Source: a virus. From it: a stretch of 64,000 nt of DNA. A program made the position numbers and the translations under genes. The DNA lies in IMG/VR virus record IMGVR_UViG_3300010396_000038, positions 204 to 64,203 of that record, one strand, 5' to 3'. Below, piece by piece: positions 1 through 64,000 of this stretch. How positions within the stretch are numbered: position 1 is the first letter of the stretch; each line of letters begins with the position of its first letter. The notes under the pieces were generated by a model that did not search any database, had not been told where the DNA came from, and saw nothing but the letters and a program-made list of their open reading frames with translations.

Positions 1-1863
1 CTCCCACGCGAGGCGCATGGGCATCTCCGACGCCTTGACCGCGAAGGTCGCGGCGTCGATCTCCTGGTAGGGCGACTGCTCGTACACGTGGTCCGAGAAC
101 GGCAGGAAGCTCACCCCGGACATGCGGTCGAAGTGCCGGTAGACGAACGCGCCGACCTCGAGCCACTCCTCCTCGCGGACGTACACGGTGATGGACGGCT
201 TGTGCTCGCACCAGTGCTCGGCGTACTTGAGCCAGAGCTTGAGCTGGTCGATGGCGGTGACCTGGTCCCTGAGGACGGCGGTCCTGGGGGCCTCGATCGG
301 GAACGAGAACACCCAGTTGTGGTCGTCCATGACGTCGTCCTCGGCCGGGACGCCCTGCGCCCAGAGGAAGTTCGACACGGGGTCGAGCTTCGAGCCGCGG
401 TTGGTCCTGACGTAGTGCCGGCTCCACCTCGGGTGGATGCCGGACGCGGCGTCGACCAGCTGCGACACCGTGCCGGACGGCTTCACGCAGGTGATCGCGG
501 CGGACGGGCTGATCCCGAGCCGGGCCGCCCACTCCTCGTTAGTCCTGATCGCCACTGCCTTGAGGTACTCCTGGATGGCCTCCAGCTGCTCCTTGGTGTC
601 GGTGCCGAAGTCGCTCAGGATCGGGTGGTCCATGATGCCGGTGATGGAGACGCCCAGCAGGCGCTCCTCCTCGCAGTTCTTCCTCCAAGCCGCGCTCAGG
701 TACCGGAAGTCGGTGAACGTGCTCTGGATGGTCCCGAGGATCGTCGCCAGGCGCACCTTGCGCTCCAGGTCGGCCAGCGAGTCGGAGTGCCGCGCGATCA
801 CCTCGGACAGGTTGCAGAACTGCCGGTCCCGCAGGATGATCTCGGAGCACGGGTTCGTCCCGAACTCGTGGTCCGGGTCGCGCCGGCCGTTCGCCGCGGC
901 GATCTTCCGCATGCCGGCGCGGTTCACGATGCCGCGCTCGCCTGACCCGGACCGGATCAGCGACGCCCACTCCTCCATGAACCTGGCGACGGGCGGGCGC
1001 TCCTCCCACACGGCCGAGTTGTTCGCCAGCCTGTACTCGGGGTGCTCGACCCACCACTGCCCGGACTTCGCGTCACGCATCCGGTCGTCGTCCGCGTCCG
1101 ACAGGCTGATGAGCGCCGAGCGGCGCACGCCGCCGGAGACGATCACCGCGCCCACCTTGCACATGATGCCGTGGCACTCGATCGTGTAGAGCTTCCGGCC
1201 CTGGGCGGCCCTGAACACGTCGATGACGTACTGGAACAGCTCCTCGAGCGGCTCCGGCCCCGAGGCCCTGCCGCCGAAGGTCTTGAGCCTCGAGCCGGCG
1301 GGGCGCACCCTCGACGTGTCCCGCTTCGGGATCACGCCGGAGTACAGCAGGTGGATCAGCTGCCTGAGCGCCGATGCCCACCCGATCTTCGAGTCGCGCA
1401 CGACGATCGTCGTGTCCGACTCGTACAGCCTCGGGACCTCCGGGAGCTGGCCGACGTACTTCCGCTCCACGGAGAACCCGACGCCGGTCCCGCAGGCCAG
1501 GATGTAGAGCGCCTCGTCGAAGGCCTGCGGCCTGTTCACGGCGAGGTACGCGCAGTTGTAGCCCGCCACGTTGTCCCTCTCGAGCGCCGCGCCGGCGGTC
1601 ATCACGGCCCTCATCGACCCGAGCGCGCCGCCCGGCTCGTGGGGGGCCGCCATGATCGCCTCGCGTAGCTCGTCGCGCACGTCCCCCAGCGTGGTGCCGT
1701 GCTTGCCGGCCTGCCGCTCCATCTGGTCGAGGTACCTGTCGACCGTCTCCGGCCACGTCTCCCTACGGCCTTCGTCCTCGCGCCACCGAGAGTACTTGCT
1801 CCTGTGGATCTGCTGCTGGTAGAGCGTCGGCAGCTCGCCCCAGCGATCCTCCTCATTACTCAA
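1..1863 (-). CDS. ribonucleotide reductase catalytic subunit, probably class II (B12-dependent, NrdJ-like); C-terminus runs off the window start
   Basis: High-GC3 frame read from TTG at 1863 (RBS AAGGAG 5 nt upstream) down to position 1. Translation carries RNR hallmarks (active-site loop ..FGTNPCSEIIL.., Cys-containing ..CHGIMCKVGA..). No NrdB-like small subunit in the window, hence the class II guess. Absent from the ORF track because there is no in-window stop. Confidence 0.75.
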   Translation of the reverse strand, partial: MSNEEDRWGELPTLYQQQIHRSKYSRWREDEGRRETWPETVDRYLDQMERQAGKHGTTLGDVRDELREAIMAAPHEPGGALGSMRAVMTAGAALERDNVAGYNCAYLAVNRPQAFDEALYILACGTGVGFSVERKYVGQLPEVPRLYESDTTIVVRDSKIGWASALRQLIHLLYSGVIPKRDTSRVRPAGSRLKTFGGRASGPEPLEELFQYVIDVFRAAQGRKLYTIECHGIMCKVGAVIVSGGVRRSALISLSDADDDRMRDAKSGQWWVEHPEYRLANNSAVWEERPPVARFMEEWASLIRSGSGERGIVNRAGMRKIAAANGRRDPDHEFGTNPCSEIILRDRQFCNLSEVIARHSDSLADLERKVRLATILGTIQSTFTDFRYLSAAWRKNCEEERLLGVSITGIMDHPILSDFGTDTKEQLEAIQEYLKAVAIRTNEEWAARLGISPSAAITCVKPSGTVSQLVDAASGIHPRWSRHYVRTNRGSKLDPVSNFLWAQGVPAEDDVMDDHNWVFSFPIEAPRTAVLRDQVTAIDQLKLWLKYAEHWCEHKPSITVYVREEEWLEVGAFVYRHFDRMSGVSFLPFSDHVYEQSPYQEIDAATFAVKASEMPMRLAWE

Positions 1864-1965
1864 TCTTACTCCTTTTCCTGTCGAAAATCACGCCCACCAC
1901 GGGACCGTCCCGCCCGAGGGGGTATAGGGTATCCTACGCCCGTCCCGCCGTCGGCGTACGACCCC

Positions 1966-1986
1966 GGGCGGTAAAATCTGGGGCCG
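1966..1986 (+). promoter_or_regulatory. promoter-like -10 element (TAAAAT 1972..1977) 9 nt upstream of the ATG at 1987, implying a leaderless or near-leaderless transcript; divergent intergenic region also holds tandem GGGTAT repeats (1920..1932)
   Basis: AT-rich hexamer in a GC-rich background. No RBS before ATG 1987. Divergent gene pair: RNR on the - strand, deaminase on the + strand. Confidence 0.35.
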
Positions 1987-2454
1987 ATGACAGACAAACA
2001 AAAGGCATGGGACGAGCGCTTCCTCGAGATGGCGGAGCTCGTCTCCTACTGGTCCAAGGACCCGAGCACGAAGGTCGGGGCGGTGCTGGTCAGGCCGGAC
2101 AGGACGGTCGCCTCGGTGGGCTACAACGGCTTCCCGAGGAACACGTCCGACTCGGACGAGCTGTACTCCGACAGGGAGGAGAAGTACGCCAGGGTGGTGC
2201 ACGCGGAGGTCAACGCGATCCTCCACGCGCGGGAGCCGGCCGACGGCTACACCCTGTACACGTACCCGGCGTCGATCGCACCGACGTGCGACAGCTGCGC
2301 CGGGTTCGCGATCCAGGCGGGCGTGGCGCGGGTAGTGTGCCTGCGCGACGAGGAGTCGGGCTTCGCGGCGAGGTGGCGGCTGCGCTTCGAGCGCGCCCTC
2401 CGCATGTACGAGGAGGCCGGCGTGGAGGTCACGCTGGTCGAGAGGAGGATCTGA
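1987..2454 (+). CDS. dCMP deaminase (cytidine/deoxycytidylate deaminase family)
   Basis: Zinc-binding deaminase motifs HAEVNAI and PCxxC (PTCDSCAGF); 155 aa. Confidence 0.9.
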   Translation: MTDKQKAWDERFLEMAELVSYWSKDPSTKVGAVLVRPDRTVASVGYNGFPRNTSDSDELYSDREEKYARVVHAEVNAILHAREPADGYTLYTYPASIAPTCDSCAGFAIQAGVARVVCLRDEESGFAARWRLRFERALRMYEEAGVEVTLVERRI

Positions 2455-3011
2455 TGCTGTACGTGATCGAGGGCGTCGACAGGACCGGGAAGTCCACGCT
2501 CGCGAACTACCTGAAGCACACCCAGCAGCCGGGGTTCTACGGCGTCGGCGAGGTGATCCACTGGGAGCGGCCGAAGTGCTCGTCGGCGATCGACGAGTAC
2601 GTCCAGCCGCTCATGGACTACGAGCCGGGCGCCGGCAGGACGGTCGTCTGCGACCGGCACTTCCTGGGGGAGCGGGTGTGGCCGCACATCTTCGGGCGCG
2701 AGAGCCTGATGTCGCTGTCCGAGCAGGAGTGCGTCGAGCTGTTCCTGAGAGACCGGGGCGCCGTGTGCGTCCTGGCGACGCGGGAGCCGGGCGACCTCGA
2801 GGCGGCGTGCGCCGACGAGCCGTGCGCCGGGCGCGCGGCGGAGGCGCAGACGATCTTCGAGGTGCAGGCCGCGCTCTCGAGCCTGGCGTGGTGGCCGTGG
2901 CGGCACGGGGACGACCCGACGAGGCTCATCACCTACGCGCAGGCCCAGGAGGAGGACGCGGCTCACCGCCGAGCCTTCGCCCGGGAGGACCGTAGGATTC
3001 GAAACCGATGA
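2454..3011 (+). CDS. thymidylate-kinase-like dNMP kinase (P-loop)
   Basis: N-terminal LYVIEGVDRTGKST resembles the TMK P-loop (IEGxxGxGKTT). DRHF matches the TMK DRH/Y motif. TGATG start/stop overlap with the upstream gene. Confidence 0.65.
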   Translation: MLYVIEGVDRTGKSTLANYLKHTQQPGFYGVGEVIHWERPKCSSAIDEYVQPLMDYEPGAGRTVVCDRHFLGERVWPHIFGRESLMSLSEQECVELFLRDRGAVCVLATREPGDLEAACADEPCAGRAAEAQTIFEVQAALSSLAWWPWRHGDDPTRLITYAQAQEEDAAHRRAFAREDRRIRNR

Positions 3012-3874
3012 GGTTACACCCAACGTCGGTGCCGGACCTTCGGGTCGGGTACACGCAGATAGTAGAAGAGGTGCTCCACAACGGCTCGCCCGCGAGCCCG
3101 CGCGGGTACAGGACCTGGGAGATCGAGGACGCGTGCTTCCAGGTCGAGGACACGACGCGCGTCCTGCCGGTGGGGGTGGGCCGGGGGATCAAGCCGGAGA
3201 TCGGGGCGGCCGAGTCGCTGCTCCTGTGCGCCGGCCTGGCGAGCCCCAGCCTCCTGGTGTCCGCGAGCGGCGCGTTCCGCAGGTTCGTGGACGGCGGGGT
3301 GCTGCACGGGGCCTACGGGCCCCGCGTGCGCCCACAGATGGACACGGTGGTCAGGAGGCTGACCTCCGACCGCGACTCGAGGCAGGCCGTCGTGCAGGTC
3401 TGGGACCCGCTGTACGACCAGACGGACACGCGCGACCTGCCGTGCACGCTGGGCTTCGGGTTCCGCCTGCGCGACGACGGGCTGCACCTGTCGACGACCA
3501 TGCGCTCCCAGGACGTGATCCTGGGGCTGGCGTACGACGGGTTCATGTTCTGCCAGCTGGGCTGGACGGTCGCGAACGTGCTGGGCGTGGAGCTCGCCTC
3601 CTGGCGGCACCACGCGTACAGTCTGCACGTGTACGAGCGCAACCTGGACCTGGCCGAGAGGCTCGGCCCCACGGACGGGGAGACGGACGTCACGGAGCCG
3701 CTGGGCTTCCGGGGCGAGACCTACGAGGAGGCCCGGGGCAGGGCCGAGCTCGTGTACAACACGACGCCCGGCGCCGCCGGGCCGCTGGACCAGTACTCGG
3801 CCGACGAGCGCTGGTACATCACGACGCTGGCCGGCTGCGACAGGCTGACCAGCAAGTCCAACTTCGAGTCCTGA
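3008..3874 (+). CDS. thymidylate synthase (ThyA) family pyrimidine C5-modifying enzyme; specificity residue Asn->Asp suggests a dCMP substrate (hydroxymethylase or methylase)
   Basis: Gap-free alignment by eye to E. coli ThyA: DSRQAVVQVWD / DSRRIIVSAWN, catalytic LPC / APCH, MRSQDVILGLAYD / QRSCDVFLGLPFN. The Asn177 equivalent is Asp. ATGA overlap with the upstream gene. Confidence 0.8.
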   Translation: MRLHPTSVPDLRVGYTQIVEEVLHNGSPASPRGYRTWEIEDACFQVEDTTRVLPVGVGRGIKPEIGAAESLLLCAGLASPSLLVSASGAFRRFVDGGVLHGAYGPRVRPQMDTVVRRLTSDRDSRQAVVQVWDPLYDQTDTRDLPCTLGFGFRLRDDGLHLSTTMRSQDVILGLAYDGFMFCQLGWTVANVLGVELASWRHHAYSLHVYERNLDLAERLGPTDGETDVTEPLGFRGETYEEARGRAELVYNTTPGAAGPLDQYSADERWYITTLAGCDRLTSKSNFES

Positions 3875-3893
3875 CGGGCTCGAGAAAGGTACC

Positions 3894-4103
3894 ATGACCA
3901 AGACGTTCTCTCTGAACGTGACCACCATCATGGCGGCGATCACCACGATCGTCGGCCTGGCTGTGACCCAGGGGTTCATCACGGACCACACGGCGCAGCT
4001 CGTGACGGGGCTGGCGTCGGCGTTCGCGCCGGTGATCATCCTGGTGGCGCACACGTTCTTCCACGCGAACGTGTCGGCCGCCAAGATCCGGGCCGGCAAG
4101 TAG
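3894..4103 (+). CDS. small hydrophobic membrane protein
   Basis: 69 aa, two predicted TM stretches, high GC3. Confidence 0.4.
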   Translation: MTKTFSLNVTTIMAAITTIVGLAVTQGFITDHTAQLVTGLASAFAPVIILVAHTFFHANVSAAKIRAGK

Positions 4104-5893
4104 TGCCGCGCCTGGCCCAAGACGCGAGGGTCACCCTGGTGGACTCTCTGGAGGACGTCCTCGACCTGAGGGCGTGGCTCGGGGAGCGCCGGGACTGGCT
4201 GGGGTGCGACATCGAGACGACCGGGCTCACGCTCGGCCGCGACGAGATCCGCCTGTTCCAGCTGGGCGACCTCCGCAGGGGCTGGGCGCTGCCGTGGGAC
4301 GACTGGAGGGGCGCCGTCAAGGCGTTCCTCCCGTCGTACCGCGGGCGGATAGTCTTCCACAACTCGGCGTTCGACCTGGCGTTCCTGGACATGGACGGCG
4401 TCCACGTCCCTCAGGTGCAAGTCGACGACACGATGGTCATGGCGCACCTCATCAACCCCGCGGGCAGGATCGGGCTGAAGCCGCTCGCGGCGAAGCTCGT
4501 CGGGCCCGAGGCGCTGCTGGGGAAGGACGACCTGACCGACGCCTTCAAGGCCGGGGGCTGGGACTTCGGGACGATCCCGGTCGACCACCCCGCCTACTAC
4601 GTGTACTCCGCGATGGACACCATGCTGACCGCGGCCCTGGCCGAGGAGCTGTGGCCGACGATCGAGGAGAAGTACAGGGAGATCTACGACATCGAGATGG
4701 GCTGCATCCAGGTCCTCGTGCCGGCGCGCATCAAGGGCATGGCGGTCGACCTCGACTACGTCGCCCGGACGCGCGCCCAGTACGTCTCGGACCTCGAGCA
4801 CCTGCGCGTCCAGATCCCGTGCGAGCCCAGCAAGGACCGCCAGATCAGGGACCTGTTCGACGCCAGGGGCCGGGAGATGGGCCGCGGCCCCCTCGGCACG
4901 TGGTGGCCGTTCAGGACCGAGAAGGGCGAGGTCTCCGTCGACGACGACGCGCTCAAGGCCTTCCACGACGACTTCCCGGACATCATGCCGCCGCTCAGGG
5001 AGTGGCGCAAGAAGTCCCGGCTCGTGAGCGCGTACCTGAACAACATCCTGACCATGAACGTGGACTCGGTGCTGCGGTGCAACATCAGGACGCTCGCGGC
5101 CCGGACGGGCCGCATGAGCATCACCGAGCCGGCCCTGCAGACGCTGCCCAGGGGGCGCGCGATCAGGGACGCGTTCGTGGCGCGCGACGGCCACAAGATC
5201 GTGCAGGCCGACTACAAGCAGGCGGAGCTGAGGGTGTTCGCCTGGTACGCGCAGTGCCGGCCGATGATCGAGGCGTTCCAGCGCGACGAGGACCTGCACT
5301 CGTGGGTCGCGGCGCAGGTGTACGCGAACGGCGACATGTCCGGCTTCACGAAGCTCCAGCGCCAGATCTCGAAGAACGTGCAGTTCGCGCGGATCTACGG
5401 CGCGGGCCCGGCGAAGATCGCCGCGACGGCGGGCGTCGAGGTCGAGGCGATCGAGGACTTCATGCGGCAGTACAACAACCTGTTCCCGGAGGCCCAGGAG
5501 TTCATGCAGGGCCTGATGGGCCAGATGCACCAGAGGCTGCGCGAGGGCGAGGCGTACGTGACCACGCGCCTCGGGCGGCGGCTGGTGGTCGACCGGGACA
5601 AGCTGTACTCGGGGCTGAACTACCTCATCCAGTCGACCGCGACGTCGGACGTGATCAAGCTCAAGCTGTGCGAGCTCGACGCCGCGGGCCTGGGCGAGTA
5701 CATCAGGCTCCCGATCCACGACGAGATCCTGTTCGAGGCGCCGGACGAGGACGTCGACGACCTGCTCGAGACGATCCGCAGGGTCATGCCCGAGCGGCAG
5801 CTGTTCGGGGACTGCCCGCTGGAGATCGACACCGACGTGCTGAGCCGCTGGGGGGACCACTACCCCGACCCGGCGCCGAGGCCGCAAGCGTAA
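4103..5893 (+). CDS. polA: DNA polymerase I family (family A) with 3'-5' exonuclease domain
   Basis: Exo motifs DIETTGL and YVYSAMD. Pol motif A DYKQAELRV, motif B RQISKNVQFARIYG, motif C PIHDEILFE. GTG start. Confidence 0.95.
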   Translation: MPRLAQDARVTLVDSLEDVLDLRAWLGERRDWLGCDIETTGLTLGRDEIRLFQLGDLRRGWALPWDDWRGAVKAFLPSYRGRIVFHNSAFDLAFLDMDGVHVPQVQVDDTMVMAHLINPAGRIGLKPLAAKLVGPEALLGKDDLTDAFKAGGWDFGTIPVDHPAYYVYSAMDTMLTAALAEELWPTIEEKYREIYDIEMGCIQVLVPARIKGMAVDLDYVARTRAQYVSDLEHLRVQIPCEPSKDRQIRDLFDARGREMGRGPLGTWWPFRTEKGEVSVDDDALKAFHDDFPDIMPPLREWRKKSRLVSAYLNNILTMNVDSVLRCNIRTLAARTGRMSITEPALQTLPRGRAIRDAFVARDGHKIVQADYKQAELRVFAWYAQCRPMIEAFQRDEDLHSWVAAQVYANGDMSGFTKLQRQISKNVQFARIYGAGPAKIAATAGVEVEAIEDFMRQYNNLFPEAQEFMQGLMGQMHQRLREGEAYVTTRLGRRLVVDRDKLYSGLNYLIQSTATSDVIKLKLCELDAAGLGEYIRLPIHDEILFEAPDEDVDDLLETIRRVMPERQLFGDCPLEIDTDVLSRWGDHYPDPAPRPQA

Positions 5894-5901
5894 GGAGACG
5901 A

Positions 5902-6084
5902 ATGGACTGGAAGATGGTGGAGCTGAAGACGTACGGGGACGAGCCGTTCACGGTGATGCTCCCGTCGATCCCGCACAAGGGGGACCGCGTGGAGTACCTC
6001 GACCAGGCGTACGAGGTGACCCGGCGGACCTTCAGGCACAACGCGCCCGTGAGGCTGTCGGTGACCAAGGCGAGGTCGGCGTGA
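5902..6084 (+). CDS. hypothetical protein (60 aa)
   Basis: RBS AAGGAG 4 nt upstream of the ATG; high GC3. Confidence 0.5.
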   Translation: MDWKMVELKTYGDEPFTVMLPSIPHKGDRVEYLDQAYEVTRRTFRHNAPVRLSVTKARSA

Positions 6085-6266
6085 CGCCCGGGGCTGATTG
6101 CACGTGCGGCAGGCCGGAGCGCGGCCTGACGTGCCGCTGCACCTGCGACGAGTGCGGGGCCGCGGGGCCCCGAGCGCTCCTGTGGGAGGCGTGGGGCGCG
6201 TACCTGGACAAGGACCTGGTCTGCCAGGCCTGCGGCCACGTGCAGGACATATGGGACTGCGGATGA
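6081..6266 (+). CDS. hypothetical Cys-rich small protein (zinc-ribbon-like)
   Basis: GTGA overlap start. CTCG..CRCTCDECG..CQACGH cysteine pattern. High GC3. Confidence 0.4.
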   Translation: MTPGADCTCGRPERGLTCRCTCDECGAAGPRALLWEAWGAYLDKDLVCQACGHVQDIWDCG

Positions 6267-6901
6267 CCGCCCTGGAGATGGTCAAGGACCCCAGGACGAC
6301 GCTGCGCGGCTTCTCGCTCGACGACCTGGCGCGGTTCACGAGGACGGGCGCGTTCGACGCCGACGACTCGCCGGACTATCGCGTGCTCTACGCCGGGAGG
6401 GACGACGTGCACGGCGCGCTGGCGTACCTGCTGGCGCACACGTCCCGGTCGCTGCGCCTGAACATGTTCGGGTACGACGACGAGGAGCTGGACGCCGTCA
6501 TCGAGAACCTGATCGAGAACGAGCACGTCTTCGTGCAGGGCACGCTGGACCGGTCGCAGGCCGGCGGGGCGCACGAGCGCAAGATCCTGGCCGGCTGGCC
6601 GGAGGCGGTGCGCTCGAGCTTCGCGGTGGGCCAGTCCGCCACCCACCAGATCTCGCACACGAAGGGCGGCGTGATCGACGGCCTCGTGGCCTGGGAGGGC
6701 AGCACGAACTGGTCGGCGTCCGGCGAGGGCACCGGCATCGGGCTGCACGGCGGGGCGAACGCCGCGGGCTACAAGGCCCAGAACAACACGCTGGCCGTAC
6801 ACGTCAACCCCGCGGAGGTGCGCCGGTTCCAGGACGAGCTGGACGAGGAGCACGCGGTCGCGCTACAGCAGCAGATCGCGCAGGAGAGGAAGGAGGGATG
6901 A
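6263..6901 (+). CDS. phospholipase D family (HKD motif) nuclease-like protein
   Basis: HTKGGVID matches the HxK(x4)D PLD/Nuc catalytic motif. ATGA overlap start; an alternative ATG lies at 6251. Confidence 0.7.
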   Translation: MTALEMVKDPRTTLRGFSLDDLARFTRTGAFDADDSPDYRVLYAGRDDVHGALAYLLAHTSRSLRLNMFGYDDEELDAVIENLIENEHVFVQGTLDRSQAGGAHERKILAGWPEAVRSSFAVGQSATHQISHTKGGVIDGLVAWEGSTNWSASGEGTGIGLHGGANAAGYKAQNNTLAVHVNPAEVRRFQDELDEEHAVALQQQIAQERKEG

Positions 6902-7065
6902 TGGGAGAGGAAATCTGGGAGTCGTCCTACGAGACCGCCGACTGGATCCTGTCGGTCCTGGGAGACCGGCAGGGCTTCGAGTGGTGGTGGAGCGAGATCG
7001 ACGCGGAGGTCCAGGCGGAGATCAGGACGGAGATCGCGAGGTGCGTGGATGCCTCCGTCCAGTAG
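6898..7065 (+). CDS. hypothetical protein (55 aa, Trp-rich)
   Basis: Start overlaps the upstream stop (GGATGATGG); high GC3. Below the ORF-track length cutoff. Confidence 0.35.
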   Translation: MMGEEIWESSYETADWILSVLGDRQGFEWWWSEIDAEVQAEIRTEIARCVDASVQ

Positions 7066-7288
7066 CCTGGGCAAGATCCGGATCGTAGTGCGGGCGTCGC
7101 CGCCCGGGCTGCGCACGGTGGCCTCGTTCACGCGGCAGGGCCTCGAGGACAAGCTCGAGGCCGGCGACTGGACGGTGGACAGCACCCACGAGCGGACGAT
7201 CCCGATGAGGATCGGGCCCCTCACGTACCACCAGACGCAGCACTACGCGTACGTGGTGCCACGTGCTACAATCTCGAGCCATGACTGA
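7049..7288 (+). CDS. hypothetical protein (79 aa)
   Basis: High GC3; ends in an ATGA-type overlap with the next gene. Confidence 0.4.
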   Translation: MPPSSSLGKIRIVVRASPPGLRTVASFTRQGLEDKLEAGDWTVDSTHERTIPMRIGPLTYHQTQHYAYVVPRATISSHD

Positions 7289-8087
7289 CAAGATAAACCA
7301 GGTCCTCGTCATCGGGGACGTACACGGACACGCCGACAGGCTGCGGGCGCTCCTCGAGCAGGAGCGGCCGCACGAGCGCGGCGCGAGGGTCATCCAGCTG
7401 GGCGACCTCGGGCACTTCGGCGAGCACACCATGGTCGGCGACCTGGAGTGCTGGCGGATGGCGCTAGAGGGCGAGGTCGACACGGTGCTCTGGGGGAACC
7501 ACGACCGCGCGGTCATCGACACGCGCCACATGTTCGGCGGGTACTGCTCACCGCCGCCCGAGACGGTCGAGGTCATCAACCAGGTCGACGGCCAGGGCAG
7601 GCTCAAGCTCGCCGAGGAGGCGCACGGCTGGCTCCTGACGCACGCCGGCCTGCACCCGCAGATCCGGTACATGCCGGAGGCCGGCGAGGTGGACAGGACG
7701 GACCCGCGGGCGCTGGCCGACTGGATCAACACGAACCCGCCCTCGCCGTTCCGGCCCAGGCTGTACGGCGGGTCGCGCAGCATCGTGGATGCGATCGGGC
7801 CGCACCGCGGCGGCGGGTCGACGTTCGGCGGCGTCCTCTGGCGCGACATCCAGGAGAAGCTGTACGACGGGGTCCCGCAGGTCTTCGGACACTCCGCCAA
7901 CCGCAAGCACGCGGTACGCGGCGAGGCCGACAGGTGGTACTGCGTGGACATCGGCGGCAAGGGCGACCGCCCGAGCGAGGACTGCCTGGCGGCCATCTGG
8001 CTGCCGTCGCAGGAGATCGTGCGGGTGGACCTGGACCTGATGACGGAGGAGATCCGCGGGGACCTGTCGGAGAGGGACCTGCTGTGA
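7281..8087 (+). CDS. calcineurin-like metallophosphoesterase (Ser/Thr phosphatase / lambda-PPase fold)
   Basis: Motifs GDVHG, GDLGHFG and GNHD. Confidence 0.8.
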   Translation: MTDKINQVLVIGDVHGHADRLRALLEQERPHERGARVIQLGDLGHFGEHTMVGDLECWRMALEGEVDTVLWGNHDRAVIDTRHMFGGYCSPPPETVEVINQVDGQGRLKLAEEAHGWLLTHAGLHPQIRYMPEAGEVDRTDPRALADWINTNPPSPFRPRLYGGSRSIVDAIGPHRGGGSTFGGVLWRDIQEKLYDGVPQVFGHSANRKHAVRGEADRWYCVDIGGKGDRPSEDCLAAIWLPSQEIVRVDLDLMTEEIRGDLSERDLL

Positions 8088-8521
8088 GACCGCTGCTCCT
8101 GGCCGAGGCGCCGGCGCGCGACGACAACTGGCGGGAGCCGCTCAACGGGCGGGCCGGCCAGAACCTGATGAGGCACCTCGGCGTCGAGCCGACGTACGAG
8201 AACCTCAGGGAGCGGTTCGACGTCCTGAACGCCTCCGAGCGGCTCGAGGACGCGTACCCCTGGTCCGCGCCCGCGGCGAGGCTCCGGTGGACCGTGTGGC
8301 GCCTGCACGAGCCCACAGAGCGCCTCGTCGTGGTGTGCCTCGGCCGGCGCGCGGCGGCCGCGGTCGGCCTGCGGCCCGACCACCCCTGGGGCGAGTGGAC
8401 GGAGGTCGGCGACGACCTCGTCACGGCGCTCCCGCACCCCAGCGGCAGGTGCCGAGTGTACAACGACCCGAACTTCCGCGCGGTCGCCCGCGCGGTGCTG
8501 GAGGAGGCGCTGGATGCGTGA
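8084..8521 (+). CDS. uracil-DNA glycosylase superfamily protein (family-4-like)
   Basis: LLLAEAPA..REPLNGRAGQNLMRHLG resembles the GEAPG..G.PFVGxAG motif; C-terminal HPSGRC resembles the HPS motif. GTGA overlap start. Confidence 0.5.
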   Translation: MRPLLLAEAPARDDNWREPLNGRAGQNLMRHLGVEPTYENLRERFDVLNASERLEDAYPWSAPAARLRWTVWRLHEPTERLVVVCLGRRAAAAVGLRPDHPWGEWTEVGDDLVTALPHPSGRCRVYNDPNFRAVARAVLEEALDA

Positions 8522-8804
8522 CATCAAGATAGTCGACGACACCGACAGCGGCGACTGGCAGGCGATCTACGTGGACGGCGCGCTCCTCTACGAGGACCAC
8601 TACCTCGAGGCGGACCGGGTCCTGGACGTGCTCGGGGTCGGGTTCGAGTACGTCCGCGCCCTCACGGACGACTCGGGCCACTTCCCGAAGAGGTTCGCCG
8701 ACGTGACGACGGAGAGGGAGTCGAGGCGGCGCGAGCTCCTGGAGGAGGCGGAGCGCCTGCGCGAGCAGGCGGAGATCCTCGAGGCGGAGGCGGCGGGTGT
8801 CTAG
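8514..8804 (+). CDS. hypothetical protein (96 aa)
   Basis: High GC3; acidic C-terminal coiled-coil-like segment. Confidence 0.45.
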   Translation: MRDIKIVDDTDSGDWQAIYVDGALLYEDHYLEADRVLDVLGVGFEYVRALTDDSGHFPKRFADVTTERESRRRELLEEAERLREQAEILEAEAAGV

Positions 8805-9495
8805 CGACGGGCTCGGTGACCGCATCAAGCGGTACGAGAACGCGTACAGGCACCACCTGACGCCGAGGTCGTGCGTGGCGGTGCGGGTGGACGGGCGCGC
8901 GTTCCACACCTGGACCAAGCGGTGCGACCGCCCGTTCGACGACAGGCTTCACCGGGCCATGGTGCACGCCACGCGGGCGACGATCGGCGAGATGCAGGGC
9001 GTCAAGCTGGCCTACACCCAGTCGGACGAGGCGTCGTTCCTGCTGACCGACTTCGACACGCACGAGACTCAGGGGTGGTTCGGGTACAACCTGCAGAAGC
9101 TGGCGTCGGTCTCGGCGTCGGCGTTCACCGCGCACTTCAACCAGGCGACGCTGCCCTGGGCCTCGAGGACGCCGGGGCCGGCGACGTTCGACGCCCGCGC
9201 CTTCGTGGTGCCGACGGACGACGCGCCCAACGCGTTCGTCTGGCGGCAGCGGGACTGGGAGCGGAACAGCGTCCAGATGCTTGCGAGGTCGCGGTACTCG
9301 CACGCGGAGCTCCACGGGCTGTCCGCGGACGACGTCAAGCTGGCGCTGACCGCCGACGGGACGCCCTGGGAGGACCTGCCCGACCGGCACAGGCACGGCA
9401 CCTTCGTGACCAGGGACGGCGACGAGATCTGCCGGCGGCTGGAGTACGATGAGATATCGAGGCTGTGCAGCCCGAACCCAGAGGAGGAGTCTTGA
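8797..9495 (+). CDS. Thg1-like protein (tRNA-His guanylyltransferase family, 3'-5' nucleotide polymerase)
   Basis: N-terminal RIKRYE..VAVRVDGRAFHTWTK matches the Thg1 FEYVRxFE..VVRxDGRxFHxFxK. Conserved acidic SDE motif present. GTG start. Confidence 0.7.
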   Translation: MSSDGLGDRIKRYENAYRHHLTPRSCVAVRVDGRAFHTWTKRCDRPFDDRLHRAMVHATRATIGEMQGVKLAYTQSDEASFLLTDFDTHETQGWFGYNLQKLASVSASAFTAHFNQATLPWASRTPGPATFDARAFVVPTDDAPNAFVWRQRDWERNSVQMLARSRYSHAELHGLSADDVKLALTADGTPWEDLPDRHRHGTFVTRDGDEICRRLEYDEISRLCSPNPEEES

Positions 9496-10409
9496 CGATC
9501 AACAGGTCCGGCCAGACGTTCGCGCTCATGGAGGCGCACGACTTCAGCGCGCACGACGTGGGCCGGTTCGCGGTCGAGCGGCAGACGATCTGGCACAAGC
9601 GCACGATCCTCGGCGAGCCCGGGCCGTGGACGGAGGACCCGGCGCTCCAGAGGTTCCACTTCTGCAACGTGCAGCGCGACCTGGACCGAGGGACGGTCTA
9701 CCTCGCGACGCAGCTCGCGGCGCACGCGGGCGCCCCGCGGGCGGAGAGGCTGCTGAACACGGCGATGTACAGGCAGCTGAACAGGCGCGACCTCTGGGAG
9801 TCGGGGGCCGCCGGCTGGATCGCGCCCACCGCCGACGGCGTGCTGGGCGCGTGCGAGGCGCTGGAACGACACCGGCAGGCGGGCAACTCGATCGGCCCCA
9901 CGTCGTGGATGCCGTCGACCGGCACCGTCTCGGGCTGCCTCCGGGAGGTCGGCCTCGGCGTCGTCGAGCACCTGGGCGAGCTGGACGAGCTGTGCGACTC
10001 CGTCACCGACGGCTCCCTCGAGCCGGTGCAGAAGTACATGAAGAAGAACTGCCGGCGCCTGACGGGCATGGTCGGGTTCCAGGTGTGCCTGGACCTGACG
10101 TACACCTACCCGAACCTCTCGGACGACGTCTGGGTGTGGCTGTACGGCGGCCACGAGGACACCGGCTCGCACTGGACCGCGCGCCGGCTGCGCCCCGACA
10201 TGACCACGCTGGAGTGCTGCCGGTGGCTCAGGGACACGCAGGACGCGTGGCTGGCGCCGCACGGCTGGGGCGACGTCGCGTGGGAGGGCAAGCCGAGGCT
10301 GTCCCTGGCGGACGTGGAGCACCTGCTGTGCGAGTACAGGAAGTGGGTGCGGGCGACCCTCACCAGGGGCGCGAAGCGCAAGTACCGCGGGCTCGGGGAG
10401 GGGTCGTGA
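9492..10409 (+). CDS. hypothetical protein, possibly aGPT-pyrophosphorylase-like DNA base-modification enzyme
   Basis: TTG start with RBS GAGGAGGAG and a TTGA overlap. Conserved-looking block EPGPWTEDPALQRFHFCNVQRDLDRGTVYL. Family assignment comes from memory only. Confidence 0.3.
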   Translation: MTINRSGQTFALMEAHDFSAHDVGRFAVERQTIWHKRTILGEPGPWTEDPALQRFHFCNVQRDLDRGTVYLATQLAAHAGAPRAERLLNTAMYRQLNRRDLWESGAAGWIAPTADGVLGACEALERHRQAGNSIGPTSWMPSTGTVSGCLREVGLGVVEHLGELDELCDSVTDGSLEPVQKYMKKNCRRLTGMVGFQVCLDLTYTYPNLSDDVWVWLYGGHEDTGSHWTARRLRPDMTTLECCRWLRDTQDAWLAPHGWGDVAWEGKPRLSLADVEHLLCEYRKWVRATLTRGAKRKYRGLGEGS

Positions 10410-10549
10410 CGAGCAAGGCGCTGATTAGGCTGACGGGCGCGACGGTGGAGGCGGCGAGCCTCCACGGCGGCGCGCTCATCCTCAAGCTGGACAACGGGTC
10501 GACGGTCAAGGTCTCGGGCGAGAACCTGGTCGTCGTGGAGCAGCGGTGA
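10406..10549 (+). CDS. hypothetical protein (47 aa)
   Basis: GTGA overlap start; high GC3. Confidence 0.35.
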   Translation: MTSKALIRLTGATVEAASLHGGALILKLDNGSTVKVSGENLVVVEQR

Positions 10550-10728
10550 AGGCCGAGGAGCGGGAGCGGCTCATGAAGCTGCTCCGCGGGCTCATGCGGT
10601 GCGAGAACATGGGCGACCTGCACGAGCAGATCAACCTCCTGTGCGCGGTCCTGCACCTGCGCAAGCCGGAGGGCAACTTCATGGACGGCTGGTCCGTCGA
10701 CGACTGGAAGCGGGCGAGGAGCGGGTGA
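10546..10728 (+). CDS. hypothetical protein (60 aa)
   Basis: GTGA overlap start. Confidence 0.4.
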   Translation: MKAEERERLMKLLRGLMRCENMGDLHEQINLLCAVLHLRKPEGNFMDGWSVDDWKRARSG

Positions 10729-10807
10729 GCGGCGGCGACTGGGCGATCCTGGTCTCGCTGCTGGTGATCCTCGTCCTGTTCGCGGCGGCGCAGGGGACGG
10801 GCCGGCG

Positions 10808-11284
10808 ATGAGGTACGTGATCTCGCTCGACCCGGGCAAGGACACCGGGATCTGCACCTGGCGCAAGGGCGGCCACCACGACGCGTGGTACGTCCCGTAC
10901 GACGAGGCGCTGGAGTGGGCGGTCGCGGAGATCAGCTCCGACGGCTTCCCGGACCTGGTGGTGGTCGAGGACTTCGTGATCTCCGAGCGGACCGTGAGGT
11001 CCAGCTCCGCCGGCTGGCGTCGCGGCGTCGAGCTGGAGTTCATCGGCGTGGTCCGGTGGATGTGCAGGTGGCACGACGTGGAGTTCCAGCTCCAGAGACC
11101 GGACGAGGTGATGTCGTTCTCCACCGACGCCAAGCTCAGGGCGATGGGTTGGTGGACCAAGGGCAAGGACCACAGCCGGGCGGCGTCACGGCACATGCTC
11201 AGGGCGCTGGTCCTGAGAGGCGTGATAAGCCCGTCCGAGCTCGCCGGCAAGCTCTCGGTAGAGTCCGCAGCGACGATTTACTAG
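10808..11284 (+). CDS. RuvC-like Holliday junction resolvase
   Basis: N-terminal ISLDPGKDTGICTW matches the RuvC GIDPGxxxxG fold. Acidic VVVEDF motif present. ATGA overlap start. Confidence 0.6.
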   Translation: MRYVISLDPGKDTGICTWRKGGHHDAWYVPYDEALEWAVAEISSDGFPDLVVVEDFVISERTVRSSSAGWRRGVELEFIGVVRWMCRWHDVEFQLQRPDEVMSFSTDAKLRAMGWWTKGKDHSRAASRHMLRALVLRGVISPSELAGKLSVESAATIY

Positions 11285-11299
11285 ACGAGGAGGTACCCC

Positions 11300-13081
11300 T
11301 TGGCGCTTGCCAGGATCCAGGGCGACAGGATCGTCCTCGAGTCGGAGTGGCGGGAGCGGGAGCTGTGCAAGATGGTCCCCGGCTGCAAGTGGGACGAGGC
11401 GGCGCGACTGTGGTGGGCGCCGCTGTCGTGGGCGACCTGCGTCGCGCTGCGCGGCGTGTTCGAGGAGCACCTCGAGATCGGCCCGGACCTGAACGCGTGG
11501 GCCGCCACGCAGGTCGAGGAGCGCGTCCGGCCGTGCATGGAGCTCAGGCAGGCCTCCGAGACCGACACCCCGGTGTACGGCAGCGCCGTCTCCGAGCCGA
11601 GGCCGGCGCCCGGGCCCGACGACCTCTTCCTCGAGCCGCGGCAGGCGGTCGCGGTGGAGTTCCTCGCCACGGCGCGCAGGGCGCTGCTCGGCGATGGCAT
11701 GGGCTCCGGCAAGACGATCGAGGCCATCTGCGCGGTCGAGGAGCTGGCGGTCCGCGAGGGCGCCGAGGCCGTCTTCCCGTGCCTCGTGGTCTGCAACAAC
11801 TCGATGGTCTACGGGTGGGAGGAGGAGCTCAACAAGTGGGCGCCCCACCGCTCGACCGCCGTCCTCAAGGGCGGCGCCGCCACGAGGCGCAAGCTGATTG
11901 AGTCTGGGCCGGACTACCTGGTGATCAACTGGGAGAGCCTGGCCGCGCACACGCGGCTCGCGGGCTACGGCTCGATCGCCCTCTCCGACAAGGAGAAGGA
12001 GCCGAAGGAGTTCAACGCGGCCGGGATCAGGACCGTCGTGGCCGACGAGGCGCACCGCGCCAAGAACCCCAAGGCCAAGCAGACGCGCGCCTGGTGGTGG
12101 GTCAGCTGGGAGGCGGACAACTCGATCGCCATGAGCGGCACGCCGACGGACAAGACGCCGGAGAGCCTCTGGTCGATCATGCACGGCGTGGCGCCCGACG
12201 AGTGGCCGGCCAAGAGCCCGTGGGTCGACAGGTACTGCACCAAGTCGTGGGGGTACTTCGGCGGGCTCGAGGTCAACGGGCTGCGCGGCGACACGCGCGA
12301 GGAGCTCTACAAGTACCTCGACCCCAGGTTCATCCGCAGGCCGACTCAGGTGGTCTGCCCGGACATCGCGGAGAAGCTCCCGCCCCAGATCAGGTACGTG
12401 GACCTGCCGCCGAAGCAGCGCAGGGCGTACGACGCGATGAAGAAGGAGATGCTCGCGGAGCTGGAGGCCGGCGTCCTGCTGGCGACCGACCCGATCACGA
12501 AGCTCCTCCGGCTCCACCAGCTGGCGTCGGCGTACGGCGAGGTGGTCGAGGAGACCGTCGACGAGCACGGCAAGCTCCGCCAGACCTACAGGATGGAGGA
12601 CCCGTCGGTCAAGGCCGACGCGCTCCTGGACCTGGTCGAGGAGCTCGACGAGGACCCGGCCGTGATCTTCGCCAGGCACCGGCAGCTGATCGACGTGTGC
12701 GCTGCCAGGCTGGAGAAGGCCGGCGTGCCGTACGGGCTGCTCACGGGCGCCGTGACGCCCCTGGACCGCGCGCAGAACGTGCAGCGGTTCCAGGCCGGCG
12801 AGCTCCCGATCATGCTGTGCACGCTCGGCGCCGGCGCGGAGTCGGTCACGCTGACGCGGGCCCGCCACGTGGGGTTCCTGCAGCGGGGCTCGCTGCTCCA
12901 GAACAAGCAGGCCGAGGACCGGGTGTGGCGCCGGGGCCAGGACAGGCCCGTGCAGCCGATCATCTGGGTGGCCCGGAACACCGTCGAGGAGGCCGTGATC
13001 GAGCGCGGGGGCGACGCCGAGGAGGCGTTCCAGGACGTGGTGCGCGACGAGGAGACCCTGAGGAGGATGCTGACGACATGA
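11300..13081 (+). CDS. SNF2/DEAD-like superfamily 2 helicase
   Basis: Walker A DGMGSGKT, DEAH box (VVADEAHR), and a C-terminal helicase domain with QRxGRxxR-like RVWRRGQ. TTG start with RBS GAGGAGG. Confidence 0.85.
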   Translation: MALARIQGDRIVLESEWRERELCKMVPGCKWDEAARLWWAPLSWATCVALRGVFEEHLEIGPDLNAWAATQVEERVRPCMELRQASETDTPVYGSAVSEPRPAPGPDDLFLEPRQAVAVEFLATARRALLGDGMGSGKTIEAICAVEELAVREGAEAVFPCLVVCNNSMVYGWEEELNKWAPHRSTAVLKGGAATRRKLIESGPDYLVINWESLAAHTRLAGYGSIALSDKEKEPKEFNAAGIRTVVADEAHRAKNPKAKQTRAWWWVSWEADNSIAMSGTPTDKTPESLWSIMHGVAPDEWPAKSPWVDRYCTKSWGYFGGLEVNGLRGDTREELYKYLDPRFIRRPTQVVCPDIAEKLPPQIRYVDLPPKQRRAYDAMKKEMLAELEAGVLLATDPITKLLRLHQLASAYGEVVEETVDEHGKLRQTYRMEDPSVKADALLDLVEELDEDPAVIFARHRQLIDVCAARLEKAGVPYGLLTGAVTPLDRAQNVQRFQAGELPIMLCTLGAGAESVTLTRARHVGFLQRGSLLQNKQAEDRVWRRGQDRPVQPIIWVARNTVEEAVIERGGDAEEAFQDVVRDEETLRRMLTT

Positions 13082-13254
13082 GGGACGACCTGAAGGACCT
13101 GGGGCTGTACGCGCTGGGATCCGCCTACGGCGTGTGCGTCGGGCTCACCGCCGTCGAGGGCGGCGTCGGGTGGACGGTCGCGGGAGTCGCGACCGGGCTC
13201 CTGTCCATCGGGTACGTGATCGCCGTCAGGTGGGGCGACGATGACGAGGGCTAG
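13078..13254 (+). CDS. small membrane protein (58 aa)
   Basis: ATGA overlap start; Gly/Ala-rich TM segments. Confidence 0.4.
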   Translation: MRDDLKDLGLYALGSAYGVCVGLTAVEGGVGWTVAGVATGLLSIGYVIAVRWGDDDEG

Positions 13255-13417
13255 CTCCGCGCGCGTCTGGTTCGTGGTGATGCTCGCCTGCGCGGGGCTG
13301 TGGACGGTCGTGGGAGTGGTCACGCGCGAGGACGGGACGCTGCACTTCCTCGACGGCCTGATCGCCGGAGTAATGTTGATGAACGCCGGGAGGGAGCTCA
13401 GCCGTGTCCGTCGATAG
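13241..13417 (+). CDS. small membrane protein (58 aa)
   Basis: ATGA-type overlap; hydrophobic core VWFVVMLACAGLWTVVGVV. Below the ORF-track cutoff. Confidence 0.35.
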   Translation: MTRASSARVWFVVMLACAGLWTVVGVVTREDGTLHFLDGLIAGVMLMNAGRELSRVRR

Positions 13418-13625
13418 CTCGACTGAGCGCGCGTACGGCCCGACCACGCCGGAGGACGTCGCGCGGCTGCGCAAGGTCTACCCCGTGGAGACCGCGGGGC
13501 GCACGGACGAGTACCTGGCACAGGTGATCGAGGGCGCCAAGGACTGGATCGGGCAGATCAAGTGGTCCTGGACGGTCGTGGCCAGCAGCCACCTACGGAC
13601 CGGGAGGTACAGCCAAAATGGCTAG
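13404..13625 (+). CDS. hypothetical protein (73 aa)
   Basis: GTG start overlapping the upstream gene; high GC3. Confidence 0.4.
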   Translation: MSVDSSTERAYGPTTPEDVARLRKVYPVETAGRTDEYLAQVIEGAKDWIGQIKWSWTVVASSHLRTGRYSQNG

Positions 13626-14661
13626 GGTCGACGTCGAGCGCCTGGACGCGCTCGTGGGCGAGGGCTGGCTCAAGGTCCAGCACCACCCAGAGTTCCCGCT
13701 CAGGATCTACAACTACACGGCGCAGACGCAGTTCAAGCGGCACTGGACGGACCTGACGGTCATGTGCCGCGGGCTGATCGTCACGGACGGCGGCCACGTG
13801 GTCGCGAGGCCGTTCCCCAAGTTCTTCAACCACGACGAGGTCGACGGCCTCCCGGACGAGCCGTTCACCGTGACGGAGAAGCTCGACGGCTCGCTCGGGA
13901 TCATGTTCCCGGGGCCGGACGAGGAGCTCCACGTCGCGTCGCGCGGCAGCTTCGTCTCGGAGCAGGCCAGGATGGGCTCGATCATGCTCGAGGAGTACCT
14001 CGACGAGCACGGCGAGCTCCGCTGGCGCGCCGGCACGACGACGCTGTTCGAGATCATCTACCCGGAGAACCGGATCGTGGTCGACTACGGGGGACGGCGG
14101 GAGCTGGTGTACCTGGCCACGATCGACAACGAGACGGGCGACGACGCCCCGCCCGAGCTGGAGACGCGGTGGGAGGGCGCCAGGGCCCGGACGTACGACT
14201 CGGACGACATCGAGGCGCTCTCGCGGCTGACGGCCCCGAACAGCGAGGGCTTCGTGGCGCGGTTCTCGTCGGGCCTGCGGGTCAAGATCAAGCTGGACGA
14301 GTACGTGCGGCTGCACAGGCTCCGCTCCCAGCTGTCCGCGAGGTACGTCTGGGACTGCCTCAGGAACGGCGAGGACGTCGTCGGCGTGATCGGGCACCTG
14401 CCCGACGAGGTCTACGGGGAGGTGATCAGGGTCCGCGACGAGATCCAGGCGGAGCACGACCTGCTAGTCAAGCGGTGCCGCGCGGTCTTCGAGGGCCGGC
14501 CGACGGCCGACCGAAAGGGGACGGCGCTGTACTTCATAGGGTCGAGGGCCTGCACGAGCGTGCTGTTCGCCATGCTCGACGGTAAGCCGTGGGAGGACCT
14601 GGCGTGGCGCCAGGTCGAGCCCGAGCACAAACCTATCTGGGAGGACGCGGAGTGGGACTGA
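13618..14661 (+). CDS. RNA ligase, T4 Rnl1 family (tRNA repair ligase)
   Basis: RIYNYTAQ..CRGLIV..ARPFPKFFNHDE..TEKLDGSLGIMF aligns with T4 Rnl1 RIFSYNYAS..CRGIMFE..SRPMEKFFNLNE..TKEDGSLVS, including the nucleotidyltransferase motif I lysine. Confidence 0.8.
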   Translation: MARVDVERLDALVGEGWLKVQHHPEFPLRIYNYTAQTQFKRHWTDLTVMCRGLIVTDGGHVVARPFPKFFNHDEVDGLPDEPFTVTEKLDGSLGIMFPGPDEELHVASRGSFVSEQARMGSIMLEEYLDEHGELRWRAGTTTLFEIIYPENRIVVDYGGRRELVYLATIDNETGDDAPPELETRWEGARARTYDSDDIEALSRLTAPNSEGFVARFSSGLRVKIKLDEYVRLHRLRSQLSARYVWDCLRNGEDVVGVIGHLPDEVYGEVIRVRDEIQAEHDLLVKRCRAVFEGRPTADRKGTALYFIGSRACTSVLFAMLDGKPWEDLAWRQVEPEHKPIWEDAEWD

Positions 14662-15161
14662 TACTTGTAGACGTCGAGGCCACCGGCATCTCGCCGCACG
14701 GCGGGGTCATGACGGAGTTCGGCGCGGTCGAGTTCAAGAGCAGGGCGACGTACCACGGCGTGCTGTGGGACGCGGAGCCGGACCCGGAGAACCCCGCCAA
14801 GCCGCGGCTGCTGGAGAGACAGCGCCCGGAGCACAAGCAGTTCGAGCACGAGCACGACGTCATGTCGGCCTTCGAGGGGTGGCTGGGCCGGGTCACGAAG
14901 GGCCGGCCGATCTTCGTGTCGGACAACCCGGCGTACGACTTCATGTGGGTCGCGTGCTACTTCGACAAGACGCTCGGGCGGAACCCGTTCGGGCACTCGG
15001 CGAGGCGCATCGGCGACTTCTACGCCGGCCTGTGCGGGGACTTCCAGCAGACACAGAAATGGAAGAGCCTGCGGGTGACCAAGCACGACCACAACCCCGT
15101 GAATGACGCGATGGGCAACGCCGAGGCGCTCGCGGAGCTGATCCACGTGGCGGAGGCATGA
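14652..15161 (+). CDS. DEDD-family 3'-5' exonuclease (DnaQ/RNase T-like)
   Basis: Exo I motif ILVDVEATG; later DNPAYD and HNPVNDA motifs. GTG start overlapping the upstream gene. Confidence 0.7.
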   Translation: MGLILVDVEATGISPHGGVMTEFGAVEFKSRATYHGVLWDAEPDPENPAKPRLLERQRPEHKQFEHEHDVMSAFEGWLGRVTKGRPIFVSDNPAYDFMWVACYFDKTLGRNPFGHSARRIGDFYAGLCGDFQQTQKWKSLRVTKHDHNPVNDAMGNAEALAELIHVAEA

Positions 15162-15349
15162 TGACGCTCGAGGAGTGGCAGGCGGGCGTCACGGGCGTCG
15201 AGCGGGTCGGCGACGGCTACCGCTACGCGAGCGGCGGCGTGACGTACCACGGGACCGTGGCGGCGCTCAGGACGGTCCTGAGGTCGCTGGACGAGCGCGT
15301 GTGGGCGCCGGCGCTTGGACCGGGACGAACGACGAACGGAGAGACATGA
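15158..15349 (+). CDS. hypothetical protein (63 aa)
   Basis: ATGA overlap start. Confidence 0.4.
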   Translation: MMTLEEWQAGVTGVERVGDGYRYASGGVTYHGTVAALRTVLRSLDERVWAPALGPGRTTNGET

Positions 15350-15819
15350 GCACGATCACGCCGCCCAAGGAGGCGGTTCACGGGCGCAAGTCCGTCTTCC
15401 TGGCGGGCGGCATCACGGGCTGTCCGGACTGGCAGACGGACGCCGTCGACATGCTGGAGAGGGAGCACCACAGGGCCGGGATGGCGGGCGTGCCGTTCGA
15501 CGTGTACAACCCGCGGAGGCCGGACTTCGACACGTCCGACCCCGGCATGACGGTGCAGCAGATCCACTGGGAGCACAGGCACCTGCGCAAGGCGGCCGTG
15601 ATCCTGTTCTGGTTCTGCGCCGAGACCCTGCAGCCGATCTCGCTGTACGAACTCGGTGCGTGGTCCATGACGAACAAGCCGATCGTGGTGGGCTCGCACC
15701 CGGACTACCCGCGCCGGCAGGACGTGGTGATCCAGACGATGCTGTCGCGGCCGGACGCCTACGTCATAGGCGACCTGGAGGAGACCGTGCGGCTGGCCGA
15801 GAGGACGCTGCTCACGTGA
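15346..15819 (+). CDS. nucleoside 2-deoxyribosyltransferase-like / DNPH1-like protein
   Basis: SVFLAGGITGCPDWQ Rossmann-like N-terminus, typical of the NDT/DNPH1 fold. ATGA overlap start. Confidence 0.45.
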   Translation: MSTITPPKEAVHGRKSVFLAGGITGCPDWQTDAVDMLEREHHRAGMAGVPFDVYNPRRPDFDTSDPGMTVQQIHWEHRHLRKAAVILFWFCAETLQPISLYELGAWSMTNKPIVVGSHPDYPRRQDVVIQTMLSRPDAYVIGDLEETVRLAERTLLT

Positions 15820-16049
15820 TGACGGAGGAGCAGATCGAGGAGACGGCCGCGGCCCTGCGGAGGGACGTGGACCGGCTGGAGCTGGAGAGGCTCAGGGCGC
15901 TCTCGGACAAGGGCGCGTACTTCCTGAGGGTGGCGCGCGACGCGTTCGCCGAGATGGGGCACGGCACCGACGTGACCGACCTGGACGAGTTCCTGGACGA
16001 CGCGCGCGAGGTACACGCGACCCTGACGCGCGCCCTGGTGCGGCCGTGA
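15819..16049 (+). CDS. hypothetical protein (76 aa)
   Basis: Start overlaps the upstream stop (GTGATG). Confidence 0.35.
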   Translation: MTEEQIEETAAALRRDVDRLELERLRALSDKGAYFLRVARDAFAEMGHGTDVTDLDEFLDDAREVHATLTRALVRP

Positions 16050-16169
16050 GCTGGCTGACGAGGTGGCTGCTGACCAGGCTGGTGCGCCTGGCGCGGAGGC
16101 GGGTCGAGAAGCTCACCGCCAGGATTTCGGACCCGGGAGGCCCCCGCCGGGTCTAGTAGTATCTTCTCC

Positions 16170-16673
16170 GTGACGAATAACGGAGAGACCAACCCGAAGG
16201 TCGACGCGGCGACCAGGGACGGCAAGGCGCCGCTCGACCTTCTGGAGAACACGGCCGACGAGGCCATCGCCTGGGCGCTCAAGGACGGCGCGACCAAGTA
16301 CGGGAAGCAGAACTACAGGACGATCCCGATCTACATGTCGACGTACGCGGCGGCGATCCGCCGGCACGTCGGCGCGTGGCTCGACGGCGAGGACGACGCC
16401 GCCGACTCGGGACTGCACCACCTCGCCCACGTCGGGGCGAACCTGCACGTCGTGTTCGGCGCGATGGACGCCGGCACGCTCGTGGACGACCGCGGGCCGC
16501 AGGAGCGGTCCCCGGAGCAGGAGGCCCGCTCGACGGCGTCGAACGGGCAGCACTCCCGCGGACTGGGCGCGGAGGGCTGGAGGGAGCGGCTCTACCCCTG
16601 CGCGGACTGCGGTAAGGTCAAGAACGCGCGGCCGGACATGTACTGCGGCGTGTGCGTGGAGGACTATCAATGA
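16170..16673 (+). CDS. dATP/dGTP diphosphohydrolase N-terminal-domain-like protein
   Basis: KAPLDLLENTADEAIAWALKDGATKYGKQNY resembles the K.R.DL.P..AL..VA.VL..GA.KY..NW signature, recalled from memory. C-terminal CxxC..CxxC. Confidence 0.4.
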   Translation: MTNNGETNPKVDAATRDGKAPLDLLENTADEAIAWALKDGATKYGKQNYRTIPIYMSTYAAAIRRHVGAWLDGEDDAADSGLHHLAHVGANLHVVFGAMDAGTLVDDRGPQERSPEQEARSTASNGQHSRGLGAEGWRERLYPCADCGKVKNARPDMYCGVCVEDYQ

Positions 16674-16861
16674 CGGAGCAAGACCTGCACGACGTCAAGG
16701 GGCTCGTGCACTACCTCAACACGGCGCTCGGCCGGCAGCACGAGGGGCAGGACGTCGAGGCCGAGGTCGTCCTGCACAGCAGGAAGACCGGCGACTGGGT
16801 CGGCCGCGTCGCCTACAACGGCGTGGACCAGTACGTCTTCGTGCCGGGTGACGACCGGTGA
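16670..16861 (+). CDS. hypothetical protein (63 aa)
   Basis: ATGA overlap start. Confidence 0.4.
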   Translation: MTEQDLHDVKGLVHYLNTALGRQHEGQDVEAEVVLHSRKTGDWVGRVAYNGVDQYVFVPGDDR

Positions 16862-17430
16862 GCGAGATCGAGCTGTACTCGGGGGAGTACCTGGACCTCG
16901 AGCGCCCGGACCCGAGGCGGATCAACCTGGACGACATCGCGGTGGGGCTCTCGAGGGAGCACCGGTACGCGGGCCAGTCCAGGCTGCCGTACACGGTCGC
17001 GGAGCACGCGTGCCTCGTCCAGAGGCGAGTGCGCGACGAGGGCGGCACCGCGCTGGACCAGCTGGCGGCGCTCCACCACGACGACTCGGAGGCCCTGATC
17101 AAGGACGTCCCGGCGCCGCTGAAGAGGCTGCTGCCGGAGTACAGGGCGGTCGAGACGCGGGTCATGGCGGCGATCCTTACGGCCCTCGGGCTCGACGGCC
17201 TCGGCGTCGACGACGAGATCGTGCACGACGCGGACATGTGGGCGAGGGCGCAGGAGGCGCACGAGCTCATGCCGTCCAGGGGCGTAGGCGTGCACTGGGA
17301 CCTCGAGTACGTCTGGGACGGCAAGTGGCGGCGCCTCGGTCAGGTGGACGCCGACGACGCGCGGGTCCGGTGGCTCGCGACGCACTACCTGCTGATGGCC
17401 ATGTCCGGCCTGAGAAACGTGGAGGTCTGA
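16858..17430 (+). CDS. HD-domain phosphohydrolase (YfbR-like 5'-deoxynucleotidase family)
   Basis: H..EHA..V and LHHDDSEALIKD HD motifs. GTGA overlap start. Confidence 0.65.
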   Translation: MSEIELYSGEYLDLERPDPRRINLDDIAVGLSREHRYAGQSRLPYTVAEHACLVQRRVRDEGGTALDQLAALHHDDSEALIKDVPAPLKRLLPEYRAVETRVMAAILTALGLDGLGVDDEIVHDADMWARAQEAHELMPSRGVGVHWDLEYVWDGKWRRLGQVDADDARVRWLATHYLLMAMSGLRNVEV

Positions 17431-17562
17431 GTTGAAGATCGTAATCTATCACACGAACGGGCACGCCATCTGGCTCGCGCCGTGGGCGAGGGACGTGTTC
17501 CTGGTCTGCCTCGCGATCTGGGTGTTCCTGGTCGCCCTCTCGATCTGGGCGGAGCTGTCCCG

Positions 17563-18516
17563 TTGACCAAGCTCCTGACCAACTCGGAGATGGCGGTCTG
17601 GAGGCGCTGCCGGCGCCGCTGGTGGCTCGGGCAGTACCGCGGGCTGAGGCGCCGCAGCGAGGTCGAGTTCAACCGGCCGACCGGCATCGGGAACCGGGTG
17701 CACGACGCGCTCGCGGACTACTACGACCCGGAGCTCAGGCGCGACCCGGTCACGACGGTCAACATGACCGAGGCCCGGGACCTGGAGACCGCCCCGCAGC
17801 ACGAGGACGACATCCGCAAGGAGTGCGGCCTGGCCCGGCTGATGGTCGAGGGTTACGTCGAGTGGCTCGCCGAGACGGGCGCCGACCAGGCGCTCACGCT
17901 GGTCGAGGCCGAGAGGGCGCGCAAGGCGCCGCTCGGGGCCGACCGAGACGTGACCCTGCTGTCCAAGCTGGACGCGAAGGTGCACCACGACGAGTTCGGG
18001 CAGTTCCTGAACCTGGAGCACAAGACCGTCGGCTCGCTCAAGCAGCACCTGCCGGAGCTCCGGATCAACTCGCAGGTGCTGACCGAGCACCTCGTGGAGT
18101 TCCTGGCGCTGCTCGAGGAGGGTTACTCGCGCGACGAGGCGCAGGGCAGGGCCGGCGGCGTGCTCTTCAACCTGCTGCTGAAGTCGAAGCGGACCGCGCG
18201 GGCGAAGGGACCGTTCTACGACCGGATCCACGTCAAGCACTCGATGTCGGAGCTGAGGCACCACTGGATGCACGTGGTCGCGATCGCGGACGAGATCCGC
18301 GCGACCGAGACGGCGCTCGACGCCGGCGGCGACCCGCACTTCCTCTGCCCGCCGAGCCCGAACTCGGACTGCTCGTGGAGCTGCCCGTTCTTCAGGTTGT
18401 GCCCGAACGTGGACGACGACGCGGACCACGAGGGCCAGATCGCGGACCAGTTCGAGGTCAGGGACCCGCTCGAGAGGTACGCGGGCATACTCGACGAGGG
18501 CGACAGGGCCGCCTAG
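17563..18516 (+). CDS. PD-(D/E)XK nuclease, Cas4/RecB-like exonuclease with C-terminal 4-Cys cluster
   Basis: D..ExK (LLSKLD..NLEHKTV) and C-terminal CPPSPNSDCSWSCPFFRLC. TTGA overlap start. Confidence 0.65.
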   Translation: MTKLLTNSEMAVWRRCRRRWWLGQYRGLRRRSEVEFNRPTGIGNRVHDALADYYDPELRRDPVTTVNMTEARDLETAPQHEDDIRKECGLARLMVEGYVEWLAETGADQALTLVEAERARKAPLGADRDVTLLSKLDAKVHHDEFGQFLNLEHKTVGSLKQHLPELRINSQVLTEHLVEFLALLEEGYSRDEAQGRAGGVLFNLLLKSKRTARAKGPFYDRIHVKHSMSELRHHWMHVVAIADEIRATETALDAGGDPHFLCPPSPNSDCSWSCPFFRLCPNVDDDADHEGQIADQFEVRDPLERYAGILDEGDRAA

Positions 18517-18566
18517 GTAGGATCCTGACGGCCCCGCACGGGGCCGAGAAACAGAGGGAAAGACGC

Positions 18567-19268
18567 TTGAAGAGAAGCTCAACATATCTGATCCACGGCG
18601 AGGCGGGCGTCGGCAAGACGTACCTCCTGGGCTCGATGCCGGCCCCGGTCTGCATCCTGGACCTGGAGGGCCGGGCGAGGTACCTGCCCGCCAAGAAGGT
18701 GCAGTGGGACGTCGACGCCGAGGCCCCTCCGGAGCCCGGCGACTGGACGCACTGCATCGTCACGGCCACGACGTACGACAAGATCGAGCGCGTGTACCAG
18801 TGGCTCCAGTCGGGACAGCACCCGTTCAAGTCGTTCGGGTTCGACTCCCTGACCTTCGGCCAGAAGCGGTACATCTCGAAGATGGCCGGCACGAGCCAGC
18901 TGAAGGAGTACGACTGGGGCGAGGTCCTGCGGGTCCTGGAGACCATGATCCGCGACTGCTGCGACCTGACCCTCCAGCCGCAGAACCCGATCGAGGTGGT
19001 CGCGTTCACCGCCGGCTCCCGGGCCGAGGAGGGCCGGGTCAAGCCGCTCCTGCAGGGCCAGCTGAGGGACACCTCGGCGTACCTGTTCGACGCGGTCGGC
19101 TACCTGCACCTCGGCATGGACTCCACCGGCCAGACGACCAGGAACCTGCTGGTCCAGCCCACGTCGGGCATCGTGGCGAAGGACAACACGGGCCGCCTCG
19201 GCGGGCCGACGATCCTCAACCCGGACATGTCCGAGCTGCACCGGCTCGCCAACACCGAGCTGCCCTAG
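18567..19268 (+). CDS. Sak4-like RecA-fold ATPase (AAA_24-type)
   Basis: Walker A YLIHGEAGVGKT at the N-terminus; size about 230 aa. Sits between the exonuclease and the SSB-like gene. TTG start. Confidence 0.6.
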   Translation: MKRSSTYLIHGEAGVGKTYLLGSMPAPVCILDLEGRARYLPAKKVQWDVDAEAPPEPGDWTHCIVTATTYDKIERVYQWLQSGQHPFKSFGFDSLTFGQKRYISKMAGTSQLKEYDWGEVLRVLETMIRDCCDLTLQPQNPIEVVAFTAGSRAEEGRVKPLLQGQLRDTSAYLFDAVGYLHLGMDSTGQTTRNLLVQPTSGIVAKDNTGRLGGPTILNPDMSELHRLANTELP

Positions 19269-19307
19269 CCCAACACTCAGCCAGAGAAAAACGAACAGGA
19301 AGGAAAC

Positions 19308-19856
19308 ATGTCCGACTTCAACCTCGGAGCAGCACTTCAGAACTATCGCGCGGAGTCCGAGATCACGGTCCTCGACCGTGGCACGTACACGCTCGAGTGC
19401 ACCGCCGCGAAGGTCAAGTCGAGCCAGAAGGGCCCGACCATCACCCCCGTCTACAAGATCGCAGCCGGCCCGCTGGCCGGCAAGCGCGTCATGGCCGGCA
19501 CCATCTCCTTCTCGGAGGCCGCCATGTGGAAGACCGTCCCGATCCTCAACGGGTTCGGGTTCACCACCGAGTACCTCCAGCAGCTGGCCTCCGCGCCCGG
19601 CGCCAACCCGGTCGAGACCATCGCCAGCCAGATGAACGGCAAGGTCATCGAGGCCACCCTGTCGATCGACACCTGGCAGGGCGAGGAGCGCAACAAGCTC
19701 GACAAGGCCAAGGTCGTCGGCGGAGGCGCCGGCGCCCCGCCCGCGCCGGTCTCCGTGGCACCGGTCGCGCCCGCGGCGCCCGTCGCGCCGGCGGCACCCG
19801 CCGCCCCCGCGCAGGACGGCGCCGCACTGCCGCCCCCGCCGGCCCCGGCGTTCTAG
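19308..19856 (+). CDS. putative ssDNA-binding protein with Pro/Ala-rich C-terminal tail ending in Phe
   Basis: Strong RBS GGAAGGAAAC. Position next to the Sak4-like gene. Low-complexity tail PAAPAAPAQDGAALPPPPAPAF. Confidence 0.4.
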   Translation: MSDFNLGAALQNYRAESEITVLDRGTYTLECTAAKVKSSQKGPTITPVYKIAAGPLAGKRVMAGTISFSEAAMWKTVPILNGFGFTTEYLQQLASAPGANPVETIASQMNGKVIEATLSIDTWQGEERNKLDKAKVVGGGAGAPPAPVSVAPVAPAAPVAPAAPAAPAQDGAALPPPPAPAF

Positions 19857-19860
19857 ACGG

Positions 19861-20217
19861 ATGGGGTACCTGAACCAGCAGCTCGCCCAGCAGAGGGGGG
19901 TCTACAACGTGGACCCCCACGCCCTGCTGGGCGAGGACCGGGCGCGGTACGTCAGGGAGAACGTGCTCGCGGCGATCAAGGAGCTCACGGAGGTCCTCGA
20001 CTGCTTCGAGTGGAAGCCCTGGCACCGGGGCATCCCGGGCTACGCGATGGGGATGTCGGTGGAGCCGCGGCAGCACATAGCCGAGGAGCTAGTCGACATC
20101 ATGAAGTTCGTGTTCAACGTCGCGCTGGTGGAGGGCCTGTCGGACGAGGACCTCGAGGCGACGTTCGAGTACAAGGCCCGACGCAACGCCGAGAGGCACG
20201 AGGGCGCGAGGATGTAG
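19861..20217 (+). CDS. all-alpha NTP pyrophosphohydrolase (MazG / dimeric-dUTPase-like)
   Basis: E..E.L..CFEWKPWH motif typical of MazG/HisE-like NTP-PPases; 118 aa. Confidence 0.5.
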   Translation: MGYLNQQLAQQRGVYNVDPHALLGEDRARYVRENVLAAIKELTEVLDCFEWKPWHRGIPGYAMGMSVEPRQHIAEELVDIMKFVFNVALVEGLSDEDLEATFEYKARRNAERHEGARM

Positions 20218-20272
20218 CGGAGGCCGGCGCCTCGCGGGCGCCGGCCCGACCGCCCACACGAGACAGGAAGAT

Positions 20273-21511
20273 ATGTCAGAGATCAACTTCGTAGATTGCC
20301 AGGGCCTCGCGGGTGCGTTCACCCTCGGGACCGTACAGGCGGGGTTCAATCTCGTCCACCGCGTCTCGCTCGAGGGCGGGTTCGGGGACGAGGTCGTGGA
20401 TCGCAACCGCCACCTGCTGGGCGACGGGTGGCGCCAGGACGAGGGCACGCTGCCCGAGGAGTGGGCCAGGGGCGCCGCCGGCGTCGTGTGCGGCACGCCG
20501 CCGTGCGCCGGCTTCTCCATGATGAACACCCGGAACGAGCGCGGACCGGACAACCCGATCAACCACTGCATGGCGAAGCTCGTCGAGTACGGCGCGCTGT
20601 GCTGGGGCGCCGACGGGGAGCGGGGCGCCGAGATCATCTCCTTCGAGTCGGTCCAGGGCGCCTTCAAGAAAGGCCGCGGCCTCATGCAGGCCCTCCGGGA
20701 GCTGGCCGACGAGACCTCGGGCCAGCGGTACGACCTGCACCACGTGATGATGTCGGGCGCGAGCGTCGGCTCGGCGCAGTACCGCCCGAGGTACTACCTC
20801 GTGCTCTCGCGGGTGCCGTTCGGCATCGACGAGCCGCGGCGGGAGGACACGCCTGACGGGCGGGTCGTGACGTACTACGACGCGCTCGCGGACCTCATGG
20901 GCCTCGACCACGAGACCTGGGACGACCAGGCCTACCTCTACGGGCCGGCCAGCGAGTACGCCGCCGCCCTGCGCAGGGCCGACGGCATGGTCGACCAGCA
21001 CTTCGCGAAGGACGGCACGCTGAGCCGGGTCATCCGGGAGGCGTGCGAGCGCGGGATGCAGCCGAAGTGGTACCTGAGCCAGGCGTTCGACTGGCTGGAC
21101 TACCACCCGCCGGAGTTCGCGGGCTCGCGCGGCGTGCGGAAGGTCTCCCGGGAGGGATCGACCTACCGCGGCTTCTCGTGGCCCAGGCGCGTCCCGCCGG
21201 ACAAGAACGGCTGGGTCGTCACGGGCGGTGCGGTGCGCGAGTTCATCCACTGGTCCGAGCCGAGGCTGTTCACCATCCGCGAGCTGACCAGGATGATGGG
21301 GTACCCGGACGACTGGCGCTGGCCGGACAAGACCACCGGCAAGACCGGCGCCCTCATCGGGAAGTGCTGCCCGGTCACGTCCGGTCGCTGGCTGGCGACG
21401 TGGTTCCGGCGCTCGCTCGAGGGGTCCCCGGGCGCCCTGGGCGAGTCGATCGGCGAGCGGGAGTACCTCTACGACTACACGAGGACATTCAAGTCATGGG
21501 AGCAGTCATGA
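20273..21511 (+). CDS. DNA (cytosine-5)-methyltransferase
   Basis: Motif I FVDCQGLAGAFTLG, motif IV GTPPCAGFSMMN (PC), ENV-like FESVQG, QYRPRYYLV (QxRxR). Confidence 0.85.
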   Translation: MSEINFVDCQGLAGAFTLGTVQAGFNLVHRVSLEGGFGDEVVDRNRHLLGDGWRQDEGTLPEEWARGAAGVVCGTPPCAGFSMMNTRNERGPDNPINHCMAKLVEYGALCWGADGERGAEIISFESVQGAFKKGRGLMQALRELADETSGQRYDLHHVMMSGASVGSAQYRPRYYLVLSRVPFGIDEPRREDTPDGRVVTYYDALADLMGLDHETWDDQAYLYGPASEYAAALRRADGMVDQHFAKDGTLSRVIREACERGMQPKWYLSQAFDWLDYHPPEFAGSRGVRKVSREGSTYRGFSWPRRVPPDKNGWVVTGGAVREFIHWSEPRLFTIRELTRMMGYPDDWRWPDKTTGKTGALIGKCCPVTSGRWLATWFRRSLEGSPGALGESIGEREYLYDYTRTFKSWEQS

Positions 21512-22281
21512 GCGACCTCCGAATCGGGGACCACGTCTACCACGAGAGGTACGGGCACGGCGTCGTGGACGGGAACGAGTACTCGAACGGCGTGAGGAAC
21601 GGCCGCGAGCAGCACGTCTTGTTCGACGGCGTGCGCCGGTCGTGCCGGCCGTCGGGCCTGCGGCTGATCGACGCCGACAGGGGGCCGAGGATCCTGGTCA
21701 TCGACATCGAGACGATGGCCAACCTGGTCTGGGCCTGGGGCACCTGGCAGCAGAACATCGCGCCGAACCAGATCGTGGAGCCCAAGCGCACGATCTGCTT
21801 CGCGGCCAAGTGGGCCGGCGAGGACGGGGTCGAGTTCTACTCGGAGTTCCACGACGGCCGAGCGGACATGATCGAGGCGGCCTGGGGCCTGATCGACGAG
21901 GCGGACGCCATCGTCGGGTACAACTCCAAGCGGTTCGACATCAAGCACCTGGGCACGGAGTTCCTGCTGGCGGGCTACAGGCCGCCGAGCCACTTCCAGC
22001 ACATCGACCTGTACCAGATCGCCAAGCGGGAGTTTGCGTTCTCCTCCAACAAGCTGGGGTCGGTCGCCGAGCGGCTGGAGCTCGGGGAGAAGATGGAGCA
22101 CGAGGGCATGAGCCTCTGGACGAAGTGCGAGGGCGGCGACGCCGAGGCCTGGGACCGCATGCGGGCGTACAACGTCCAGGACGTGCTCCTGACCGAGCAG
22201 CTGTTCGACGAGCTCCGGCCCTGGATCCCGCTGCGCGGCACCCAGTCCCAGAAGCGCCTGCGCGAGGTGCTGGGGACGTGA
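21508..22281 (+). CDS. DEDDy 3'-5' exonuclease with small N-terminal beta domain
   Basis: LVIDIETMA, YNSKRFD and YNVQD motifs. ATGA overlap start. Confidence 0.7.
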   Translation: MSDLRIGDHVYHERYGHGVVDGNEYSNGVRNGREQHVLFDGVRRSCRPSGLRLIDADRGPRILVIDIETMANLVWAWGTWQQNIAPNQIVEPKRTICFAAKWAGEDGVEFYSEFHDGRADMIEAAWGLIDEADAIVGYNSKRFDIKHLGTEFLLAGYRPPSHFQHIDLYQIAKREFAFSSNKLGSVAERLELGEKMEHEGMSLWTKCEGGDAEAWDRMRAYNVQDVLLTEQLFDELRPWIPLRGTQSQKRLREVLGT

Positions 22282-22300
22282 CGGGAGTAGGATACCAGGC

Positions 22301-23176
22301 ATGAGCGAGTACACGATAGGCGAGGGCGCGGAGTCGTTCCTGCGCGCGAAGCGCCGGCGGCTGGCCGCGTCCTCCTATGAGTCGTACTCGGCCGTGATCG
22401 CGAAGCTGGTGCGGCACTTCGGGGCGGACACGCCCGTGTCCAGGCTCGAGCCGCCGGACGGCACCGACCTCATGGAGCAGTTCATGGAGGACCACTGGGG
22501 CGAGACCCCGTACGCCTTCAACCGGAACATGAGCGTGGTCCGCGGCCTCATGGAGCACCTGATCCAGCGGGAGCGGCTGCACCGCGACCCGACCAAGCCC
22601 ATCGAGCGGGCGCGGCCCGAGCGGCACGCCAGGACCACGTTCGACCGCGAGACGGTGGACCAGATCCTGGCCGCGGCCGAGGGCCCGCGCGACCGGATCG
22701 CGCTCAGGCTGCTGCTGGTCTACGGCCTGCGTAAGGGCGCCCTGGGCGGGATCCAGCTCGTGTGCTTCGACACCGTCAGGCGGATGGTGTCGTTCAAGAC
22801 CAAGGGCGGGCGCTACCACGCCGTCCCGATCGTCGGGGACGAGCTCTGGGCCGACCTCGCCGAGCTCGGGGGCCACCCCGGGGACTACCTGCTCCACAGG
22901 CGCGGGACGACGAAGGAGCCGATGAGCCCGCACGGCGTGCACCTCTGGTGGTACGCGAGGCTCGCGGACGCCGGCGTGGTGGAGCGGGGGACGACCTCCG
23001 GCCAGCGCATGCACAAGGCGCGGCACACCGCCGGCCAGCGGGTCCTCGACGGGACGGGCAACCTGAAGGCGGCGCAGCGGCTGCTCGGGCACGCCTCGAT
23101 CCAGACGACCGGGGACGTCTACACGGACTGGGACTCGGAGGACCTCCGAGGCACGATGGAGAGTCTCCGGGACTGA
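22301..23176 (+). CDS. int: tyrosine integrase/recombinase
   Basis: R..(K)..ARHTAGQR (HxxR) and LLGHASIQTTGDVY catalytic Tyr motif. Confidence 0.85.
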   Translation: MSEYTIGEGAESFLRAKRRRLAASSYESYSAVIAKLVRHFGADTPVSRLEPPDGTDLMEQFMEDHWGETPYAFNRNMSVVRGLMEHLIQRERLHRDPTKPIERARPERHARTTFDRETVDQILAAAEGPRDRIALRLLLVYGLRKGALGGIQLVCFDTVRRMVSFKTKGGRYHAVPIVGDELWADLAELGGHPGDYLLHRRGTTKEPMSPHGVHLWWYARLADAGVVERGTTSGQRMHKARHTAGQRVLDGTGNLKAAQRLLGHASIQTTGDVYTDWDSEDLRGTMESLRD

Positions 23177-23187
23177 GTCCCGGGGAC
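23163..23187 (+). terminator. stem-loop at the integrase stop codon (GTCTCCGGGAC tga GTCCCGGGGAC, one U-G pair)
   Basis: Inverted repeat read directly from the sequence; the loop is the TGA stop codon. Confidence 0.3.
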
Positions 23188-23199
23188 GACGGCCCCTCA

Positions 23200-23218
23200 C
23201 GTTAGCGTTGGACTAACG
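23200..23218. promoter_or_regulatory. palindromic operator-like motif CGTTAG-CGTTGGA-CTAACG (copy 1)
   Basis: 6-7-6 inverted repeat. A near-identical copy lies at 26890..26908. Sits 13 nt upstream of a TTGCGA -35-like hexamer. Confidence 0.4.
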
Positions 23219-23231
23219 CAGACCGCCGGGG

Positions 23232-23260
23232 TTGCGAGGACCGCGCCGACCCGCAACAAT
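23232..23260 (+). promoter_or_regulatory. promoter-like element TTGCGA-N17-AACAAT upstream of the amidoligase operon
   Basis: Hexamers and spacing read from the sequence. 35 nt upstream of the GTG start at 23296, which has an RBS ACGGAGG. Confidence 0.3.
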
Positions 23261-23295
23261 GCATCCGCAAGCCAATCTGAGCGAACGGAGGTCTG

Positions 23296-24453
23296 GTGCC
23301 GAGCGATACGTGGGTCTACTGGGACAGCAGGTACGACTGCCGTTCCGTCGGCCACTGGCCGAACGCCGTCTACCAGTTCCGGCGCCGGCACCCAGACGGG
23401 TCGACGGGCCCCGCGCTGGCCGGACGCCTCTGCCCGCGCTGCGACAGCGTCCGGCCCCTCGACCGCGACAACTTCTACATCCGGCCCAGCGGGCGCGCGG
23501 AGTACTGCGTCACCTGCCACACCGAGTACTACCAGGAGCGCGCCCGGAACCGGCGCGCGGCCCAGAACCCGGCGCGGCTGCAGTTCGGGGTCGAGATCGA
23601 GTACTCCTTCAAGTCCGGCCGCGTGGACCGGCCCGACCGGGGGACGCTCGCCCAGCTGCTCCGGGAGGCCGGGATCGACTGCCAGGAGCAGAACTACAAC
23701 CACCAGGTCCGGGCCGGCTGGAAGATAGTGCCGGACGCGTCGGTGACGGCGGGCGGCGAGCTCGTCTCCCCGCCGATGCGGTTCGAGGACGGGTCGTTCG
23801 AGCAGATCACCAAGGCGTGCGACGTGCTGCGCGCCGCGGGGTGCACGGCGGACTCGACGTGCGGCCTGCACGTCCACCTGGAGGTCCGCGGGTACGGCCC
23901 GCGCAAGATCAAGGACGTGTACCGGACCTGGTACAACAACCAGGAGACGATCGACCTGACGGTGGCCCGCAGCCGGCGGGACGGGCGGTGGTGCTCGCAC
24001 CTGACGCAGAGCGACATGAGCCGGGTCGAGGGCATCGACCCGACCGAGAACGCGACCAAGACCGGGCTGGCGCGGATCGACCGCTACAAGAACGTCAACG
24101 GCAACTGCTACGGCAGGCAGGGGACGCTCGAGATCCGGCTCCACCAGGGCACAGTCCTCGGGAGCAAGATCGAGCACTGGGTGCGGTTCTGCAAGTCCAC
24201 GTTCACGCTGGCCCACGAGGGGGTCACGGACGAGCAGGCCGGGCTGGGGTCGCTGCTGACGGCGTGCCGGTCCCACGGGCTGCCGGAGGAGTCGGTCGCG
24301 TTCATGCAGAGGCGGGCGCTCCAGCTGTCCACGCCCCGCGGTCGCCGGCCGGAGCCGGAGCCGGCCGGGGTGCTCAACGAGACGCAGCTTTACGTGACGC
24401 GGGCGGACGGCACCACGACGCCCATCGGTGACCTCGCGCTGGTGGGCTCATGA
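23296..24453 (+). CDS. amidoligase (Amidoligase_2 family, GS-like fold)
   Basis: Signature ..ADSTCGLHVHLEV.. plus a conserved Arg/Glu-rich core. GTG start. Confidence 0.7.
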   Translation: MPSDTWVYWDSRYDCRSVGHWPNAVYQFRRRHPDGSTGPALAGRLCPRCDSVRPLDRDNFYIRPSGRAEYCVTCHTEYYQERARNRRAAQNPARLQFGVEIEYSFKSGRVDRPDRGTLAQLLREAGIDCQEQNYNHQVRAGWKIVPDASVTAGGELVSPPMRFEDGSFEQITKACDVLRAAGCTADSTCGLHVHLEVRGYGPRKIKDVYRTWYNNQETIDLTVARSRRDGRWCSHLTQSDMSRVEGIDPTENATKTGLARIDRYKNVNGNCYGRQGTLEIRLHQGTVLGSKIEHWVRFCKSTFTLAHEGVTDEQAGLGSLLTACRSHGLPEESVAFMQRRALQLSTPRGRRPEPEPAGVLNETQLYVTRADGTTTPIGDLALVGS

Positions 24454-24701
24454 TCGAGCTCCTGTGGCCGAACGGCGAGGTGTCGTCCGGCGAGACGTGG
24501 CGGGACGTCGAGGACTCGGTGAGGTCCTCGCAGTGGTCCCCGTACAAGACGCGGGCCGAGTTCAGGCGCGAGATGCGCCGCAGGGCCCTGGTGTGGAGCG
24601 GGCAGACCGTCCGCACCGGCCGGACCTCCGAGTCCTTCATCAAGGCGCTCGGGGCAGTCAACATGTTCATGATCGTGGAGGACGGCGATGTCGCAGAGTA
24701 G
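24450..24701 (+). CDS. hypothetical small protein (83 aa) ending in ..EDGDVAE
   Basis: ATGA overlap start; sandwiched between the amidoligase and the C26 peptidase; acidic C-terminus. Confidence 0.45.
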   Translation: MIELLWPNGEVSSGETWRDVEDSVRSSQWSPYKTRAEFRREMRRRALVWSGQTVRTGRTSESFIKALGAVNMFMIVEDGDVAE

Positions 24702-25632
24702 GAAGACGAGAGAGCGTGGGCCCGAGCGGCCCCGGGTGCTCGTGCTGGAGGCCCTGGCCGGGGGCGCGGACTGCGTGCAGGCGGCCGGCGGGGCGCCGCT
24801 CGACGTGCGCCCGACGGACATCGAGCACGCGGAGGCGATGATCGAGGAGGGCGACTGGCACGGCCTGCTCCTCACGGGCGGCGGCGACGTGGACCCGCGC
24901 ATGTACGGGCAGCGCCCCAAGCCGGAGGTGTACGGCGTCTCGGAGACGCGGGACCTCATAGAGACGTACGCGCTGGAGATGGCCCGGGACAAGGGCGTGC
25001 CGGTGCTGGGCATCTGCCGGGGCAGCCAGCTGATCAACGTCGAGGCGGGCGGGGCCCTCCAGCAGCACATCGACGGCCACCGGGGCGTCGACCACGACGT
25101 GCGCGCCAAGAAGGGTTCGGTCCTGCGCAGGGCCGCCGGCAGCAGCCCGCGGGTCGTGTCCCTGCACCACCAGCAGATCTCCCGCGTGGCCCGGGGCTAC
25201 GTGGTCTCCGGCCGCGCGCCGGACGGCACGGTCGAGGCGATCGAGTCGCGCAACGGGCGCGTCCTGGGCGTGCAGTTCCACCCGGAAATGGACCCGTACG
25301 AGACGTACGCCCAGGGCATCTTCAGGTGGCTCGTGCTCGAGTCGGCGCGGCGCGCCGGGATGCCCGACCCGCCGCTGGGGACCCTCCGGCGCAAGTCGGT
25401 GGCGCCCAGCAGGTACCAGTCGGTGCGCCGCAAGCGCGCGAGCCGGCCGGTCCGGGCGCCCCGGCCGACGTTCGGGCCGGGCGTCCGGGTGTCGTGGATC
25501 TGCCCGCACTGCGGGATCAGGTTCGACAAGGAGCAGGACAAGATCGACCACGTCGAGATCCTGCACGGCCCGGACGCGCAGCTCAGGCGCGCCAGGTTCA
25601 TCGAGAGAGCGACGAAAGGATACGGACGATGA
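24688..25632 (+). CDS. class I glutamine amidotransferase-like peptidase C26 (gamma-glutamyl hydrolase, PuuD-like) fused to a C-terminal C2H2 zinc finger
   Basis: GICRGSQLINV catalytic Cys. VSLHHQQI resembles SFHHQ. HPE His. C-terminal CPHCGIRFDKEQDKIDHVEILH = C-x2-C-x12-H-x4-H. Confidence 0.7.
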   Translation: MSQSRKTRERGPERPRVLVLEALAGGADCVQAAGGAPLDVRPTDIEHAEAMIEEGDWHGLLLTGGGDVDPRMYGQRPKPEVYGVSETRDLIETYALEMARDKGVPVLGICRGSQLINVEAGGALQQHIDGHRGVDHDVRAKKGSVLRRAAGSSPRVVSLHHQQISRVARGYVVSGRAPDGTVEAIESRNGRVLGVQFHPEMDPYETYAQGIFRWLVLESARRAGMPDPPLGTLRRKSVAPSRYQSVRRKRASRPVRAPRPTFGPGVRVSWICPHCGIRFDKEQDKIDHVEILHGPDAQLRRARFIERATKGYGR

Positions 25633-25949
25633 GCAGGAAACTGCACCCGGGCACCGGGAAGGTCGCCGCGGGGAGGCCCAGGACGCGCTGCGGCCTGACG
25701 CCGTCGGACATGCTGGAGAGGTGCGACCGGATGTTCCGGAGGCGCGGCTTCACGGTCAACGAGTTCATCGCCAGGGAGCACTGGCAGCGCACCTCGGGCA
25801 GGGTCGAGGGCGCCCGCGAGCTCCTCCAGGCGCTGGTGCAGGACGGCCTGGTCGGGCGGGGCTCGCGGTGCGACGTCGGGTACTCGACCGAGGTCGAGTA
25901 CGTCGTCCTGGAGGCCGGCCGCCTGGCGGCCGAGGCGCTCCGCGCGTGA
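25629..25949 (+). CDS. hypothetical protein, possibly winged-helix DNA-binding
   Basis: ATGA overlap start; FTVNEFIAREHW..ARELLQALVQDGLV helix-rich segment. Confidence 0.3.
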   Translation: MSRKLHPGTGKVAAGRPRTRCGLTPSDMLERCDRMFRRRGFTVNEFIAREHWQRTSGRVEGARELLQALVQDGLVGRGSRCDVGYSTEVEYVVLEAGRLAAEALRA

Positions 25950-26029
25950 GGGTCTGCGGGTCGTGCGGGCACCCGAGGTCGCACCCGGCCCATTTTCTGG
26001 CGCACTACTCGAACAGGAACGGAGACGGC

Positions 26030-26200
26030 ATGAGCAGGACACTGACGGGAGCACAGGAGAGGACCCTCGACCGCGTCTGCGAGTCGGCGGCCTGCGACAG
26101 GACGCGGGTCATCGGCTGGCTGGCCGGCGGCCCGGTGCTGCGGTTCGACAACGGAGGCCTGGCGATCATCTCGCCGAACGGCCTGATCAACGACCTGTAG
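26030..26200 (+). CDS. hypothetical protein (56 aa)
   Basis: RBS GGAGACGG; high GC3. Confidence 0.4.
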   Translation: MSRTLTGAQERTLDRVCESAACDRTRVIGWLAGGPVLRFDNGGLAIISPNGLINDL

Positions 26201-26211
26201 GAGGTCAGAGC

Positions 26212-26475
26212 ATGAGAAGGAAACTCCCGGAAGGGTACAGGGCCAGGTTCCAGCACATCCGCCGCCGCGAGCCGCGGCGTCCCGGCTTCGCCGAGACGGA
26301 GGGCGGGGTGTCGGCGAAGGGCGGTCTCACGGTGGTCAAGGTCTTCGACCCGGAGGACAACCTGGTGATCACGGCGAAGGCGGTGTGCAACCCGCAGGAC
26401 TCGTTCAACAAGAGGATCGGGCGCGACATCTCGCTCGGGCGAGCGCTCAAGGCGATGGAGGAGCGCGGGCTGTGA
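26212..26475 (+). CDS. hypothetical protein (87 aa)
   Basis: High GC3; conserved-looking VVKVFDPEDNLVITAKAVCNPQDSFNKRIGRDISLGRAL. Confidence 0.4.
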   Translation: MRRKLPEGYRARFQHIRRREPRRPGFAETEGGVSAKGGLTVVKVFDPEDNLVITAKAVCNPQDSFNKRIGRDISLGRALKAMEERGL

Positions 26476-26906
26476 GGGAGCCCGTCGAGGCCGGCCAGCG
26501 GATGGCGTTCTACGGGATCCTCGTGGACGACCGTCAGCTGGCCGAGGTCGGCGCCTACGGCGGGAGGTGCCTGGTCCGGGGCAGGATGTGGGACGTGAGG
26601 CACTTCCCGGGCGTGACCCTGCGCGGCGCCGCCGGGGACGTCGCGCACGCGCGCCTCTGGTCGCCGCCCGCGGACGACCTGGACCGCGCGCTGGTGGTGG
26701 CCGCGCTGGACAACGTCGAGGGCTACACGGGGGACCCGGCGACGTCGATGTACATGCGCCGCTGGGTGAGGCTCGCGTGGCCCGCCGACGAGTGGGCCTG
26801 GGTCTACGAGTGGAACTACGAGACGGACGGCCTGCTGCCCGTGCCGGGCGGGGACTGGCGAGCCTGGACGGGCCGTCCCTGGCCCAAAACGTTAGCGTTA
26901 CACTAA
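26472..26906 (+). CDS. gamma-glutamyl cyclotransferase-like (AIG2/GGCT fold) protein
   Basis: N-terminal AFYGILVDD resembles the YGTL/YGSL motif. Later LDNVEGY resembles LD..EG..Y. GTGA overlap start; an alternative ATG lies at 26502. Confidence 0.5.
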   Translation: MREPVEAGQRMAFYGILVDDRQLAEVGAYGGRCLVRGRMWDVRHFPGVTLRGAAGDVAHARLWSPPADDLDRALVVAALDNVEGYTGDPATSMYMRRWVRLAWPADEWAWVYEWNYETDGLLPVPGGDWRAWTGRPWPKTLALH

Positions 26907-26908
26907 CG
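26890..26908. promoter_or_regulatory. palindromic operator-like motif CGTTAG-CGTTACA-CTAACG (copy 2), overlapping the last codons of the GGCT-like gene
   Basis: 17/19 identical to copy 1. Sits 4 nt upstream of a TTGCGA -35-like hexamer. Confidence 0.4.
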
Positions 26909-26912
26909 GCAG

Positions 26913-26944
26913 TTGCGAACGCGGACCACACGGACTATTATAAT
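26913..26944 (+). promoter_or_regulatory. promoter-like element TTGCGA-N17-TATTATAAT (extended AT-rich -10)
   Basis: The best consensus-like promoter in the window. A leaderless ATG at 26948 or the RBS-preceded ATG at 26984 follows. Confidence 0.45.
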
Positions 26945-26983
26945 CCCATGAGTCAGCGCGACCCCCACAACCCGAAGGAGAGC

Positions 26984-27385
26984 ATGAGCAACGCACTGAA
27001 GGCCGCTGGAGCGGTCCTCGCGACCGTCGTAGTGGTCGCCGCGATCGTCCTCGGCGGCTGGGCCGTCGGATGGTGGTTCACCACCCAGAACACCAACCGG
27101 GAGGCCCACCTCTACCGCAGTTCCTACGGGAACCAGCAGACCCTGCGCGACGCGATCACGGCCGGAATCTCGCAGGTGGCCACCGACACGTCGCAGGTCG
27201 ACGCCACGTCGGGCCAGGAGCAGGCCGACCTCAAGGCCCAGCGCTACGCCCACGTCGGGCAGGTCTGCGCCGAGGCCGCGCAGGTCACGGGCGACCCGCT
27301 GTCGGCCGACCAGCAGGCGTTCGTCTCGACGAACTGTTCCGCGGGCGCGGTGAGCCCGACCTCCCAGTACGCGCCCGGCCGCTAG
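26984..27385 (+). CDS. membrane-anchored protein (N-terminal TM helix)
   Basis: RBS AAGGAGAG. TM segment AVLATVVVVAAIVLGGWAVGWWF. An alternative leaderless start lies at 26948. Confidence 0.5.
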   Translation: MSNALKAAGAVLATVVVVAAIVLGGWAVGWWFTTQNTNREAHLYRSSYGNQQTLRDAITAGISQVATDTSQVDATSGQEQADLKAQRYAHVGQVCAEAAQVTGDPLSADQQAFVSTNCSAGAVSPTSQYAPGR

Positions 27386-27405
27386 GCCGGCACGAAAGGA
27401 ACCAC

Positions 27406-27996
27406 ATGAAGCGCAACCGCACCGCCCTCGCCGTCGCGTCGCTGGCGGTCGTCTTCTCGGTCGCTGCCTGCGGCCACGGCAACGCCACCAACAGGGCCCA
27501 GGTCATCGAGCAGAAGCAGCAGGGCATCGACTCCTACAACCTCGACGTCAACCAGCCGGTCCCCGGCTTCAACCGCTCCGTGATCAGGCAGGAGCTGATC
27601 GACATCCAGACCGCCGAGGCCAACGGGGAGCAGTCCACGACGTTCTTCATGAACTTCTCCGACCACCCCGAGGGGTCGTGCCCGTCGCTCGGCGCCCCGG
27701 TCCCGACCACCGACCAGCTCACCAACCCGGTGCAGGTGCAGAAGGACAACGTCGCGCCGATCTGGAACGGCGGCGGCAACGTCGGCATCGGGCAGGAGGA
27801 CCCGATCGGCGTCTACACCGGCGACTCCAGCGGCACCTGGGTCATGTGCGTGGACACCAACGACGGCAAGGTCGTCCCGCAGTATTGGGAGGGCAACGTC
27901 CGGGTGGTCATGGGCCCCGCCGTCTGGGACTCGGCGACCAACGGCCCGAAGCTCACCGGTGAGCCGTCCAGCCTCTTCCAGAACCTGAAGCACTAA
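27406..27996 (+). CDS. lipoprotein (signal peptide + lipobox VAAC)
   Basis: MKRNRTALAVASLAVVFSVAAC.. signal; RBS GAAAGGAACC. Confidence 0.6.
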   Translation: MKRNRTALAVASLAVVFSVAACGHGNATNRAQVIEQKQQGIDSYNLDVNQPVPGFNRSVIRQELIDIQTAEANGEQSTTFFMNFSDHPEGSCPSLGAPVPTTDQLTNPVQVQKDNVAPIWNGGGNVGIGQEDPIGVYTGDSSGTWVMCVDTNDGKVVPQYWEGNVRVVMGPAVWDSATNGPKLTGEPSSLFQNLKH

Positions 27997-28017
27997 GCGT
28001 CCTCCTCCAGGGACATC

Positions 28018-28088
28018 AGGGGAGTGGTCTAGTGGTACGATGCGGGTCTCCAAAACTCGCGACTCGGGTTCGATTCCCGGCTCCCCTG
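28018..28088 (+). tRNA. tRNA-Trp (anticodon CCA)
   Basis: Cloverleaf built by hand: acceptor AGGGGAG/CTCCCCT, anticodon stem CGGGT/ACTCG with loop CTCCAAA, T-arm TCGGG-TTCGATT-CCCGG. Close to bacterial tRNA-Trp. 3' CCA not encoded. Confidence 0.8.
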
Positions 28089-28123
28089 CTAGCAGTAACG
28101 ACAAGACCGACGAGAGGAACCGC

Positions 28124-28489
28124 ATGCCCTGGCAACGACCGACGTACCTGACCCGCGACGAGATCTTCCTGCAGCTCGCCAGGCGCGGCGTCGCGACCGC
28201 CTCGGCGGAGTTCTCCGGCGGCAACGACGAGGGGTACGTCGAGGACTACGGTCTCTACGACGGGGACGGCGCGGAGGTCGGGTCGATCGCCGAGCACTCC
28301 TACCGCGGTCACCAGGAGCCAGAGGACGAGATGCTGGCCGGCTCGATGAGCGAGGTCCTGACCGAGGCGATCGGCGGGTTCAACGGCGACTTCTCGGTGA
28401 ACGGCACCGTGACGTGGGACGTCCAGGCCCGGACGGTGCGCGTCGACAAGAACGAGACCGTCTGGCAGCACTTCGTCGAGGAGATCTGA
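28124..28489 (+). CDS. hypothetical protein (121 aa)
   Basis: RBS GAGAGGAAC before the ATG; high GC3. Confidence 0.5.
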   Translation: MPWQRPTYLTRDEIFLQLARRGVATASAEFSGGNDEGYVEDYGLYDGDGAEVGSIAEHSYRGHQEPEDEMLAGSMSEVLTEAIGGFNGDFSVNGTVTWDVQARTVRVDKNETVWQHFVEEI

Positions 28490-28490
28490 C

Positions 28491-28874
28491 GTGGCGAACC
28501 CGTACCACCACGCGGTCTCGTCCGCCCGGAAGTGGGGCGGGAAGCCGGAGGACTACCTGCACGTGCACGAGTGGTTCGACGAGACCAAGGGCTGGCTGCC
28601 GGACTTCCGGCACCGCTCGGTCCGTCACCACTCGGAGGGCATCGCGCAGGCGGTGGAGCTGTTCCCGCCGATCCACATCCCGATGAGGCGCAAGGGCGGC
28701 GTGGACCGGATCAAGGTGGTCCCGATCCGGTGGGTGGCCGAGCAGCACGTGACGGAGGACCTCGGGCGGATCCCGACGGCCGCCGACTGGCTGCGGGCGA
28801 TGAGGCCGGAGCCGTGGATGACCAGGGCCAGGAAACTTTCAATCGAGCTGGAGGAAGAGGAGGTGGCGGCGTGA
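28491..28874 (+). CDS. hypothetical protein (127 aa)
   Basis: High GC3; GTG start. Confidence 0.45.
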   Translation: MANPYHHAVSSARKWGGKPEDYLHVHEWFDETKGWLPDFRHRSVRHHSEGIAQAVELFPPIHIPMRRKGGVDRIKVVPIRWVAEQHVTEDLGRIPTAADWLRAMRPEPWMTRARKLSIELEEEEVAA

Positions 28875-29338
28875 CCGTCATGCTGACCGAGGAGCAGGCG
28901 CGTAAGGCGCTCGAGGCCGCCCGCGACGTCGAGGGGCGGGCGGCCGGCGTGCGGCGCCAGGTGGAGGTGTCGCTGCTGAGGGCGATCCTGGCGGGGTACG
29001 CCGAGCGGTACCCGACCATCGCGGGGTTCGCGTTCAGCTCGCACCACGAGTACGATGACCAGTCGAGCTACTACTGGTACACGACCGTGAGGCCGATCAT
29101 GGCGGACGGGTACGAGCCGGAGGACCTGGGCACCGTCCCCGTCTCCGGCTACGGCGACAAGGTCTACCAGTACCCGGTCGCGGACCGGCTGCACGAGCTG
29201 GTGGGCGAGGAGTTCGGGGGCGAGGATGGCGTCAGGGCCTGGCGGTCGCTGATCGGCAAGCCCGTCGTCGGCGAGGTCGACGGCTGGGGCCTCGAGGGCT
29301 CGATCTCGTCCGACGACCTGCGGGACCAGCGGCCGTGA
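28871..29338 (+). CDS. hypothetical protein (155 aa)
   Basis: GTGA overlap start; high GC3. Confidence 0.45.
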   Translation: MTVMLTEEQARKALEAARDVEGRAAGVRRQVEVSLLRAILAGYAERYPTIAGFAFSSHHEYDDQSSYYWYTTVRPIMADGYEPEDLGTVPVSGYGDKVYQYPVADRLHELVGEEFGGEDGVRAWRSLIGKPVVGEVDGWGLEGSISSDDLRDQRP

Positions 29339-29547
29339 GCGAGCTCCAGGAGGTCATCGCCCGCGGCTACATCGGCCGCCTGCAGGACTCGCTGGTAGGG
29401 CTCAAGGACCGCGTCGAGGCGACGCGCGACGGGGTGCCGCTGTGCGAGGCCGCCGCCGAGGAGTTCTCCAAGGCGATCGAGCTGATCGGGCAGGCGGGCG
29501 CCTGCCTCGAGGCGGCCCGGCACCGCACGCTGGGGGTGAGCTCGTGA
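29335..29547 (+). CDS. hypothetical protein (70 aa)
   Basis: GTGA overlap start. Confidence 0.4.
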   Translation: MSELQEVIARGYIGRLQDSLVGLKDRVEATRDGVPLCEAAAEEFSKAIELIGQAGACLEAARHRTLGVSS

Positions 29548-29759
29548 CCGTGGTCAAGGTCAAGCTCTGCCCGCCCTGCGGCGGGTACGAGCCCACGGGG
29601 TCGGGCTTCGCCGACCGGGGCGTCACGCTCGGGCAGTGCGACGGCTGCGGCGGCTCGATGCGGGAGATCCACTGGTTCGACTCCGTCCTGGTGCGGGGCG
29701 GCTGCGGCTGCGCGTTCCAGGCCGGGAGCCGGCACGAGAGCGTGGAGGCGACGGCGTGA
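29544..29759 (+). CDS. hypothetical Cys-rich protein (CPPCGG..CDGCGG..GCGC)
   Basis: GTGA overlap start; paired CxxC motifs suggest a zinc ribbon. Confidence 0.4.
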   Translation: MTVVKVKLCPPCGGYEPTGSGFADRGVTLGQCDGCGGSMREIHWFDSVLVRGGCGCAFQAGSRHESVEATA

Positions 29760-29962
29760 TGGCCAAGATATGCAGGGCCGCCGGCCTCGCGGGCGCGGCC
29801 GGCGTCGCGGCCAGCACCGCGGCGGCGTCGGCGCCGACCCTGCGGGTGATCGCCTACGCGCTGTTCTTCAGGCGGCTGCGCAGGAAGTTCCCGGAACTGT
29901 TCGACGGCGCCGCGGCGTCGGTGTCGGTGTCCAAGGCGCTGGCGGAGGACGGTTACACATGA
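29759..29962 (+). CDS. hypothetical protein (67 aa, Ala-rich)
   Basis: Start overlaps the upstream stop. Confidence 0.35.
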   Translation: MAKICRAAGLAGAAGVAASTAAASAPTLRVIAYALFFRRLRRKFPELFDGAAASVSVSKALAEDGYT

Positions 29963-30420
29963 TGAGCCCCGAGAGCGCGGAGCGCGCGGTCAGAGAGATG
30001 TACGAGGACGAGCGCGACAAGCTGGGCTACCCCGCGATCGAGCACATCGCGAGGGTCGCGCACGCGGTCGACGAGCGGATGCGGTTCGCGGGCGAGCTCA
30101 GGCGGCACGCCGCCGTCGTCGCGTGGCTGCACGACGCGGTCGAGGACGGGCACATGTCGTTCCGCCAGGTGTACGACGAGGTCGACGCGCTGGTGTTCCG
30201 GTGCATGCTGCTCCTGACCCGAGACGGCAAGGGCACGTACATGGACTACATCCGGCGGCTGCGGGACGAGCCGGGCGACGCGGGCAACGTCGTGCGGGTC
30301 GTGAAGGGCTGCGACCTGGACGACAACATGAGCCGGCCCTGCCCGCCGGAGATGACGGGCATGCGCGAGCCGGGCGGTCGGTACTGGCGCGCCAAGCGGG
30401 CGCTGGAGGGCCGGGCGTGA
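29959..30420 (+). CDS. HD-domain protein resembling the (p)ppGpp hydrolase (SpoT/Mesh1-like) domain
   Basis: IEHIARVA..AAVVAWLHDAVEDG resembles AALLHDVVEDT. VKGCDLDDNM resembles VKLADRLHNM. Confidence 0.55.
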   Translation: MMSPESAERAVREMYEDERDKLGYPAIEHIARVAHAVDERMRFAGELRRHAAVVAWLHDAVEDGHMSFRQVYDEVDALVFRCMLLLTRDGKGTYMDYIRRLRDEPGDAGNVVRVVKGCDLDDNMSRPCPPEMTGMREPGGRYWRAKRALEGRA

Positions 30421-30593
30421 GGGCCCGCGAGGTGGTGGACCTCGAGGAGGTCGAGCGCCAGATGGAGCGGGCCTCCGACGCGGAGGTCCTGCGACGGCTC
30501 GTCGTGCACGCCCGCGAGACCGGCCTGTTCGACGACATGATGAAGCTGGCCACGCTGGTCGAGCACTTCAAGGAAAGGGAGGGTCTGACATGA
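30417..30593 (+). CDS. hypothetical protein (58 aa)
   Basis: GTGA overlap start. Confidence 0.35.
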   Translation: MRAREVVDLEEVERQMERASDAEVLRRLVVHARETGLFDDMMKLATLVEHFKEREGLT

Positions 30594-30853
30594 ACGCGCA
30601 GACGCGGTACATCTACGAGCACGTCGGCGAGGGCGAGACCAGGATCGTCACGCACACGAACTGGCTCAAGCTGTCGAGCTGGGGCTACGTCCACGCGATG
30701 GTCAAGGACAGGAAGATCGGCGCCGGCATCTACGTCGTGGTGGACATCGACCCGGCCCAGGCCTCGGCGAAGCACCCGGGCGGCGTCAAGGTCGAGATGT
30801 TCGAGGTGCAGCTGGCGGCACTACCGTTCCAGATGGGAGATCGATCCGAATGA
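30590..30853 (+). CDS. hypothetical protein (87 aa)
   Basis: ATGA overlap start; high GC3. Confidence 0.45.
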   Translation: MNAQTRYIYEHVGEGETRIVTHTNWLKLSSWGYVHAMVKDRKIGAGIYVVVDIDPAQASAKHPGGVKVEMFEVQLAALPFQMGDRSE

Positions 30854-31092
30854 GGCTAGACGGCGACACGCTCGTCCTGAGCGAGAAGAACCTGCTGACC
30901 CTGCTGACGAAGCTCTACACCGGCGGCAGCGAGTGCATGATCGGCGGCCCGGCGGGGTGCCCGATGCGGGCCAAGGCGGAGCCGGACGAGGTCCACTACG
31001 CCAAGCGCCTGCCCGCGGGCAAGATGCACCCGGTCACGGAGCGCATCCTCGCGGCGGTGCGTGAGGCCACCGAGGGGGCGGTCATCCGATGA
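30850..31092 (+). CDS. hypothetical protein (80 aa)
   Basis: ATGA overlap start. Confidence 0.45.
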   Translation: MRLDGDTLVLSEKNLLTLLTKLYTGGSECMIGGPAGCPMRAKAEPDEVHYAKRLPAGKMHPVTERILAAVREATEGAVIR

Positions 31093-31268
31093 CGCCCCTG
31101 GAGCGGGCGGAGGCCGAGCTGCGCGAGCTGATGCACGGGAGCGCGCGGTGGCACTACGCCTTCGCGATGGGGCACGGGTGCTCCATCGGCGAGCAGGACG
31201 AGGTCAGCAGGGCGGTGCGTCGCCGGGACTCGGAGCTCCGGGCGGCCATAGCGGAGCACAAGACGTGA
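31089..31268 (+). CDS. hypothetical protein (59 aa)
   Basis: ATGA overlap start and GTGA overlap end; below the ORF-track cutoff. Confidence 0.35.
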   Translation: MTPLERAEAELRELMHGSARWHYAFAMGHGCSIGEQDEVSRAVRRRDSELRAAIAEHKT

Positions 31269-31555
31269 GGGCCGCACTCGCGATACTCGCGGTCGGCGCC
31301 GTCGTCATCTTCGGGGCGATCGCCCTGGGCGCCGGCCGGGCCGCGTCGGCGCAGCGGCCGGCTCCTCGTGAGTGGTGGGGGCTCGCGGGCCGCGCCAACC
31401 ACGCGTGCTATAGTCACGGCGGCGTGCGACAGCTGTTCGGCCCGACGGGCGGCGGGACCGGGCTCACCTCGGAGACGGACGTCGTCTGCCTCGACGGCTG
31501 GGCCGTCAACGTGGTGCGCGACTCCCAGTACCCGATCTACTACGGCGACCGCTGA
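31265..31555 (+). CDS. membrane protein (96 aa)
   Basis: GTGA overlap start; N-terminal TM helix. Confidence 0.4.
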   Translation: MRAALAILAVGAVVIFGAIALGAGRAASAQRPAPREWWGLAGRANHACYSHGGVRQLFGPTGGGTGLTSETDVVCLDGWAVNVVRDSQYPIYYGDR

Positions 31556-31575
31556 GCGGTCAGACAGGAGAAGAC

Positions 31576-31761
31576 GTGTTCGTACCGTTCCTCATCGCGG
31601 GGCTCATACTCGTGATCGCGGGCCACTCGTGGTTCGCGGCCGCGGCCGCGGTCGGCTGGATCCTCATCGCGGTCTCGGCGGTGATGGTGGTGGTTACGCT
31701 GGCGATCCTGGGCGGCATCGGCTGGATCGCCAGGGAGACGACGAAGGGGACGCGCCGGTGA
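31576..31761 (+). CDS. small membrane protein (61 aa, 2 TM)
   Basis: RBS CAGGAGAAG then GTG; strongly hydrophobic. Confidence 0.45.
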   Translation: MFVPFLIAGLILVIAGHSWFAAAAAVGWILIAVSAVMVVVTLAILGGIGWIARETTKGTRR

Positions 31762-32183
31762 CCCGCGTCCTGACCCCCAACCAGGAGCTCCTCGTCGAGG
31801 AGCTCGAGCGGCTCGACCCGACGGAGCAGTGCTCCGGCATGCTCCGCCGCGGCGACAAGATGTGCGTGCACGGCGTGATCTGCGACCTGTACTCCCGGCT
31901 GACCGGCCGGGGACGGTGGGTCCCGGTGCCGGGCGGCGCGCGGTGCGAGCAGATCTACGCGTTCGAGATCGACGGCCGCGGGGACACGATCGAGGCGCCG
32001 GACGAGGCCCTCGAGTTCTTCGACATCGTGACCGACCCGCCGCCCGGCTCGGAGCTCATCGAGGTGGAGGACGTGATCGGGGACGACGACCTGCTGCTGA
32101 TGCACGAGAACGACGAGCGCGGGCTCACGTTCGCGAACCTGGCCCGGGCGATCCGGACCTGTTCCGGGAAGGTGCGCGAGTAG
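31758..32183 (+). CDS. hypothetical protein (141 aa)
   Basis: GTGA overlap start. Confidence 0.45.
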   Translation: MTRVLTPNQELLVEELERLDPTEQCSGMLRRGDKMCVHGVICDLYSRLTGRGRWVPVPGGARCEQIYAFEIDGRGDTIEAPDEALEFFDIVTDPPPGSELIEVEDVIGDDDLLLMHENDERGLTFANLARAIRTCSGKVRE

Positions 32184-32236
32184 GCGCCGAAAGCGCTTGC
32201 TGAAAGCTGTATTTCAGATCATGAACAGGAGGACGC

Positions 32237-32458
32237 GTGGATTACGAGTACGAGGTGTACACGAGCTGGGAGGGGAGCCGAGGCTGCCGAGTCCCGGTTC
32301 CCGTCACCGCCGGAGACCCGGACGCTGCGGCCCAAGCCCGGCTCGACATGCTGGGGGACCCGGAGAAGTACACCGGGATCGCGGTCGTGGACTCGGTCTG
32401 CGACGAGGTCCACTTCTACACGGTCGAGCCGGAGTACAAGGCGGTGCGGTCGTGCTGA
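32237..32458 (+). CDS. hypothetical protein (73 aa)
   Basis: RBS CAGGAGGA then GTG. Confidence 0.45.
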   Translation: MDYEYEVYTSWEGSRGCRVPVPVTAGDPDAAAQARLDMLGDPEKYTGIAVVDSVCDEVHFYTVEPEYKAVRSC

Positions 32459-32784
32459 ACGTGTCAGACGTGCTCGAGGAGATCGAGATCGGCCTCCACT
32501 ACGCGTTCGACGACGAGGGCGGCTCAGGGGTGGAGAAGGCGGCGCCGGGCGAGGCGGTGTCCCTCGAGCCGTTCGGGATCGACGACGTGGCCGAGGTCGA
32601 GGCGATCGGCCACATCAACGACGACACGCTGGTCCTGGGCCGGCTGTGCGACGACCGGTTCTTCGTCCTCTGGTGGGGACACGACTACACGTTCGTCTGG
32701 GGCGGCGCGCGGGTCTCGAACGACCGGGACACGATCGAGGCCCTCGGGCTGGACAAGTACGAGAGGACGGCGCTGGGACTGTGA
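32455..32784 (+). CDS. hypothetical protein (109 aa)
   Basis: GTG overlapping the upstream stop. Confidence 0.4.
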   Translation: MNVSDVLEEIEIGLHYAFDDEGGSGVEKAAPGEAVSLEPFGIDDVAEVEAIGHINDDTLVLGRLCDDRFFVLWWGHDYTFVWGGARVSNDRDTIEALGLDKYERTALGL

Positions 32785-33221
32785 GCTACTTCGACGAGAT
32801 GGGCGGCCCGCGCTCGATACAGGACTGCATCACGATCAAGCGCGAGGTCGAGGAGACGCTCCGCGACATGGAGCGGTCTTTCAACAGGGGCTCGGTCATG
32901 GATCTTCGCGACCGGCTCGACGCCCTGCGCGACGAGCACCCGACGATCGAGCGGTTCGGGTTCCAGGCGGCCTGGTCCTACGACGACGAGGGCAGCCACT
33001 ACTGGACGGCGCACCCGGTCGTCGAGCCGGGCGAGGACGACGAGCGCTGGGCGAGGCGCAAGAGCGGGTACGGGGACTACGAGGTCTCCGAGTACTGGGA
33101 CGTCACCGAGGACAACTCGCTCTGGAAAGTGTCGATCGACACCTGGGCGGCGGCGGCCGGTGTTGAGGGCGGCGTCGAGGAGGGCAAGACCTACTGGATC
33201 GGAGAGACTGAGAATGGGTAG
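32781..33221 (+). CDS. hypothetical protein (146 aa)
   Basis: GTGA overlap start. Confidence 0.45.
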   Translation: MSYFDEMGGPRSIQDCITIKREVEETLRDMERSFNRGSVMDLRDRLDALRDEHPTIERFGFQAAWSYDDEGSHYWTAHPVVEPGEDDERWARRKSGYGDYEVSEYWDVTEDNSLWKVSIDTWAAAAGVEGGVEEGKTYWIGETENG

Positions 33222-33405
33222 AGCACTGGGAATCATCGGCACGACCCTGGCCGGCGGCGTCGTCGGCCTGTACGCCGGAACGTGGCACGGGGAGCGCACC
33301 GGCGGAGGGGACCTCTTCGGGTTCGGAGCCCTGGTCTCCGGCATGATCGGTGCGATGATCGGGCTCCTCACCGGGCTGGTCGGAGGGTTGGTGCTGTTCC
33401 TATGA
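33214..33405 (+). CDS. Gly-rich small membrane protein (glycine-zipper, holin-like)
   Basis: GIIGTTLAGGVVGLYAG..GALVSGMIGAMIGLLTGLVGGLVLFL. Confidence 0.4.
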   Translation: MGRALGIIGTTLAGGVVGLYAGTWHGERTGGGDLFGFGALVSGMIGAMIGLLTGLVGGLVLFL

Positions 33406-33755
33406 CCGGCGCGAGGAGGATCATCGCAGTCGGCGCCGCGGCGCTCGCCGTCGGCGGGGCCGTGACGGCGTGCGGCCAGTCCAACGACTACCCGACGTGC
33501 CGGCCGCACTCCCAGAAGTGCCGGCAGACGGCGGACGACACGTGGGTGCCGTACTGGTACTACGCGTCGCTGCTCAGGGCGCAGCACACGACGCGCCCGA
33601 CGGCCAAGACGGGGGCGACACCGACCGGCTCGGAGGAGCGGAGCGCCGGCGCGCCGGAGAGCGCGGTCGAGCACTTCTCGGCGCCGAGCGAGTCTGAGCA
33701 CCCATCGGCGCCGTCGGAGCGCGTCGCCCCGTCGGTGCACATCTCGGAGCCGTGA
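33402..33755 (+). CDS. putative lipoprotein (117 aa)
   Basis: ATGA overlap start; signal-like N-terminus with AVTAC lipobox-like Cys. Confidence 0.4.
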   Translation: MTGARRIIAVGAAALAVGGAVTACGQSNDYPTCRPHSQKCRQTADDTWVPYWYYASLLRAQHTTRPTAKTGATPTGSEERSAGAPESAVEHFSAPSESEHPSAPSERVAPSVHISEP

Positions 33756-34177
33756 TGGGGGTCTCGAAACGCACCAAGGAGAAGCTCACGCTCTGGGTCG
33801 AGGACCTCGAGCGGGGCGGGCACCTGCAGACGGGGGGCCAGCTGCACGGGATCGAGGCCGACCGTTGTACGCACAGGTACTGTTGCCTAGGCCGTCTCGC
33901 GGAAGTCGCGATCGCGGACGGCGTCAACATGGTGGTGACCACCCGGGACGAGCGGAGCCTGCCGGGCTCGCCCGAGGGGCTGCCCGTCCGCACGGCCGTC
34001 GGGTACGACGGGGAGTTCGGGTTCGTCCCGGAGCGGGTCTACGAGTGGCTGGACATGTCGGAGAGCCACACCCGCGCGTTCTTCACGTACGCGAAGATGA
34101 ACGACCGAGGTTACCGGTTCCCGGAGATCGCGGAGCAGGTCAGGGCGGACTTCGGTCTCGGGGAGCGTGAGGCGTGA
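33752..34177 (+). CDS. hypothetical protein (141 aa)
   Basis: Start overlaps the upstream stop; high GC3. Confidence 0.45.
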   Translation: MMGVSKRTKEKLTLWVEDLERGGHLQTGGQLHGIEADRCTHRYCCLGRLAEVAIADGVNMVVTTRDERSLPGSPEGLPVRTAVGYDGEFGFVPERVYEWLDMSESHTRAFFTYAKMNDRGYRFPEIAEQVRADFGLGEREA

Positions 34178-34365
34178 ACATCAGGGTGAGGATCGGCACT
34201 TTCTTCGCGGCGAACGCCAGGTACGACGCGGTCGTCTGCCAGGTGGACGACGAGGAGTGGGAGGAGATGAGCGAGAAGGAGCGGGACGACTTCCTGCGCG
34301 AGGTCGCCCAGGACGAGCTCAACAACCAGGTCGACGCGGAGGCGTTCGCGGAGCCCGAGGACTGA
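34174..34365 (+). CDS. hypothetical acidic protein (63 aa)
   Basis: GTGA overlap start. Confidence 0.4.
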   Translation: MNIRVRIGTFFAANARYDAVVCQVDDEEWEEMSEKERDDFLREVAQDELNNQVDAEAFAEPED

Positions 34366-34371
34366 GACGCG

Positions 34372-34445
34372 GCCCCGGTAGCTCAGCAGGACAGAGCGCA
34401 CGCCTCCTAAGCGTGAGGTCGCCGGTTCGAGTCCGGCCCGGGGCG
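34372..34445 (+). tRNA. tRNA-Arg (anticodon CCU)
   Basis: Acceptor GCCCCGG/CCGGGGC, D-arm GCTC-AGCAGGACA-GAGC, anticodon stem CACGC/GCGTG with loop CTCCTAA, T-arm GCCGG-TTCGAGT-CCGGC. Confidence 0.8.
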
Positions 34446-34491
34446 TACAATTGAAGCATGATTCGCATCAAGATAACGATAGGAGACGCGA

Positions 34492-35415
34492 ATGCCAGAT
34501 CACCGCGACGTAGGAGTTGTGGTAGGTAGGTTCCAGGTCCCCGAGCTGCACGACGCGCACAGGAACCTGATCCAGAGGGTGTGCGACTCGCACGGGAAGG
34601 TGCTGATCTTCCTTGGGGTCTCGCCGCTCTGGTCCACGAAGCAGAACCCGCTGGACTTCGAGGCCAGGAAGCAGATGATCCTCGCGGCGTTCCCGCAGGT
34701 GAGCGTCCTGTACGTCAAGGACGTGAACGACGACGCCCTGTGGTCCAAGCGCCTGGACGCGATGATCTCGGACGTGGTCACGCCGGCGCAGTCCGTGCTG
34801 CTGTACGGCGGCCGGGACTCGTTCGTGAGTCGGTACTCCGGCCGCTACCCGACCACGGAGCTGGAGCAGGACACCTGGGTGTCCGGCTCGGTGATCCGCG
34901 ACCAGGTCAGGAGGAGCTCCGTCAAGGCGACGGCCGACTTCCGGGCCGGCGTCGTGTGGGGCGCCTTCTGCAGGTACCCGACCTGCTACCCGACGGTGGA
35001 CGTGGCGATCCTCAACGAGAGCCAGACCAAGATCCTGCTCGGGCGCAAGCCCTACGAGAAGAAGTTCCGCCTGATCGGTGGGTTCGCGGAGCCGGACTCC
35101 GTCTCGTACGAGCAGGACGCCAGGCGCGAGGTGGCCGAGGAGGTCGGCGTCGAGATCACGGACCCGGAGTACATCGGGAGCTTCAAGGTCGACGACTGGC
35201 GGTACCGCGGGGAGACGGACAAGATCAAGACGCTCCTGTTCCTCGCGCGGTACATGCACGGCGTGGTGCGGCCGGGGGACGACATCGTGGAGGCCAGGTG
35301 GTTCCCCGTCGACGAGGCGGACGTCGTGGAGACGCACCGGCGCCTCATGACCGAGGTCAGGTACCACACCGACCGAGCCCGCAAGGCGAAGGTCCAAGAT
35401 ACGGATAAGGACTAG
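34492..35415 (+). CDS. nadM: bifunctional NMN adenylyltransferase / Nudix hydrolase (NadM-Nudix type)
   Basis: N-terminal nucleotidyltransferase GRFQVPELHDAHRNLI (H.AH motif). C-terminal Nudix box REVAEEVGVE. Confidence 0.75.
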   Translation: MPDHRDVGVVVGRFQVPELHDAHRNLIQRVCDSHGKVLIFLGVSPLWSTKQNPLDFEARKQMILAAFPQVSVLYVKDVNDDALWSKRLDAMISDVVTPAQSVLLYGGRDSFVSRYSGRYPTTELEQDTWVSGSVIRDQVRRSSVKATADFRAGVVWGAFCRYPTCYPTVDVAILNESQTKILLGRKPYEKKFRLIGGFAEPDSVSYEQDARREVAEEVGVEITDPEYIGSFKVDDWRYRGETDKIKTLLFLARYMHGVVRPGDDIVEARWFPVDEADVVETHRRLMTEVRYHTDRARKAKVQDTDKD

Positions 35416-35419
35416 GGAC

Positions 35420-36877
35420 ATGGACAACATCATCCTCGCCACGGACAGCTACAAGCTGACGCACTGGCGGCAGTACCCGCCCGGAACGCGGACGGTCTAC
35501 TCGTACCTCGAGAGCCGGGAGGGGGCGGAGTTCCCGGAGACGGTGTTCTTCGGGCTCCAGGCCGTCCTGAACCAGTACCTGCTCGACCCAGTCGAGCCGT
35601 GGATGCTGGTCGAGGCCGTCAACCTGGGCAGGGCGCACTTCGGGGCGGACCTGGTGAACGAGGCCGGCTGGCGGCGGGTCATCGGCGACCACGACGGGTA
35701 CCTGCCCCTCAGGATCCGGGCGGTGCCCGAGGGCACGCCCGTGCCCACGGGCAACGTGCTGATGACGGTCGAGAACACGGACCCGGAGCTACCGTGGCTG
35801 ACGAACGCCGTGGAGAGCCTGCTGACGCACGTCTGGTACCCGTCGACCGTGGCCACGCTGAGCCGCCAGGTCAAGAAGGACATCGCCCACTGGCTCGAGG
35901 CGACGACGGGCTCGACCGACGGCGCGGACCTGATGCTTCAGGACTTCGGGTACCGCGGGGCGGCGACGCACGACGCCGCGGCGATCGGCGGGGCCGCGCA
36001 CCTGGTCAACTTCCTGGGTTCGGACACGCTGCCGGCGATGCTGTTCGCCCAGGAGCACTACGGGGCGTCGTTCGACGGGCTGGCGTACTCCGTGCCGGCG
36101 ACCGAGCACTCGGTCATGACCGCGCGCGGCCGGGACGGCGAGGCGGACGTGGTCCGGCAGCTCCTGGACGCGTACCCGAGCGGGATCCTGTCGGTGGTCG
36201 CGGACAGCTACGACATCTACCGGTTCGTCGAGAAGTACGTGGGCGAGACGTTCAAGGCCCCGATCATGCAGCGAGACGGCACCTTCGTGGTGCGGCCCGA
36301 CTCGCTGACCAAGCACCACTGGACGCCGGAGACGCTCGTCCTGTGGATCGTCCAGAGCCTGGGCGGCAGTTTCGGGTACGAGACGACCCCGCAGGGGTAC
36401 AGGGTCCTGGATCCGCACGTGCGGGTCCTGTGGGGCGACGGGATCGACCGCGAGGGCGTCAGGGCGATCCTCTCGACGCTGGCGGGCGCCGGCTGGGCGG
36501 CCAACAACATGGTGTTCGGCATGGGCGGCGGCCTGCTGCAGAAAGTCAACCGGGACACGCAGCGGTTCGCGTTCAAGTGCTCCGCCATGGAGGACGCGGA
36601 CGGCTGGCGGGACGTCCAGAAGATGCCGCTCGACGCGAGCAAGGTCTCGAAGGCCGGCCGATTCCAGCTAAGCCGGTTCACGGACGAGCACGGCGACCCG
36701 CACTACGACACGCTGCCGCTCGGGACGAGGGTCGCCATGACTGCGGACATCAGGATCGGCCGGCACGGCGACGACCGCCGGAGCACCGAGTCCGACGTGC
36801 TCGAGGACGTCTTCCTGAACGGGGACCTCGAGCGGTACCAGAGGTTCGACGACGTCCGTCGTCGGGCGGCGCTCTGA
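35420..36877 (+). CDS. nadV: nicotinamide phosphoribosyltransferase (NAMPT/NadV)
   Basis: N-terminal NIILATDSYKLTHW signature; 485 aa. Confidence 0.85.
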   Translation: MDNIILATDSYKLTHWRQYPPGTRTVYSYLESREGAEFPETVFFGLQAVLNQYLLDPVEPWMLVEAVNLGRAHFGADLVNEAGWRRVIGDHDGYLPLRIRAVPEGTPVPTGNVLMTVENTDPELPWLTNAVESLLTHVWYPSTVATLSRQVKKDIAHWLEATTGSTDGADLMLQDFGYRGAATHDAAAIGGAAHLVNFLGSDTLPAMLFAQEHYGASFDGLAYSVPATEHSVMTARGRDGEADVVRQLLDAYPSGILSVVADSYDIYRFVEKYVGETFKAPIMQRDGTFVVRPDSLTKHHWTPETLVLWIVQSLGGSFGYETTPQGYRVLDPHVRVLWGDGIDREGVRAILSTLAGAGWAANNMVFGMGGGLLQKVNRDTQRFAFKCSAMEDADGWRDVQKMPLDASKVSKAGRFQLSRFTDEHGDPHYDTLPLGTRVAMTADIRIGRHGDDRRSTESDVLEDVFLNGDLERYQRFDDVRRRAAL

Positions 36878-36878
36878 C

Positions 36879-37070
36879 ATGTTCGACATGAGCTCGCCGG
36901 AGATGATCTCCTGGGAGGTCGCGTACGCGGACCGAGCCTCGTGGTTCGGGACGCTGTGCGACATCCGCAACATACACGAGACGCCCGACCGCGACGACGC
37001 GGCCCGCAGGGCGTCGCACGCGTCCGACGGCCCCACGGGCCGCGACGACGCGCCGCAGACGCTACAATAA
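36879..37070 (+). CDS. hypothetical protein (63 aa)
   Basis: High GC3. Confidence 0.35.
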   Translation: MFDMSSPEMISWEVAYADRASWFGTLCDIRNIHETPDRDDAARRASHASDGPTGRDDAPQTLQ

Positions 37071-37079
37071 GCAGAGAGA

Positions 37080-37104
37080 GGGCCCGGGGCGGTCGCCCCG
37101 GGCC
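37080..37104 (+). terminator. GC-rich stem-loop (GGCCCGGGGCG-gtc-CGCCCCGGGCC), terminator-like, no U-tract
   Basis: Perfect 10-11 bp inverted repeat directly after the NAD-salvage genes and before the RBS AAGGAGGA of the next gene. Confidence 0.45.
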
Positions 37105-37125
37105 TACATACCACAAGGAGGATCG

Positions 37126-37446
37126 ATGAAGTATCTCGTCCCCGCCGTGCTGTGCCTGTGCCTGGCCCTGACCGCCTGCGGTAAGGGCGGGTCGAGCCGA
37201 CTCGCGAACAACCCGCAGGCCAAGGCAGACGAGGCCAAGGCCGCGAAGATCTTCAAGGCCTGCGAGCCGTCCGACCCGACGTCCCTCCGCACGAAGTCGG
37301 GCCGCGTGAAGTTCGAGGACTGCGTGTTTCCGGTCAAGAACCGGACCGCCGGCGCGAAGTGCATCGTCAACGGTCTCATCGGGCACCTCCCGACCAAGGC
37401 CCGCGTCGAGCGCGTCTCCCTGACGTGCATCGGGCGGTACGCATGA
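37126..37446 (+). CDS. lipoprotein (signal + lipobox LTAC)
   Basis: MKYLVPAVLCLCLALTACGKGG. Confidence 0.6.
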   Translation: MKYLVPAVLCLCLALTACGKGGSSRLANNPQAKADEAKAAKIFKACEPSDPTSLRTKSGRVKFEDCVFPVKNRTAGAKCIVNGLIGHLPTKARVERVSLTCIGRYA

Positions 37447-38345
37447 GCGTTTCGCTTCACCGCCGGCTCAGGCCGGCCGCGACGCTCACCGGCACCGCGG
37501 CCTCGGTCAAGGTGAAGGTCGGGGGGCAGAGCCCCGGCCCGCCCTGGGTCTCGTTCCGCAAGAACCCGGCCAAGTGGGCGTTCTACACCGCGCAGACCCG
37601 CGCCTACCAGGTGGCCGTGGCGCACGTCGGCCTGTTCGCGGTGGCGGGCCTCTACTACCTACTGCTACAGACGAGGTACGACGTCGGCCCGGTGCACGTG
37701 TTCCTCAAGCCCTGGTGGGACGGCCTGTTCTCCTGGAAGAACTGGCCCACCATCCGGCACCTGATCCGGGACTGCGGCGAGGGCTTCCTGGGCACCCTAC
37801 TGGCGCTCATGCTGGTGACCAACTACTACAAGATCAAGGACAACGCGGTCAACCGGTTCCTGATCAAGATGTCGTCCGGCTGGACGATCCTCCTCGCGCC
37901 GCTCGTCATCATCCTCGCCGCGGTGCCGGGGTTCCTGCTCGGGTACGGCGTGATCGAGGGCCTGCGGCTGGTGCTCCACGCCCACACGCTCAACCCGACC
38001 CTGTCCGCGCACCCGTCGTTCGTCGCCAAGCTGTACGCGGACGACACCGACGCGAAGATCGTCGGCGTCTTCGGCGGCCTGCTGTTCGGGCACACCGCCG
38101 CGCGCCCCGTCTTCGCGACGATCCTGCGGTTCTTCGCTACCCGCCGGGTGGCCCGCGGCAAGCGGGACCGGGTCTGGCAGCCCGTGTACTTCCGGGCGCT
38201 CGTCAGGCAGACGGCCCTGGCGGGCACCGCGGCGGCCGTGGCGAAGACCCACGGCGCGCTCACCAAGCTGGGGGTCACGGTCGCCGTGGTCGCCCTGCTC
38301 GGGTTCGCCTACGAGGGGTACTACGTGATCCACCACTTCGCCTAG
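37443..38345 (+). CDS. polytopic membrane protein (about 300 aa)
   Basis: ATGA overlap start; multiple hydrophobic helices. Confidence 0.5.
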   Translation: MSVSLHRRLRPAATLTGTAASVKVKVGGQSPGPPWVSFRKNPAKWAFYTAQTRAYQVAVAHVGLFAVAGLYYLLLQTRYDVGPVHVFLKPWWDGLFSWKNWPTIRHLIRDCGEGFLGTLLALMLVTNYYKIKDNAVNRFLIKMSSGWTILLAPLVIILAAVPGFLLGYGVIEGLRLVLHAHTLNPTLSAHPSFVAKLYADDTDAKIVGVFGGLLFGHTAARPVFATILRFFATRRVARGKRDRVWQPVYFRALVRQTALAGTAAAVAKTHGALTKLGVTVAVVALLGFAYEGYYVIHHFA

Positions 38346-38358
38346 GTAGGGTAGGGAC

Positions 38359-38559
38359 ATGGCCAAGAACAAGAAGGCGGCGGACGACACGTCCGCGAAG
38401 GCGAGCGGCTCAGCCGTGATGCGCTGCGGCGTCGGCGCGTGCCGGGCCGGCCCGGCGGCGGAGTACCAGGACGCGCGGTACGGGCCCGGCAACCGGGTCC
38501 ACAACCGGACCAAGTCCAAGTGGACCTGCTCGGTCTGCGGCAACCAGAAGGGCGCGTAA
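38359..38559 (+). CDS. small basic Cys-containing protein (66 aa; C..C..CSVC zinc-ribbon-like)
   Basis: RBS GGTAGGGAC then ATG. Confidence 0.4.
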   Translation: MAKNKKAADDTSAKASGSAVMRCGVGACRAGPAAEYQDARYGPGNRVHNRTKSKWTCSVCGNQKGA

Positions 38560-38565
38560 CGCAGA

Positions 38566-38595
38566 AGAGGCCCCCGGCGTGAGCCGGGGGCCTCT
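38566..38595. terminator. bidirectional terminator-like hairpin (13-bp perfect GC-rich stem, loop GTGA) at the convergence point of + and - strand gene blocks
   Basis: AGAGGCCCCCGGC gtga GCCGGGGGCCTCT read directly from the sequence. Confidence 0.55.
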
Positions 38596-38624
38596 CTCGT
38601 CCTGCGGGGAACTGCGCCGTGTTT

Positions 38625-39470
38625 CTAGAGCGCCCGGACGATGTGGTTGAGCGCCAGGTAGGGCTGCATGTTGTTGTGGCCGCCGCCCGACCCCGCGCTG
38701 TTCGTGCCGGTGATGCCGGTCGACCCGCTCGCGGTGTTGCCGAGGGAGACGATCTCGGCGCCGGAGAAGGCGCCGATCGAGGGGATGATCGAGGAGCCCG
38801 AGAACGGGTTGACCCCGAACCCGACCCAGGTGCGGCCGAGGTTGTCCACCGGGACGGAGTTCCCGCCGAAGGTGTGGAAGTGCGTGGGGTCGGTGATGGT
38901 GTGGGAGTGCGACTGGAGGTCAGCGGCGACCGTCTCCGCGCCGCCCGTCGACCCGAGGGCGCGGTTGCTGAGCCCGGAGCCCTGGCCGGCGCCGACGATC
39001 GCCCGGCTCTTCGGGTTGGGGATGTTGAACGTGGTAGAGCCGTCGCCCGAGCCGTACGTGGTGCCGCAGAGCCCGAAGAGCCCCGAGTAGGTGCTCCGGC
39101 TCACGGCGCGGCCGTCCAGGACGAGCCACCTGATGGTGCCGTCCGGGTCGACCGGGTCGGACGACCCGACGTACGGCTGCACGGCCCCGACGGGCGGGCT
39201 GCCGGTGCCCGAGCCGCCCCCGCCCGACGGCTGGCCGGTGGGCACCCAGACCCAGGTGGTGCCCGTGTCCAGGAACCAGAGGGTGGTGTCGGTCGCGTAG
39301 TAGACTCGGCCCGCGAGGCTGGCCGCCGGCCGGTTCGTGAAGAGCCCCGACGAGAAGGTCACCGCGTTGTCGAGCGTCGCCGCCGCCGCCTGCGCGGTGG
39401 CCGGGTAGGACGACACGTTGTCGGTGCCGACCGGGTATACGATTCCGAGTCTGGATGTCGTTCCAGGCAA
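38625..39470 (-). CDS. tail fibre protein with C-terminal tail-collar domain
   Basis: C-terminal GGGHNNMQPYLALNHIV is the classic tail-collar-domain ending; Gly/Ser/Thr-rich fibre body. Confidence 0.7.
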   Translation of the reverse strand: MPGTTSRLGIVYPVGTDNVSSYPATAQAAAATLDNAVTFSSGLFTNRPAASLAGRVYYATDTTLWFLDTGTTWVWVPTGQPSGGGGSGTGSPPVGAVQPYVGSSDPVDPDGTIRWLVLDGRAVSRSTYSGLFGLCGTTYGSGDGSTTFNIPNPKSRAIVGAGQGSGLSNRALGSTGGAETVAADLQSHSHTITDPTHFHTFGGNSVPVDNLGRTWVGFGVNPFSGSSIIPSIGAFSGAEIVSLGNTASGSTGITGTNSAGSGGGHNNMQPYLALNHIVRAL

Positions 39471-39483
39471 AGCAGCAGCCTCC

Positions 39484-40089
39484 TTACGGCTGGGACTGGA
39501 AGACGCCGTTCCAGGTCTGGGTCTCGGCGTTCCATGTGTGGATGGCGGTGTTCCAGGCCCAGCCCTGGAGCGCCTCGTACGTGACCTGGATGCCCGCCGG
39601 CTTGGCGGCCTCGACCTCGTTGATCAGGTCCTGCAGGTTGGTGAGGAGCTGGGACTGCTGCACGGCCAGGATGACGTGGTACGCGTCGGGGGTGCCGTTG
39701 TTGGCCGTCCTCTCGATCAGGGTCACGGCCTGGGACCCCGTGAGGTGCTTGGCCGCCCCGTACATCATCGCGGCCGGCGTCCCGCGGGTCAGGTTGTTCG
39801 CGTTCAGGATCTCGGCCCTGGCCGTCGCGTCGTCCGTCCCGGGCGCCACGGTGGCGCCGATGAACTGCGCCAGGAACGGCAGGAACGCGGTCGGGCAGGC
39901 GTCCGGGTCGAGCAGCGTCGACCACCCCGCGGAGTAGTCCGGGTCGTCCGGGTCGCCCTGGTCCATCACGATCGAGTACGTGAGCTCGAACATCTGGCTG
40001 AGCGCTGTCAGGTAGTCTGTGGCGTCGCCGTTGACCCAGGGCTCGTAGTCGGCGAGGACGGACTCCGTGAACGTCGATTCCTGGGACAT
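39484..40089 (-). CDS. hypothetical tail-associated protein (201 aa)
   Basis: Position within the tail module; high GC3. Confidence 0.4.
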   Translation of the reverse strand: MSQESTFTESVLADYEPWVNGDATDYLTALSQMFELTYSIVMDQGDPDDPDYSAGWSTLLDPDACPTAFLPFLAQFIGATVAPGTDDATARAEILNANNLTRGTPAAMMYGAAKHLTGSQAVTLIERTANNGTPDAYHVILAVQQSQLLTNLQDLINEVEAAKPAGIQVTYEALQGWAWNTAIHTWNAETQTWNGVFQSQP

Positions 40090-40090
40090 G

Positions 40091-41353
40091 CTAGTTCAGC
40101 ACCGTGAAGGCGGTCAGGGGGAGCTGGGCGGCGGTCGTGATCGGCAGGGGGAACGGCCCCGGCATCACCAGGTCGGCCGTCCCCGTCGGCCCCGGCGAGA
40201 ACCCGATGGCCAGCGTGCCGGTCTCCACGAACAGGACGCCGGCCGACTGGGTGATGGTCGCCAGGATCTTGCCGATGTTGATGGTGGGCGTGTTGCTCCA
40301 CAACGTCCCGACTCCCGTCGACGACGGCGACGGGTACGGGTTGTTCCCGGGCCAGGTCGCCGGGCTCAGGAGGTTCAGGAGCGCCGTCTGGATGTTCTGC
40401 TGGACCGCCTGGACGGTGAAGGCGGTGTCCCGGAACACGGAGCACGTCACGTAGACGGGCGTGTAGGTCGGGGACACCACGTTGACGATGAAGTTGACCT
40501 CGCGGAAGCCGGCGATCCAGGACTGGATCGCGGAGAGGGTGTCGCTGTTGAGCGCGACGCCGTTGACGTCCGTCACGGCGACCGTGACCTCCCGCTCGTT
40601 CCCGTAGGTCCCGGTGCCGCCGGCCATCGACGACCAGCCCGGGCCGACCGGGAACTGCGGGTCGTACCCGTCGACGGCGGTCGCGCGGCCGACCTCCTGC
40701 TGGTCGGTCTCGACCGCGGGCTGGAAGTCCAGCACGAACGCGGCGTAGTCGCTCGCGGTGATCGGCCTCGGGGCCATCAGCTGGAGCTGGGCCGCGAGCC
40801 GGACCTGGTACTGGTCGGCGGTCTCGGCGTCGATGCCGCCGGCGGCCGGGGCCACGAGCGACACGGAGCTCACCCAGTCGATCTGCTGGTTGACGACCAC
40901 GCTCTGGGCGCCGGCGCCGTTGGGCTCGGAGCCCGGCGTGATCGAGAAGATCGGGAACGTCACGGACGTCTGCCCGGATGGCACCGCCTGGTCGAGCGAC
41001 GTCACGAAGCCGAAGGTGTTGTCGAGGAGGAACTGCGTGCCCGCCGGCAGGGTGTAGCCGGCCGCGTCGGTGGTGGCCAGCGTGACCTGCGCCTGGGACG
41101 ACGTGCCCTGTAGGGGCTGCACCCCGACGAGGTTCATGCCGTACTGCCTGAACAGGTCGTTGGCGCCCTGGGAGGCCTGGTACGCGACGTCGGACGCCCA
41201 CGCCGCGAAGATCACGGCCTGGATGTACTCGAGGTTCCCGGCCGACGGGGTGTAGCCCGGGAAGATCGACTGCATGTAGGTCAGCCACTGCTGGAGGAGG
41301 GCCTGAGGACTGACCGTCAGGCCGAGGTCGGTCAGCTGGAAGAAGGTGCTCAA
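40091..41353 (-). CDS. minor tail / baseplate-like protein (420 aa)
   Basis: Position and size; weak resemblance to baseplate J-like proteins, not verified. Confidence 0.35.
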   Translation of the reverse strand: MSTFFQLTDLGLTVSPQALLQQWLTYMQSIFPGYTPSAGNLEYIQAVIFAAWASDVAYQASQGANDLFRQYGMNLVGVQPLQGTSSQAQVTLATTDAAGYTLPAGTQFLLDNTFGFVTSLDQAVPSGQTSVTFPIFSITPGSEPNGAGAQSVVVNQQIDWVSSVSLVAPAAGGIDAETADQYQVRLAAQLQLMAPRPITASDYAAFVLDFQPAVETDQQEVGRATAVDGYDPQFPVGPGWSSMAGGTGTYGNEREVTVAVTDVNGVALNSDTLSAIQSWIAGFREVNFIVNVVSPTYTPVYVTCSVFRDTAFTVQAVQQNIQTALLNLLSPATWPGNNPYPSPSSTGVGTLWSNTPTINIGKILATITQSAGVLFVETGTLAIGFSPGPTGTADLVMPGPFPLPITTAAQLPLTAFTVLN

Positions 41354-41365
41354 GGGGCCTCCGTG

Positions 41366-43987
41366 CTACTGGTTGATGGGTGGGCTGGCGGCGTTGACGC
41401 CCAGGTAGACGTTCCAGTTCCCGTACGTGCCGTCCGGCACGAGCGTGGAGATCGCCTCCTGGTTGGCGCGCGGCTCCCAGCGCAGTACGGACGAGGTGAG
41501 CGCCTGCATGTCGAGCGGGGCCTCCTGGAACGCGAAGTCCGGGATGCCGAACGACGGGGCCTCGGGGAACTCCCCGATCGTGCACGCGGCGATCGCGTTG
41601 ACGCAGGACAGTACGTCTCCGTCGGTGTCCTGCTGGACGACGTACGCGCCGTCGTTGGACGTGATCTGCCCGTTGGTGCCGCCGTGCGGCGACCCGTGCC
41701 GTATCCTGAAGGGCCAGGAGAAGTGGGGCACCGACACGCCGGACACGAGGTTCTGCGTCGCGACGGTCGACACCGACGACGGGGTCGACGGCGCGGCGTA
41801 GACGAACGTCAGCGGGGCGGCGATCACCGTCCCGCCGGGCGTGGACACGGCCACGGCGTAGTAGTAGGTCTGGCCCACGACCAGGTTCGTCACGACGGCG
41901 GTCACGGTCTGCGACAGGAACTGCGGCGTCGGCACGACTGGGACGGACGTGCTGAGCCCGGGCTGCGCGGACCACTTGTACCCGGGCGTGTCGCCGTCGA
42001 AGTACGGCTGGATCCCGGCCCCCGCGGTGACCATCACGGCGTCCATCCACCACGTGGTCGGGTAGCTGAAGACCTCCGTCGGGTGGAAGACGCCGCAGCT
42101 GACGCCCACCGTGGTCGGGTTCGTCCCGTCGGACTCGAAGGTGACGTTGACCTGCTGCCACTCGGTAGTCTGGGTGAACTCGAGCGCCACGTTGGCGGAG
42201 GCCGCCGCGGTGCCGGGACCCGCGAAGAGGTACAGCGGCCGCCCGGGGCTGCTCCCGAGGACCCAGGCGGAGAGGGTGTACGTGCCGGCGGGCAGCGTGC
42301 TCAGGTAGATCTCCGCGCCCTGAGGGCCCGCTGCGTTCGGGTTGGTCGACACCTGGAGGGACTGCGAGCCGATGAACGCCTCCGTGTTCACCGCGCTGAT
42401 CTCGGACGCGCCCTCGATGAAGTAGTCCGCCTCTACGGGCTGGGACCAGCTGCTCGCCGACAGCTGCGCCGACGCCCCGGTCGGGTCGTACCGCATCGAC
42501 GGGTCCGGCACGTAGTTGGTCAGGCTCCCCGCGGCGGGGGGCGTGAAGCTCTGCGCCGGCGCGGTCCCGACGTTGGTGGACGTGCTGTCGCCGGGGGTCC
42601 CGGTCCAGTAGCACCCCGCGGAGTCGCCGTCGAAGTACGCCGGCGTGCCGGCGCCGGGCGAGACCATGGCGTCGTCGATCAGGAACGTCGTGGACGCGGC
42701 GCTCAGGAGGTTGACGAACAGGGTCGCGGTCCCGGTGGTGGCGGCCGTGAACGACGCGGCGTACGTGGTCCAGGCGGAGGCGGTGGTGCTGGCCACGACC
42801 GTGTGCGTCGCGAAGAGGCCCTGGTTCTCGCCGACCAGCACCTGCAGCGCGGAGGTCCCCGCCGTCAGCTTGACGCTGATCGACGCGTAGTACGTCTGCC
42901 CGGCGGTGACCGGGATGTCGGCCGCCGCGGCGCCCGAGTGGAGGGTCCCGCCCCCGGTGGGGTAGAACAGCGCCGCGACCGAGGTCCACAGGGCCCCCGA
43001 CGCCGCCGTCAGGGCGGGCTGGGTCGTGCCGGAGACGGTCGTGTTCTCCATGACGAGGCCGTCGCCGAACTGGTTGCTCGAGTACGTGAACCCGGAGGTC
43101 CCGCCCGACGAGACGGACCCGTTGCTGAAGGTCCAGCCCCAGTAGAGCTCGTTGCCCCCGGAGCTCGGGGTCAGCGACGACATGGTCGGCGTCCCGCTTG
43201 ACTGGCCGCCGTTGCCGCTGACGTCGACGCTCCACCCGGTGGACGACGAGGCCGTGAACGAGTCGACGGTGAACTCCGACGACGAGGTCCCGCCGTCCGT
43301 TGTGGTGATCGAGACGGTCGAGGTCCCTGGCGTCGTGACGACGCCCCACCACATGTAGCCGTACAGGAAGCTGGCCGAGTTGACGTTGTCCGTGACCTTC
43401 TGCCAGGTCGTCACGCCGCCGCCGGACACGCCGGTGACGGCGGTCCCGGAGTTCGAGTACCGGCCGCCGATGACCACGAGGTCGCCCGCAGTGGCGGTGG
43501 TGACGGAGACGGACGTCCCTGACGCGTTCTTCGGGAAGCCGGCCACCCTGGCGATCGCGCCCGCGGACGTGGGGCACACGACCTGGCACGACTTGGTCCC
43601 CGTGAAGCGGTCCGCGGCGGTCACCGTGATCGTGGACCCGGAGGCCAGCCACCCGCCCCCGGACGGGTGCGTGGACGACCAGGCGACCGCCGCGGAGCCG
43701 ACGGTGTCGTGCTCGAATGAGGGGTTGAGGATCAGGTTGGTCAGCGCCGTGGTCTGGCCGAACTGCGGGGTGGTGCCGTAGACGAACCACCAGGTGCCGT
43801 TCTGGCCCTCGGTGTTCACGGACCCCGTCAGCGTCACATCGATGGGCGCCGCCGGCGAGCCCGCGACCCCCACCGACGACCCGACCGTCACCGCGCTGGG
43901 CGGTGGCAGCGCGGTGCCGCCCGCGGTGACGGCTAGGTGCCTGGGCGGCCGCTGCGGCGTGCCGAGTACCCTGCGGGGGAGGGGCAT
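41366..43987 (-). CDS. large minor tail protein with three carbohydrate-binding-module-like repeats
   Basis: Three repeats open with NPSFE..W / NYVPDPS.. and close with AYFDGD / PYFDGD, in the CBM4_9 style; 873 aa. Confidence 0.45.
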   Translation of the reverse strand: MPLPRRVLGTPQRPPRHLAVTAGGTALPPPSAVTVGSSVGVAGSPAAPIDVTLTGSVNTEGQNGTWWFVYGTTPQFGQTTALTNLILNPSFEHDTVGSAAVAWSSTHPSGGGWLASGSTITVTAADRFTGTKSCQVVCPTSAGAIARVAGFPKNASGTSVSVTTATAGDLVVIGGRYSNSGTAVTGVSGGGVTTWQKVTDNVNSASFLYGYMWWGVVTTPGTSTVSITTTDGGTSSSEFTVDSFTASSSTGWSVDVSGNGGQSSGTPTMSSLTPSSGGNELYWGWTFSNGSVSSGGTSGFTYSSNQFGDGLVMENTTVSGTTQPALTAASGALWTSVAALFYPTGGGTLHSGAAAADIPVTAGQTYYASISVKLTAGTSALQVLVGENQGLFATHTVVASTTASAWTTYAASFTAATTGTATLFVNLLSAASTTFLIDDAMVSPGAGTPAYFDGDSAGCYWTGTPGDSTSTNVGTAPAQSFTPPAAGSLTNYVPDPSMRYDPTGASAQLSASSWSQPVEADYFIEGASEISAVNTEAFIGSQSLQVSTNPNAAGPQGAEIYLSTLPAGTYTLSAWVLGSSPGRPLYLFAGPGTAAASANVALEFTQTTEWQQVNVTFESDGTNPTTVGVSCGVFHPTEVFSYPTTWWMDAVMVTAGAGIQPYFDGDTPGYKWSAQPGLSTSVPVVPTPQFLSQTVTAVVTNLVVGQTYYYAVAVSTPGGTVIAAPLTFVYAAPSTPSSVSTVATQNLVSGVSVPHFSWPFRIRHGSPHGGTNGQITSNDGAYVVQQDTDGDVLSCVNAIAACTIGEFPEAPSFGIPDFAFQEAPLDMQALTSSVLRWEPRANQEAISTLVPDGTYGNWNVYLGVNAASPPINQ

Positions 43988-43991
43988 GCTG

Positions 43992-44585
43992 CTACGCGAT
44001 GCCCTGGTTGAGCAGCTCGACGGTGAACATCACGACCTGGATCGAGTTGGACGTGCTCGCGGCGGACCACTGGGCCCCCACGGTCATGATCTTGGAGACC
44101 GAGGTGTCGACGGTCACGAGCCCGCCGGTCGAGGTCGAGATGTTGGGGATGGTGACCGACGCGTTCTGGTTGCCGCTGCCGAAGTTGTTGAGGAACAGGC
44201 ACGACCCGAGCGTGCGGACGCTGCCGGATGTGCCCACGGACTCGACCCTCGTCAGGGTCTTCATCTCCCAGGGGAAGTTCGTCACGGCGCCGGTCCCGAG
44301 GAGGAACAGGGAGGACACCCCGCCCAGGAGGGTGCCCGCGACGCCGCCGTAGTAGAGCCCGACGCTGAGCGAGGGGCCCGACGAGGACGTCGAGTAGATG
44401 CCGTTTACGGTGGTGCGCAGGACCATCCCCTGCTGCAGGGACGCCGGGCTGATGGTGAAGGCCTGGCCCCCGGAGCTGCCGCCGGGGGTGATGTCGGTCA
44501 GGGCGGTGCTGTTGGACAGCGCCGTGCCGGGGCCGGTCGCGTTGACCTGCCCCGTGTTCAGTAGCTGCTCGAATGTGTTGTTCAT
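43992..44585 (-). CDS. tail-region paralog B1 (197 aa)
   Basis: Paralogous to 44601..45146. Shared GI(Y/F)ST..GP(S/T)L..GLY.GGVAG..LG and VTNFPW blocks. Confidence 0.5.
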   Translation of the reverse strand: MNNTFEQLLNTGQVNATGPGTALSNSTALTDITPGGSSGGQAFTISPASLQQGMVLRTTVNGIYSTSSSGPSLSVGLYYGGVAGTLLGGVSSLFLLGTGAVTNFPWEMKTLTRVESVGTSGSVRTLGSCLFLNNFGSGNQNASVTIPNISTSTGGLVTVDTSVSKIMTVGAQWSAASTSNSIQVVMFTVELLNQGIA

Positions 44586-44600
44586 CTCTGGGTCTCCTGT

Positions 44601-45146
44601 CTAGGCCAGCTGCTCGACCGCGAACTGGGTGCACTGGATCGAGTTCGAGGCGGACGAGGTGCCCCACTGGGCGCCGAGGGTGAGCGTCTGCGACGCCCCG
44701 GTGTTCACGCTGTTCCCAGTGCTGCTCAGGGTGCCGCTGACGACCGTGGTCCACGGCCCGTTGACGGCCCCGGCGCAGAAGATGGTCCCCGTGGCGCCGA
44801 CCGTCGCGACGCGGAGCATCGCGTTCAGGTACCACGGGAAGTTGGTGACGCTGGACTGGGCCGTGGCGGCGGCGACGGTGGCGCCCAGGACGACCCCGGC
44901 GACCCCGCCGAGGTACAGCCCCATCACCAGCGTCGGCGTGCCGGTGGTCGAGAAGATCCCGCCGGCGATCACCCTGAACTGCTGGCCGGGCTGGAACGTG
45001 TCCAGCGGGAAGGTCACGGCCTGCCCGGCCGCGTTGGCGCCGGGGGAGATGTCGGTGAGCGTTGTGCTGCTGGCCAGGGCGACGCCCGAGTTGAGCTGGC
45101 TGTACTGGCCGCCGTTGTACAGCGCCGAGTATCCGTTGTACGTCAA
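44601..45146 (-). CDS. tail-region paralog B2 (181 aa)
   Basis: TTG start with RBS GAAGGAG. The upstream part of ORF 44601..45299 is low-complexity and non-coding. Confidence 0.5.
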   Translation of the reverse strand: MTYNGYSALYNGGQYSQLNSGVALASSTTLTDISPGANAAGQAVTFPLDTFQPGQQFRVIAGGIFSTTGTPTLVMGLYLGGVAGVVLGATVAAATAQSSVTNFPWYLNAMLRVATVGATGTIFCAGAVNGPWTTVVSGTLSSTGNSVNTGASQTLTLGAQWGTSSASNSIQCTQFAVEQLA

Positions 45147-45469
45147 GGTATGCTCCTTCGTGGGGTGGGGGTAGGCTGGCCCTCGAGTGGGAGGGACGGG
45201 CCCACAGTCGGCATCGGCACCTCGGTGTCGCTCCTGTGGACGTACCAGTTCCTGCGGGGGTCCCCCGGGAAGGGCTCGGCCACGGCCCCGCAGTGGCACT
45301 CGCAGTCGTCCTCGAGCACGTGCTCGCGGGGGTCGCCACGGAAGGACGCGTGCACGTCCCTCTTGGTGAGGTCGACCACCCAGTACTGATTCCCCAGCCT
45401 TTCGGCGAGGTTGCCGGAGTGGTCGGGGTCGATGTCCTTGAGCCAGTAGGCTGCGTTCTCGGTGTTCAC
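45143..45469 (-). CDS. small Cys/His-containing protein (108 aa; ..DDCECHCG..)
   Basis: GTG start with RBS GGGAGG. GTGA and TTGA overlaps with neighbours. High GC3. Confidence 0.4.
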   Translation of the reverse strand: MNTENAAYWLKDIDPDHSGNLAERLGNQYWVVDLTKRDVHASFRGDPREHVLEDDCECHCGAVAEPFPGDPRRNWYVHRSDTEVPMPTVGPSLPLEGQPTPTPRRSIP

Positions 45470-45900
45470 GGGACCTCCCAGAGCGACGACGTGCCGCCGT
45501 CGTTGGAGTCGAAGGTTATGGAGCTCCCGGACGAGACGAAGATCCCGGCCTGGAAGCTGTGCGTGCCGGGCGTGAGGAAGTCGGAGTACCACACGTACGT
45601 GAACCGCTCGTGGTACGACGCGTACGCGTAGTACATCTTGCCCCACGACACGCCGTGGACGATCTGGCTGTTGGTCTCGACCATCCCCTGCACGTTGGAG
45701 ATCCCGCTGCAGTAGGACGTGAACGAGGTCTGCCCCAGCGCGTACGCGCCGTTCGGGTTCTTGATCGTGATCGTGTGGTTGAACAGGTTGACGAAGAAGG
45801 CGGTGTACGTCCCGGACCAGCCGCCCCACGTGTTCTGGACGTCGTAGCCGAGCGGCCGCTCGCACGCCTGCAGCCCGCCGAGGATGATCTCGCTCGACAT
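45466..45900 (-). CDS. tail-region paralog A3 (144 aa)
   Basis: N-terminal MSSEIILGG..CE..LG..NTWGGWSGTY and C-terminal FLTPG.HS..GI.V..G..FD.NDGGT. Shared with 45900..46328 and 46325..46762. Confidence 0.5.
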   Translation of the reverse strand: MSSEIILGGLQACERPLGYDVQNTWGGWSGTYTAFFVNLFNHTITIKNPNGAYALGQTSFTSYCSGISNVQGMVETNSQIVHGVSWGKMYYAYASYHERFTYVWYSDFLTPGTHSFQAGIFVSSGSSITFDSNDGGTSSLWEVP

Positions 45901-46328
45901 CAGGGCCTCTCCAGCGAGATGAACGTCCCGCCGTCGTTCGCGTCGAACGTGACCGTCCCGCCGTTGACGTAGATCCCGACCAGTATGCTGTGCGAGCCCG
46001 GGGTGAGGAACGCGTACCAGTTGAACGACCACGGCGTGTGCTCGCTCGCGTTGTTGAAGAACTGCAGCCCCCAGACCGTGGGCCCGCCGCCGTCCACCTC
46101 GGTGGCGCCCTGGAAGGTCGTGCCCGGGACCCCCGTGTAGCACGTGAGGGTCGCGGCCCCGGAGACGTACGAGCCCGCTCCGTCGGACACCGTGAGCGAG
46201 ACGTTCGCCAGCGTGACGAACACCCCGGCGCCGTACGTCCCGCTCCAGCCGCCCCAGGTGTTGGCGCCGCCGAGGCCGAGGCCGTGCTCGCAGACCTGGG
46301 TGCCGCCGAGGATGATCTCCGAGGTCAC
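45900..46328 (-). CDS. tail-region paralog A2 (142 aa)
   Basis: As above; GTG start. Confidence 0.5.
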   Translation of the reverse strand: MTSEIILGGTQVCEHGLGLGGANTWGGWSGTYGAGVFVTLANVSLTVSDGAGSYVSGAATLTCYTGVPGTTFQGATEVDGGGPTVWGLQFFNNASEHTPWSFNWYAFLTPGSHSILVGIYVNGGTVTFDANDGGTFISLERP

Positions 46329-46762
46329 GCGATCTCCCAGCAGAACGAGTCCCCGGCCTGGTTGGCGGACTGGAAGTTGACCGTGCCCGCGGCCACCCAG
46401 ACCCCGATGCCGATCGTGTGCGCCACCGGCGTGAGGACGGGCGTGCTCCAGCTGAAGTCGAACTCGAACCACCTGGAGGTGCTGGTGTTGAAGTAGAAGA
46501 GCCCGTAGACCGTCTGGGTGCCGCCGTCGACGGTCACGCTCCCCTGCATCTCGGTTCCCGACCCGCCGCTGTTGTTGCAGGTGAACGTCGACCGCCCGAC
46601 GACCCGGCCCCCCGCCGGGTTCGTGACGGTGATGGTGTGCGAGAAGAGCCCCACCAGCTGCGCGGCGCTGAACGACCCGGCCCAGCCCGTGCCGGAGTCG
46701 TTACCGGTGAAGCCCGCCGGGTGGGTCGTGATCTGGGCGGTCCCCAGGATTATCTCGGGCAC
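46325..46762 (-). CDS. tail-region paralog A1 (145 aa)
   Basis: As above; GTG start 4 nt after the upstream stop. The rest of ORF 46325..48193 is off-frame overlap. Confidence 0.5.
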   Translation of the reverse strand: MPEIILGTAQITTHPAGFTGNDSGTGWAGSFSAAQLVGLFSHTITVTNPAGGRVVGRSTFTCNNSGGSGTEMQGSVTVDGGTQTVYGLFYFNTSTSRWFEFDFSWSTPVLTPVAHTIGIGVWVAAGTVNFQSANQAGDSFCWEIA

Positions 46763-46764
46763 GT

Positions 46765-47505
46765 TCAGTTCGCCTGCTGGAAGGTTATGCCGGACAGCGA
46801 CAGGTAGGACATGCCCCCGGCGGGGACGTACTGGGGCACCGAGCCGGAGACGTTCAGGACGCCGGTGGCGAGGGCGTCGACCCTGACGGTCATCGGGCCC
46901 ATGCTCCCGTCGTACCCCTGCATCGTGAAGAGCTCGTTCCCGGCGGGCCTGAAGCCGGCGGGGAGCGTCGCGATGGGGTCGTTGAGGCTGTAGGCCGCGG
47001 ACTTGGCCACCAGCCCGCGGACGCGCACCCACCCGGACTGGTCGATGCAGTACTGGCCGGCGGTCCACGTCGGGGCGTTGTAGTCGCTCCAGCTGGTGGC
47101 GTACGGCAGCGCGTGCCACGTCGGCCTGACCGTGGTCACGGGCGTCAGGCCGCCGAGGACGGTGTGAACCGTCGGGTTCGGGTACTCGCCGGTCAGGTCT
47201 CCGCCGGCGGGCCCGAGCTCGGGGTCGGTGCCGCCGAGGGTCTTGCCCCACCAGACGCACCGGAAGGTCTCCTGGTCGTCCTTGACGATGAGGGCCTCGT
47301 CGCCCTGCTGGGGCAGGTTCGAGCCGTGGCAGGCCGGCCAGTCCCAGACGGTGAAGTTGAGGTCCGGGTTCCAGAGGGGGATCGTCAGGTACATCGGCTC
47401 GGCGAAGCTCAGGGGCGCCTGCTGGCGCAGGGACACCATCGCCTGCATGACGTTCGGCTGGGCCTGGCCCACCGCGTTCGGGAGCAGGTTCAGTACGTTG
47501 GCCAT
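46765..47505 (-). CDS. minor tail protein (246 aa)
   Basis: Position; high GC3. Confidence 0.45.
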   Translation of the reverse strand: MANVLNLLPNAVGQAQPNVMQAMVSLRQQAPLSFAEPMYLTIPLWNPDLNFTVWDWPACHGSNLPQQGDEALIVKDDQETFRCVWWGKTLGGTDPELGPAGGDLTGEYPNPTVHTVLGGLTPVTTVRPTWHALPYATSWSDYNAPTWTAGQYCIDQSGWVRVRGLVAKSAAYSLNDPIATLPAGFRPAGNELFTMQGYDGSMGPMTVRVDALATGVLNVSGSVPQYVPAGGMSYLSLSGITFQQAN

Positions 47506-47514
47506 CCTGGCCTC

Positions 47515-49227
47515 CTACGGGTAACCGGGCGGGTTCGTCCCGTGCACGCCCCCGGCCTGCAGGACGCCCGACGGGGCACCCAGCGCGACCAGGAGCCTGT
47601 TGGCGCTGGCGCCGGCCGCCGACGTCCAGTCGCCGGGGTCGCTCCCCGGGAACTGCTGGTTGAGGGACGCCGCGAGCGTGGTCCCGCCGTCGCCGGTCGA
47701 CCAGCCCATCTCCGAGTTCGGGGACGCGTCGTGCAGGGTGCCGATCGGGTCGCCCGCCTTGACGAGCTGGCCGCTGCTCACCAGCGGGGTGATGTTCTCG
47801 GCGTAGTACCAGTGCTTCCCGGCGAACTTGCCGGACGTGATGGCGAGCTCGATGAACGCGCCGCCCGGCCACCCGGAGTTCGAGGTGGAGCCGATCTTGC
47901 CGTCCGCGATCGCCACCAGGGTGCCGGAACCGGCGTAGTCGACGCCCATGTCGACGCGCTTGGGCGTGAGGCCCTGGATCTTCTGGAGCGGGTTGGCCAT
48001 GCCCTTGAGGGCGCCCTTGGTGAGGACGTTGCCGCCGCCGGGGGCGGCGACCGGCGTGCCCTTCTGGAACTGGTTGGTCTGGCCGGTGGCGCCGCCCTCG
48101 GCCTCGGCCTCCGTGAGGGCCTGGATGCCGGGCACGAGCGTGATGTCCGAGTAGATCTTGAAGACGGATCGGATGCAGTCGCCCACCATCCACAGGCCGT
48201 CGCCCGGCCCGCAGCCGGACAGCATGATCGTGTCACCGCCGCGGACCTGGTCGATGTCGCAGATCAGCTGGAGGTTGGCCTCCACCGGGCTCGTCACCTT
48301 GGCGAGGGTCGACTTGCGCTGGGTGCGACCCTTCCGCTTGTGCGTGGCGGTGTACTGGAAGGCGGTGTTGTCCCAGCAGAAGTCGAGGTGGAGGATCCGG
48401 TCGGCGTCGCGCCACCGGTCGAGCGTCACGACCGGGGATTGCGACATCAGGTCGGCGCCGTCGGCCAGGTACAGGACCTCGCCGTCGGAGAAGATGTACC
48501 ACTGCCGGTCCTGGGCGAGCCTGTTGATCGCCGTCCACACGTCCTCGTTGGGGTTCGACACGTCGCCGACGTAGAAGGGCGTCGTGGGGCCGGCATGGAG
48601 GTTGGCGGACGTGCCCTTGCCGGCGACCTGGATCAGGCCGTTGGAGCCGGCCTTGGCGATCGCCTGGGCCTCGGCGACGCCCTTGGCGATGGGCCAGCCC
48701 TGGCTCTCGTACTGGGTGCTGATGCCCTGGCTGTCGAACGGGATCGCGGCGGTGACCTGCGACCCGAGCACGGCGACGTTGGTGTACTTCGTCGCGGCCT
48801 TGATGCCGCCCCCGGCCTGGAAGCCGTTGCCCCCCTTGTACCAGAAGGTGGCCATCGGGACGGCCGACGACGTGACCTGGCCGAACACGCTGGTGGCGCC
48901 GCCGAGGATGCCCCCGTAGCCCGCCGAGTTCGGCCCCAGGTCCGTGCCCATGGAGCTCTCGTAGATCGAGTCGAAGAGGCAGGCCACGATCGCGACGCCG
49001 GGCGCCTTCAGGCCCTGGCCGATGCCGATGATGGTGTTCGCGCAGTCCTGCTGGACCTTGTTCATCGGCTTGCCCTTGACCGTCAGGCCGGAGCCGTACT
49101 GCGCCTTGGAGCGGTTGGCGGGGTTGCCCGTGAGCACCGACGGCGTGTTCGGCGCCCTGACCGTGTGGTTGGGGGTTCCCCCGAGCCCGGGGCTCAGCGG
49201 GTTGAGGATCGCGGGCGGAACTGCCAT
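47515..49227 (-). CDS. tail-associated lysin: N-terminal lysozyme-like region plus C-terminal M23 (LytM) peptidase
   Basis: VDMGVDYAGSGTLVAIADGKI..HWYYAENI..LVKAGDPIGTL fits the M23 metallopeptidase motifs. Confidence 0.55.
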   Translation of the reverse strand: MAVPPAILNPLSPGLGGTPNHTVRAPNTPSVLTGNPANRSKAQYGSGLTVKGKPMNKVQQDCANTIIGIGQGLKAPGVAIVACLFDSIYESSMGTDLGPNSAGYGGILGGATSVFGQVTSSAVPMATFWYKGGNGFQAGGGIKAATKYTNVAVLGSQVTAAIPFDSQGISTQYESQGWPIAKGVAEAQAIAKAGSNGLIQVAGKGTSANLHAGPTTPFYVGDVSNPNEDVWTAINRLAQDRQWYIFSDGEVLYLADGADLMSQSPVVTLDRWRDADRILHLDFCWDNTAFQYTATHKRKGRTQRKSTLAKVTSPVEANLQLICDIDQVRGGDTIMLSGCGPGDGLWMVGDCIRSVFKIYSDITLVPGIQALTEAEAEGGATGQTNQFQKGTPVAAPGGGNVLTKGALKGMANPLQKIQGLTPKRVDMGVDYAGSGTLVAIADGKIGSTSNSGWPGGAFIELAITSGKFAGKHWYYAENITPLVSSGQLVKAGDPIGTLHDASPNSEMGWSTGDGGTTLAASLNQQFPGSDPGDWTSAAGASANRLLVALGAPSGVLQAGGVHGTNPPGYP

Positions 49228-49231
49228 GCGC

Positions 49232-50140
49232 CTAGAGGGTCGGGCCCAGCGGGTTGAGGATGCCGGTCGGCACGCCGGTCAGCAGCGGGTTGCTCGGGGC
49301 GAGGACCTGCGAGCCGCCGAAGGTGCTGTTGGTCAGCGAGATGTCGGTGGGCGGCAGGAGCGGGTTGCCGCCCGGGGGGTTGCCGCCCGTGAGGCGGTCC
49401 TTGTCCTTGACGCCGCCCTTCTTGTTCTTGCGCTGGTTCGGGTAGATCTGGGACAGCGGAGTGCTCTCGTCCTGCGTGAGGTCCTGCGCCGAGAAGACGA
49501 ACTGGTCCGGCGAGCCCGGGGAGAGGTCGAACAGCGTCTGGAACTTCACGCCGGGGACCGCGGTCTTCGCGCAGCGCTCGATGAACTCCGCCCTGGTCTC
49601 GTTGACCCGGGAGGTGGCGATGCTGGGGTCGCTGGTGTTGTCGTGGTTCCGGCACTCGGACACGATCTTGTCCTCGAAGGTGAGGACGAGGTTCGGACCG
49701 GAGAGGTCGGTGCTCGGCTTCAGCTGGCAGAGCGTCCAGACCTGGTCTGACTGCCCCGGAGGGAACTGGATGTCGATCGGGGGCCAGAGGTAACCCTCCT
49801 CGTCGACGTCGAAGAACGCGGCGCCGTTGGCGTCCCGCCTGAGCAGCAGCCAGAGCGGGTCGACCAGGTGCACCTCGAGGAACGCCGAGCCCTGCACGGT
49901 GGTCTCGATGATCACGTCGGCGACGTACTGCTCCAGGTCGATGACGCGGAGCGCGGGCTGGTACTTGGCGCGCTGCTGGTTGAACTGCTCCGCGATGGTC
50001 TGCGACACGGCGCTGACCTTGCGCGCCCCGAGGTTCGACAGCTGGATGTCCAGGAGCCCGGACGGGTCCGAGACCGAGATGACGTCGAGCGCCGTCGACT
50101 TGAGGCTGTTGTAGATCGGAACCGTGCTGGAGGACGCCAT
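49232..50140 (-). CDS. minor tail protein (302 aa)
   Basis: Position downstream of the tape measure gene. Confidence 0.45.
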   Translation of the reverse strand: MASSSTVPIYNSLKSTALDVISVSDPSGLLDIQLSNLGARKVSAVSQTIAEQFNQQRAKYQPALRVIDLEQYVADVIIETTVQGSAFLEVHLVDPLWLLLRRDANGAAFFDVDEEGYLWPPIDIQFPPGQSDQVWTLCQLKPSTDLSGPNLVLTFEDKIVSECRNHDNTSDPSIATSRVNETRAEFIERCAKTAVPGVKFQTLFDLSPGSPDQFVFSAQDLTQDESTPLSQIYPNQRKNKKGGVKDKDRLTGGNPPGGNPLLPPTDISLTNSTFGGSQVLAPSNPLLTGVPTGILNPLGPTL

Positions 50141-50141
50141 G

Positions 50142-51104
50142 CTACACCTGGTGCTGCGGGACCCAGACCGCGTGGCCGTGGGGGATGTGGACGCGCTTGC
50201 TCTTGCCCTTGAGCTTCATCTTGGTGCCCAGGATCGGGTTGTTCTTCGGGTCGTCCATGATGCGGCCCGCGAGGATGTCGACGTACATGGCGTGCACGTC
50301 GGGCGCGGCGGCGATCAGGAGCGGGTCGTCGCGCTTCGGCTTGGACGTGTAGTAGCTGCCCTTGGAGTTGGTGACGTGCGTCCCGGCGCCGGAGAAGCCC
50401 TCGAACGCCATCAGGCCGACGGACGCGTCCTGGTAGACCCGGTAGCCCGAGTCGTTGCGCCAGGCCGACCCCCAGCTGATGCCGTTGTGGACCACCCACG
50501 GCCAGAGGCTCGGGTCGGACAGGTTCCCGCCGATGTTGGCGGTCTGCTGGTACTGGAACGGGACCAGCGGGGACGAGGTGCCGTCGCCCTGGTAGGTGTT
50601 CACGTACACGTAGGGGCTCTGGCCCGCGGCGAAGTGCGCGCCGGCCATCCACTCCAGGGTGCCGATGTCGTCCTCGACCGACTGGCCGGCGGCGTCGCTG
50701 GTGTCCCAGCCGTTCGCCGTCCAGACGCCGAACCGGATCGAGACGGTCATCTGCGCGGCGTCGTAGCCGTCGAAGATAGTCACGGCGCGGCGCAGCGGCC
50801 GCATCTCGGTGTGCCACTTGGCGTACCCGCCGGTGATCTTGGGCGGTTGGTCGCCGACCAGGGCGGCGAACCCGCGCGGCGTCGCGGTCCCGTAGTACCC
50901 CCGGAAGTTGACATAGAGGGAGTTCGTGGTGGCGACCTTCAGGCCGCCGGTGTTGGCGCTCCCGCCGGAGGTGACCTTCTTGGGCGGGAGGAGCGGGTGC
51001 TGGGAGGGCGTCGTGAGCGCCCCGCCCAGCGCCTCCGGGTCCTGGGACGGCGTGATCAGCGCTGCCGGCAGCCCTGTCGCGGCGGTGTGCTTGTGGTTGG
51101 ACAC
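50142..51104 (-). CDS. distal-tail-like minor tail protein (320 aa)
   Basis: First gene after the tape measure gene, the typical Dit position. Confidence 0.4.
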   Translation of the reverse strand: MSNHKHTAATGLPAALITPSQDPEALGGALTTPSQHPLLPPKKVTSGGSANTGGLKVATTNSLYVNFRGYYGTATPRGFAALVGDQPPKITGGYAKWHTEMRPLRRAVTIFDGYDAAQMTVSIRFGVWTANGWDTSDAAGQSVEDDIGTLEWMAGAHFAAGQSPYVYVNTYQGDGTSSPLVPFQYQQTANIGGNLSDPSLWPWVVHNGISWGSAWRNDSGYRVYQDASVGLMAFEGFSGAGTHVTNSKGSYYTSKPKRDDPLLIAAAPDVHAMYVDILAGRIMDDPKNNPILGTKMKLKGKSKRVHIPHGHAVWVPQHQV

Positions 51105-51106
51105 GG

Positions 51107-53092
51107 CTACGCCACGGACGGTCCGGACGTGCCGGTCATGAGCGAGCCGCCGACCAGCGAGCTCGGCCCGCGCGCGGCGCGCTGGAGGGTGTACTGGACG
51201 ACCGCCTGCGCGATCTGCCTGGCGTCGAGCTTGATGTTGACCACCCCCGGCACGATGTTGATCTGCTGGCCGCCCCCGGCCCCGTCGACGTGCATGTCGC
51301 GGGCGAGCATGGAGGCGAAGCCGGGCAGGTTCCCGGCGCCCAGCTGCCCGAGCGCGGGCGAGCCGATCTGGTTGGCCATCGCGGAGTTGAGGACGTACTC
51401 ACCGGGCGACAGCCAGCCCGGGATCGTGTCGGAGCCTACCGGCCCGCCGGCTGCGTAGTAGTGCGCCCTGACCGGGCCCCCGGTGTGGAGGAGGCCGAAC
51501 GTGGCGCTGTGCAGGAGGTTGCCGCCGAAGTGGGCGATCTTCCCCGGGATCTTGACGATCGACTCGAGGACCTTGTACACGTCCTTGCCGCCGTCCTTGA
51601 TCTTCTTCCAGAGGCGCTCGAAGAAGTGCTCCACCGTGTGCCAGGCGCCGACGACCCAGCCCGCGGCCGCCGACATAGCCGACCCGATCGCGCGGCCGGC
51701 GGCGAAGACGGCGTTCTTGACCGTGCTGAAGTGCGTGACGAGCATCAGGACGCCGATCGAGAGCGCCGTGATGATGGCCATGCCGGGGATCGCGTCGAGG
51801 GCCGCGGCGAACAGGCCCGCGGACACGGCGGCCTCGTCCTCCGCCACCGAGAGGCCCAGCTCTGCCGCCGCGATCCCTCTGATGCTGTCGGCCGTGTAGA
51901 CCCCGGTCGCCGCCAGCTGCTTCATCCGGATGTCGAGCGCCTCCTGCTCAGCGGCCGTGAGGCCCGTGGTCTTCCCGAAGACGCTCATGACCGCGTCGCC
52001 GACCTTGGTCGAGACGGTGAAGACCTTCATCGCGATCTCGCCCAGCTTGAGGCTGCGGGCGAACATCCTGGCGCCTCCGACCGCCAGCCGCGCGAACGCG
52101 ACCGAGCCCAGGAACGTGACCGCGGCCGCGAGGGCGAGCACCACGGACTTGTGCTTCCCCATCTCCCCGAGGACCGCCGACAGCGCCTGGAGACCGACCT
52201 TGACGATCGGGAGGACCTTCTCGCCTACCTGGCCGAGGGTCTCCTCGAGGGTGTTCTTGAGATTCGTCAGCTGGCCCTGGATGCTCTTGTTGTACGCCGC
52301 GTCCGCCTGACCGAACTTCTGGCGGACGGCGGTGAGGACCTTCTGCGACGTGGCGAGCTTGTCGGCGGTCTGCGCGGCCTCCAGCTGGGCAGGGGTGATC
52401 GCGTTCATGATCTCCTGCTGCTGGAGCCAGGCCGACCGGTGGTTGGCCATGACGTACTTCGACTGCTCCTCGAGCGTGAGGTTGAGCTCCTTGTGGGCCT
52501 GCTCGAGTTGGAAGACGTGCGTCTTGACCGGCTCGATGATGCCGGTGTACTGCTGGAGGCGCTTGACGTTGCCGATCAGCGCCTGCTGGACGTACCGCTG
52601 GACGCTCGCGAAGTTCAGGTGGGCACCGCGGCTGAGCTCGACCGCCGCCTGGTTGGCGTTGATCGCGGCGTCCGCGTTCTTCGTCACCCTGACGAAGTTC
52701 GCGATGGAGTTGATCTCCTGGTCTCGGGCGAACCCGCCGTGCTCGGTCGACTGGACCGCCGCGTCCTCGACCTTCTTGTACGCGGCCTCGCCCGTCAGGC
52801 CGACCTGGTCCATCGCGGACTTGAGCTGCATCTGCTGCTCCTGCAGCCGCATGCCGGACTCGACCAGGTCCTTGACGCCGATCGCCGCCCCGGTGAGCCC
52901 GACGGCAGCCCCCAGGCCCTTGAGGCCCTTGGTGAACATGCCGATGCCGCCCATGGCGCTCGACTTGGTCTCGTCGTCGGTCCGCTTGACCTGCTTACCG
53001 AACTTGTTCGTCTCGGCGGACAGCTCTCGAAGCTGGGCGCGGGCGACCCTCGCCCCGTCGATGATCACCTCGAGCTTCAGCTTCTCGGCCAT
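51107..53092 (-). CDS. tape measure protein (661 aa)
   Basis: Long alpha-helical Ala/Gln-rich protein with internal TM-like segments, directly after the G/GT pair. Confidence 0.75.
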   Translation of the reverse strand: MAEKLKLEVIIDGARVARAQLRELSAETNKFGKQVKRTDDETKSSAMGGIGMFTKGLKGLGAAVGLTGAAIGVKDLVESGMRLQEQQMQLKSAMDQVGLTGEAAYKKVEDAAVQSTEHGGFARDQEINSIANFVRVTKNADAAINANQAAVELSRGAHLNFASVQRYVQQALIGNVKRLQQYTGIIEPVKTHVFQLEQAHKELNLTLEEQSKYVMANHRSAWLQQQEIMNAITPAQLEAAQTADKLATSQKVLTAVRQKFGQADAAYNKSIQGQLTNLKNTLEETLGQVGEKVLPIVKVGLQALSAVLGEMGKHKSVVLALAAAVTFLGSVAFARLAVGGARMFARSLKLGEIAMKVFTVSTKVGDAVMSVFGKTTGLTAAEQEALDIRMKQLAATGVYTADSIRGIAAAELGLSVAEDEAAVSAGLFAAALDAIPGMAIITALSIGVLMLVTHFSTVKNAVFAAGRAIGSAMSAAAGWVVGAWHTVEHFFERLWKKIKDGGKDVYKVLESIVKIPGKIAHFGGNLLHSATFGLLHTGGPVRAHYYAAGGPVGSDTIPGWLSPGEYVLNSAMANQIGSPALGQLGAGNLPGFASMLARDMHVDGAGGGQQINIVPGVVNIKLDARQIAQAVVQYTLQRAARGPSSLVGGSLMTGTSGPSVA

Positions 53093-53096
53093 CCGG

Positions 53097-53761
53097 TCAC
53101 CTCCTGGCCATCTCGGCCCTCGCGTCGATGACCTTCTCGGTCACCGTGGAGACGAACAGCAGGAAGTCCTGGTCGTCCGTCTCGAACAGCTCGCGGAGGG
53201 TCACGCCCGTGACCCCCGCCAGCGACATCGCTGCTGCCAGCTCGGCTAGGCCGAGTCCGAGCTGGCCTCTGATTCCCCCTGGAGGGTCTTGTCCAGCCGG
53301 TCGTTGATCTGCCTCGACCGGGCGTCGTACGCGGCGTAGTGGAGCACCACGTCGGTCGCGTCCGGGACGATGGACAGCAGCGCGAGCCTGCCGCCGCTCC
53401 CCTCGGGGAGCTCGTCCTGCCCGACCCCGAACAGCTCGCGCGCAGCGTCGGCGCTGTAGCCGTGCCCGGTGGGGATCAGGGTGTCCTCCTTGCCGTCCCA
53501 GTCCTCCGGGACGCCGTACAGGCCCAGGCACGCGTTGACGAGGCTGTCGGCCGCGACCGCGATCTCGCTCTCCGGCTGGTCCGGGTTGTCGGCCTGCTTC
53601 ATGCCGATGCGCCGGATGGTCCGGTAGTCGAGCGCGCGGTACTTCGCCACGATGAGCCCCTCGTACCCCGGCACGGGCATGAAGAACGGCTCCTTGGCCA
53701 GGAGCGCGCCCCGCCTGTTGGCGAGGCGCCCCTTGAGGGTTGCGTTGTTGGTTCCGTCCAA
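53097..53761 (-). CDS. tail assembly chaperone GT-like product made by a putative -1 programmed frameshift near 53273..53279 (CAG GGG GAA)
   Basis: Conserved G/GT overlapping-ORF arrangement. G5A2 run 25 nt before the G stop. The -1 frame continues as a coding-looking ..LAELAAAMSLAGVTGVTLRELFETDD.. to a stop at 53097. Confidence 0.4.
53246..53761 (-). CDS. tail assembly chaperone (G-like)
   Basis: Upstream of the tape measure gene; overlapped by a second ORF (53097..53531) in the -1 frame. Confidence 0.55.
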   Translation of the reverse strand: MDGTNNATLKGRLANRRGALLAKEPFFMPVPGYEGLIVAKYRALDYRTIRRIGMKQADNPDQPESEIAVAADSLVNACLGLYGVPEDWDGKEDTLIPTGHGYSADAARELFGVGQDELPEGSGGRLALLSIVPDATDVVLHYAAYDARSRQINDRLDKTLQGESEASSDSA

Positions 53762-53790
53762 GTTACTTCCTCCTTGATCGTCCCGTCAGG

Positions 53791-55305
53791 CTAGGAGCCG
53801 GTGTTCTGCGACACGGTGGTCGTGGAGCTGGCCGGCACGGCCTGCGTGATCGGGACGCTGTTGATGACGATCTGGACCAGCTGCGCGAACGGCGACATGC
53901 GCACGTTCAGGATCGCGTTGAGCTGCCCCAGCTGCTCCGTCGCCGGGTTGTTGACCCCGACGCCCGTGTTGATCGAGTAGGCGGTCCCGTTCCCCGCGTT
54001 CCCGTACAGCGCGCCCACGGACCAGAACCCGTTGAGCATGTTGTCGAGGGCGCTCGCGAAGCTCACGATGTCCGACCCCTGGCCGTCCAGCTGGCTGAAC
54101 AGGTAGGGCTCCGCGACGATCTGGGCCGCGGCGGTGATGGCCATCCGCAGGCGGCAGTGGTTGAACTGCCAGTAGATGGCGTCGGAAGTGGGCAGGATCG
54201 AGGTGACGAACCCGAAGTTCTCGAAGTTCCCGAAGCGGGTCGCGAACGTGTTGATGCCGGCGCTGTTGAGCGTCGACACGTCGGTCGGGCTGTACGTCTC
54301 GGTGATGCCGGAGACCAGCGTGAAGGACCCGCTGCAGTACTGCAGGGGGTACGAGGCGCCGGCCGCGGCCTGGTTCGGGTTGCCGGTCGAGTCGACCCTC
54401 GCGCAGAGCGCCGCGATCACGGGGCTCGGCGGGATGGACCGGGTCGTGCCGGGGACCGTGCCGGGGGCGGACAGGTTGCCGGCCCAGAAGCCGATCGGGC
54501 CCGCGCCGGGCGAGTTGTAGGTCGAGCCGATGTCGCCGACCGCCGTGGCGGCGGAGATGCCGTCGTCCATGTCGCAGATGCCGACCCTGTTGGTCGCGGT
54601 GGCCGCGGCGCCGATGGCGGACCAGATGCCGGCCATCGTGGTGTTCGTGACGCCCGGCGCCCAGATCTGGCCCGGGCCGAGCGACGGCGGGAACGAGTTC
54701 AGCGCGGTCTGCCAGTTGGCGATCGTGGCGTGCGTCCTGTCGTCCGTGCCGCCCGACATGGACGCCGCGGACGCCGTCTTGGGCAGCGTCGCGTACGCCC
54801 CGAGCGGGTAGATGTTGACGTACGGGATGCTCGCCGCCCAGGCCTGGGCCGCGGCCTTCGAGGCCAGCGACGGGCTCGTCGCGAGCTGGTTCCCGAAGGT
54901 GTCGGTCAGGGAGATCGTGTAGGCGGCGCCCGTGTTGGTCACGGACACCTGGATGGCGTTGCCGTAGTTGCCGACGTACTCGGCGTTGACCAGCAGCGAC
55001 GCGCTGGAGTTGGCGTCCTGCAGGACGATCGACGCGGCGGACGCGGCGGGCCCTACGACGCGGGTGAAGTAGGCCGTCTGGCCGCCCTCGCGGAAGTACA
55101 CGTCGAGCGCGTCGTAGACCGTCGTGTTCGTGCCCGAGCGGGGGCCGACGGCCGCCGCGGCGCCGGCGAGGGACTGGATCGTGACCGGGGTCCCGGAGGG
55201 CCCCCAGTCGGACAGGCCGACGACGAACGAGTTCGCGGTGTTGTAGGGGTTGAGGGTGGCGGCTGGGGTCTCCGAGGAGGAGACGATAGTCCCAATCTGG
55301 CTCAT
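53791..55305 (-). CDS. major tail protein candidate (504 aa; could be sheath-like)
   Basis: Strong RBS AGGAGGA; sits immediately upstream of the chaperone genes. Confidence 0.45.
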   Translation of the reverse strand: MSQIGTIVSSSETPAATLNPYNTANSFVVGLSDWGPSGTPVTIQSLAGAAAAVGPRSGTNTTVYDALDVYFREGGQTAYFTRVVGPAASAASIVLQDANSSASLLVNAEYVGNYGNAIQVSVTNTGAAYTISLTDTFGNQLATSPSLASKAAAQAWAASIPYVNIYPLGAYATLPKTASAASMSGGTDDRTHATIANWQTALNSFPPSLGPGQIWAPGVTNTTMAGIWSAIGAAATATNRVGICDMDDGISAATAVGDIGSTYNSPGAGPIGFWAGNLSAPGTVPGTTRSIPPSPVIAALCARVDSTGNPNQAAAGASYPLQYCSGSFTLVSGITETYSPTDVSTLNSAGINTFATRFGNFENFGFVTSILPTSDAIYWQFNHCRLRMAITAAAQIVAEPYLFSQLDGQGSDIVSFASALDNMLNGFWSVGALYGNAGNGTAYSINTGVGVNNPATEQLGQLNAILNVRMSPFAQLVQIVINSVPITQAVPASSTTTVSQNTGS

Positions 55306-55377
55306 TTCAGCGTCCTCCTAGAGACGGTTACCAGGGGCTTGGCGGGATGGGGGCCATGAGCCCCGGTGGGGGTGATG

Positions 55378-55677
55378 CTAGGTGGTCCTCAGGGCGCTGG
55401 GGGCCACGACGATCGGGATGTCGAACGTCGCGGCCTCGACCGCGCCGCCGCCCTGCCAGCAGTAGAGCCACTGGCCGGGCGTGTCGAGGATGAGGTCGAG
55501 GGTGTAGGTTCCGGTGAGGACGCGCTTGACCTGGTCGGCCGCGAGCGTGTACTGGGTCGCGGCGAACTGCCCGGGCGCCTTCACGAACACGGTCACGGTG
55601 GTGGGGTCCGCGGCGGCGCCGGCCGAGCCCGTGAACTCGCCGGTCAGCCGGACCTCGGTCCCGAGCGGGTAGGCCAT
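55378..55677 (-). CDS. hypothetical structural protein (99 aa)
   Basis: High GC3; TAGATG junction with the upstream gene. Confidence 0.4.
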   Translation of the reverse strand: MAYPLGTEVRLTGEFTGSAGAAADPTTVTVFVKAPGQFAATQYTLAADQVKRVLTGTYTLDLILDTPGQWLYCWQGGGAVEAATFDIPIVVAPSALRTT

Positions 55678-57243
55678 CTAGAGGACCACCCAGTTCCAGG
55701 ACGGCGCGGCAGAGTAGGTCAGCGTGATCGTCTTGCCGGAGGGCACGACCACGGTGCCCGACGTGACGCCCGTGGCGGTCCCGTCGACGGCGACCGCGGT
55801 CACGGTGCCCCCGCTGACGGTCACGGCGCAGTCGCGCCAGAACGGGTTGGTCAGCGCCACGGTGGTGGCGGGGACGGACGGGGCGGCGACGTGCCCACGC
55901 TCCTGGTAGAAGGCGGTGACCCGCGCGTTCCCGGCGCCGTTGACGAGCGGCACGCCGCCCGTGTTGTTGATGTTCCCGACCCAGATCACGCCGCTGAGGT
56001 AGTTGTCGGGGTCGTTGATGTCCCAGGTGCCGGTGACCTCGGTGTCCATGTGGGCGACGGTGAAGGGGAACGTCGGCACCGTCGACGAGGACTCCAGGAT
56101 CGAGGCGTCGATCGCCGAGATGCACGCCTCCGCCGACAGGTACTCGATGTGCGCGCCGTGCGTCAGGGAGTTGGAGCCCAGCTGCGGCGCGGGCATGACA
56201 CCGGACTTGCAGTAGATCATCCGTAGCGACTTCGCGTTGAAGTGGTCGGGGGCGGAGACGCCCACCGGCCACGCGTAGATCGTGAGGGTCCCGACCTCCT
56301 GGTAGTCGTTGTTGTTGATCCCGGGCATGTAGACGCCGACGCCCTGGCCGTTGAGGCCGCCCGTCTGGGAGTCCTGGTTGGCGGGCACGTCGAAGGTGTA
56401 GAGCCCGACGCCGTCCAGGCTGGCGCAGGCCACGCAGCGGAGGTCGAAGCCGTTCTGGCTCGGGTTGGTCGCGGTCACCAGCGACATGTTCCTCACCGCG
56501 AGGTGCATGTTCGACCAGACGTTGTTGCTCTGGTGCCAGCCGGCCGGGTACCCGAAGGTGCCGAAGGCGGTGGTGTTCGGCCCGGCGATCACCGACGGGA
56601 AGCCGTAGCTGGAGTCGTTGGCCTGCGCGTAGAGTGTGGAGAACAGGCACGCCCCGGGGAGGTGGGGGGTCGTCTGGGCCCAGTGCGTGGGCGCGGCGCA
56701 GTCGGACGGGCCCGAGATCTCCAGCACGAACTTGTCGTTCGGCACCGGCGCGACGATCGGCAGCGGGATCTGGGCGTTGCCGTAGTACATGACGTGTTCC
56801 TTGGTGGTCGCCCCCGCGATCATGTAGATGCCCTCGCTGAGGGCCACCCTGCCGGCGCTGAGGCCGGCCGCCTGGGCGGACTGCACGACGTTCGCGACGG
56901 CGGCCTTGACCGCCGCGGTGTCGTCGGTCCCGTAGACGGCGTTCGCGCTCGCGGTCGCGTTGATGGTGGCCCCGTCCCGGGCAGTGATCGCGACGTGGTG
57001 AGCGTCGGTGAACGTGACGATGTTTGCGAACACGGTCGTCGGGGAGCCGTTGAGCGTGTTCCCGGCGTTGATCGCGACGACCTTGCCGACGTCGCCGGCG
57101 GTGAAGGTGGTCAGCGCGGAGGACAGCACCGGGCCGGCCGTGATCGTCGCGTCGGTGATGAGCTTACCGTCGCGCTTGGCGCCGTGGGCCTCGGGCGTGT
57201 CGACGACGGCCAGGCCGCCCTGCTGAAGGATCTCGGGGCTCAT
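55678..57243 (-). CDS. pectate-lyase-fold (beta-helix) tailspike/depolymerase-like protein, paralog 3
   Basis: N-terminal DTPEAHGAKRDGKLITDATI..GTDDTAAVKAAV fits the Pectate_lyase_3 motif. Conserved C-terminus APSVPATTVALTNPFWRD..PSWNWVVL. The real start is the ATGA-overlap ATG at 57243, not the 952-aa ORF. Confidence 0.6.
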   Translation of the reverse strand: MSPEILQQGGLAVVDTPEAHGAKRDGKLITDATITAGPVLSSALTTFTAGDVGKVVAINAGNTLNGSPTTVFANIVTFTDAHHVAITARDGATINATASANAVYGTDDTAAVKAAVANVVQSAQAAGLSAGRVALSEGIYMIAGATTKEHVMYYGNAQIPLPIVAPVPNDKFVLEISGPSDCAAPTHWAQTTPHLPGACLFSTLYAQANDSSYGFPSVIAGPNTTAFGTFGYPAGWHQSNNVWSNMHLAVRNMSLVTATNPSQNGFDLRCVACASLDGVGLYTFDVPANQDSQTGGLNGQGVGVYMPGINNNDYQEVGTLTIYAWPVGVSAPDHFNAKSLRMIYCKSGVMPAPQLGSNSLTHGAHIEYLSAEACISAIDASILESSSTVPTFPFTVAHMDTEVTGTWDINDPDNYLSGVIWVGNINNTGGVPLVNGAGNARVTAFYQERGHVAAPSVPATTVALTNPFWRDCAVTVSGGTVTAVAVDGTATGVTSGTVVVPSGKTITLTYSAAPSWNWVVL

Positions 57244-58574
57244 AGCAGAATCCAGCTCCAGCTCGGAGTTTCGATGTATGTCAGCGTGATCGCCTTCCCG
57301 GACGGCACGACGTAGGTGCCGGGCACCACCGACATGCTCTCGCCGTCGACCTGGACGCCGGTCAGCCCGGAGCCGCCTACCGTAACGGCCGCATCCCGCC
57401 AGAACGGGTTGGTGAGGGCCGCGGTCGTCGCCGGGACGGCCGGGGCGGCGACCGCGCCGGGCGCCTGGGCCCCGTTGGCCCACTTGGCGCGCGCGGAGCC
57501 GTTGACGATCGGGGGCAGCCCGGGTCCAGTCTTGCCGTCGGACGCCGCGCCCGCGCCCGAGCCGTTGTTGCGGCGCACGCCCAGGCAGCCGCCGGTCAGG
57601 TAGTTGTTGGCGTCGTTGACGTGGTACCGGGTCGATGCTCCGGAGCCCGTGCCATCCTCGATGTCCCAGGTGCCGATGTCGAGCTGGCACATCTCGGACC
57701 CTGACACGACAGTCCCCGCCGTGGACAGGTGGTCCTGGCAGGCCTCGGTGGACAGGTAGTCGATGCGGGCCACGTCGAACTGGCCTCCCTGGAACCAGAC
57801 GCCCGACCCGCAGTAGACGATCCCCGCGCGGCTGACGTGCGTGTGCTCGCCCGGGATCAGGCCGTTGGCGTACCCCTCGATCGACAGCGTGCCGACCTCG
57901 CAGTTGTCGTTGTTGCCGACCTGCGGCATGCGCAGGGCGACGCCGCCGGCGCTGGGGAAGGTGGTGAAGCTGCCCGGGACGATGTTGCCGCTGAAGGCCA
58001 TCGACGGGATGTTGCACTCGGCGATGCACTGCAGGTCCACGCCGACGTGGAGCGGATCGGTGTAGTTGCTCACCACCGACAGCCCGTCGATGACGACGAG
58101 CATGTTGGAGAACCCACCGTCGGTGCTGCCGAGCTGCTGTACCGTCGGGCCGCCGATGACCGACGCGGCCCCCAGGCCGGAGTCGAAGGAGGCGTTGAGG
58201 TTGGTGAGGATCGTCGCCCCGGCCTTCTGCACGCTGGTCTGCTGCCAGTGGGGGAACGGGGCGGCCGCGGAGGGGCAGCGCAGCACCAGCACGAACTTCT
58301 GCGCGGTGGAGGCGACCTGCGGGAGGGGGATCTGCGCGCGCCCGAGCTGGCTGGTGTCGAGCGCGCCGCTGACGAAATAGACGCCGGCGCTGAGCCACAC
58401 CTCGGCGTAGTTGGTGCCGTTGGCCTGCGCGACCGAGACGGCGTTGGAGATCGCGGCCTTGATCGCCGCGGTGTCGTCCGTGGTCCCGTCGCGCTTGGCC
58501 CCGTGGTTCTCGGGGAGGTCGACGGTGCACGGCCACGCGTCGGCCAGCTCGGCGGTCGCGATGTTGAGCGTCAT
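57240..58574 (-). CDS. pectate-lyase-fold tailspike/depolymerase-like protein, paralog 2
   Basis: VDLPENHGAKRDGTTDDTAAIKAAI, and the same conserved C-terminal domain (APAVPATTAALTNPFWRD..PSWSWILL). Confidence 0.6.
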   Translation of the reverse strand: MTLNIATAELADAWPCTVDLPENHGAKRDGTTDDTAAIKAAISNAVSVAQANGTNYAEVWLSAGVYFVSGALDTSQLGRAQIPLPQVASTAQKFVLVLRCPSAAAPFPHWQQTSVQKAGATILTNLNASFDSGLGAASVIGGPTVQQLGSTDGGFSNMLVVIDGLSVVSNYTDPLHVGVDLQCIAECNIPSMAFSGNIVPGSFTTFPSAGGVALRMPQVGNNDNCEVGTLSIEGYANGLIPGEHTHVSRAGIVYCGSGVWFQGGQFDVARIDYLSTEACQDHLSTAGTVVSGSEMCQLDIGTWDIEDGTGSGASTRYHVNDANNYLTGGCLGVRRNNGSGAGAASDGKTGPGLPPIVNGSARAKWANGAQAPGAVAAPAVPATTAALTNPFWRDAAVTVGGSGLTGVQVDGESMSVVPGTYVVPSGKAITLTYIETPSWSWILL

Positions 58575-60475
58575 AGTATCACCCACTCCCAGGTCAGGGT
58601 TCCAGTATAGGTGACCGTCACGCTCTTACCCGTCGGCACCGCGAACGGCTGCCCCGGCGGCCACGCGCCCCCGTCGACCGAGACGGCTGTCACAGACCCG
58701 CCGGTGACGGCGACGAAGGCGTCGCGGTAGACGGGCGCCGAGGGCGAGCCGGACGCGGGGACCGACGGGGGCGAGGCCATCGCCCCCGGGCCGTACGCGC
58801 TGTCGAAGATCTTCAGGTACTTACAGCCGATGATGTGCGCCGAGTCGATCGGTGTGGCGCCGGCGCGGTGGACGAACACCTGGCCGGTCAGCGTGTTCGA
58901 GACGTCGGTGATGAGGGCGTGACCGGTGTTCTCCTCGTCGAGCATGTTGACGTTGATGCAGCCGCCGTCGTCGCTGTAGAGGCAGTTGTAGCAGGCCTCG
59001 ACGCTCGCGTAGTTGACGACCGCCCCGTGGTTCAGGGGCTGGAACTGGGAGACGACGATCCCGTCGGCGCAGTAGATGGCGCGGATGCTGTTCGCGACCG
59101 TGTGCTCGCCCAGCACCACGCCGAGGCACACCGACTCGCACGAGTACTGGCCGATCTCGTTGTGGTCGTTGTTGTTGTTGCCCGGCATCTGGAGCCCGAA
59201 CGACCACGAGCTGCTCTGGTAGCCGCCGCCAGCCGACTCGAGACTCGGGACCGTGAAGCACATCACCCCGAGGCTCTTGACGTTGGCCTCCGCGACGCCG
59301 ATCAGGTCGACCCCGGCGACCGCCGGGTCGCGCGGGAGCATGACCCCCAGGCCGTCGATCACGACCATCATGTTCGACCACAGGTTCGCGTTCGCCGGGC
59401 CGTACCCACCGAACACGTTGGGGCCGCCGACCACGCACTCGGCGCCCGCCGAGTTCGTCCCCGAGTTGTAGGTCGAGCACAGGAACGCGCCGGCCGCCTG
59501 CGGGCTGGTCTGCTGCCAGTGCGGCAGGGCGGAGCCCTCCGACACGCCCCTCAGCACGCACACCATCTTCATCGGGCCCACCGCGTGGACGGGCAGCGTG
59601 ACCTGCGCGTTCCCGCTCCGGCCCGTTGACGGGGCGCCGGAGACCATGTAGATGCCCCTCGAGAACCACACCTCGTAGTAGTAGGACCCGTTCGCGACCG
59701 CGGCCGCGTCGGCCGAGTCGATCGCCGCCTGGATCGCGGCCGTGTCGTCGGTCCCGTACACCGCGAACGTCGACGCGAAGTCCGCAGTCGTGCTGGCCAG
59801 GACGACGTTGTGCGAGTCCGTGACCGACGAGACGGTCGTGATCAGCGTGGTGCCGGTCGACGGGTTGCAGACCATGACGTGCTTGCCCACGTCCCCCGAC
59901 ACGAACGCGGCGGTCGAGCACGTGAGCGTGTTCGACGAGTGCGTGATCGTCACCCCCGTCAGCACCGTGCCGTCGCGCTTCGCGCCGTGGTTCTCGGGCA
60001 GGTCGACCGCGTACGGCATCGCCGCCGCGAGCTGCGCGGTCGTCGGGGCGCCGCCGGCCGCGGCCCGGTTCTCCCACTTGCTCGCGGCCGTCACGTACGT
60101 GAGGACCTGCCCGTCGGACGGGCTCGTCTCCGAGACGTCCGTCAGGCCGGCCAGCGTCGTCGAGCCGCCGGTGATCTGCCCGAAGGTGGCCGCGTCGGTG
60201 GAGGCGGTCCCCGGCGCCAGGCCGGTGATCTTGTGGCCGTTCATCGGCACGTCGGCCGCGGTCGGGTTCGCGATCGCGATCGCCGACAGGTCGGAGCTGA
60301 CCGCGCCGCCGCCCTCGTAGGGCAGGGCCGTCCAGGCCGTGCCGCCGTTGCCGATCTTGAACTTCCCGGTGTCTACCTCGTAGCCGGGCTCCCCGACGGA
60401 GAGGATCGGGTTGCTGGTGGCCCACTGCGCCGCGGTGCCGCGACGGAACTGGATCGTGGCGAGCTCGGTGGTCAA
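58571..60475 (-). CDS. pectate-lyase-fold tailspike/depolymerase-like protein, paralog 1, with HylP-type N-terminal virion-attachment domain
   Basis: N-terminal IQFRRGTAAQWATSNPILSVGEPGYEVDTGKFKIGNGGTAWTALPY resembles phage hyaluronidase HylP LRVQFKRMKAAEWARSDVILLESEIGFETDTGFARAGDG. Then VDLPENHGAKRDG..DDTAAIQAAI and the shared C-terminal domain. Confidence 0.65.
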   Translation of the reverse strand: MTTELATIQFRRGTAAQWATSNPILSVGEPGYEVDTGKFKIGNGGTAWTALPYEGGGAVSSDLSAIAIANPTAADVPMNGHKITGLAPGTASTDAATFGQITGGSTTLAGLTDVSETSPSDGQVLTYVTAASKWENRAAAGGAPTTAQLAAAMPYAVDLPENHGAKRDGTVLTGVTITHSSNTLTCSTAAFVSGDVGKHVMVCNPSTGTTLITTVSSVTDSHNVVLASTTADFASTFAVYGTDDTAAIQAAIDSADAAAVANGSYYYEVWFSRGIYMVSGAPSTGRSGNAQVTLPVHAVGPMKMVCVLRGVSEGSALPHWQQTSPQAAGAFLCSTYNSGTNSAGAECVVGGPNVFGGYGPANANLWSNMMVVIDGLGVMLPRDPAVAGVDLIGVAEANVKSLGVMCFTVPSLESAGGGYQSSSWSFGLQMPGNNNNDHNEIGQYSCESVCLGVVLGEHTVANSIRAIYCADGIVVSQFQPLNHGAVVNYASVEACYNCLYSDDGGCINVNMLDEENTGHALITDVSNTLTGQVFVHRAGATPIDSAHIIGCKYLKIFDSAYGPGAMASPPSVPASGSPSAPVYRDAFVAVTGGSVTAVSVDGGAWPPGQPFAVPTGKSVTVTYTGTLTWEWVIL

Positions 60476-61284
60476 GGCGTCCCTCCGTCAATGTCTGTAT
60501 CAGGCTGCGCGGGCGGCGTGCCGCCGTCGTACGAGTCGACGACGCCGCCGGCCGCGGGGCCGCCGTCCAGGCCGGTCACCGCCGGCGCCGACAGGTCGTC
60601 GGCGATCGGGAAGGCGTCGACCTCGATGCCGACCGCGTCCACGACCGTGAGGTCGCCCGGCGCCGCGTACGGGTTCTGAGCCGGCGTCCGCGGGCCGGCG
60701 GCCGCGGTCACCACGTTGGCGATCATCGCGTTCACGACGAACTGCGCGCGGCAGACGCGGCGCTCGTCCGGGAACGGGAAGACCGTCCTGGGGTACTCGA
60801 CCATCCAGGTGTCGTAGCTCACGGACGAGCCGTCGGGCCAGGCGCCGAGGCCGCCGTGCTGGAGCATGGCGGCGCAGGCGGCCATCCCGAGCATGTCGGC
60901 GTACCCGCGGGCGGAGTCCTCCTCGAGGGGGCCGAGCGACGGCATCGTGGCGCCCGAGTACTGGACGTTGACGCCGACCGCGAGCTCGAACTCCTGGACG
61001 TAGGTGCCAGAGGCGTCGACCCTCATCGGCGCGCCGAACGGCTGCGCGTTCACGATGAAGGTCGGCGTCCAGGACGCCTCCCAGGTGTTGAAGTCGAGGC
61101 CGCCCCGGTAGGACAGGCTCGGGTCCGGCGGCATCGGGATCGTGCGCGGCTCGAGGCCTCCCTGCCGCTCGATCTCGCCGACGTACGTCGGGACCCAGGT
61201 CTCTAGGAACGAGACGATCGCGATCTCGACGTCGCGTCGGGTGACCAGCCGCCCGAAGAGGGCGCCGGGGTCGGTGGTCGGCAT
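60472..61284 (-). CDS. hypothetical structural protein (270 aa)
   Basis: ATGA overlap with the downstream gene; first gene after tRNA-Glu. Confidence 0.45.
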   Translation of the reverse strand: MPTTDPGALFGRLVTRRDVEIAIVSFLETWVPTYVGEIERQGGLEPRTIPMPPDPSLSYRGGLDFNTWEASWTPTFIVNAQPFGAPMRVDASGTYVQEFELAVGVNVQYSGATMPSLGPLEEDSARGYADMLGMAACAAMLQHGGLGAWPDGSSVSYDTWMVEYPRTVFPFPDERRVCRAQFVVNAMIANVVTAAAGPRTPAQNPYAAPGDLTVVDAVGIEVDAFPIADDLSAPAVTGLDGGPAAGGVVDSYDGGTPPAQPDTDIDGGTP

Positions 61285-61302
61285 TCGCCTCCCTTAGGTG
61301 AG

Positions 61303-61375
61303 CACCCCGTGCCGGATTCGAACCGACGACCTCCTGGCTGAGAACCAGGCGTCCTCGCCGCTAGACCAACGGGGC
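61303..61375 (-). tRNA. tRNA-Glu (anticodon CUC)
   Basis: Reverse complement gives acceptor GCCCCGT/ACGGGGT, D-region GGTCTAGCGGCGAGGAC typical of tRNA-Glu, anticodon stem CCTGG/CCAGG with loop TTCTCAG, T-arm GTCGG-TTCGAAT-CCGGC. Confidence 0.75.
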
Positions 61376-61384
61376 GTGGATGCT

Positions 61385-62032
61385 TTAGAAGCCCGTGCAG
61401 CGCCGCATGAGCAGCGCGAAGGCGGGCTGGCCGCGGCGGCCGTTGTGCTCGACCCAGCCGTAACGGAAGCCGTCCGCGGCGTAGGTGAGCTTCCAGACCG
61501 TCTCGTAGTCCCGGCAGAACCAGGACTCGACGATGTCGGCCGTGAGGTTGTGCTCGTGCGCCTCGTGCGGGTGCGTGAGCGCGTTGTTCTCGGCGCAGAG
61601 GATCGCGACGTAGCCGCCGGGCTTCATGGCGTCCTGGATGCGCATGGCGGCCGCGAGGGGGCTCTGGACGTGGTCCAGGCTGTTGGTCGCGATCGCGAGG
61701 TCGAACTTCTCGAGCGGCTCCTCCCAGACGAACTGCTCGGCGTACTGGCCGACGTGGTCTGGGCAGGGCGCGATCTTGCGGTACTCCGCGGACAGCGGGT
61801 CGATCACGATCCTGCTCTTGAAGGGCAGGATGTCCGATAGCGGCAGCGGCCCGCCGCCGATCTCCAGCACGCACATGTTCGACGTGTCGAGCTTGTCCAG
61901 GAGCAGCGCCTTGGCCATGCCGTAGTGCCGCATCCGCTCGCGGCGGAGCTTCTCGGCCTGGCGCTCGGGGTCGTCCATGACCCAGGTGGCGGCCTCGGCC
62001 TCGAGCGTCCTGCGGAGCCTGTCCCGGCTCAC
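61385..62032 (-). CDS. class I SAM-dependent methyltransferase
   Basis: Motif I VLEIGGGPLP; GTGA overlap start. The N-terminal part of ORF 61385..62212 is off-frame. Confidence 0.6.
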   Translation of the reverse strand: MSRDRLRRTLEAEAATWVMDDPERQAEKLRRERMRHYGMAKALLLDKLDTSNMCVLEIGGGPLPLSDILPFKSRIVIDPLSAEYRKIAPCPDHVGQYAEQFVWEEPLEKFDLAIATNSLDHVQSPLAAAMRIQDAMKPGGYVAILCAENNALTHPHEAHEHNLTADIVESWFCRDYETVWKLTYAADGFRYGWVEHNGRRGQPAFALLMRRCTGF

Positions 62033-62391
62033 GACGCTAGGAGTACTGGGATGTTCATGAATGGGTCCAGGTGGTAGGCCAGCGACACGCGGTGCGAGCC
62101 GTCGGCGATGATCAGGCCCTCGTCGTGGGTCACGAGCAGCGGCGGGTGCAGCCTCTTGCCGGACAGGGCCTTCAGGAGCCCCCGCTTGACGCCGGGGTCG
62201 TCCCAACCCCACGGCACGCCGCCCGACGCGCGGACGATGTCGTTCGCCCGGCGCTCGACGACGCCGTTCCGGCGGAGCGCCCGGATCCTCGCGACGGCCT
62301 GCTTCTCGTCCCAGAACAGGGTCAGGTAGTTCAGCGCCGCGTCGAAGTTCGACTGGTTCACGCGGTTCGTGAAGATCTGCAGCTCGCTCAA
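62029..62391 (-). CDS. hypothetical protein (120 aa)
   Basis: TTGA overlap start; high GC3 only in this sub-segment of ORF 62029..62916. Confidence 0.4.
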   Translation of the reverse strand: MSELQIFTNRVNQSNFDAALNYLTLFWDEKQAVARIRALRRNGVVERRANDIVRASGGVPWGWDDPGVKRGLLKALSGKRLHPPLLVTHDEGLIIADGSHRVSLAYHLDPFMNIPVLLAS

Positions 62392-63443
62392 GAGTACCGC
62401 CCCGCGATCTCCTCGTAGATGCTGACGAGACTGCGGGACATCCGCCAACCGGGGTGGTCGCCCTCGAACTGCCTGTTCGAGCTGACCCACCAGCGGTGGT
62501 CGCCTGTCCGGGGCTCGGGGTCGTACTTGGGCCGCCAGCCCTCGTTCCCCGTCAGGCGCGTGAAGGCGCCGATGGCCTCCACCATGGAGCAGGCGTTGTC
62601 CCGCCCGCCGCCGATGTTGTAGACCTTGTGGCCGTGCGGCCCGTCGTGGTACGCCAGGAACGCCGACACCAGGTCCTGCGCGTGAATGTTGCACCGGACC
62701 TGGAGGCCGTCGTAGCCGAAGATCTTGTAGGGCAGGTCGCGCGCCACGCACTTCCCGAGGTACGCCAGGAACCCGTGGAGCTCCACGCCCGCGTGGTCGG
62801 CGCCCGTGAGGCAACCGGGGCGGAAGACCCCGACCTTCATCCCGAAGTACCTGCCGTACTCCTGCGCCACCAGGTCGGCCGAGGCCTTGCTCGCCCCGAA
62901 CAGGGAGTGCAGGCACTGGTCGATCGACATGTCCGGCGTGATCCCGTCGTAGAACCTGTGCGACTGGACCAGGTCCAGCCTGTCCGTGCCGCGGGGGCGC
63001 CTGAGCGGCAGCCTGTTCGGGTTGTCGCCGTAGACCTTGCTCGTAGAGCAGTGGATCACGGTCGCCGCCGGCGCGTGCAGGCGGGTCGCCTCGAGCACGT
63101 TCAGCGTCCCGACCGCGTTCACCCCGAAGTCGGTCATCGGCTCGCGGGCGGCCCAGTCGTGCGACGGCTGCGCCGCGCAGTGCACCACGATCTCGGGGGT
63201 GATCTCCTCCATCAGGGAGGTCATGCGCTCCCCGTCCCGGATGTCGAACCTGCGCCAGTGGAACGCGGCCCGCAGCTCCTCGAGGAGGTCGTACGTGGTC
63301 GCCTGCGTGCTGCCGTCGGGCCCGAAGAAGTACTTCCGCATGTCGTTGTCCACGCCCCAGACGTGGAACCCCCGGGACGCCAGCTGCCGGCAGGCCTCCG
63401 AGCCGATCAGGCCGGCCGAGCCCGTGACGACGGCACGCCTCAA
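62388..63443 (-). CDS. NAD-dependent epimerase/dehydratase (extended SDR)
   Basis: VVTGSAGLIGS Rossmann motif and YGASKASAD (YxxxK). Confidence 0.75.
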   Translation of the reverse strand: MRRAVVTGSAGLIGSEACRQLASRGFHVWGVDNDMRKYFFGPDGSTQATTYDLLEELRAAFHWRRFDIRDGERMTSLMEEITPEIVVHCAAQPSHDWAAREPMTDFGVNAVGTLNVLEATRLHAPAATVIHCSTSKVYGDNPNRLPLRRPRGTDRLDLVQSHRFYDGITPDMSIDQCLHSLFGASKASADLVAQEYGRYFGMKVGVFRPGCLTGADHAGVELHGFLAYLGKCVARDLPYKIFGYDGLQVRCNIHAQDLVSAFLAYHDGPHGHKVYNIGGGRDNACSMVEAIGAFTRLTGNEGWRPKYDPEPRTGDHRWWVSSNRQFEGDHPGWRMSRSLVSIYEEIAGRYS

Positions 63444-63829
63444 CGAACCAGGTCCAGGTCGCCGTCCAGCACTCGGTCGACGTGCGCGGTCGTCCTGCCG
63501 GTGCGGTGGTCCGTGACCCGCCGGTCGACCACGTGGTAGGTCCGGATGCGCTCGGTCGAGCCCGCCGGGGCAGGGCCTACCTCGTCGCCGGCGACCTGCA
63601 CCCCGAGCCAGCGCCTGAACGCAACGCTCTCGGCCATCCGCCGCCACGCGATCTTCGCGTTCTGGCCCTGCTTGCGCTCGTCGCGGCTCTCGCCGCGCGC
63701 GCCCGACGGGGGGTGGATGAACCGCACGCCCGTGTCGCGCTTGTTCTGGTTCTGGCCGCCCTTGCCGCCGCAGCGGAAGGTCTGCCTGACGCAGTCGTCG
63801 GCGGTCACCCGGAGCAGTAGCTCGCGCAT
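63440..63829 (-). CDS. GGQ-domain mini release factor / peptidyl-tRNA hydrolase (RF-1 domain only)
   Basis: FRCGGKGGQNQNKRDTGVRFIHPPSG..ESRDERKQGQNAKIAWRRM..ERIRTYHVVDRRVTDHRTG..LDGDLD aligns with class I RF domain 3 ([63 protein letters not shown]). No codon-recognition (PCRF) domains. Confidence 0.7.
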   Translation of the reverse strand: MRELLLRVTADDCVRQTFRCGGKGGQNQNKRDTGVRFIHPPSGARGESRDERKQGQNAKIAWRRMAESVAFRRWLGVQVAGDEVGPAPAGSTERIRTYHVVDRRVTDHRTGRTTAHVDRVLDGDLDLVR

Positions 63830-63838
63830 GCTGCCCCT

Positions 63839-64000
63839 ACTGGCTCTTGTACCAGGGCGTCGCCGCGCCGACGTCGTCGGCCGACGGGAAGTTCGTCCCG
63901 TCGAAGCGCCAGGCCCGGTCGTCGAGGTACAGCTCCGCGTTCGGCTTCTCCACGGGGATGGTGATGCACCCCATGGCCCGCGGCGAGACGCCGTTCTCGA
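63839..64000 (-). CDS. hypothetical protein, C-terminal fragment (gene continues beyond the window end)
   Basis: High-GC3 frame ending ..DDVGAATPWYKSQ* with a TAG at 63839..63841. Confidence 0.4.

Follow-up and report, generated by a model that had tools for sequence, protein, structure and literature searches.

The adjacent genes ORF1 and ORF2 most probably make up a phage operon of two genes that serves NAD+ salvage and is of the NadV/NatV (NARP2) type, in which a predicted bifunctional NMN adenylyltransferase (NMNAT)-Nudix protein is followed by a nicotinamide phosphoribosyltransferase (NAMPT). The preliminary description had placed two genes back to back at 34492-36877, and the exact ORF coordinates match that span (Table 1). 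Only 4 nt separate the ORF1 stop from the ORF2 start, AAGGA is located 9 nt 5' of the ORF2 ATG, and the two ORFs are translationally close-coupled. Their GC3 values (0.95 for ORF1, 0.97 for ORF2) fall in the range of real genes for the 69.5% GC window, i.e. the whole 64-kb stretch of DNA that was analysed.

Table 1. Features of the predicted NAD+ salvage locus and its immediate flanks
Feature	Position	Strand	Details
tRNA-Arg (anticodon CCT)	34372-34445	+	ARAGORN; Rfam RF00005, 69 bits, E 3e-14
AT-rich spacer, 46 nt	34446-34491	+	41% GC; AGGAG ribosome-binding site 7 nt before ATG
ORF1, NMNAT-Nudix	34492-35415	+	307 aa; ATG start; TAG stop at 35413-35415
ORF1 N-terminal NadM/NatV-type NMN adenylyltransferase (predicted)	34492-34962	+	residues 1 to ~157
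ORF1 variant (H/T)xGH signature	34525-34560	+	G12 to H23
ORF1 C-terminal Nudix hydrolase domain (predicted)	34969-35415	+	residues ~160-307
ORF1 Nudix box	35080-35151	+	G197-V220
ORF2, NAMPT/NadV	35420-36877	+	485 aa; ATG start
63-aa ORF	36879-37070	+	start overlaps NAMPT stop region (TGAcATG); GC3 0.94
G+C hairpin (candidate operon end)	37080-37105	+	11-bp stem, 4-nt loop, no T-tract

The source is a high-GC tailed phage whose window carries genes for DNA polymerase, helicase, RNA ligase, tail sheath, baseplate and tail fibre, together with abundant nucleotide and DNA-modification genes (thymidylate-synthase-like, dCMP deaminase, 5-hmdU DNA kinase, amidoligase, GATase, deoxyribosyltransferase-like and MazZ-like). 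The ORF pair is placed at the end of the genome's replication and nucleotide-metabolism arm. No close relative of the window was found among 50,697 phage records, and a megablast search of phage records with the locus gave no match. The phage represents a deeply divergent myovirus lineage, with a host lineage that is high-GC and probably actinobacterial. The window amounts to about half of a 128-kb contig, and statements of absence made here cover the window.

ORF2 appears from its sequence to be an intact nicotinamide phosphoribosyltransferase, and the NAMPT identity first proposed for it is borne out, since all curated cutoffs are exceeded: NCBIfam NF006629 at 510 bits (cutoff 405), Pfam NAMPT_N (PF18127) at 107 bits (cutoff 25, E 4.6e-31) and Pfam NAPRTase (PF04095) at 112 bits (cutoff 20.8, E 4.7e-32). 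The protein also matches phrog_448 (E 3.6e-141), the NAMPTs of the PDB (E 1e-109 to 1e-114; human NAMPT E 1e-109) and KVP40 NadV (37% identity, E 3e-101). Every residue checked by alignment is identical to that of the human enzyme; these are the equivalents of Y18, F193, R196, D219, H247, R311 and D313 as well as G353/D354, G383-385 and R392. The numbering follows what we take to be the human NAMPT sequence, and the motifs are visible in the PDB alignments too. Loss of catalytic residues had been named beforehand as evidence that would overturn the assignment; the NAMPT residues are all kept, and the REx2EE core of the ORF1 Nudix domain is present. In a neighbour-joining tree of NAMPT and Namat proteins, small and without bootstrap, ORF2 groups with human NAMPT, KVP40 NadV and Tunturi_5 gp217, apart from three NARP1 Namats, each of which has a Prs-like gene directly upstream.

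Profile comparison and modelling indicate that ORF1 is a two-domain NadM/NatV-type protein in which a Rossmann-like NMNAT at the N-terminus is followed by a C-terminal Nudix fold. Profile A1 finds 2qjt and 2qjo as its top PDB matches over both domains (E 2.3e-17 and 1.2e-14) and also matches 1f9a (E 3.5e-6). The AF2 model (pLDDT 85) gives 2r5w, 2qjt and 2qjo as the top six Foldseek matches over 323-351 columns (E 4e-15). Against KVP40 NatV, BLASTP yields 21% identity (E 1e-5), a remote homology, and hhalign a probability of 97% (E 1e-10) over 272 columns that span both domains. The (H/T)xGH signature, in its GxFxPxHxGH context, occurs in ORF1 in the variant form G12-R-F-Q-V-P-E-L-H20-D-A22-H23, which keeps both His, the Arg and the Phe and departs from GRFQPFHxGH by a two-residue insertion and a Gly to Ala replacement that are family-wide. 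The second motif, S131-G-S-x-x-R136 (V-S-G-S-V-I-R), corresponds to the ISxTxxR signature and aligns with I-S-A-T-D-F-R of NatV; hhalign pairs GRFQ..ELHDAH with GRFR--PFHNGH and SGSVIR with SATDFR. The bifunctional NadM-Nudix assignment of the preliminary description thus stands on profile, fold and synteny, but the curated NMNAT cutoffs are not reached: Pfam CTP_transf_like scores 17.2 bits (cutoff 21), and the NCBIfam NadM/NMNAT equivalogs, at E 1e-10 to 1e-4, give 20-52 bits against cutoffs of 127-449 (best match 51.8 bits, cutoff 449).

In the predicted Nudix domain the box reads R212-E213-x2-E216-E217 with an intact REVAEEVGV core. The upstream half of the motif (Gx5Ex7REUxEExGU) deviates, with Ser203 at the position of the Gx5E Glu and a one-residue insertion. 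The structure of the domain is equally close to NudC-type NAD(H) diphosphatases and to ADP-ribose pyrophosphatases.

The association of the two genes is conserved. In 75 of 84 related loci a same-strand NAMPT gene is found no more than 4 kb away, nearly always just downstream, and the order ORF1 then NAMPT recurs in Tunturiibacter phage Tunturi_5, in a 642-kb uncultured phage and in five of six MAG loci. Relatives of ORF1 are found on at least 249 IMG/VR contigs and in 1,815 protein clusters of uncultivated viruses; the cellular side amounts to 6 loci in 185,579 species genomes, and cultured phages contribute 5 of 50,697 records. The ORF1 subfamily is overwhelmingly viral.

The tRNA-Arg gene noted earlier upstream was found by both ARAGORN and Rfam and is the immediate upstream neighbour of the predicted NAD+ module. 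The intervening spacer had been described as an AT-rich, promoter-like island. Its low GC content is real, as it is among only 11 islands in the 64 kb where GC drops to 45% or less over a 40-nt window, but a sigma-70 consensus scan found no promoter match in it, and it is at most a possible promoter region. The 60 nt 5' of ORF1 homologues have a median GC content 7 points under that of their locus (84 loci), a dip no larger than any intergenic spacer would show, and it does not point to a conserved promoter. Rfam (E <= 1) over 34100-37300 matched the tRNA alone, so that the short leader holds no riboswitch. Downstream, the 63-aa ORF, which the ENA contig annotation also calls as a gene, is probably co-transcribed; it has no Pfam or PHROG match and no tblastn match in the 84 loci. 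Neither this ORF nor the small ORFs at 33752-34177, 34174-34365 and 37126-37446 are conserved beside the pair in those loci, which places them outside the module. The strong hairpin reported behind the pair does exist (-29.9 kcal/mol for a 66-nt stretch, z = -3.65, none of 200 shuffles as stable), but it is not adjacent, lying ~200 nt downstream after the 63-aa ORF. A terminator scan that depends on a T-run did not flag the hairpin because it has none. It is a candidate for the end of the operon, and 3' of it are a ribosome-binding site and a lipoprotein-like ORF that starts at 37126.

From these assignments we infer a short salvage route. ORF2 is predicted to condense nicotinamide with PRPP to NMN, which the N-terminal domain of ORF1 would adenylylate with ATP to NAD+. 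The Nudix domain would most likely cleave ADP-ribose, or possibly NAD(H), to AMP and ribose-5-phosphate or NMN, and the other product that NADase immunity generates could thereby be fed back into the PRPP pool via host Prs. The Nudix domain may either favour or counteract the accumulation of NAD+. Because of their close coupling and their place where the replication and nucleotide arm ends, the two genes are probably expressed with the genes of that arm. The module would sustain the NAD+ supply of the infected cell and, if it works as in KVP40, may blunt NAD+-depleting defences that act through TIR, SIR2 or SEFIR effectors. This presumed counter-defence role is carried over from experiments on the KVP40 pair, in which NAD+ was restored and type I Thoeris weakened (10.1101/2024.02.11.579819; PMC13464706).

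The same chemistry could have a metabolic purpose, NAD+ being boosted for nucleotide and DNA-modification metabolism and immune evasion being incidental, a reading that we hold to be possible although not the favored one. Such a metabolic-supply role was first proposed for KVP40 NadV/NatV, the NadV-NatV of this Vibrio phage reportedly being the subject of Lee et al. 2017. It would suit the many nucleotide and DNA-modification genes of the window, although no obvious NAD+-consuming enzyme (e.g. an NAD-dependent ligase) was seen among the ORFs scanned. One high-GC actinobacterial MAG (Baekduia) has the same pair amid housekeeping genes, and the operon can therefore be plain metabolism; the viral predominance of the subfamily, however, speaks against the metabolic reading. 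Likewise, NARP2 makes NAD+ in excess also when no defence system is present (Osterman et al., 10.1101/2024.02.11.579819), but the KVP40 pair measurably counters Thoeris (10.1101/2024.02.11.579819), and one purpose does not preclude the other.

By sequence comparison ORF1 appears to be an unusually divergent branch of the NMNAT-Nudix proteins, a distinct subfamily and not an equivalog, whose ATP-binding loop is remodelled (GRFQ-xx-xL-H-x-A-H), whose interdomain region is shorter and whose Nudix domain is NudC-like. That it is a separate, mainly viral lineage, which would constitute a functionally distinct NARP2 variant if its specificity or regulation differs, is rather unlikely. Were this the case, the protein might use another pyridine nucleotide substrate, or its Nudix domain might have NAD-derived immune signals or NAD caps as substrates in place of ADP-ribose, and searches based on KVP40 would under-count NARP2-like counter-defence.

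It is improbable that the adenylyltransferase activity of the N-terminal domain is lost or altered, the domain acting on NaMN or in a regulatory or binding role, so that NAMPT makes only NMN, the host completes NAD+ and ORF1 serves mainly as a Nudix enzyme. The two-residue insertion and the Gly to Ala change in the (H/T)xGH loop, the scores under the Pfam and NCBIfam thresholds and the lower model confidence of the 11-20 loop (block mean pLDDT 73) would all be compatible with such a change; but the A22 position, Ala in 53 of the 84 related loci, is the canonical Gly in 20, and the canonical Thr alternative to H20 occurs in 5. Moreover strong purifying selection acts on R13, F14, H20, H23 and S131...R136 in loci whose GC content ranges over 29-70%, with R13 conserved in 84, F14 in 80, H20 in 78, H23 in 80, S131 in 84, R136 in 82 and the GG in 84, and R212/E213/E216/E217 of the Nudix box in 78-79. 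Some relatives do have degraded motifs (HEEH, HDQQ, HPSQ), and these tend to be without a good NAMPT nearby, whereas the tight NAMPT synteny of the subfamily at large is what is expected of a pathway partner. An active NMNAT domain remains the preferred reading of ORF1.

Other phage modules also rebuild NAD+, namely NARP1 (Adps + Namat) and NARP3 (NadR + PnuC); the Namat of the former is a NAMPT homologue, and the NadR of the latter contains an NMNAT domain. Unlike NARP1, the gene upstream of NAMPT here encodes an NMNAT-Nudix protein and not a Prs-like Adps. A tblastn search of the 64-kb window with three phage Adps proteins found no match, nor did a search of it with what we take to be the E. 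coli Prs sequence. That ORF2 is itself a NARP1-type Namat, a nicotinamide ADPR-transferase using ADPR-PP from an Adps encoded elsewhere on the half-covered contig, is very improbable. Its 31-38% identity to NARP1 Namats, comparable to the 37% with KVP40 NadV, would fit this reading, but it was rejected on its tree position and the absence of Adps from the window. Moreover, the site directly upstream that Adps holds in NARP1 phages is taken here by NMNAT-Nudix, and Osterman et al. (10.1101/2024.02.11.579819) found no phage with both NARP1 and NARP2. Compared with NARP3, the C-terminal domain of ORF1 is a predicted Nudix and not the P-loop ribosylnicotinamide kinase seen in KVP40.0211, and PnuC had no match among the neighbouring ORFs scanned.

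NARP2 has been defined as Nampt plus Nmnat (bioRxiv 10.1101/2024.02.11.579819), and of the phages that have a KVP40-type Nampt, 94% encode Nmnat as well (10.1101/2024.02.11.579819). A Nampt-clade ORF2 next to an Nmnat homologue, with no Adps in the window, matches this published definition, in agreement with the NARP2-type label first given to the pair. The locus shares with KVP40 NadV/NatV a NAMPT, a bifunctional NMNAT-Nudix protein, the lack of Adps as far as the window reaches, and the predicted route from nicotinamide and PRPP through NMN to NAD+. It differs in that the stretch between the two domains of ORF1 is ~35 residues shorter and GRFRPFHNGH is replaced by GRFQ-xx-xLHxAH, and in that the two genes are adjacent, whereas KVP40 natV (94.5 kb) and nadV (138.2 kb) are ~43 kb apart. 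The real KVP40 natV is KVP40.0162; KVP40.0211, annotated nadR, was rejected as NatV, as it has a P-loop kinase domain and no match to ORF1. The best profile and fold matches, Francisella tularensis 2qjt/2r5w and Synechocystis slr0787 (2qjo), share the order NMNAT then Nudix, but ORF1 is only 16-18% identical to them, has the variant motif, is shorter and differs in its modelled domain orientation (global TM ~0.38).

A further likeness is to Tunturi_5 gp218/gp217, LR756502, LR745206 and LR756500, 300-640 kb jumbo phages of unrelated hosts that share the ORF1 subfamily at 38-45% identity; in the two whose neighbours were examined, Tunturi_5 and LR756502, ORF1 is followed by NAMPT as it is here. 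The relatives' genes in Tunturi_5 and the uncultured huge phages bear no annotation beyond "cytidyltransferase", or none at all, and the assignment should be of use in annotation and in estimating the spread of NAD+-reconstitution counter-defence. The usual NAMPT partner in uncultivated viruses appears to be this distinct NMNAT-Nudix subfamily, in a tight operon, and the compact two-gene cassette can be tested in high-GC hosts. The module is thus most probably NARP2, an already-known phage pathway and no new kind of system or mechanism, which the locus extends to a high-GC myovirus lineage, deeply divergent and probably actinobacterial.

The preliminary description placed a bifunctional NMN adenylyltransferase (NMNAT)/Nudix gene (ORF1) back to back with a nicotinamide phosphoribosyltransferase (NAMPT) gene (ORF2), and ORF calling returns exactly this pair. 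Their third-position GC (0.95 for ORF1 and 0.97 for ORF2) is that of real genes in this 69.5% GC window, which exceed about 0.9, and the alternative frames overlapping them lack it. Because only 4 bases separate the ORF1 stop from the ORF2 ATG, with AAGGA 9 nt 5' of that ATG, the two genes are almost certainly co-transcribed and translationally close-coupled. The tRNA-Arg described ahead of the pair is real, and the 46-nt spacer between it and ORF1, which includes an AGGAG ribosome-binding site, is indeed AT-rich (41% GC, one of only 11 such low-GC islands in the window); the promoter proposed there was not borne out, since a sigma-70 consensus scan of the spacer found none, and an Rfam search of it found no RNA element. 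The strong hairpin likewise exists, without a T-tract, but lies about 200 nt beyond the NAMPT gene, past a small ORF, rather than directly behind it. Directly 3' of the hairpin is a 106-aa ORF (37126-37446) bearing a lipoprotein-type signal (MKYLVPAVLCLCLALTAC-G), and after it comes a 328-aa ORF (37359-38345) without family match; these two close the + strand arm, - strand structural genes taking over at about 38560-38625.

Features of the NAD+ salvage locus, in window positions
Feature	Position	Strand	Description	Basis
tRNA-Arg(CCT)	34372-34445	+		ARAGORN; Rfam 69 bits
ORF1	34492-35415	+	307 aa	ORF calling
ORF2	35420-36877	+	485 aa	ORF calling
63-aa ORF	36879-37070	+	start overlaps NAMPT stop region; between ORF2 and hairpin	
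Hairpin	37080-37105	+	11-bp G+C stem, z = -3.65	

ORF2 encodes an intact NAMPT. Both the NAMPT_N and NAPRTase Pfam families match strongly, as do the NCBIfam equivalog NF006629 (510 bits, cutoff 405) and phrog_448 "nicotinamide phosphoribosyl transferase" (E 3.6e-141), and phmmer against PDB sequences aligns Xanthomonas and human NAMPTs over the full length (E 1e-109 to 1e-114). None of the catalytic residues checked has been lost: in alignment ORF2 is identical to human NAMPT at Y18, F193, R196, D219, H247, R311, D313, G353/D354, G383-385, R392 and K400 (human numbering, the same motifs being readable in the PDB alignments). It is 37% identical (E 3e-101) to the experimentally characterised NadV of phage KVP40. 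Since the Namat enzymes of the NARP1 pathway are themselves NAMPT homologues, Escherichia phage finno, Mycobacterium phage Thibault and Staphylococcus phage Sp2021, each with a Prs-like Adps directly upstream of its NAMPT homologue, were brought into the comparison. In a small neighbor-joining tree the three Adps-linked proteins form a single group, and ORF2 clusters with human NAMPT, KVP40 NadV, Tunturi_5 gp217 and its metagenomic relatives. Neither tblastn of the three phage Adps proteins nor a search with E. coli Prs found a match in the 64-kb window.

ORF1 is a divergent NadM/NatV-type NMNAT-Nudix protein. Its Nudix domain is readily recognised at residues 168-286 (Pfam E 2.2e-15); in single-sequence HMM searches the N-terminal domain is weak, scoring 17.2 bits against CTP_transf_like, under the cutoff of 21, and E 1e-10 to 1e-4 against several NCBIfam NadM/NMNAT models, far under their cutoffs. 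A large protein database holds 1,815 clusters matching ORF1 at E <= 1e-5, often labeled by JGI "bifunctional NMN adenylyltransferase/nudix hydrolase", and a profile built from 30 of these bears out the bifunctional assignment: its best PDB matches, covering both domains, are Francisella 2qjt (E 2.3e-17) and Synechocystis 2qjo (E 1.2e-14), both bifunctional enzymes of solved structure and with biochemical characterisation, and it also matches archaeal NMNAT 1f9a (E 3.5e-6). The AlphaFold2 model (pLDDT 85) has 2r5w, 2qjt and 2qjo as its best six Foldseek matches over about 340 columns, the global TM of about 0.38 being low because the domain orientation differs. Similarity to the experimentally active KVP40 NatV (KVP40.0162) is 21% identity over the full length by BLASTP (E 1e-5) and 97% probability over 272 columns by hhalign.

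NAMPT converts nicotinamide and PRPP to NMN, and NadM/NatV-type NMNATs convert NMN and ATP to NAD+. The locus pairs a NAMPT that is intact and an NMNAT-Nudix protein whose catalytic signatures are conserved, in an operon structure and a phage context, and its assignment to the known NARP2 type was correct; the counter-defence role proposed with it would follow by analogy. The two KVP40 enzymes are enough for NAD+ synthesis, and they increase NAD+ in infected cells and weaken type I Thoeris (10.1101/2024.02.11.579819; PMC13464706), and the present pair would act in the same way, with the Nudix domain probably returning ADP-ribose as ribose-5-phosphate and AMP. The main alternative, that the same chemistry provides metabolic supply rather than counter-defence, seems to us the less likely reading, and the two purposes are compatible.

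Compared with 2qjt (GRFQ--PFHKGH) and NatV (GRFR--PFHNGH), the ATP-binding loop of ORF1 (GRFQ-VP-ELHDAH) has a two-residue insertion and carries Ala in place of the Gly of (H/T)xGH. The subfamily as a whole shares this trait, so that it is no lesion of this gene: the spacer is four residues in all 65 loci whose motif fitted the search pattern, and in the alignment columns of 84 related loci Ala (53) or Gly (20) is found at position 22, His (78) or Thr (five) at position 20 and His (80) at position 23, with R13 invariant and F14 kept in 80. The second NMNAT signature, S131-G-S-x-x-R136, aligns with NatV SATDFR (S131 in 84/84, R136 in 82/84), and the Nudix core R212-E213-x2-E216-E217 is intact in ORF1 and in 78-79 of the 84, with a Ser and a one-residue insertion in the upstream Gx5E half of the ORF1 box. 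As the loci span 29% to 70% GC, this conservation reflects selection, and it speaks against a lost or changed adenylyltransferase function, which is possible but disfavoured. The second His or Gly position is degraded (HEEH, HPSQ, HDQQ) in IMG/VR contigs L054, L055, L057 and L075-L078, which may hold decayed or repurposed copies; such loci tend to lack a NAMPT within 4 kb or to have only a 27%-identical one, a link that agrees with functional coupling. A 260-aa catalogue entry, P0001 (soil read-derived fragment SRR6185437_8026535), is identical to ORF1 save for Glu216 to Ala (35137-35139) within the Nudix REx2EE catalytic core; the substitution may be natural or may stem from a sequencing error in the short-read protein catalogue.

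By tblastn, ORF1 relatives occur in only five of 50,697 phage records, all jumbo or huge phages, whereas 2,019 have a NAMPT/Namat homologue; an IMG/VR scan found at least 249 viral contigs with them. Among 80 fetched loci plus four others, 75 have NAMPT on the same strand no more than 4 kb away, in nearly every case directly downstream, and a contig end cuts three of the nine exceptions. The same order is seen on metagenomic contigs of 129-167 kb and in cultured Tunturiibacter phage Tunturi_5, where the first gene is annotated "cytidyltransferase" and the second NAMPT. In 185,579 species-representative genomes the subfamily occurs at only six loci, all in MAGs, five with NAMPT downstream. One, in a Baekduia sp. 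MAG (JBAOHN010000008.1, 244561-253427; 949-kb contig, 70% GC), encodes both proteins in this order at 59% and 57% identity beside a YchF GTPase, glycosyltransferases, a polysaccharide-synthesis gene and a ferritin-like gene. This is an ordinary chromosomal context and not an obvious prophage, a hint of the host lineage (Thermoleophilia/Actinomycetota) or of a donor of the module.

By gene content the window is phage DNA. Genes for DNA polymerase, helicase, RNA ligase and methyltransferase, together with many for nucleotide metabolism, occupy the + strand arm (1 to about 38560), and the module would be expressed with its replication genes; the structural proteins of the - strand arm (38625 onward) include tail fibre or collar, baseplate wedge and tail sheath. 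Megablast against the 50,697 records gave no match, and the phage has no close relative there: its polymerase is 34% identical to those of Arthrobacter phages and its sheath 27% to those of Arthrobacter and Gordonia myophages. A metagenomic contig of 128,203 bp encodes identical proteins, so the window covers about half of that genome. A dense gene set (1987-2454, 3008-3874, 9465-10409, 15175-15819, 16170-16673, 19861-20217, 23296-24453, 24688-25632), comprising dCMP deaminase, a thymidylate-synthase-like protein, a 5-hmdU DNA kinase helical domain (PF18723), a nucleoside 2-deoxyribosyltransferase-like protein, a MazZ-like dATP/dGTP diphosphohydrolase N-domain (PF18909), a dUTPase_2-like protein, an amidoligase and a Peptidase_C26/GATase, jointly suggests that the phage hypermodifies thymidine in its own DNA. 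A Thg1-like tRNA-His guanylyltransferase (PF04446, E 9e-29), an Rnl1-type RNA ligase and a metallophosphoesterase (7263-8087, 8797-9495, 13618-14661), with the tRNA-Arg and tRNAs Trp-CCA (28018-28089) and Glu-CTC (61302-61375), may form a set of tools that repairs or replaces tRNAs to counter anticodon nucleases. A Phage_integrase-family tyrosine recombinase (22301-23176, E 1.5e-15) lies mid replication arm in what otherwise resembles a large lytic-type myovirus.

NARP2 was named by Osterman et al. and is present in about 1.1% of sequenced phages (10.1101/2024.02.11.579819; PMC13464706). The news is modest: a very divergent phage lineage is newly seen to carry a known module, and its NMNAT-Nudix partner, set in a tight operon, belongs to a motif-variant subfamily often met in uncultivated viruses but seldom in cultured phages. 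Because the two KVP40 genes lie about 43 kb apart, unlike the adjacent pair here, the fused-operon layout characterises the ORF1 subfamily. KVP40, the type phage of NARP2, also encodes a NadR-like protein (KVP40.0211, P-loop GPESCGKS; 13614-14594 of locus L086) near PnuC (KVP40.0215; 15549-16214 of L086), and since this composition was later named NARP3 (PMC13464706), KVP40 holds both NARP2 and NARP3-type routes.

Follow-up and report, generated by a model that had tools for sequence, protein, structure and literature searches.

A phage protein corresponding to the C-terminal third of RF1 is a candidate codon-independent peptidyl-tRNA hydrolase

The window, i.e., the whole 64,000-nucleotide stretch of viral DNA that was analysed, encodes a 129-amino-acid protein that, judging from its alignments, matches RF1 over that factor's C-terminal third, from domain III through the switch loop to ~33 residues into domain IV. 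We propose, with a probability of roughly 0.5, that this protein is a catalytically competent, codon-independent peptidyl-tRNA hydrolase that derives from an RF1-like factor and supports phage translation. The gene and the parts of its product are located as follows:

63440..63829 (stop codon 63440-63442), minus strand: gene for the 129-aa stand-alone release-factor fragment (ORF, GC3, frame plot, Pfam RF-1, PHROG 3122)
63752..63760, minus strand: GGQ catalytic motif, residues 24-26 (GGC GGC CAG), read from the sequence
63581..63811, minus strand: predicted release factor domain III, residues 7-83, with a three-stranded sheet, the GGQ loop and the long helix alpha7 (54-83) (AF2 model, RF1 alignment, Foldseek)
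63545..63580, minus strand: predicted flexible loop equivalent to the release factor switch loop, residues 84-95 (low AF2 pLDDT, RF1 alignment)
63443..63544, minus strand: putative remnant of release factor domain IV, residues 96-129, with the hairpin RTYHVVDRRVTDHRT followed by the LDGDLD helix (RF1 identity, subfamily A conservation)

Composition confirmed that this is a genuine, coding gene. Its start codon is the first ATG past an in-frame stop and is preceded by GGGG, and its TGA and the TTG start of the epimerase gene that follows overlap by 4 nt. The GC content at codon position 3 is 0.94, in line with the neighbouring genes, while the other frames over the same stretch show values of 0.52 and 0.69; the frame plot changes frame exactly at both borders. 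An identical protein (P0001) was found in public metagenomes. The original prediction had considered both a phage and a host origin for this region, and the former proved correct, since the element is a novel high-GC myovirus. A megablast search of positions 61000-64000 against 50,697 phage records returned no match, and the tail sheath is just 27% identical to the sheaths of Arthrobacter and Gordonia phages. The phage is without a close cultured relative.

The proposal of a GGQ protein that stands alone and derives from a class I release factor was upheld. Pfam RF-1 (PF00472) matched residues 7-109 with an E-value of 2.1e-15 and 57 bits against a cut-off of 35; the match spans profile positions 6-116 of 116, so that the whole domain is contained in the 129-aa protein. 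The sequence is collinear with residues ~191-315 of T. maritima RF1, from which it differs by 3 residues in length, and with residues 221-340 of E. coli RF1. The Gln of the GGQ loop, which was to be checked, is intact, and the motif is invariant in 120 homologues and also in subfamily A; the 'R..H.PSG' and 'ERSQ.N' motifs of release factors are present as well. When the AF2 model of the protein (pLDDT 88) was used as a Foldseek query, the top 47 matches were RF1, RF2 or mitochondrial RF1 homologues (mtRF1/mtRF1a), aligned over ~130 columns.

The protein had been described as essentially domain 3, comprising the GGQ loop and an IRTY..RVTDHR helix. Domain III was recovered, but the segment assigned to the helix is better accounted for as a hairpin that follows the switch loop. 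This segment, IRTYHVVDRRVTDHRTG, occupies residues 95-111, is aligned with the beginning of domain IV in RF1, past the switch loop, and is predicted by AF2 to form a beta-hairpin with strands at 96-99 and 104-107. Between alpha7 and this hairpin, residues 84-95 were modelled with a block mean pLDDT of 57 and align to residues ~291-307 of E. coli RF1, the stretch that has been named the switch loop (bioRxiv 10.1101/226837). Identity to T. maritima RF1 is 50% in the domain IV remnant and 35% in the GGQ core. Among the 34 proteins of subfamily A, Y98, D107 and G123 are invariant and R96, V105, H108, R109, T110 and L121 are at least 90% conserved. Being the most release factor-like part of the protein and containing invariant positions, the domain IV remnant is under selection rather than decaying.

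The result that the original prediction had named as its own refutation, a decaying 3′ fragment of a full-length release factor gene, was itself refuted and has practically no chance of being correct. The alignment is limited to the C-terminal third of RF1/RF2, as such a fragment would have it. However, the gene upstream is read in a different frame and stops, with TAG, 7 nt ahead of the ATG, and its product is HAD/GmhB-like and produced no Pfam match, PCRF included. The homologues are equally short, with the best 120 of 1163 spanning 88-162 aa and the best 150 representatives in a library of 1.8 billion proteins almost all between 71 and 200 aa. The codon composition, which fits that of the neighbours, and the conserved positions found throughout the protein also speak against decay.

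Compared with RF1 and RF2, the protein has neither domain I nor domain II (PCRF, with the PxT/SPF codon reader), nor the last ~20 residues. The predicted absence of codon-recognition domains was thus corroborated: the protein begins at domain III and Pfam PCRF did not match it. The RF1 and RF2 equivalog models gave 73 and 68 bits with cut-offs of 400 and 370, respectively. Since domains I and II and the last ~20 residues are missing, reading stop codons and presenting an RF3-interacting domain would be impossible. On the other hand, the loop equivalent to the switch loop is as long as in RF1 and conserved, as are ~33 residues from the beginning of domain IV, although the end of that domain and its partner, domain II, are absent.

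ArfB (YaeJ)/ICT1 is also a stand-alone GGQ domain (140 aa vs 129 aa here), and the chemistry of codon-independent hydrolysis is probably shared. Nonetheless, an unusual ArfB variant, as the original prediction had entertained, was not what we found. The ArfB equivalog model NF006718 scored 19.4 bits, where the cut-off is 100, and covered only residues 7-37, the GGQ loop, and no ArfB appeared in the Foldseek top 50. The window protein also lacks the flexible linker of ArfB and the basic helix with which ArfB ends and enters the mRNA channel. Over its last 40 residues, E. coli ArfB has a charge of about +13, while the net charge of the last 29 residues of the window protein is 0, in agreement with the earlier remark that an ArfB-type basic tail is lacking. 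In ArfB this basic tail places a helix in the empty mRNA channel (PMC8012679).

PrfH (RFH) is likewise a truncated GGQ release factor, thought to serve in conflict-related rescue (PMC6514570, PMC9304027). It is a partner of RtcB, is ~200 aa long and keeps a domain II-like module, whereas the window protein has neither the module nor an RtcB neighbour, and the PrfH model TIGR03072 matched only residues 9-68, with 39.4 bits against a cut-off of 166.65. C12orf65/mtRF-R, another small GGQ protein without a codon reader, was a structural match through its GGQ domain only (2rsm, rank 49). It is eukaryotic and organellar, acts on split large subunits with MTRES1, differs in its C-terminal extension and keeps nothing of an RF-type domain IV. 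To our knowledge, the characterised stand-alone or recruited GGQ rescue factors (ArfB/ICT1, ArfA-RF2, BrfA-RF2 and PrfH) each use a known sensor of the ribosome state. The phage family has none of these sensors, which turns its mode of targeting into a directly testable question.

The protein is also less out of the ordinary than had been supposed: the family is large and already annotated, as PHROG 3122 and as the "RF-1 domain peptide chain release factor" of cluster C mycobacteriophages. PHROG 3122 matched residues 2-84 (5.6e-32, 112 bits; profile positions 21-103 of 136), and 206 Mycobacterium phage records match the window protein at about 60% identity. We found no biochemical or genetic work on any family member in the literature. 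The family is essentially viral, with members at 316 IMG/VR loci. A scan of 185,579 species genomes with two peptide patterns returned, among the matches listed, mostly full-length RF1/RF2 at 35-44% identity, together with isolated short forms in Cohnella (L092) and Obscuribacterales (L129, 230 aa), and cellular members may therefore exist beyond these matches.

The sequence comparisons place the window protein in a rarer subtype that keeps an RF-type C-terminus and accounts for 2 of the best 80 IMG/VR loci. The more common cluster C type (ScottMcG gp204, other Bixzunavirus/cluster C phages and Omegavirus WXIN) has the same GGQ core, with 60-62% identity over residues 2-84, and the profiles of the two subfamilies align at 64% identity (E = 7e-60). 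Both are short stand-alone phage proteins with a GGQ domain, a long helix and a small distal hairpin. They differ past the core. In the cluster C type the helix is longer and a mini-hairpin ('PENL.VE...G.W') is present, while the window protein has retained a switch loop of the RF1 type, the RTY..V.DHRT hairpin and the LDGDLD helix. In hhalign comparisons of the subfamily profiles, homology stops at about residue 82, and positions 104-136 of PHROG 3122, its C-terminal region, did not align past residue 84 of the window protein. The 50,697 phage records held no close full-length match; those listed with at least 80% query coverage were ~33-36% identical.

The neighbouring genes and the nearest tRNA gene are the following:

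63837..64000, minus strand: 3′ end of the gene upstream, whose complete product is a 128-aa HAD/GmhB-like sugar phosphatase (PHROG 1238, 4e-11; PHROG 23773, 2.5e-20)
62388..63443, minus strand: NAD-dependent sugar epimerase/dehydratase gene (Pfam Epimerase 8e-34, frame plot, gene call in L001)
62029..62391, minus strand: 120-aa gene, function not assigned (GC3 0.96)
61385..62032, minus strand: class I SAM-dependent methyltransferase gene (Pfam Methyltransf_23, 3.8e-11)
61302..61375, minus strand: tRNA-Glu, anticodon CUC (ARAGORN; Rfam tRNA, 58.5 bits)

The full upstream gene is seen at 9607-9993 of locus L001. In the window, the release factor gene lies within a sugar-modification operon and not with translation genes. 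The epimerase and the methyltransferase named originally as neighbours are both there, but the phosphatase gene precedes the release factor gene and the 120-aa gene, which overlaps each of its neighbours by 4 nt and had no Pfam, PHROG or PADLOC match, separates the two. The accompanying statement that the neighbours are not translation genes holds for the immediate ones only: the tRNA-Glu gene starts 9 nt past the methyltransferase stop, in the same gene string and 2 kb downstream of the release factor gene, and the family recurs in tRNA arrays, at some loci with tmRNA and PTH2 close by. No promoter or terminator consensus was seen on the minus strand of 60000-64000, nor a terminator-like site between the release factor gene and tRNA-Glu. 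PADLOC reported no defence-system match for the release factor gene or three of its downstream neighbours.

The association with tRNA genes was assessed on viral contigs for 64 family members, distinct at 90% identity. In raw counts, without a random-gene baseline, tRNA genes lie within 6 kb of 25/64 and within 1.5 kb of 18/64, so ~28-39% of the distinct members are within or beside tRNA arrays, and about 60% have no tRNA within 6 kb. tRNAs flank the gene on both sides in 11/64 cases and tmRNA accompanies it in 3/64. Two close homologues from subfamily A (P0003 and P0016) are inside arrays of 28-29 tRNAs with tmRNA and PTH2. An association of an RF-1 protein with tRNA arrays had been seen before, for mycobacterial tRNA arrays (PMC5966550).

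From the homology, the intact motifs, the architecture, the phage origin and these genomic associations, we infer how the protein might bind the ribosome, in which state it would find its substrate, how hydrolysis would follow and how the phage could benefit. It would enter an A site that has been vacant long enough and extend its GGQ loop to the peptidyl-transferase centre, with helix alpha7 spanning the intersubunit space. The switch loop and the hairpin would dock near the decoding centre (h44 A1492/A1493, H69 A1913), as the same elements of RF1 do, and the nascent chain would be freed with no stop codon being read. Since no tail would occupy the mRNA channel, action on ribosomes stalled on intact mRNA is possible, an example being a hungry sense codon once the host has cleaved or depleted a tRNA. 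Such action would place the protein in the phage translation-maintenance toolkit, together with tRNAs, tmRNA, PTH2 and tRNA repair enzymes. The family probably frees stalled ribosomes. The earlier suggestion, that peptidyl-tRNA hydrolysis on stalled ribosomes counteracts the cutting of tRNA or mRNA by the host, fits the genomic context and gains plausibility from it. Targeting is the delicate point of the proposal. ArfB deprived of its 10 C-terminal residues loses ribosome binding (PMC8012679), so a bare GGQ domain without a targeting element would not be expected to work, and a hydrolase without targeting could be toxic. The 33-residue domain IV remnant might act as the targeting element, although it would have to do so without domain II. 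The sugar-modification setting in the window, the roughly 60% of members with no tRNA within 6 kb and the search for a conserved protein partner, which found none, also weigh against the proposal.

Hydrolysis could instead take place off the translating 70S ribosome, either on the peptidyl-tRNA of split 50S subunits (RQC-like, as for mtRF-R/C12orf65 and MTRES1) or on free, dropped-off peptidyl-tRNA (Pth-like). With neither an mRNA-channel tail nor a codon reader, nothing known would select the 70S state, and C12orf65 is found, at rank 49, among the structural matches to the GGQ domain. We consider this alternative improbable because the switch loop and the hairpin of domain IV, which in release factors work at the 30S decoding centre, are retained and conserved in subfamily A, and because the phages of P0003 and P0016 already carry PTH2, so that a second hydrolase of free peptidyl-tRNA would be redundant. 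In addition, we know of no action of a GGQ domain without the ribosomal peptidyl-transferase centre.

Somewhat more doubtful is a rescue system in two parts, with the window protein as catalytic half and a separate small phage or host protein that senses the ribosome state and recruits it, in the way that ArfA, BrfA and ArfT recruit RF1 or RF2. Domain II, against which the domain IV remnant would normally pack, is absent, which might leave strands exposed for pairing with a partner, and small ORFs with no assigned function often abut the release factor gene (79 aa in L006, the 109-aa gp203 in ScottMcG and 54 aa in WXIN). However, when all ORFs within 3 kb were clustered for 86 loci, only close relatives had a protein neighbour in common; the leading clusters consisted of shadow ORFs antisense to the release factor gene, and the largest real one comprised 8 related loci. 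In the window, moreover, the neighbours are sugar-modification enzymes. Least probable of the three is that the protein manipulates translation, through premature release or A-site block on host ribosomes (host shut-off) or through competition with host release factors or tmRNA-SmpB. Any slow ribosome is in principle a target for a protein with no specificity domain, and the gene position is variable, often amid early or accessory small genes. Yet phage messages share the ribosomes and indiscriminate release would hurt the phage, the invariant catalytic Gln speaks against a pure blocker, and co-location with tRNA arrays and tmRNA points to translation support.

The preferred reading, codon-independent hydrolysis in support of phage translation, can be taken further, although the extension is tentative and, on present evidence, unlikely. 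The switch-loop/domain IV-hairpin subtype might be a new class of codon-independent release factor that does not probe the mRNA channel but anchors at the decoding centre, releases peptides at sense codons on intact mRNA and is carried with tRNA arrays as phage counter-defence. Sense-codon stalls on intact mRNA, which result from tRNAs cleaved or inactivated by defence systems, are poorly handled by tmRNA, ArfA and ArfB. If rescue on intact mRNA does occur, it would be a missing piece in how large phages maintain translation under tRNA- or mRNA-directed host immunity, and the co-travel with tRNA arrays, tmRNA and PTH2 would be explained. If the family is inactive or toxic, the widespread "release factor" annotation in databases needs correction.

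The window covers about half of the ~128-kb genome, and within it the only structured RNAs were 3 tRNAs, with no tmRNA, and tblastn detected no PTH2 homologue. The window also encodes a Thg1-like enzyme and an Rnl1-type RNA ligase, which, like the 3 tRNAs, count in favour of the proposed role in phage translation. The gene of another family member, P0010, adjoins that of a 1443-aa CCA-adding/HD protein.

The GGQ gene was delimited in the window as follows:

63440-63829, minus strand: ORF encoding the 129-aa window protein

The evidence that this ORF is a real gene comes from its composition, its context and an independent gene call. Its GC3 was 0.94, as compared with 0.96-0.99 in the neighbouring genes and 0.52-0.69 in the overlapping alternative frames, and a sliding frame plot switched frame exactly at both borders of the gene (63837/63829 and ~63445). 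The ATG, preceded by GGGG, is the earliest start past an in-frame stop; 7 nt separate it from the upstream gene's TAG, and the TGA shares 4 nt with the TTG that starts the following gene. The same borders were called independently in a public contig encoding the identical protein. The Pfam RF-1 profile (PF00472) was matched over its entire length (2.1e-15), the GGQ tripeptide is intact at residues 24-26 and invariant, including its Gln, in 120 homologues, and the IRTYHVVDRRVTDHRTG motif occupies residues 95-111. These results bear out the stand-alone GGQ protein with release-factor homology described in the original prediction.

A fragment of a longer release-factor pseudogene was ruled out. 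The gene upstream, complete in the public contig (128 aa), lacks a release-factor domain, matches PHROG 1238 and PHROG 23773 and is a HAD/GmhB-like sugar phosphatase. The homologues are equally short: the best 120 of 1163 found in a sequence search have 88-162 aa, and nearly all of the best 150 of 483 representatives (E <= 1e-10) recovered by a word-index-free search of 1.84 billion representative proteins have 71-200 aa.

Residues 6-128 of the window protein align to positions 209-334 of the NCBIfam RF1 model (347 positions), and solved structures showed it to be collinear with Thermotoga maritima RF1 191-315 and Escherichia coli RF1 221-340, with a length difference of 3 residues. RF-1, ArfB and PrfH had all been suggested as profiles; the NCBIfam models of the latter two matched near the GGQ loop only, with scores far under their cut-offs. 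In the AlphaFold2 model (120 homologues as input; mean pLDDT 88), a three-stranded sheet bearing the GGQ loop is followed by a long helix spanning residues 54-83. A loop modelled with low confidence (84-95) then leads to a beta-hairpin, whose strands are 96-99 and 104-107, and a short helix lies at 117-121. The IRTY..RVTDHR segment, previously taken for a helix, is thus predicted to form the hairpin. When the model was compared with the PDB using Foldseek, hits 1-47 were RF1, RF2 or their mitochondrial homologues mtRF1 and mtRF1a, with ~130 columns aligned; PrfH and C12orf65 came next, through the GGQ domain only, and ArfB was absent from the top 50. Since the switch loop is defined as E. coli RF1 residues 291-307 (Svidritskiy and Korostelev, bioRxiv 10.1101/226837), residues 84-95 are its equivalent and residues 96-129 correspond to the start of domain IV (~33 residues). 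The window protein is domain III followed by a switch loop and a domain IV remnant; the domain 3 of the original prediction stands, but not its C-terminal helix. By sequence, the remnant is the most RF-like part, sharing 50% identity with T. maritima RF1; the corresponding values are 35% in the GGQ core and 17% in helix alpha7. While ArfB, whose architecture was taken from PMC8012679, has a basic C-terminal tail, the final 29 residues of the window protein have a net charge of 0, in agreement with the earlier observation. Its identification as an ArfB variant was rejected on the basis of model score, Foldseek ranking and the missing tail.

Members of the family are widespread in phages and already carry an annotation. 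PHROG 3122, "RF-1 domain peptide chain release factor", matched the window protein at residues 2-84 only (5.6e-32), and tblastn identified 249 phage records, 206 of them Mycobacterium phages (Bixzunavirus/cluster C and Omegavirus) with ~60% identity across those residues. In ScottMcG the family gene is gp204, flanked by the genes for DNA polymerase III alpha and RecA. Because the best matches checked in species-representative bacterial genomes were, among the matches listed, mostly full-length release factors (35-44% identity), the family is considered essentially viral. An alignment divided it into two subfamilies. Subfamily A, which includes the window protein, retains R.Y......V.DHRT....L.G, with Y98, D107 and G123 invariant. 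Subfamily B, the cluster C type, has a different C-terminus; profile-profile comparison aligned the two only up to ~residue 82 (64% identity, E = 7e-60), and the AlphaFold2 model of one subfamily B member combines the shared GGQ domain with a longer helix and a mini-hairpin. Of the two, subfamily A is the rarer. It makes up 2 of the best 80 IMG/VR loci and, at 50% clustering, ~32 of the best 150 representatives, and the cultured-phage collection contains no close match to it over the full length. BFVD includes a 164-aa "PrfB", from an uncultured phage, with the same extent. What is new is the RF-type C-terminus of subfamily A together with the lack of a known targeting element.

Two homologues, P0038 and P0113 (locus L171, 6001-6480), join a phage-type GGQ core to an RF2-like, not RF1-like, C-terminus with a longer tail (YVLDGERLIKDPTTG...LDGDLDDF). 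This combination hints that exchange with cellular release factors has occurred repeatedly. A Candidatus Obscuribacterales MAG (L129, ~5001-5372) contains a 230-codon stop-to-stop frame with a subfamily-A-like C-terminus (IRTYNFLESTVTDHNTG...) and ~106 extra residues upstream, which may be a bacterial intermediate of PrfH-like architecture.

The window is phage rather than host DNA. It encodes a baseplate protein, a family A DNA polymerase, a helicase, dCMP deaminase, thymidylate synthase and the following:

53791-55305: tail sheath
55678-57243, 57240-58586 and 58571-60475, minus strand: three consecutive tail-fibre-like paralogues
61302-61375: tRNA-Glu(CUC)

The GC content is ~70% from end to end, megablast of 61000-64000 against 50,697 phage records returned no match, no close cultured relative was found, and the sheath shares 27% identity with those of Arthrobacter and Gordonia myoviruses. 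The GGQ gene stands at the end of a glycosyltransferase/methyltransferase/epimerase gene run closed by the tRNA-Glu; the genes downstream of it overlap each other, and no promoter- or terminator-like sites were found on its strand between 60000 and 64000. Upstream of the GGQ gene, the public contig L001 (3608-9595, minus strand; ~0.4-6.4 kb past the window's 64000 end) carries at least six glycosyltransferase/methyltransferase genes, which continue into the epimerase, methyltransferase and tail-fibre genes. This set resembles a module for glycosylating the virion or the cell surface. The tail-fibre-like paralogues have in common 'DLPENHGAKRDG' and a C-terminal 'PSW.W..L', and one homologue contains a Pect-lyase_RHGA_epim domain.

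No protein-coding neighbour of the family gene is conserved; tRNA genes are its recurrent neighbour. They lie within 6 kb in 37 and within 1.5 kb in 29 of the best 80 viral loci. After collapsing the loci at 90% identity into 64 clusters, these numbers were 25 and 18, with tRNAs on both sides in 11 and a tmRNA in 3. The close subfamily A homologues P0003 and P0016 (66% and 58% identity) are embedded in arrays of 28-29 tRNAs that also include a phage tmRNA and a gene for PTH2, P0029 is within a 15-tRNA array, and P0010 adjoins a 1443-aa CCA-adding/HD protein; the remaining subfamily A members examined are among small genes without known function. In one class of mycobacterial tRNA arrays the core gene encodes an RF-1 domain, as noted earlier by Morgado and Vicente (PMC5966550), who suggested that it acts in rescue. 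No experimental study of any family member was found in the literature; phages go unmentioned in a release-factor survey (PMC6514570), and a review of jumbo phages (PMC7824862) says nothing about GGQ or release-factor proteins encoded by phages. In loci L004 and L170 the tmRNA (1196-1568 and 1284-1662) adjoins an archaeal/eukaryotic-type PTH2 (2317-2787 and 2691-3158), with the GGQ gene in the same tRNA array, and the tag peptides are unusually long, ending ...NVSIAYAA. In a related phage (L008, 5508-5587), a UCA-anticodon, UGA-reading tRNA (SeC according to ARAGORN) lies inside a tRNA array ~400 nt upstream of the GGQ gene, a possible suppressor tRNA beside a codon-blind release factor.

We give a probability of about one half to the prediction that the window protein is a rescue hydrolase. 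GGQ domains act by hydrolysis in the peptidyl-transferase centre, and this established chemistry, together with the intact motifs, leads to the prediction of GGQ-mediated hydrolysis there. In the AlphaFold2 models, a small module sits at the distal end of helix alpha7 in both subfamilies; given an RF-like pose, this module would reach the decoding centre. The switch loop and hairpin of RF1 contact A1492/A1493 and H69 (bioRxiv 10.1101/226837), and in subfamily A the same elements would constitute the decoding-centre module. Since the window protein has no mRNA-channel probe of the ArfB, SmpB or ArfA type, mRNA occupying the channel might be tolerated, and the protein might then act on ribosomes stalled at sense codons.

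Several facts weigh against rescue. ArfB without its tail does not bind the ribosome (PMC8012679), a domain IV remnant normally needs domain II, the majority of family members are not beside tRNAs, and the window copy is within a sugar-modification operon. The window protein could instead act on 50S-bound or free peptidyl-tRNA, depend on a putative adaptor, or manipulate host translation. The original prediction of a rescue hydrolase, or of an ArfB variant if the region were host DNA, was correct as to gene, GGQ motif and homology; its interpretation was broadly reasonable, but imprecise in the ArfB assignment and the helix.

Other features of the same phage are:

7281-8087, plus strand: calcineurin-like phosphoesterase (metallophosphoesterase)
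8084-8521: UDG-superfamily protein, adjoining the 5-hmdU DNA kinase-domain gene
8797-9495, plus strand: Thg1-like 3'-5' nucleotidyltransferase (PF04446, 9e-29)
9465-10409, plus strand: 5-hmdU DNA kinase helical domain protein (PF18723, 1.6e-31)
13618-14661, plus strand: T4 Rnl1-type RNA ligase (PF09511, 3e-18)
34372-34445: tRNA-Arg(CCU), just upstream of the NAD+ salvage pair
45466-45900, 45900-46328 and 46325-46762, minus strand: three small tandem paralogues, N-terminal 'SEIILGG.Q'

The Thg1-like, Rnl1-type and phosphoesterase genes form a tRNA-repair-like set and, with the three tRNAs encoded in the window, fit a translation-repair theme, although they lie ~50 kb from the GGQ gene. The 5-hmdU kinase-domain and UDG-superfamily pair suggests that thymidine in the phage DNA is hypermodified. 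A nicotinamide phosphoribosyltransferase (PHROG 448, 4e-141) adjoins a NUDIX protein whose cytidylyltransferase-like match is weak and falls below the cut-off (34519-35415 and 35420-36877, both plus strand). Together they form a putative NAD+ salvage pair; such pairs have been proposed to act against NAD-depleting host defences.
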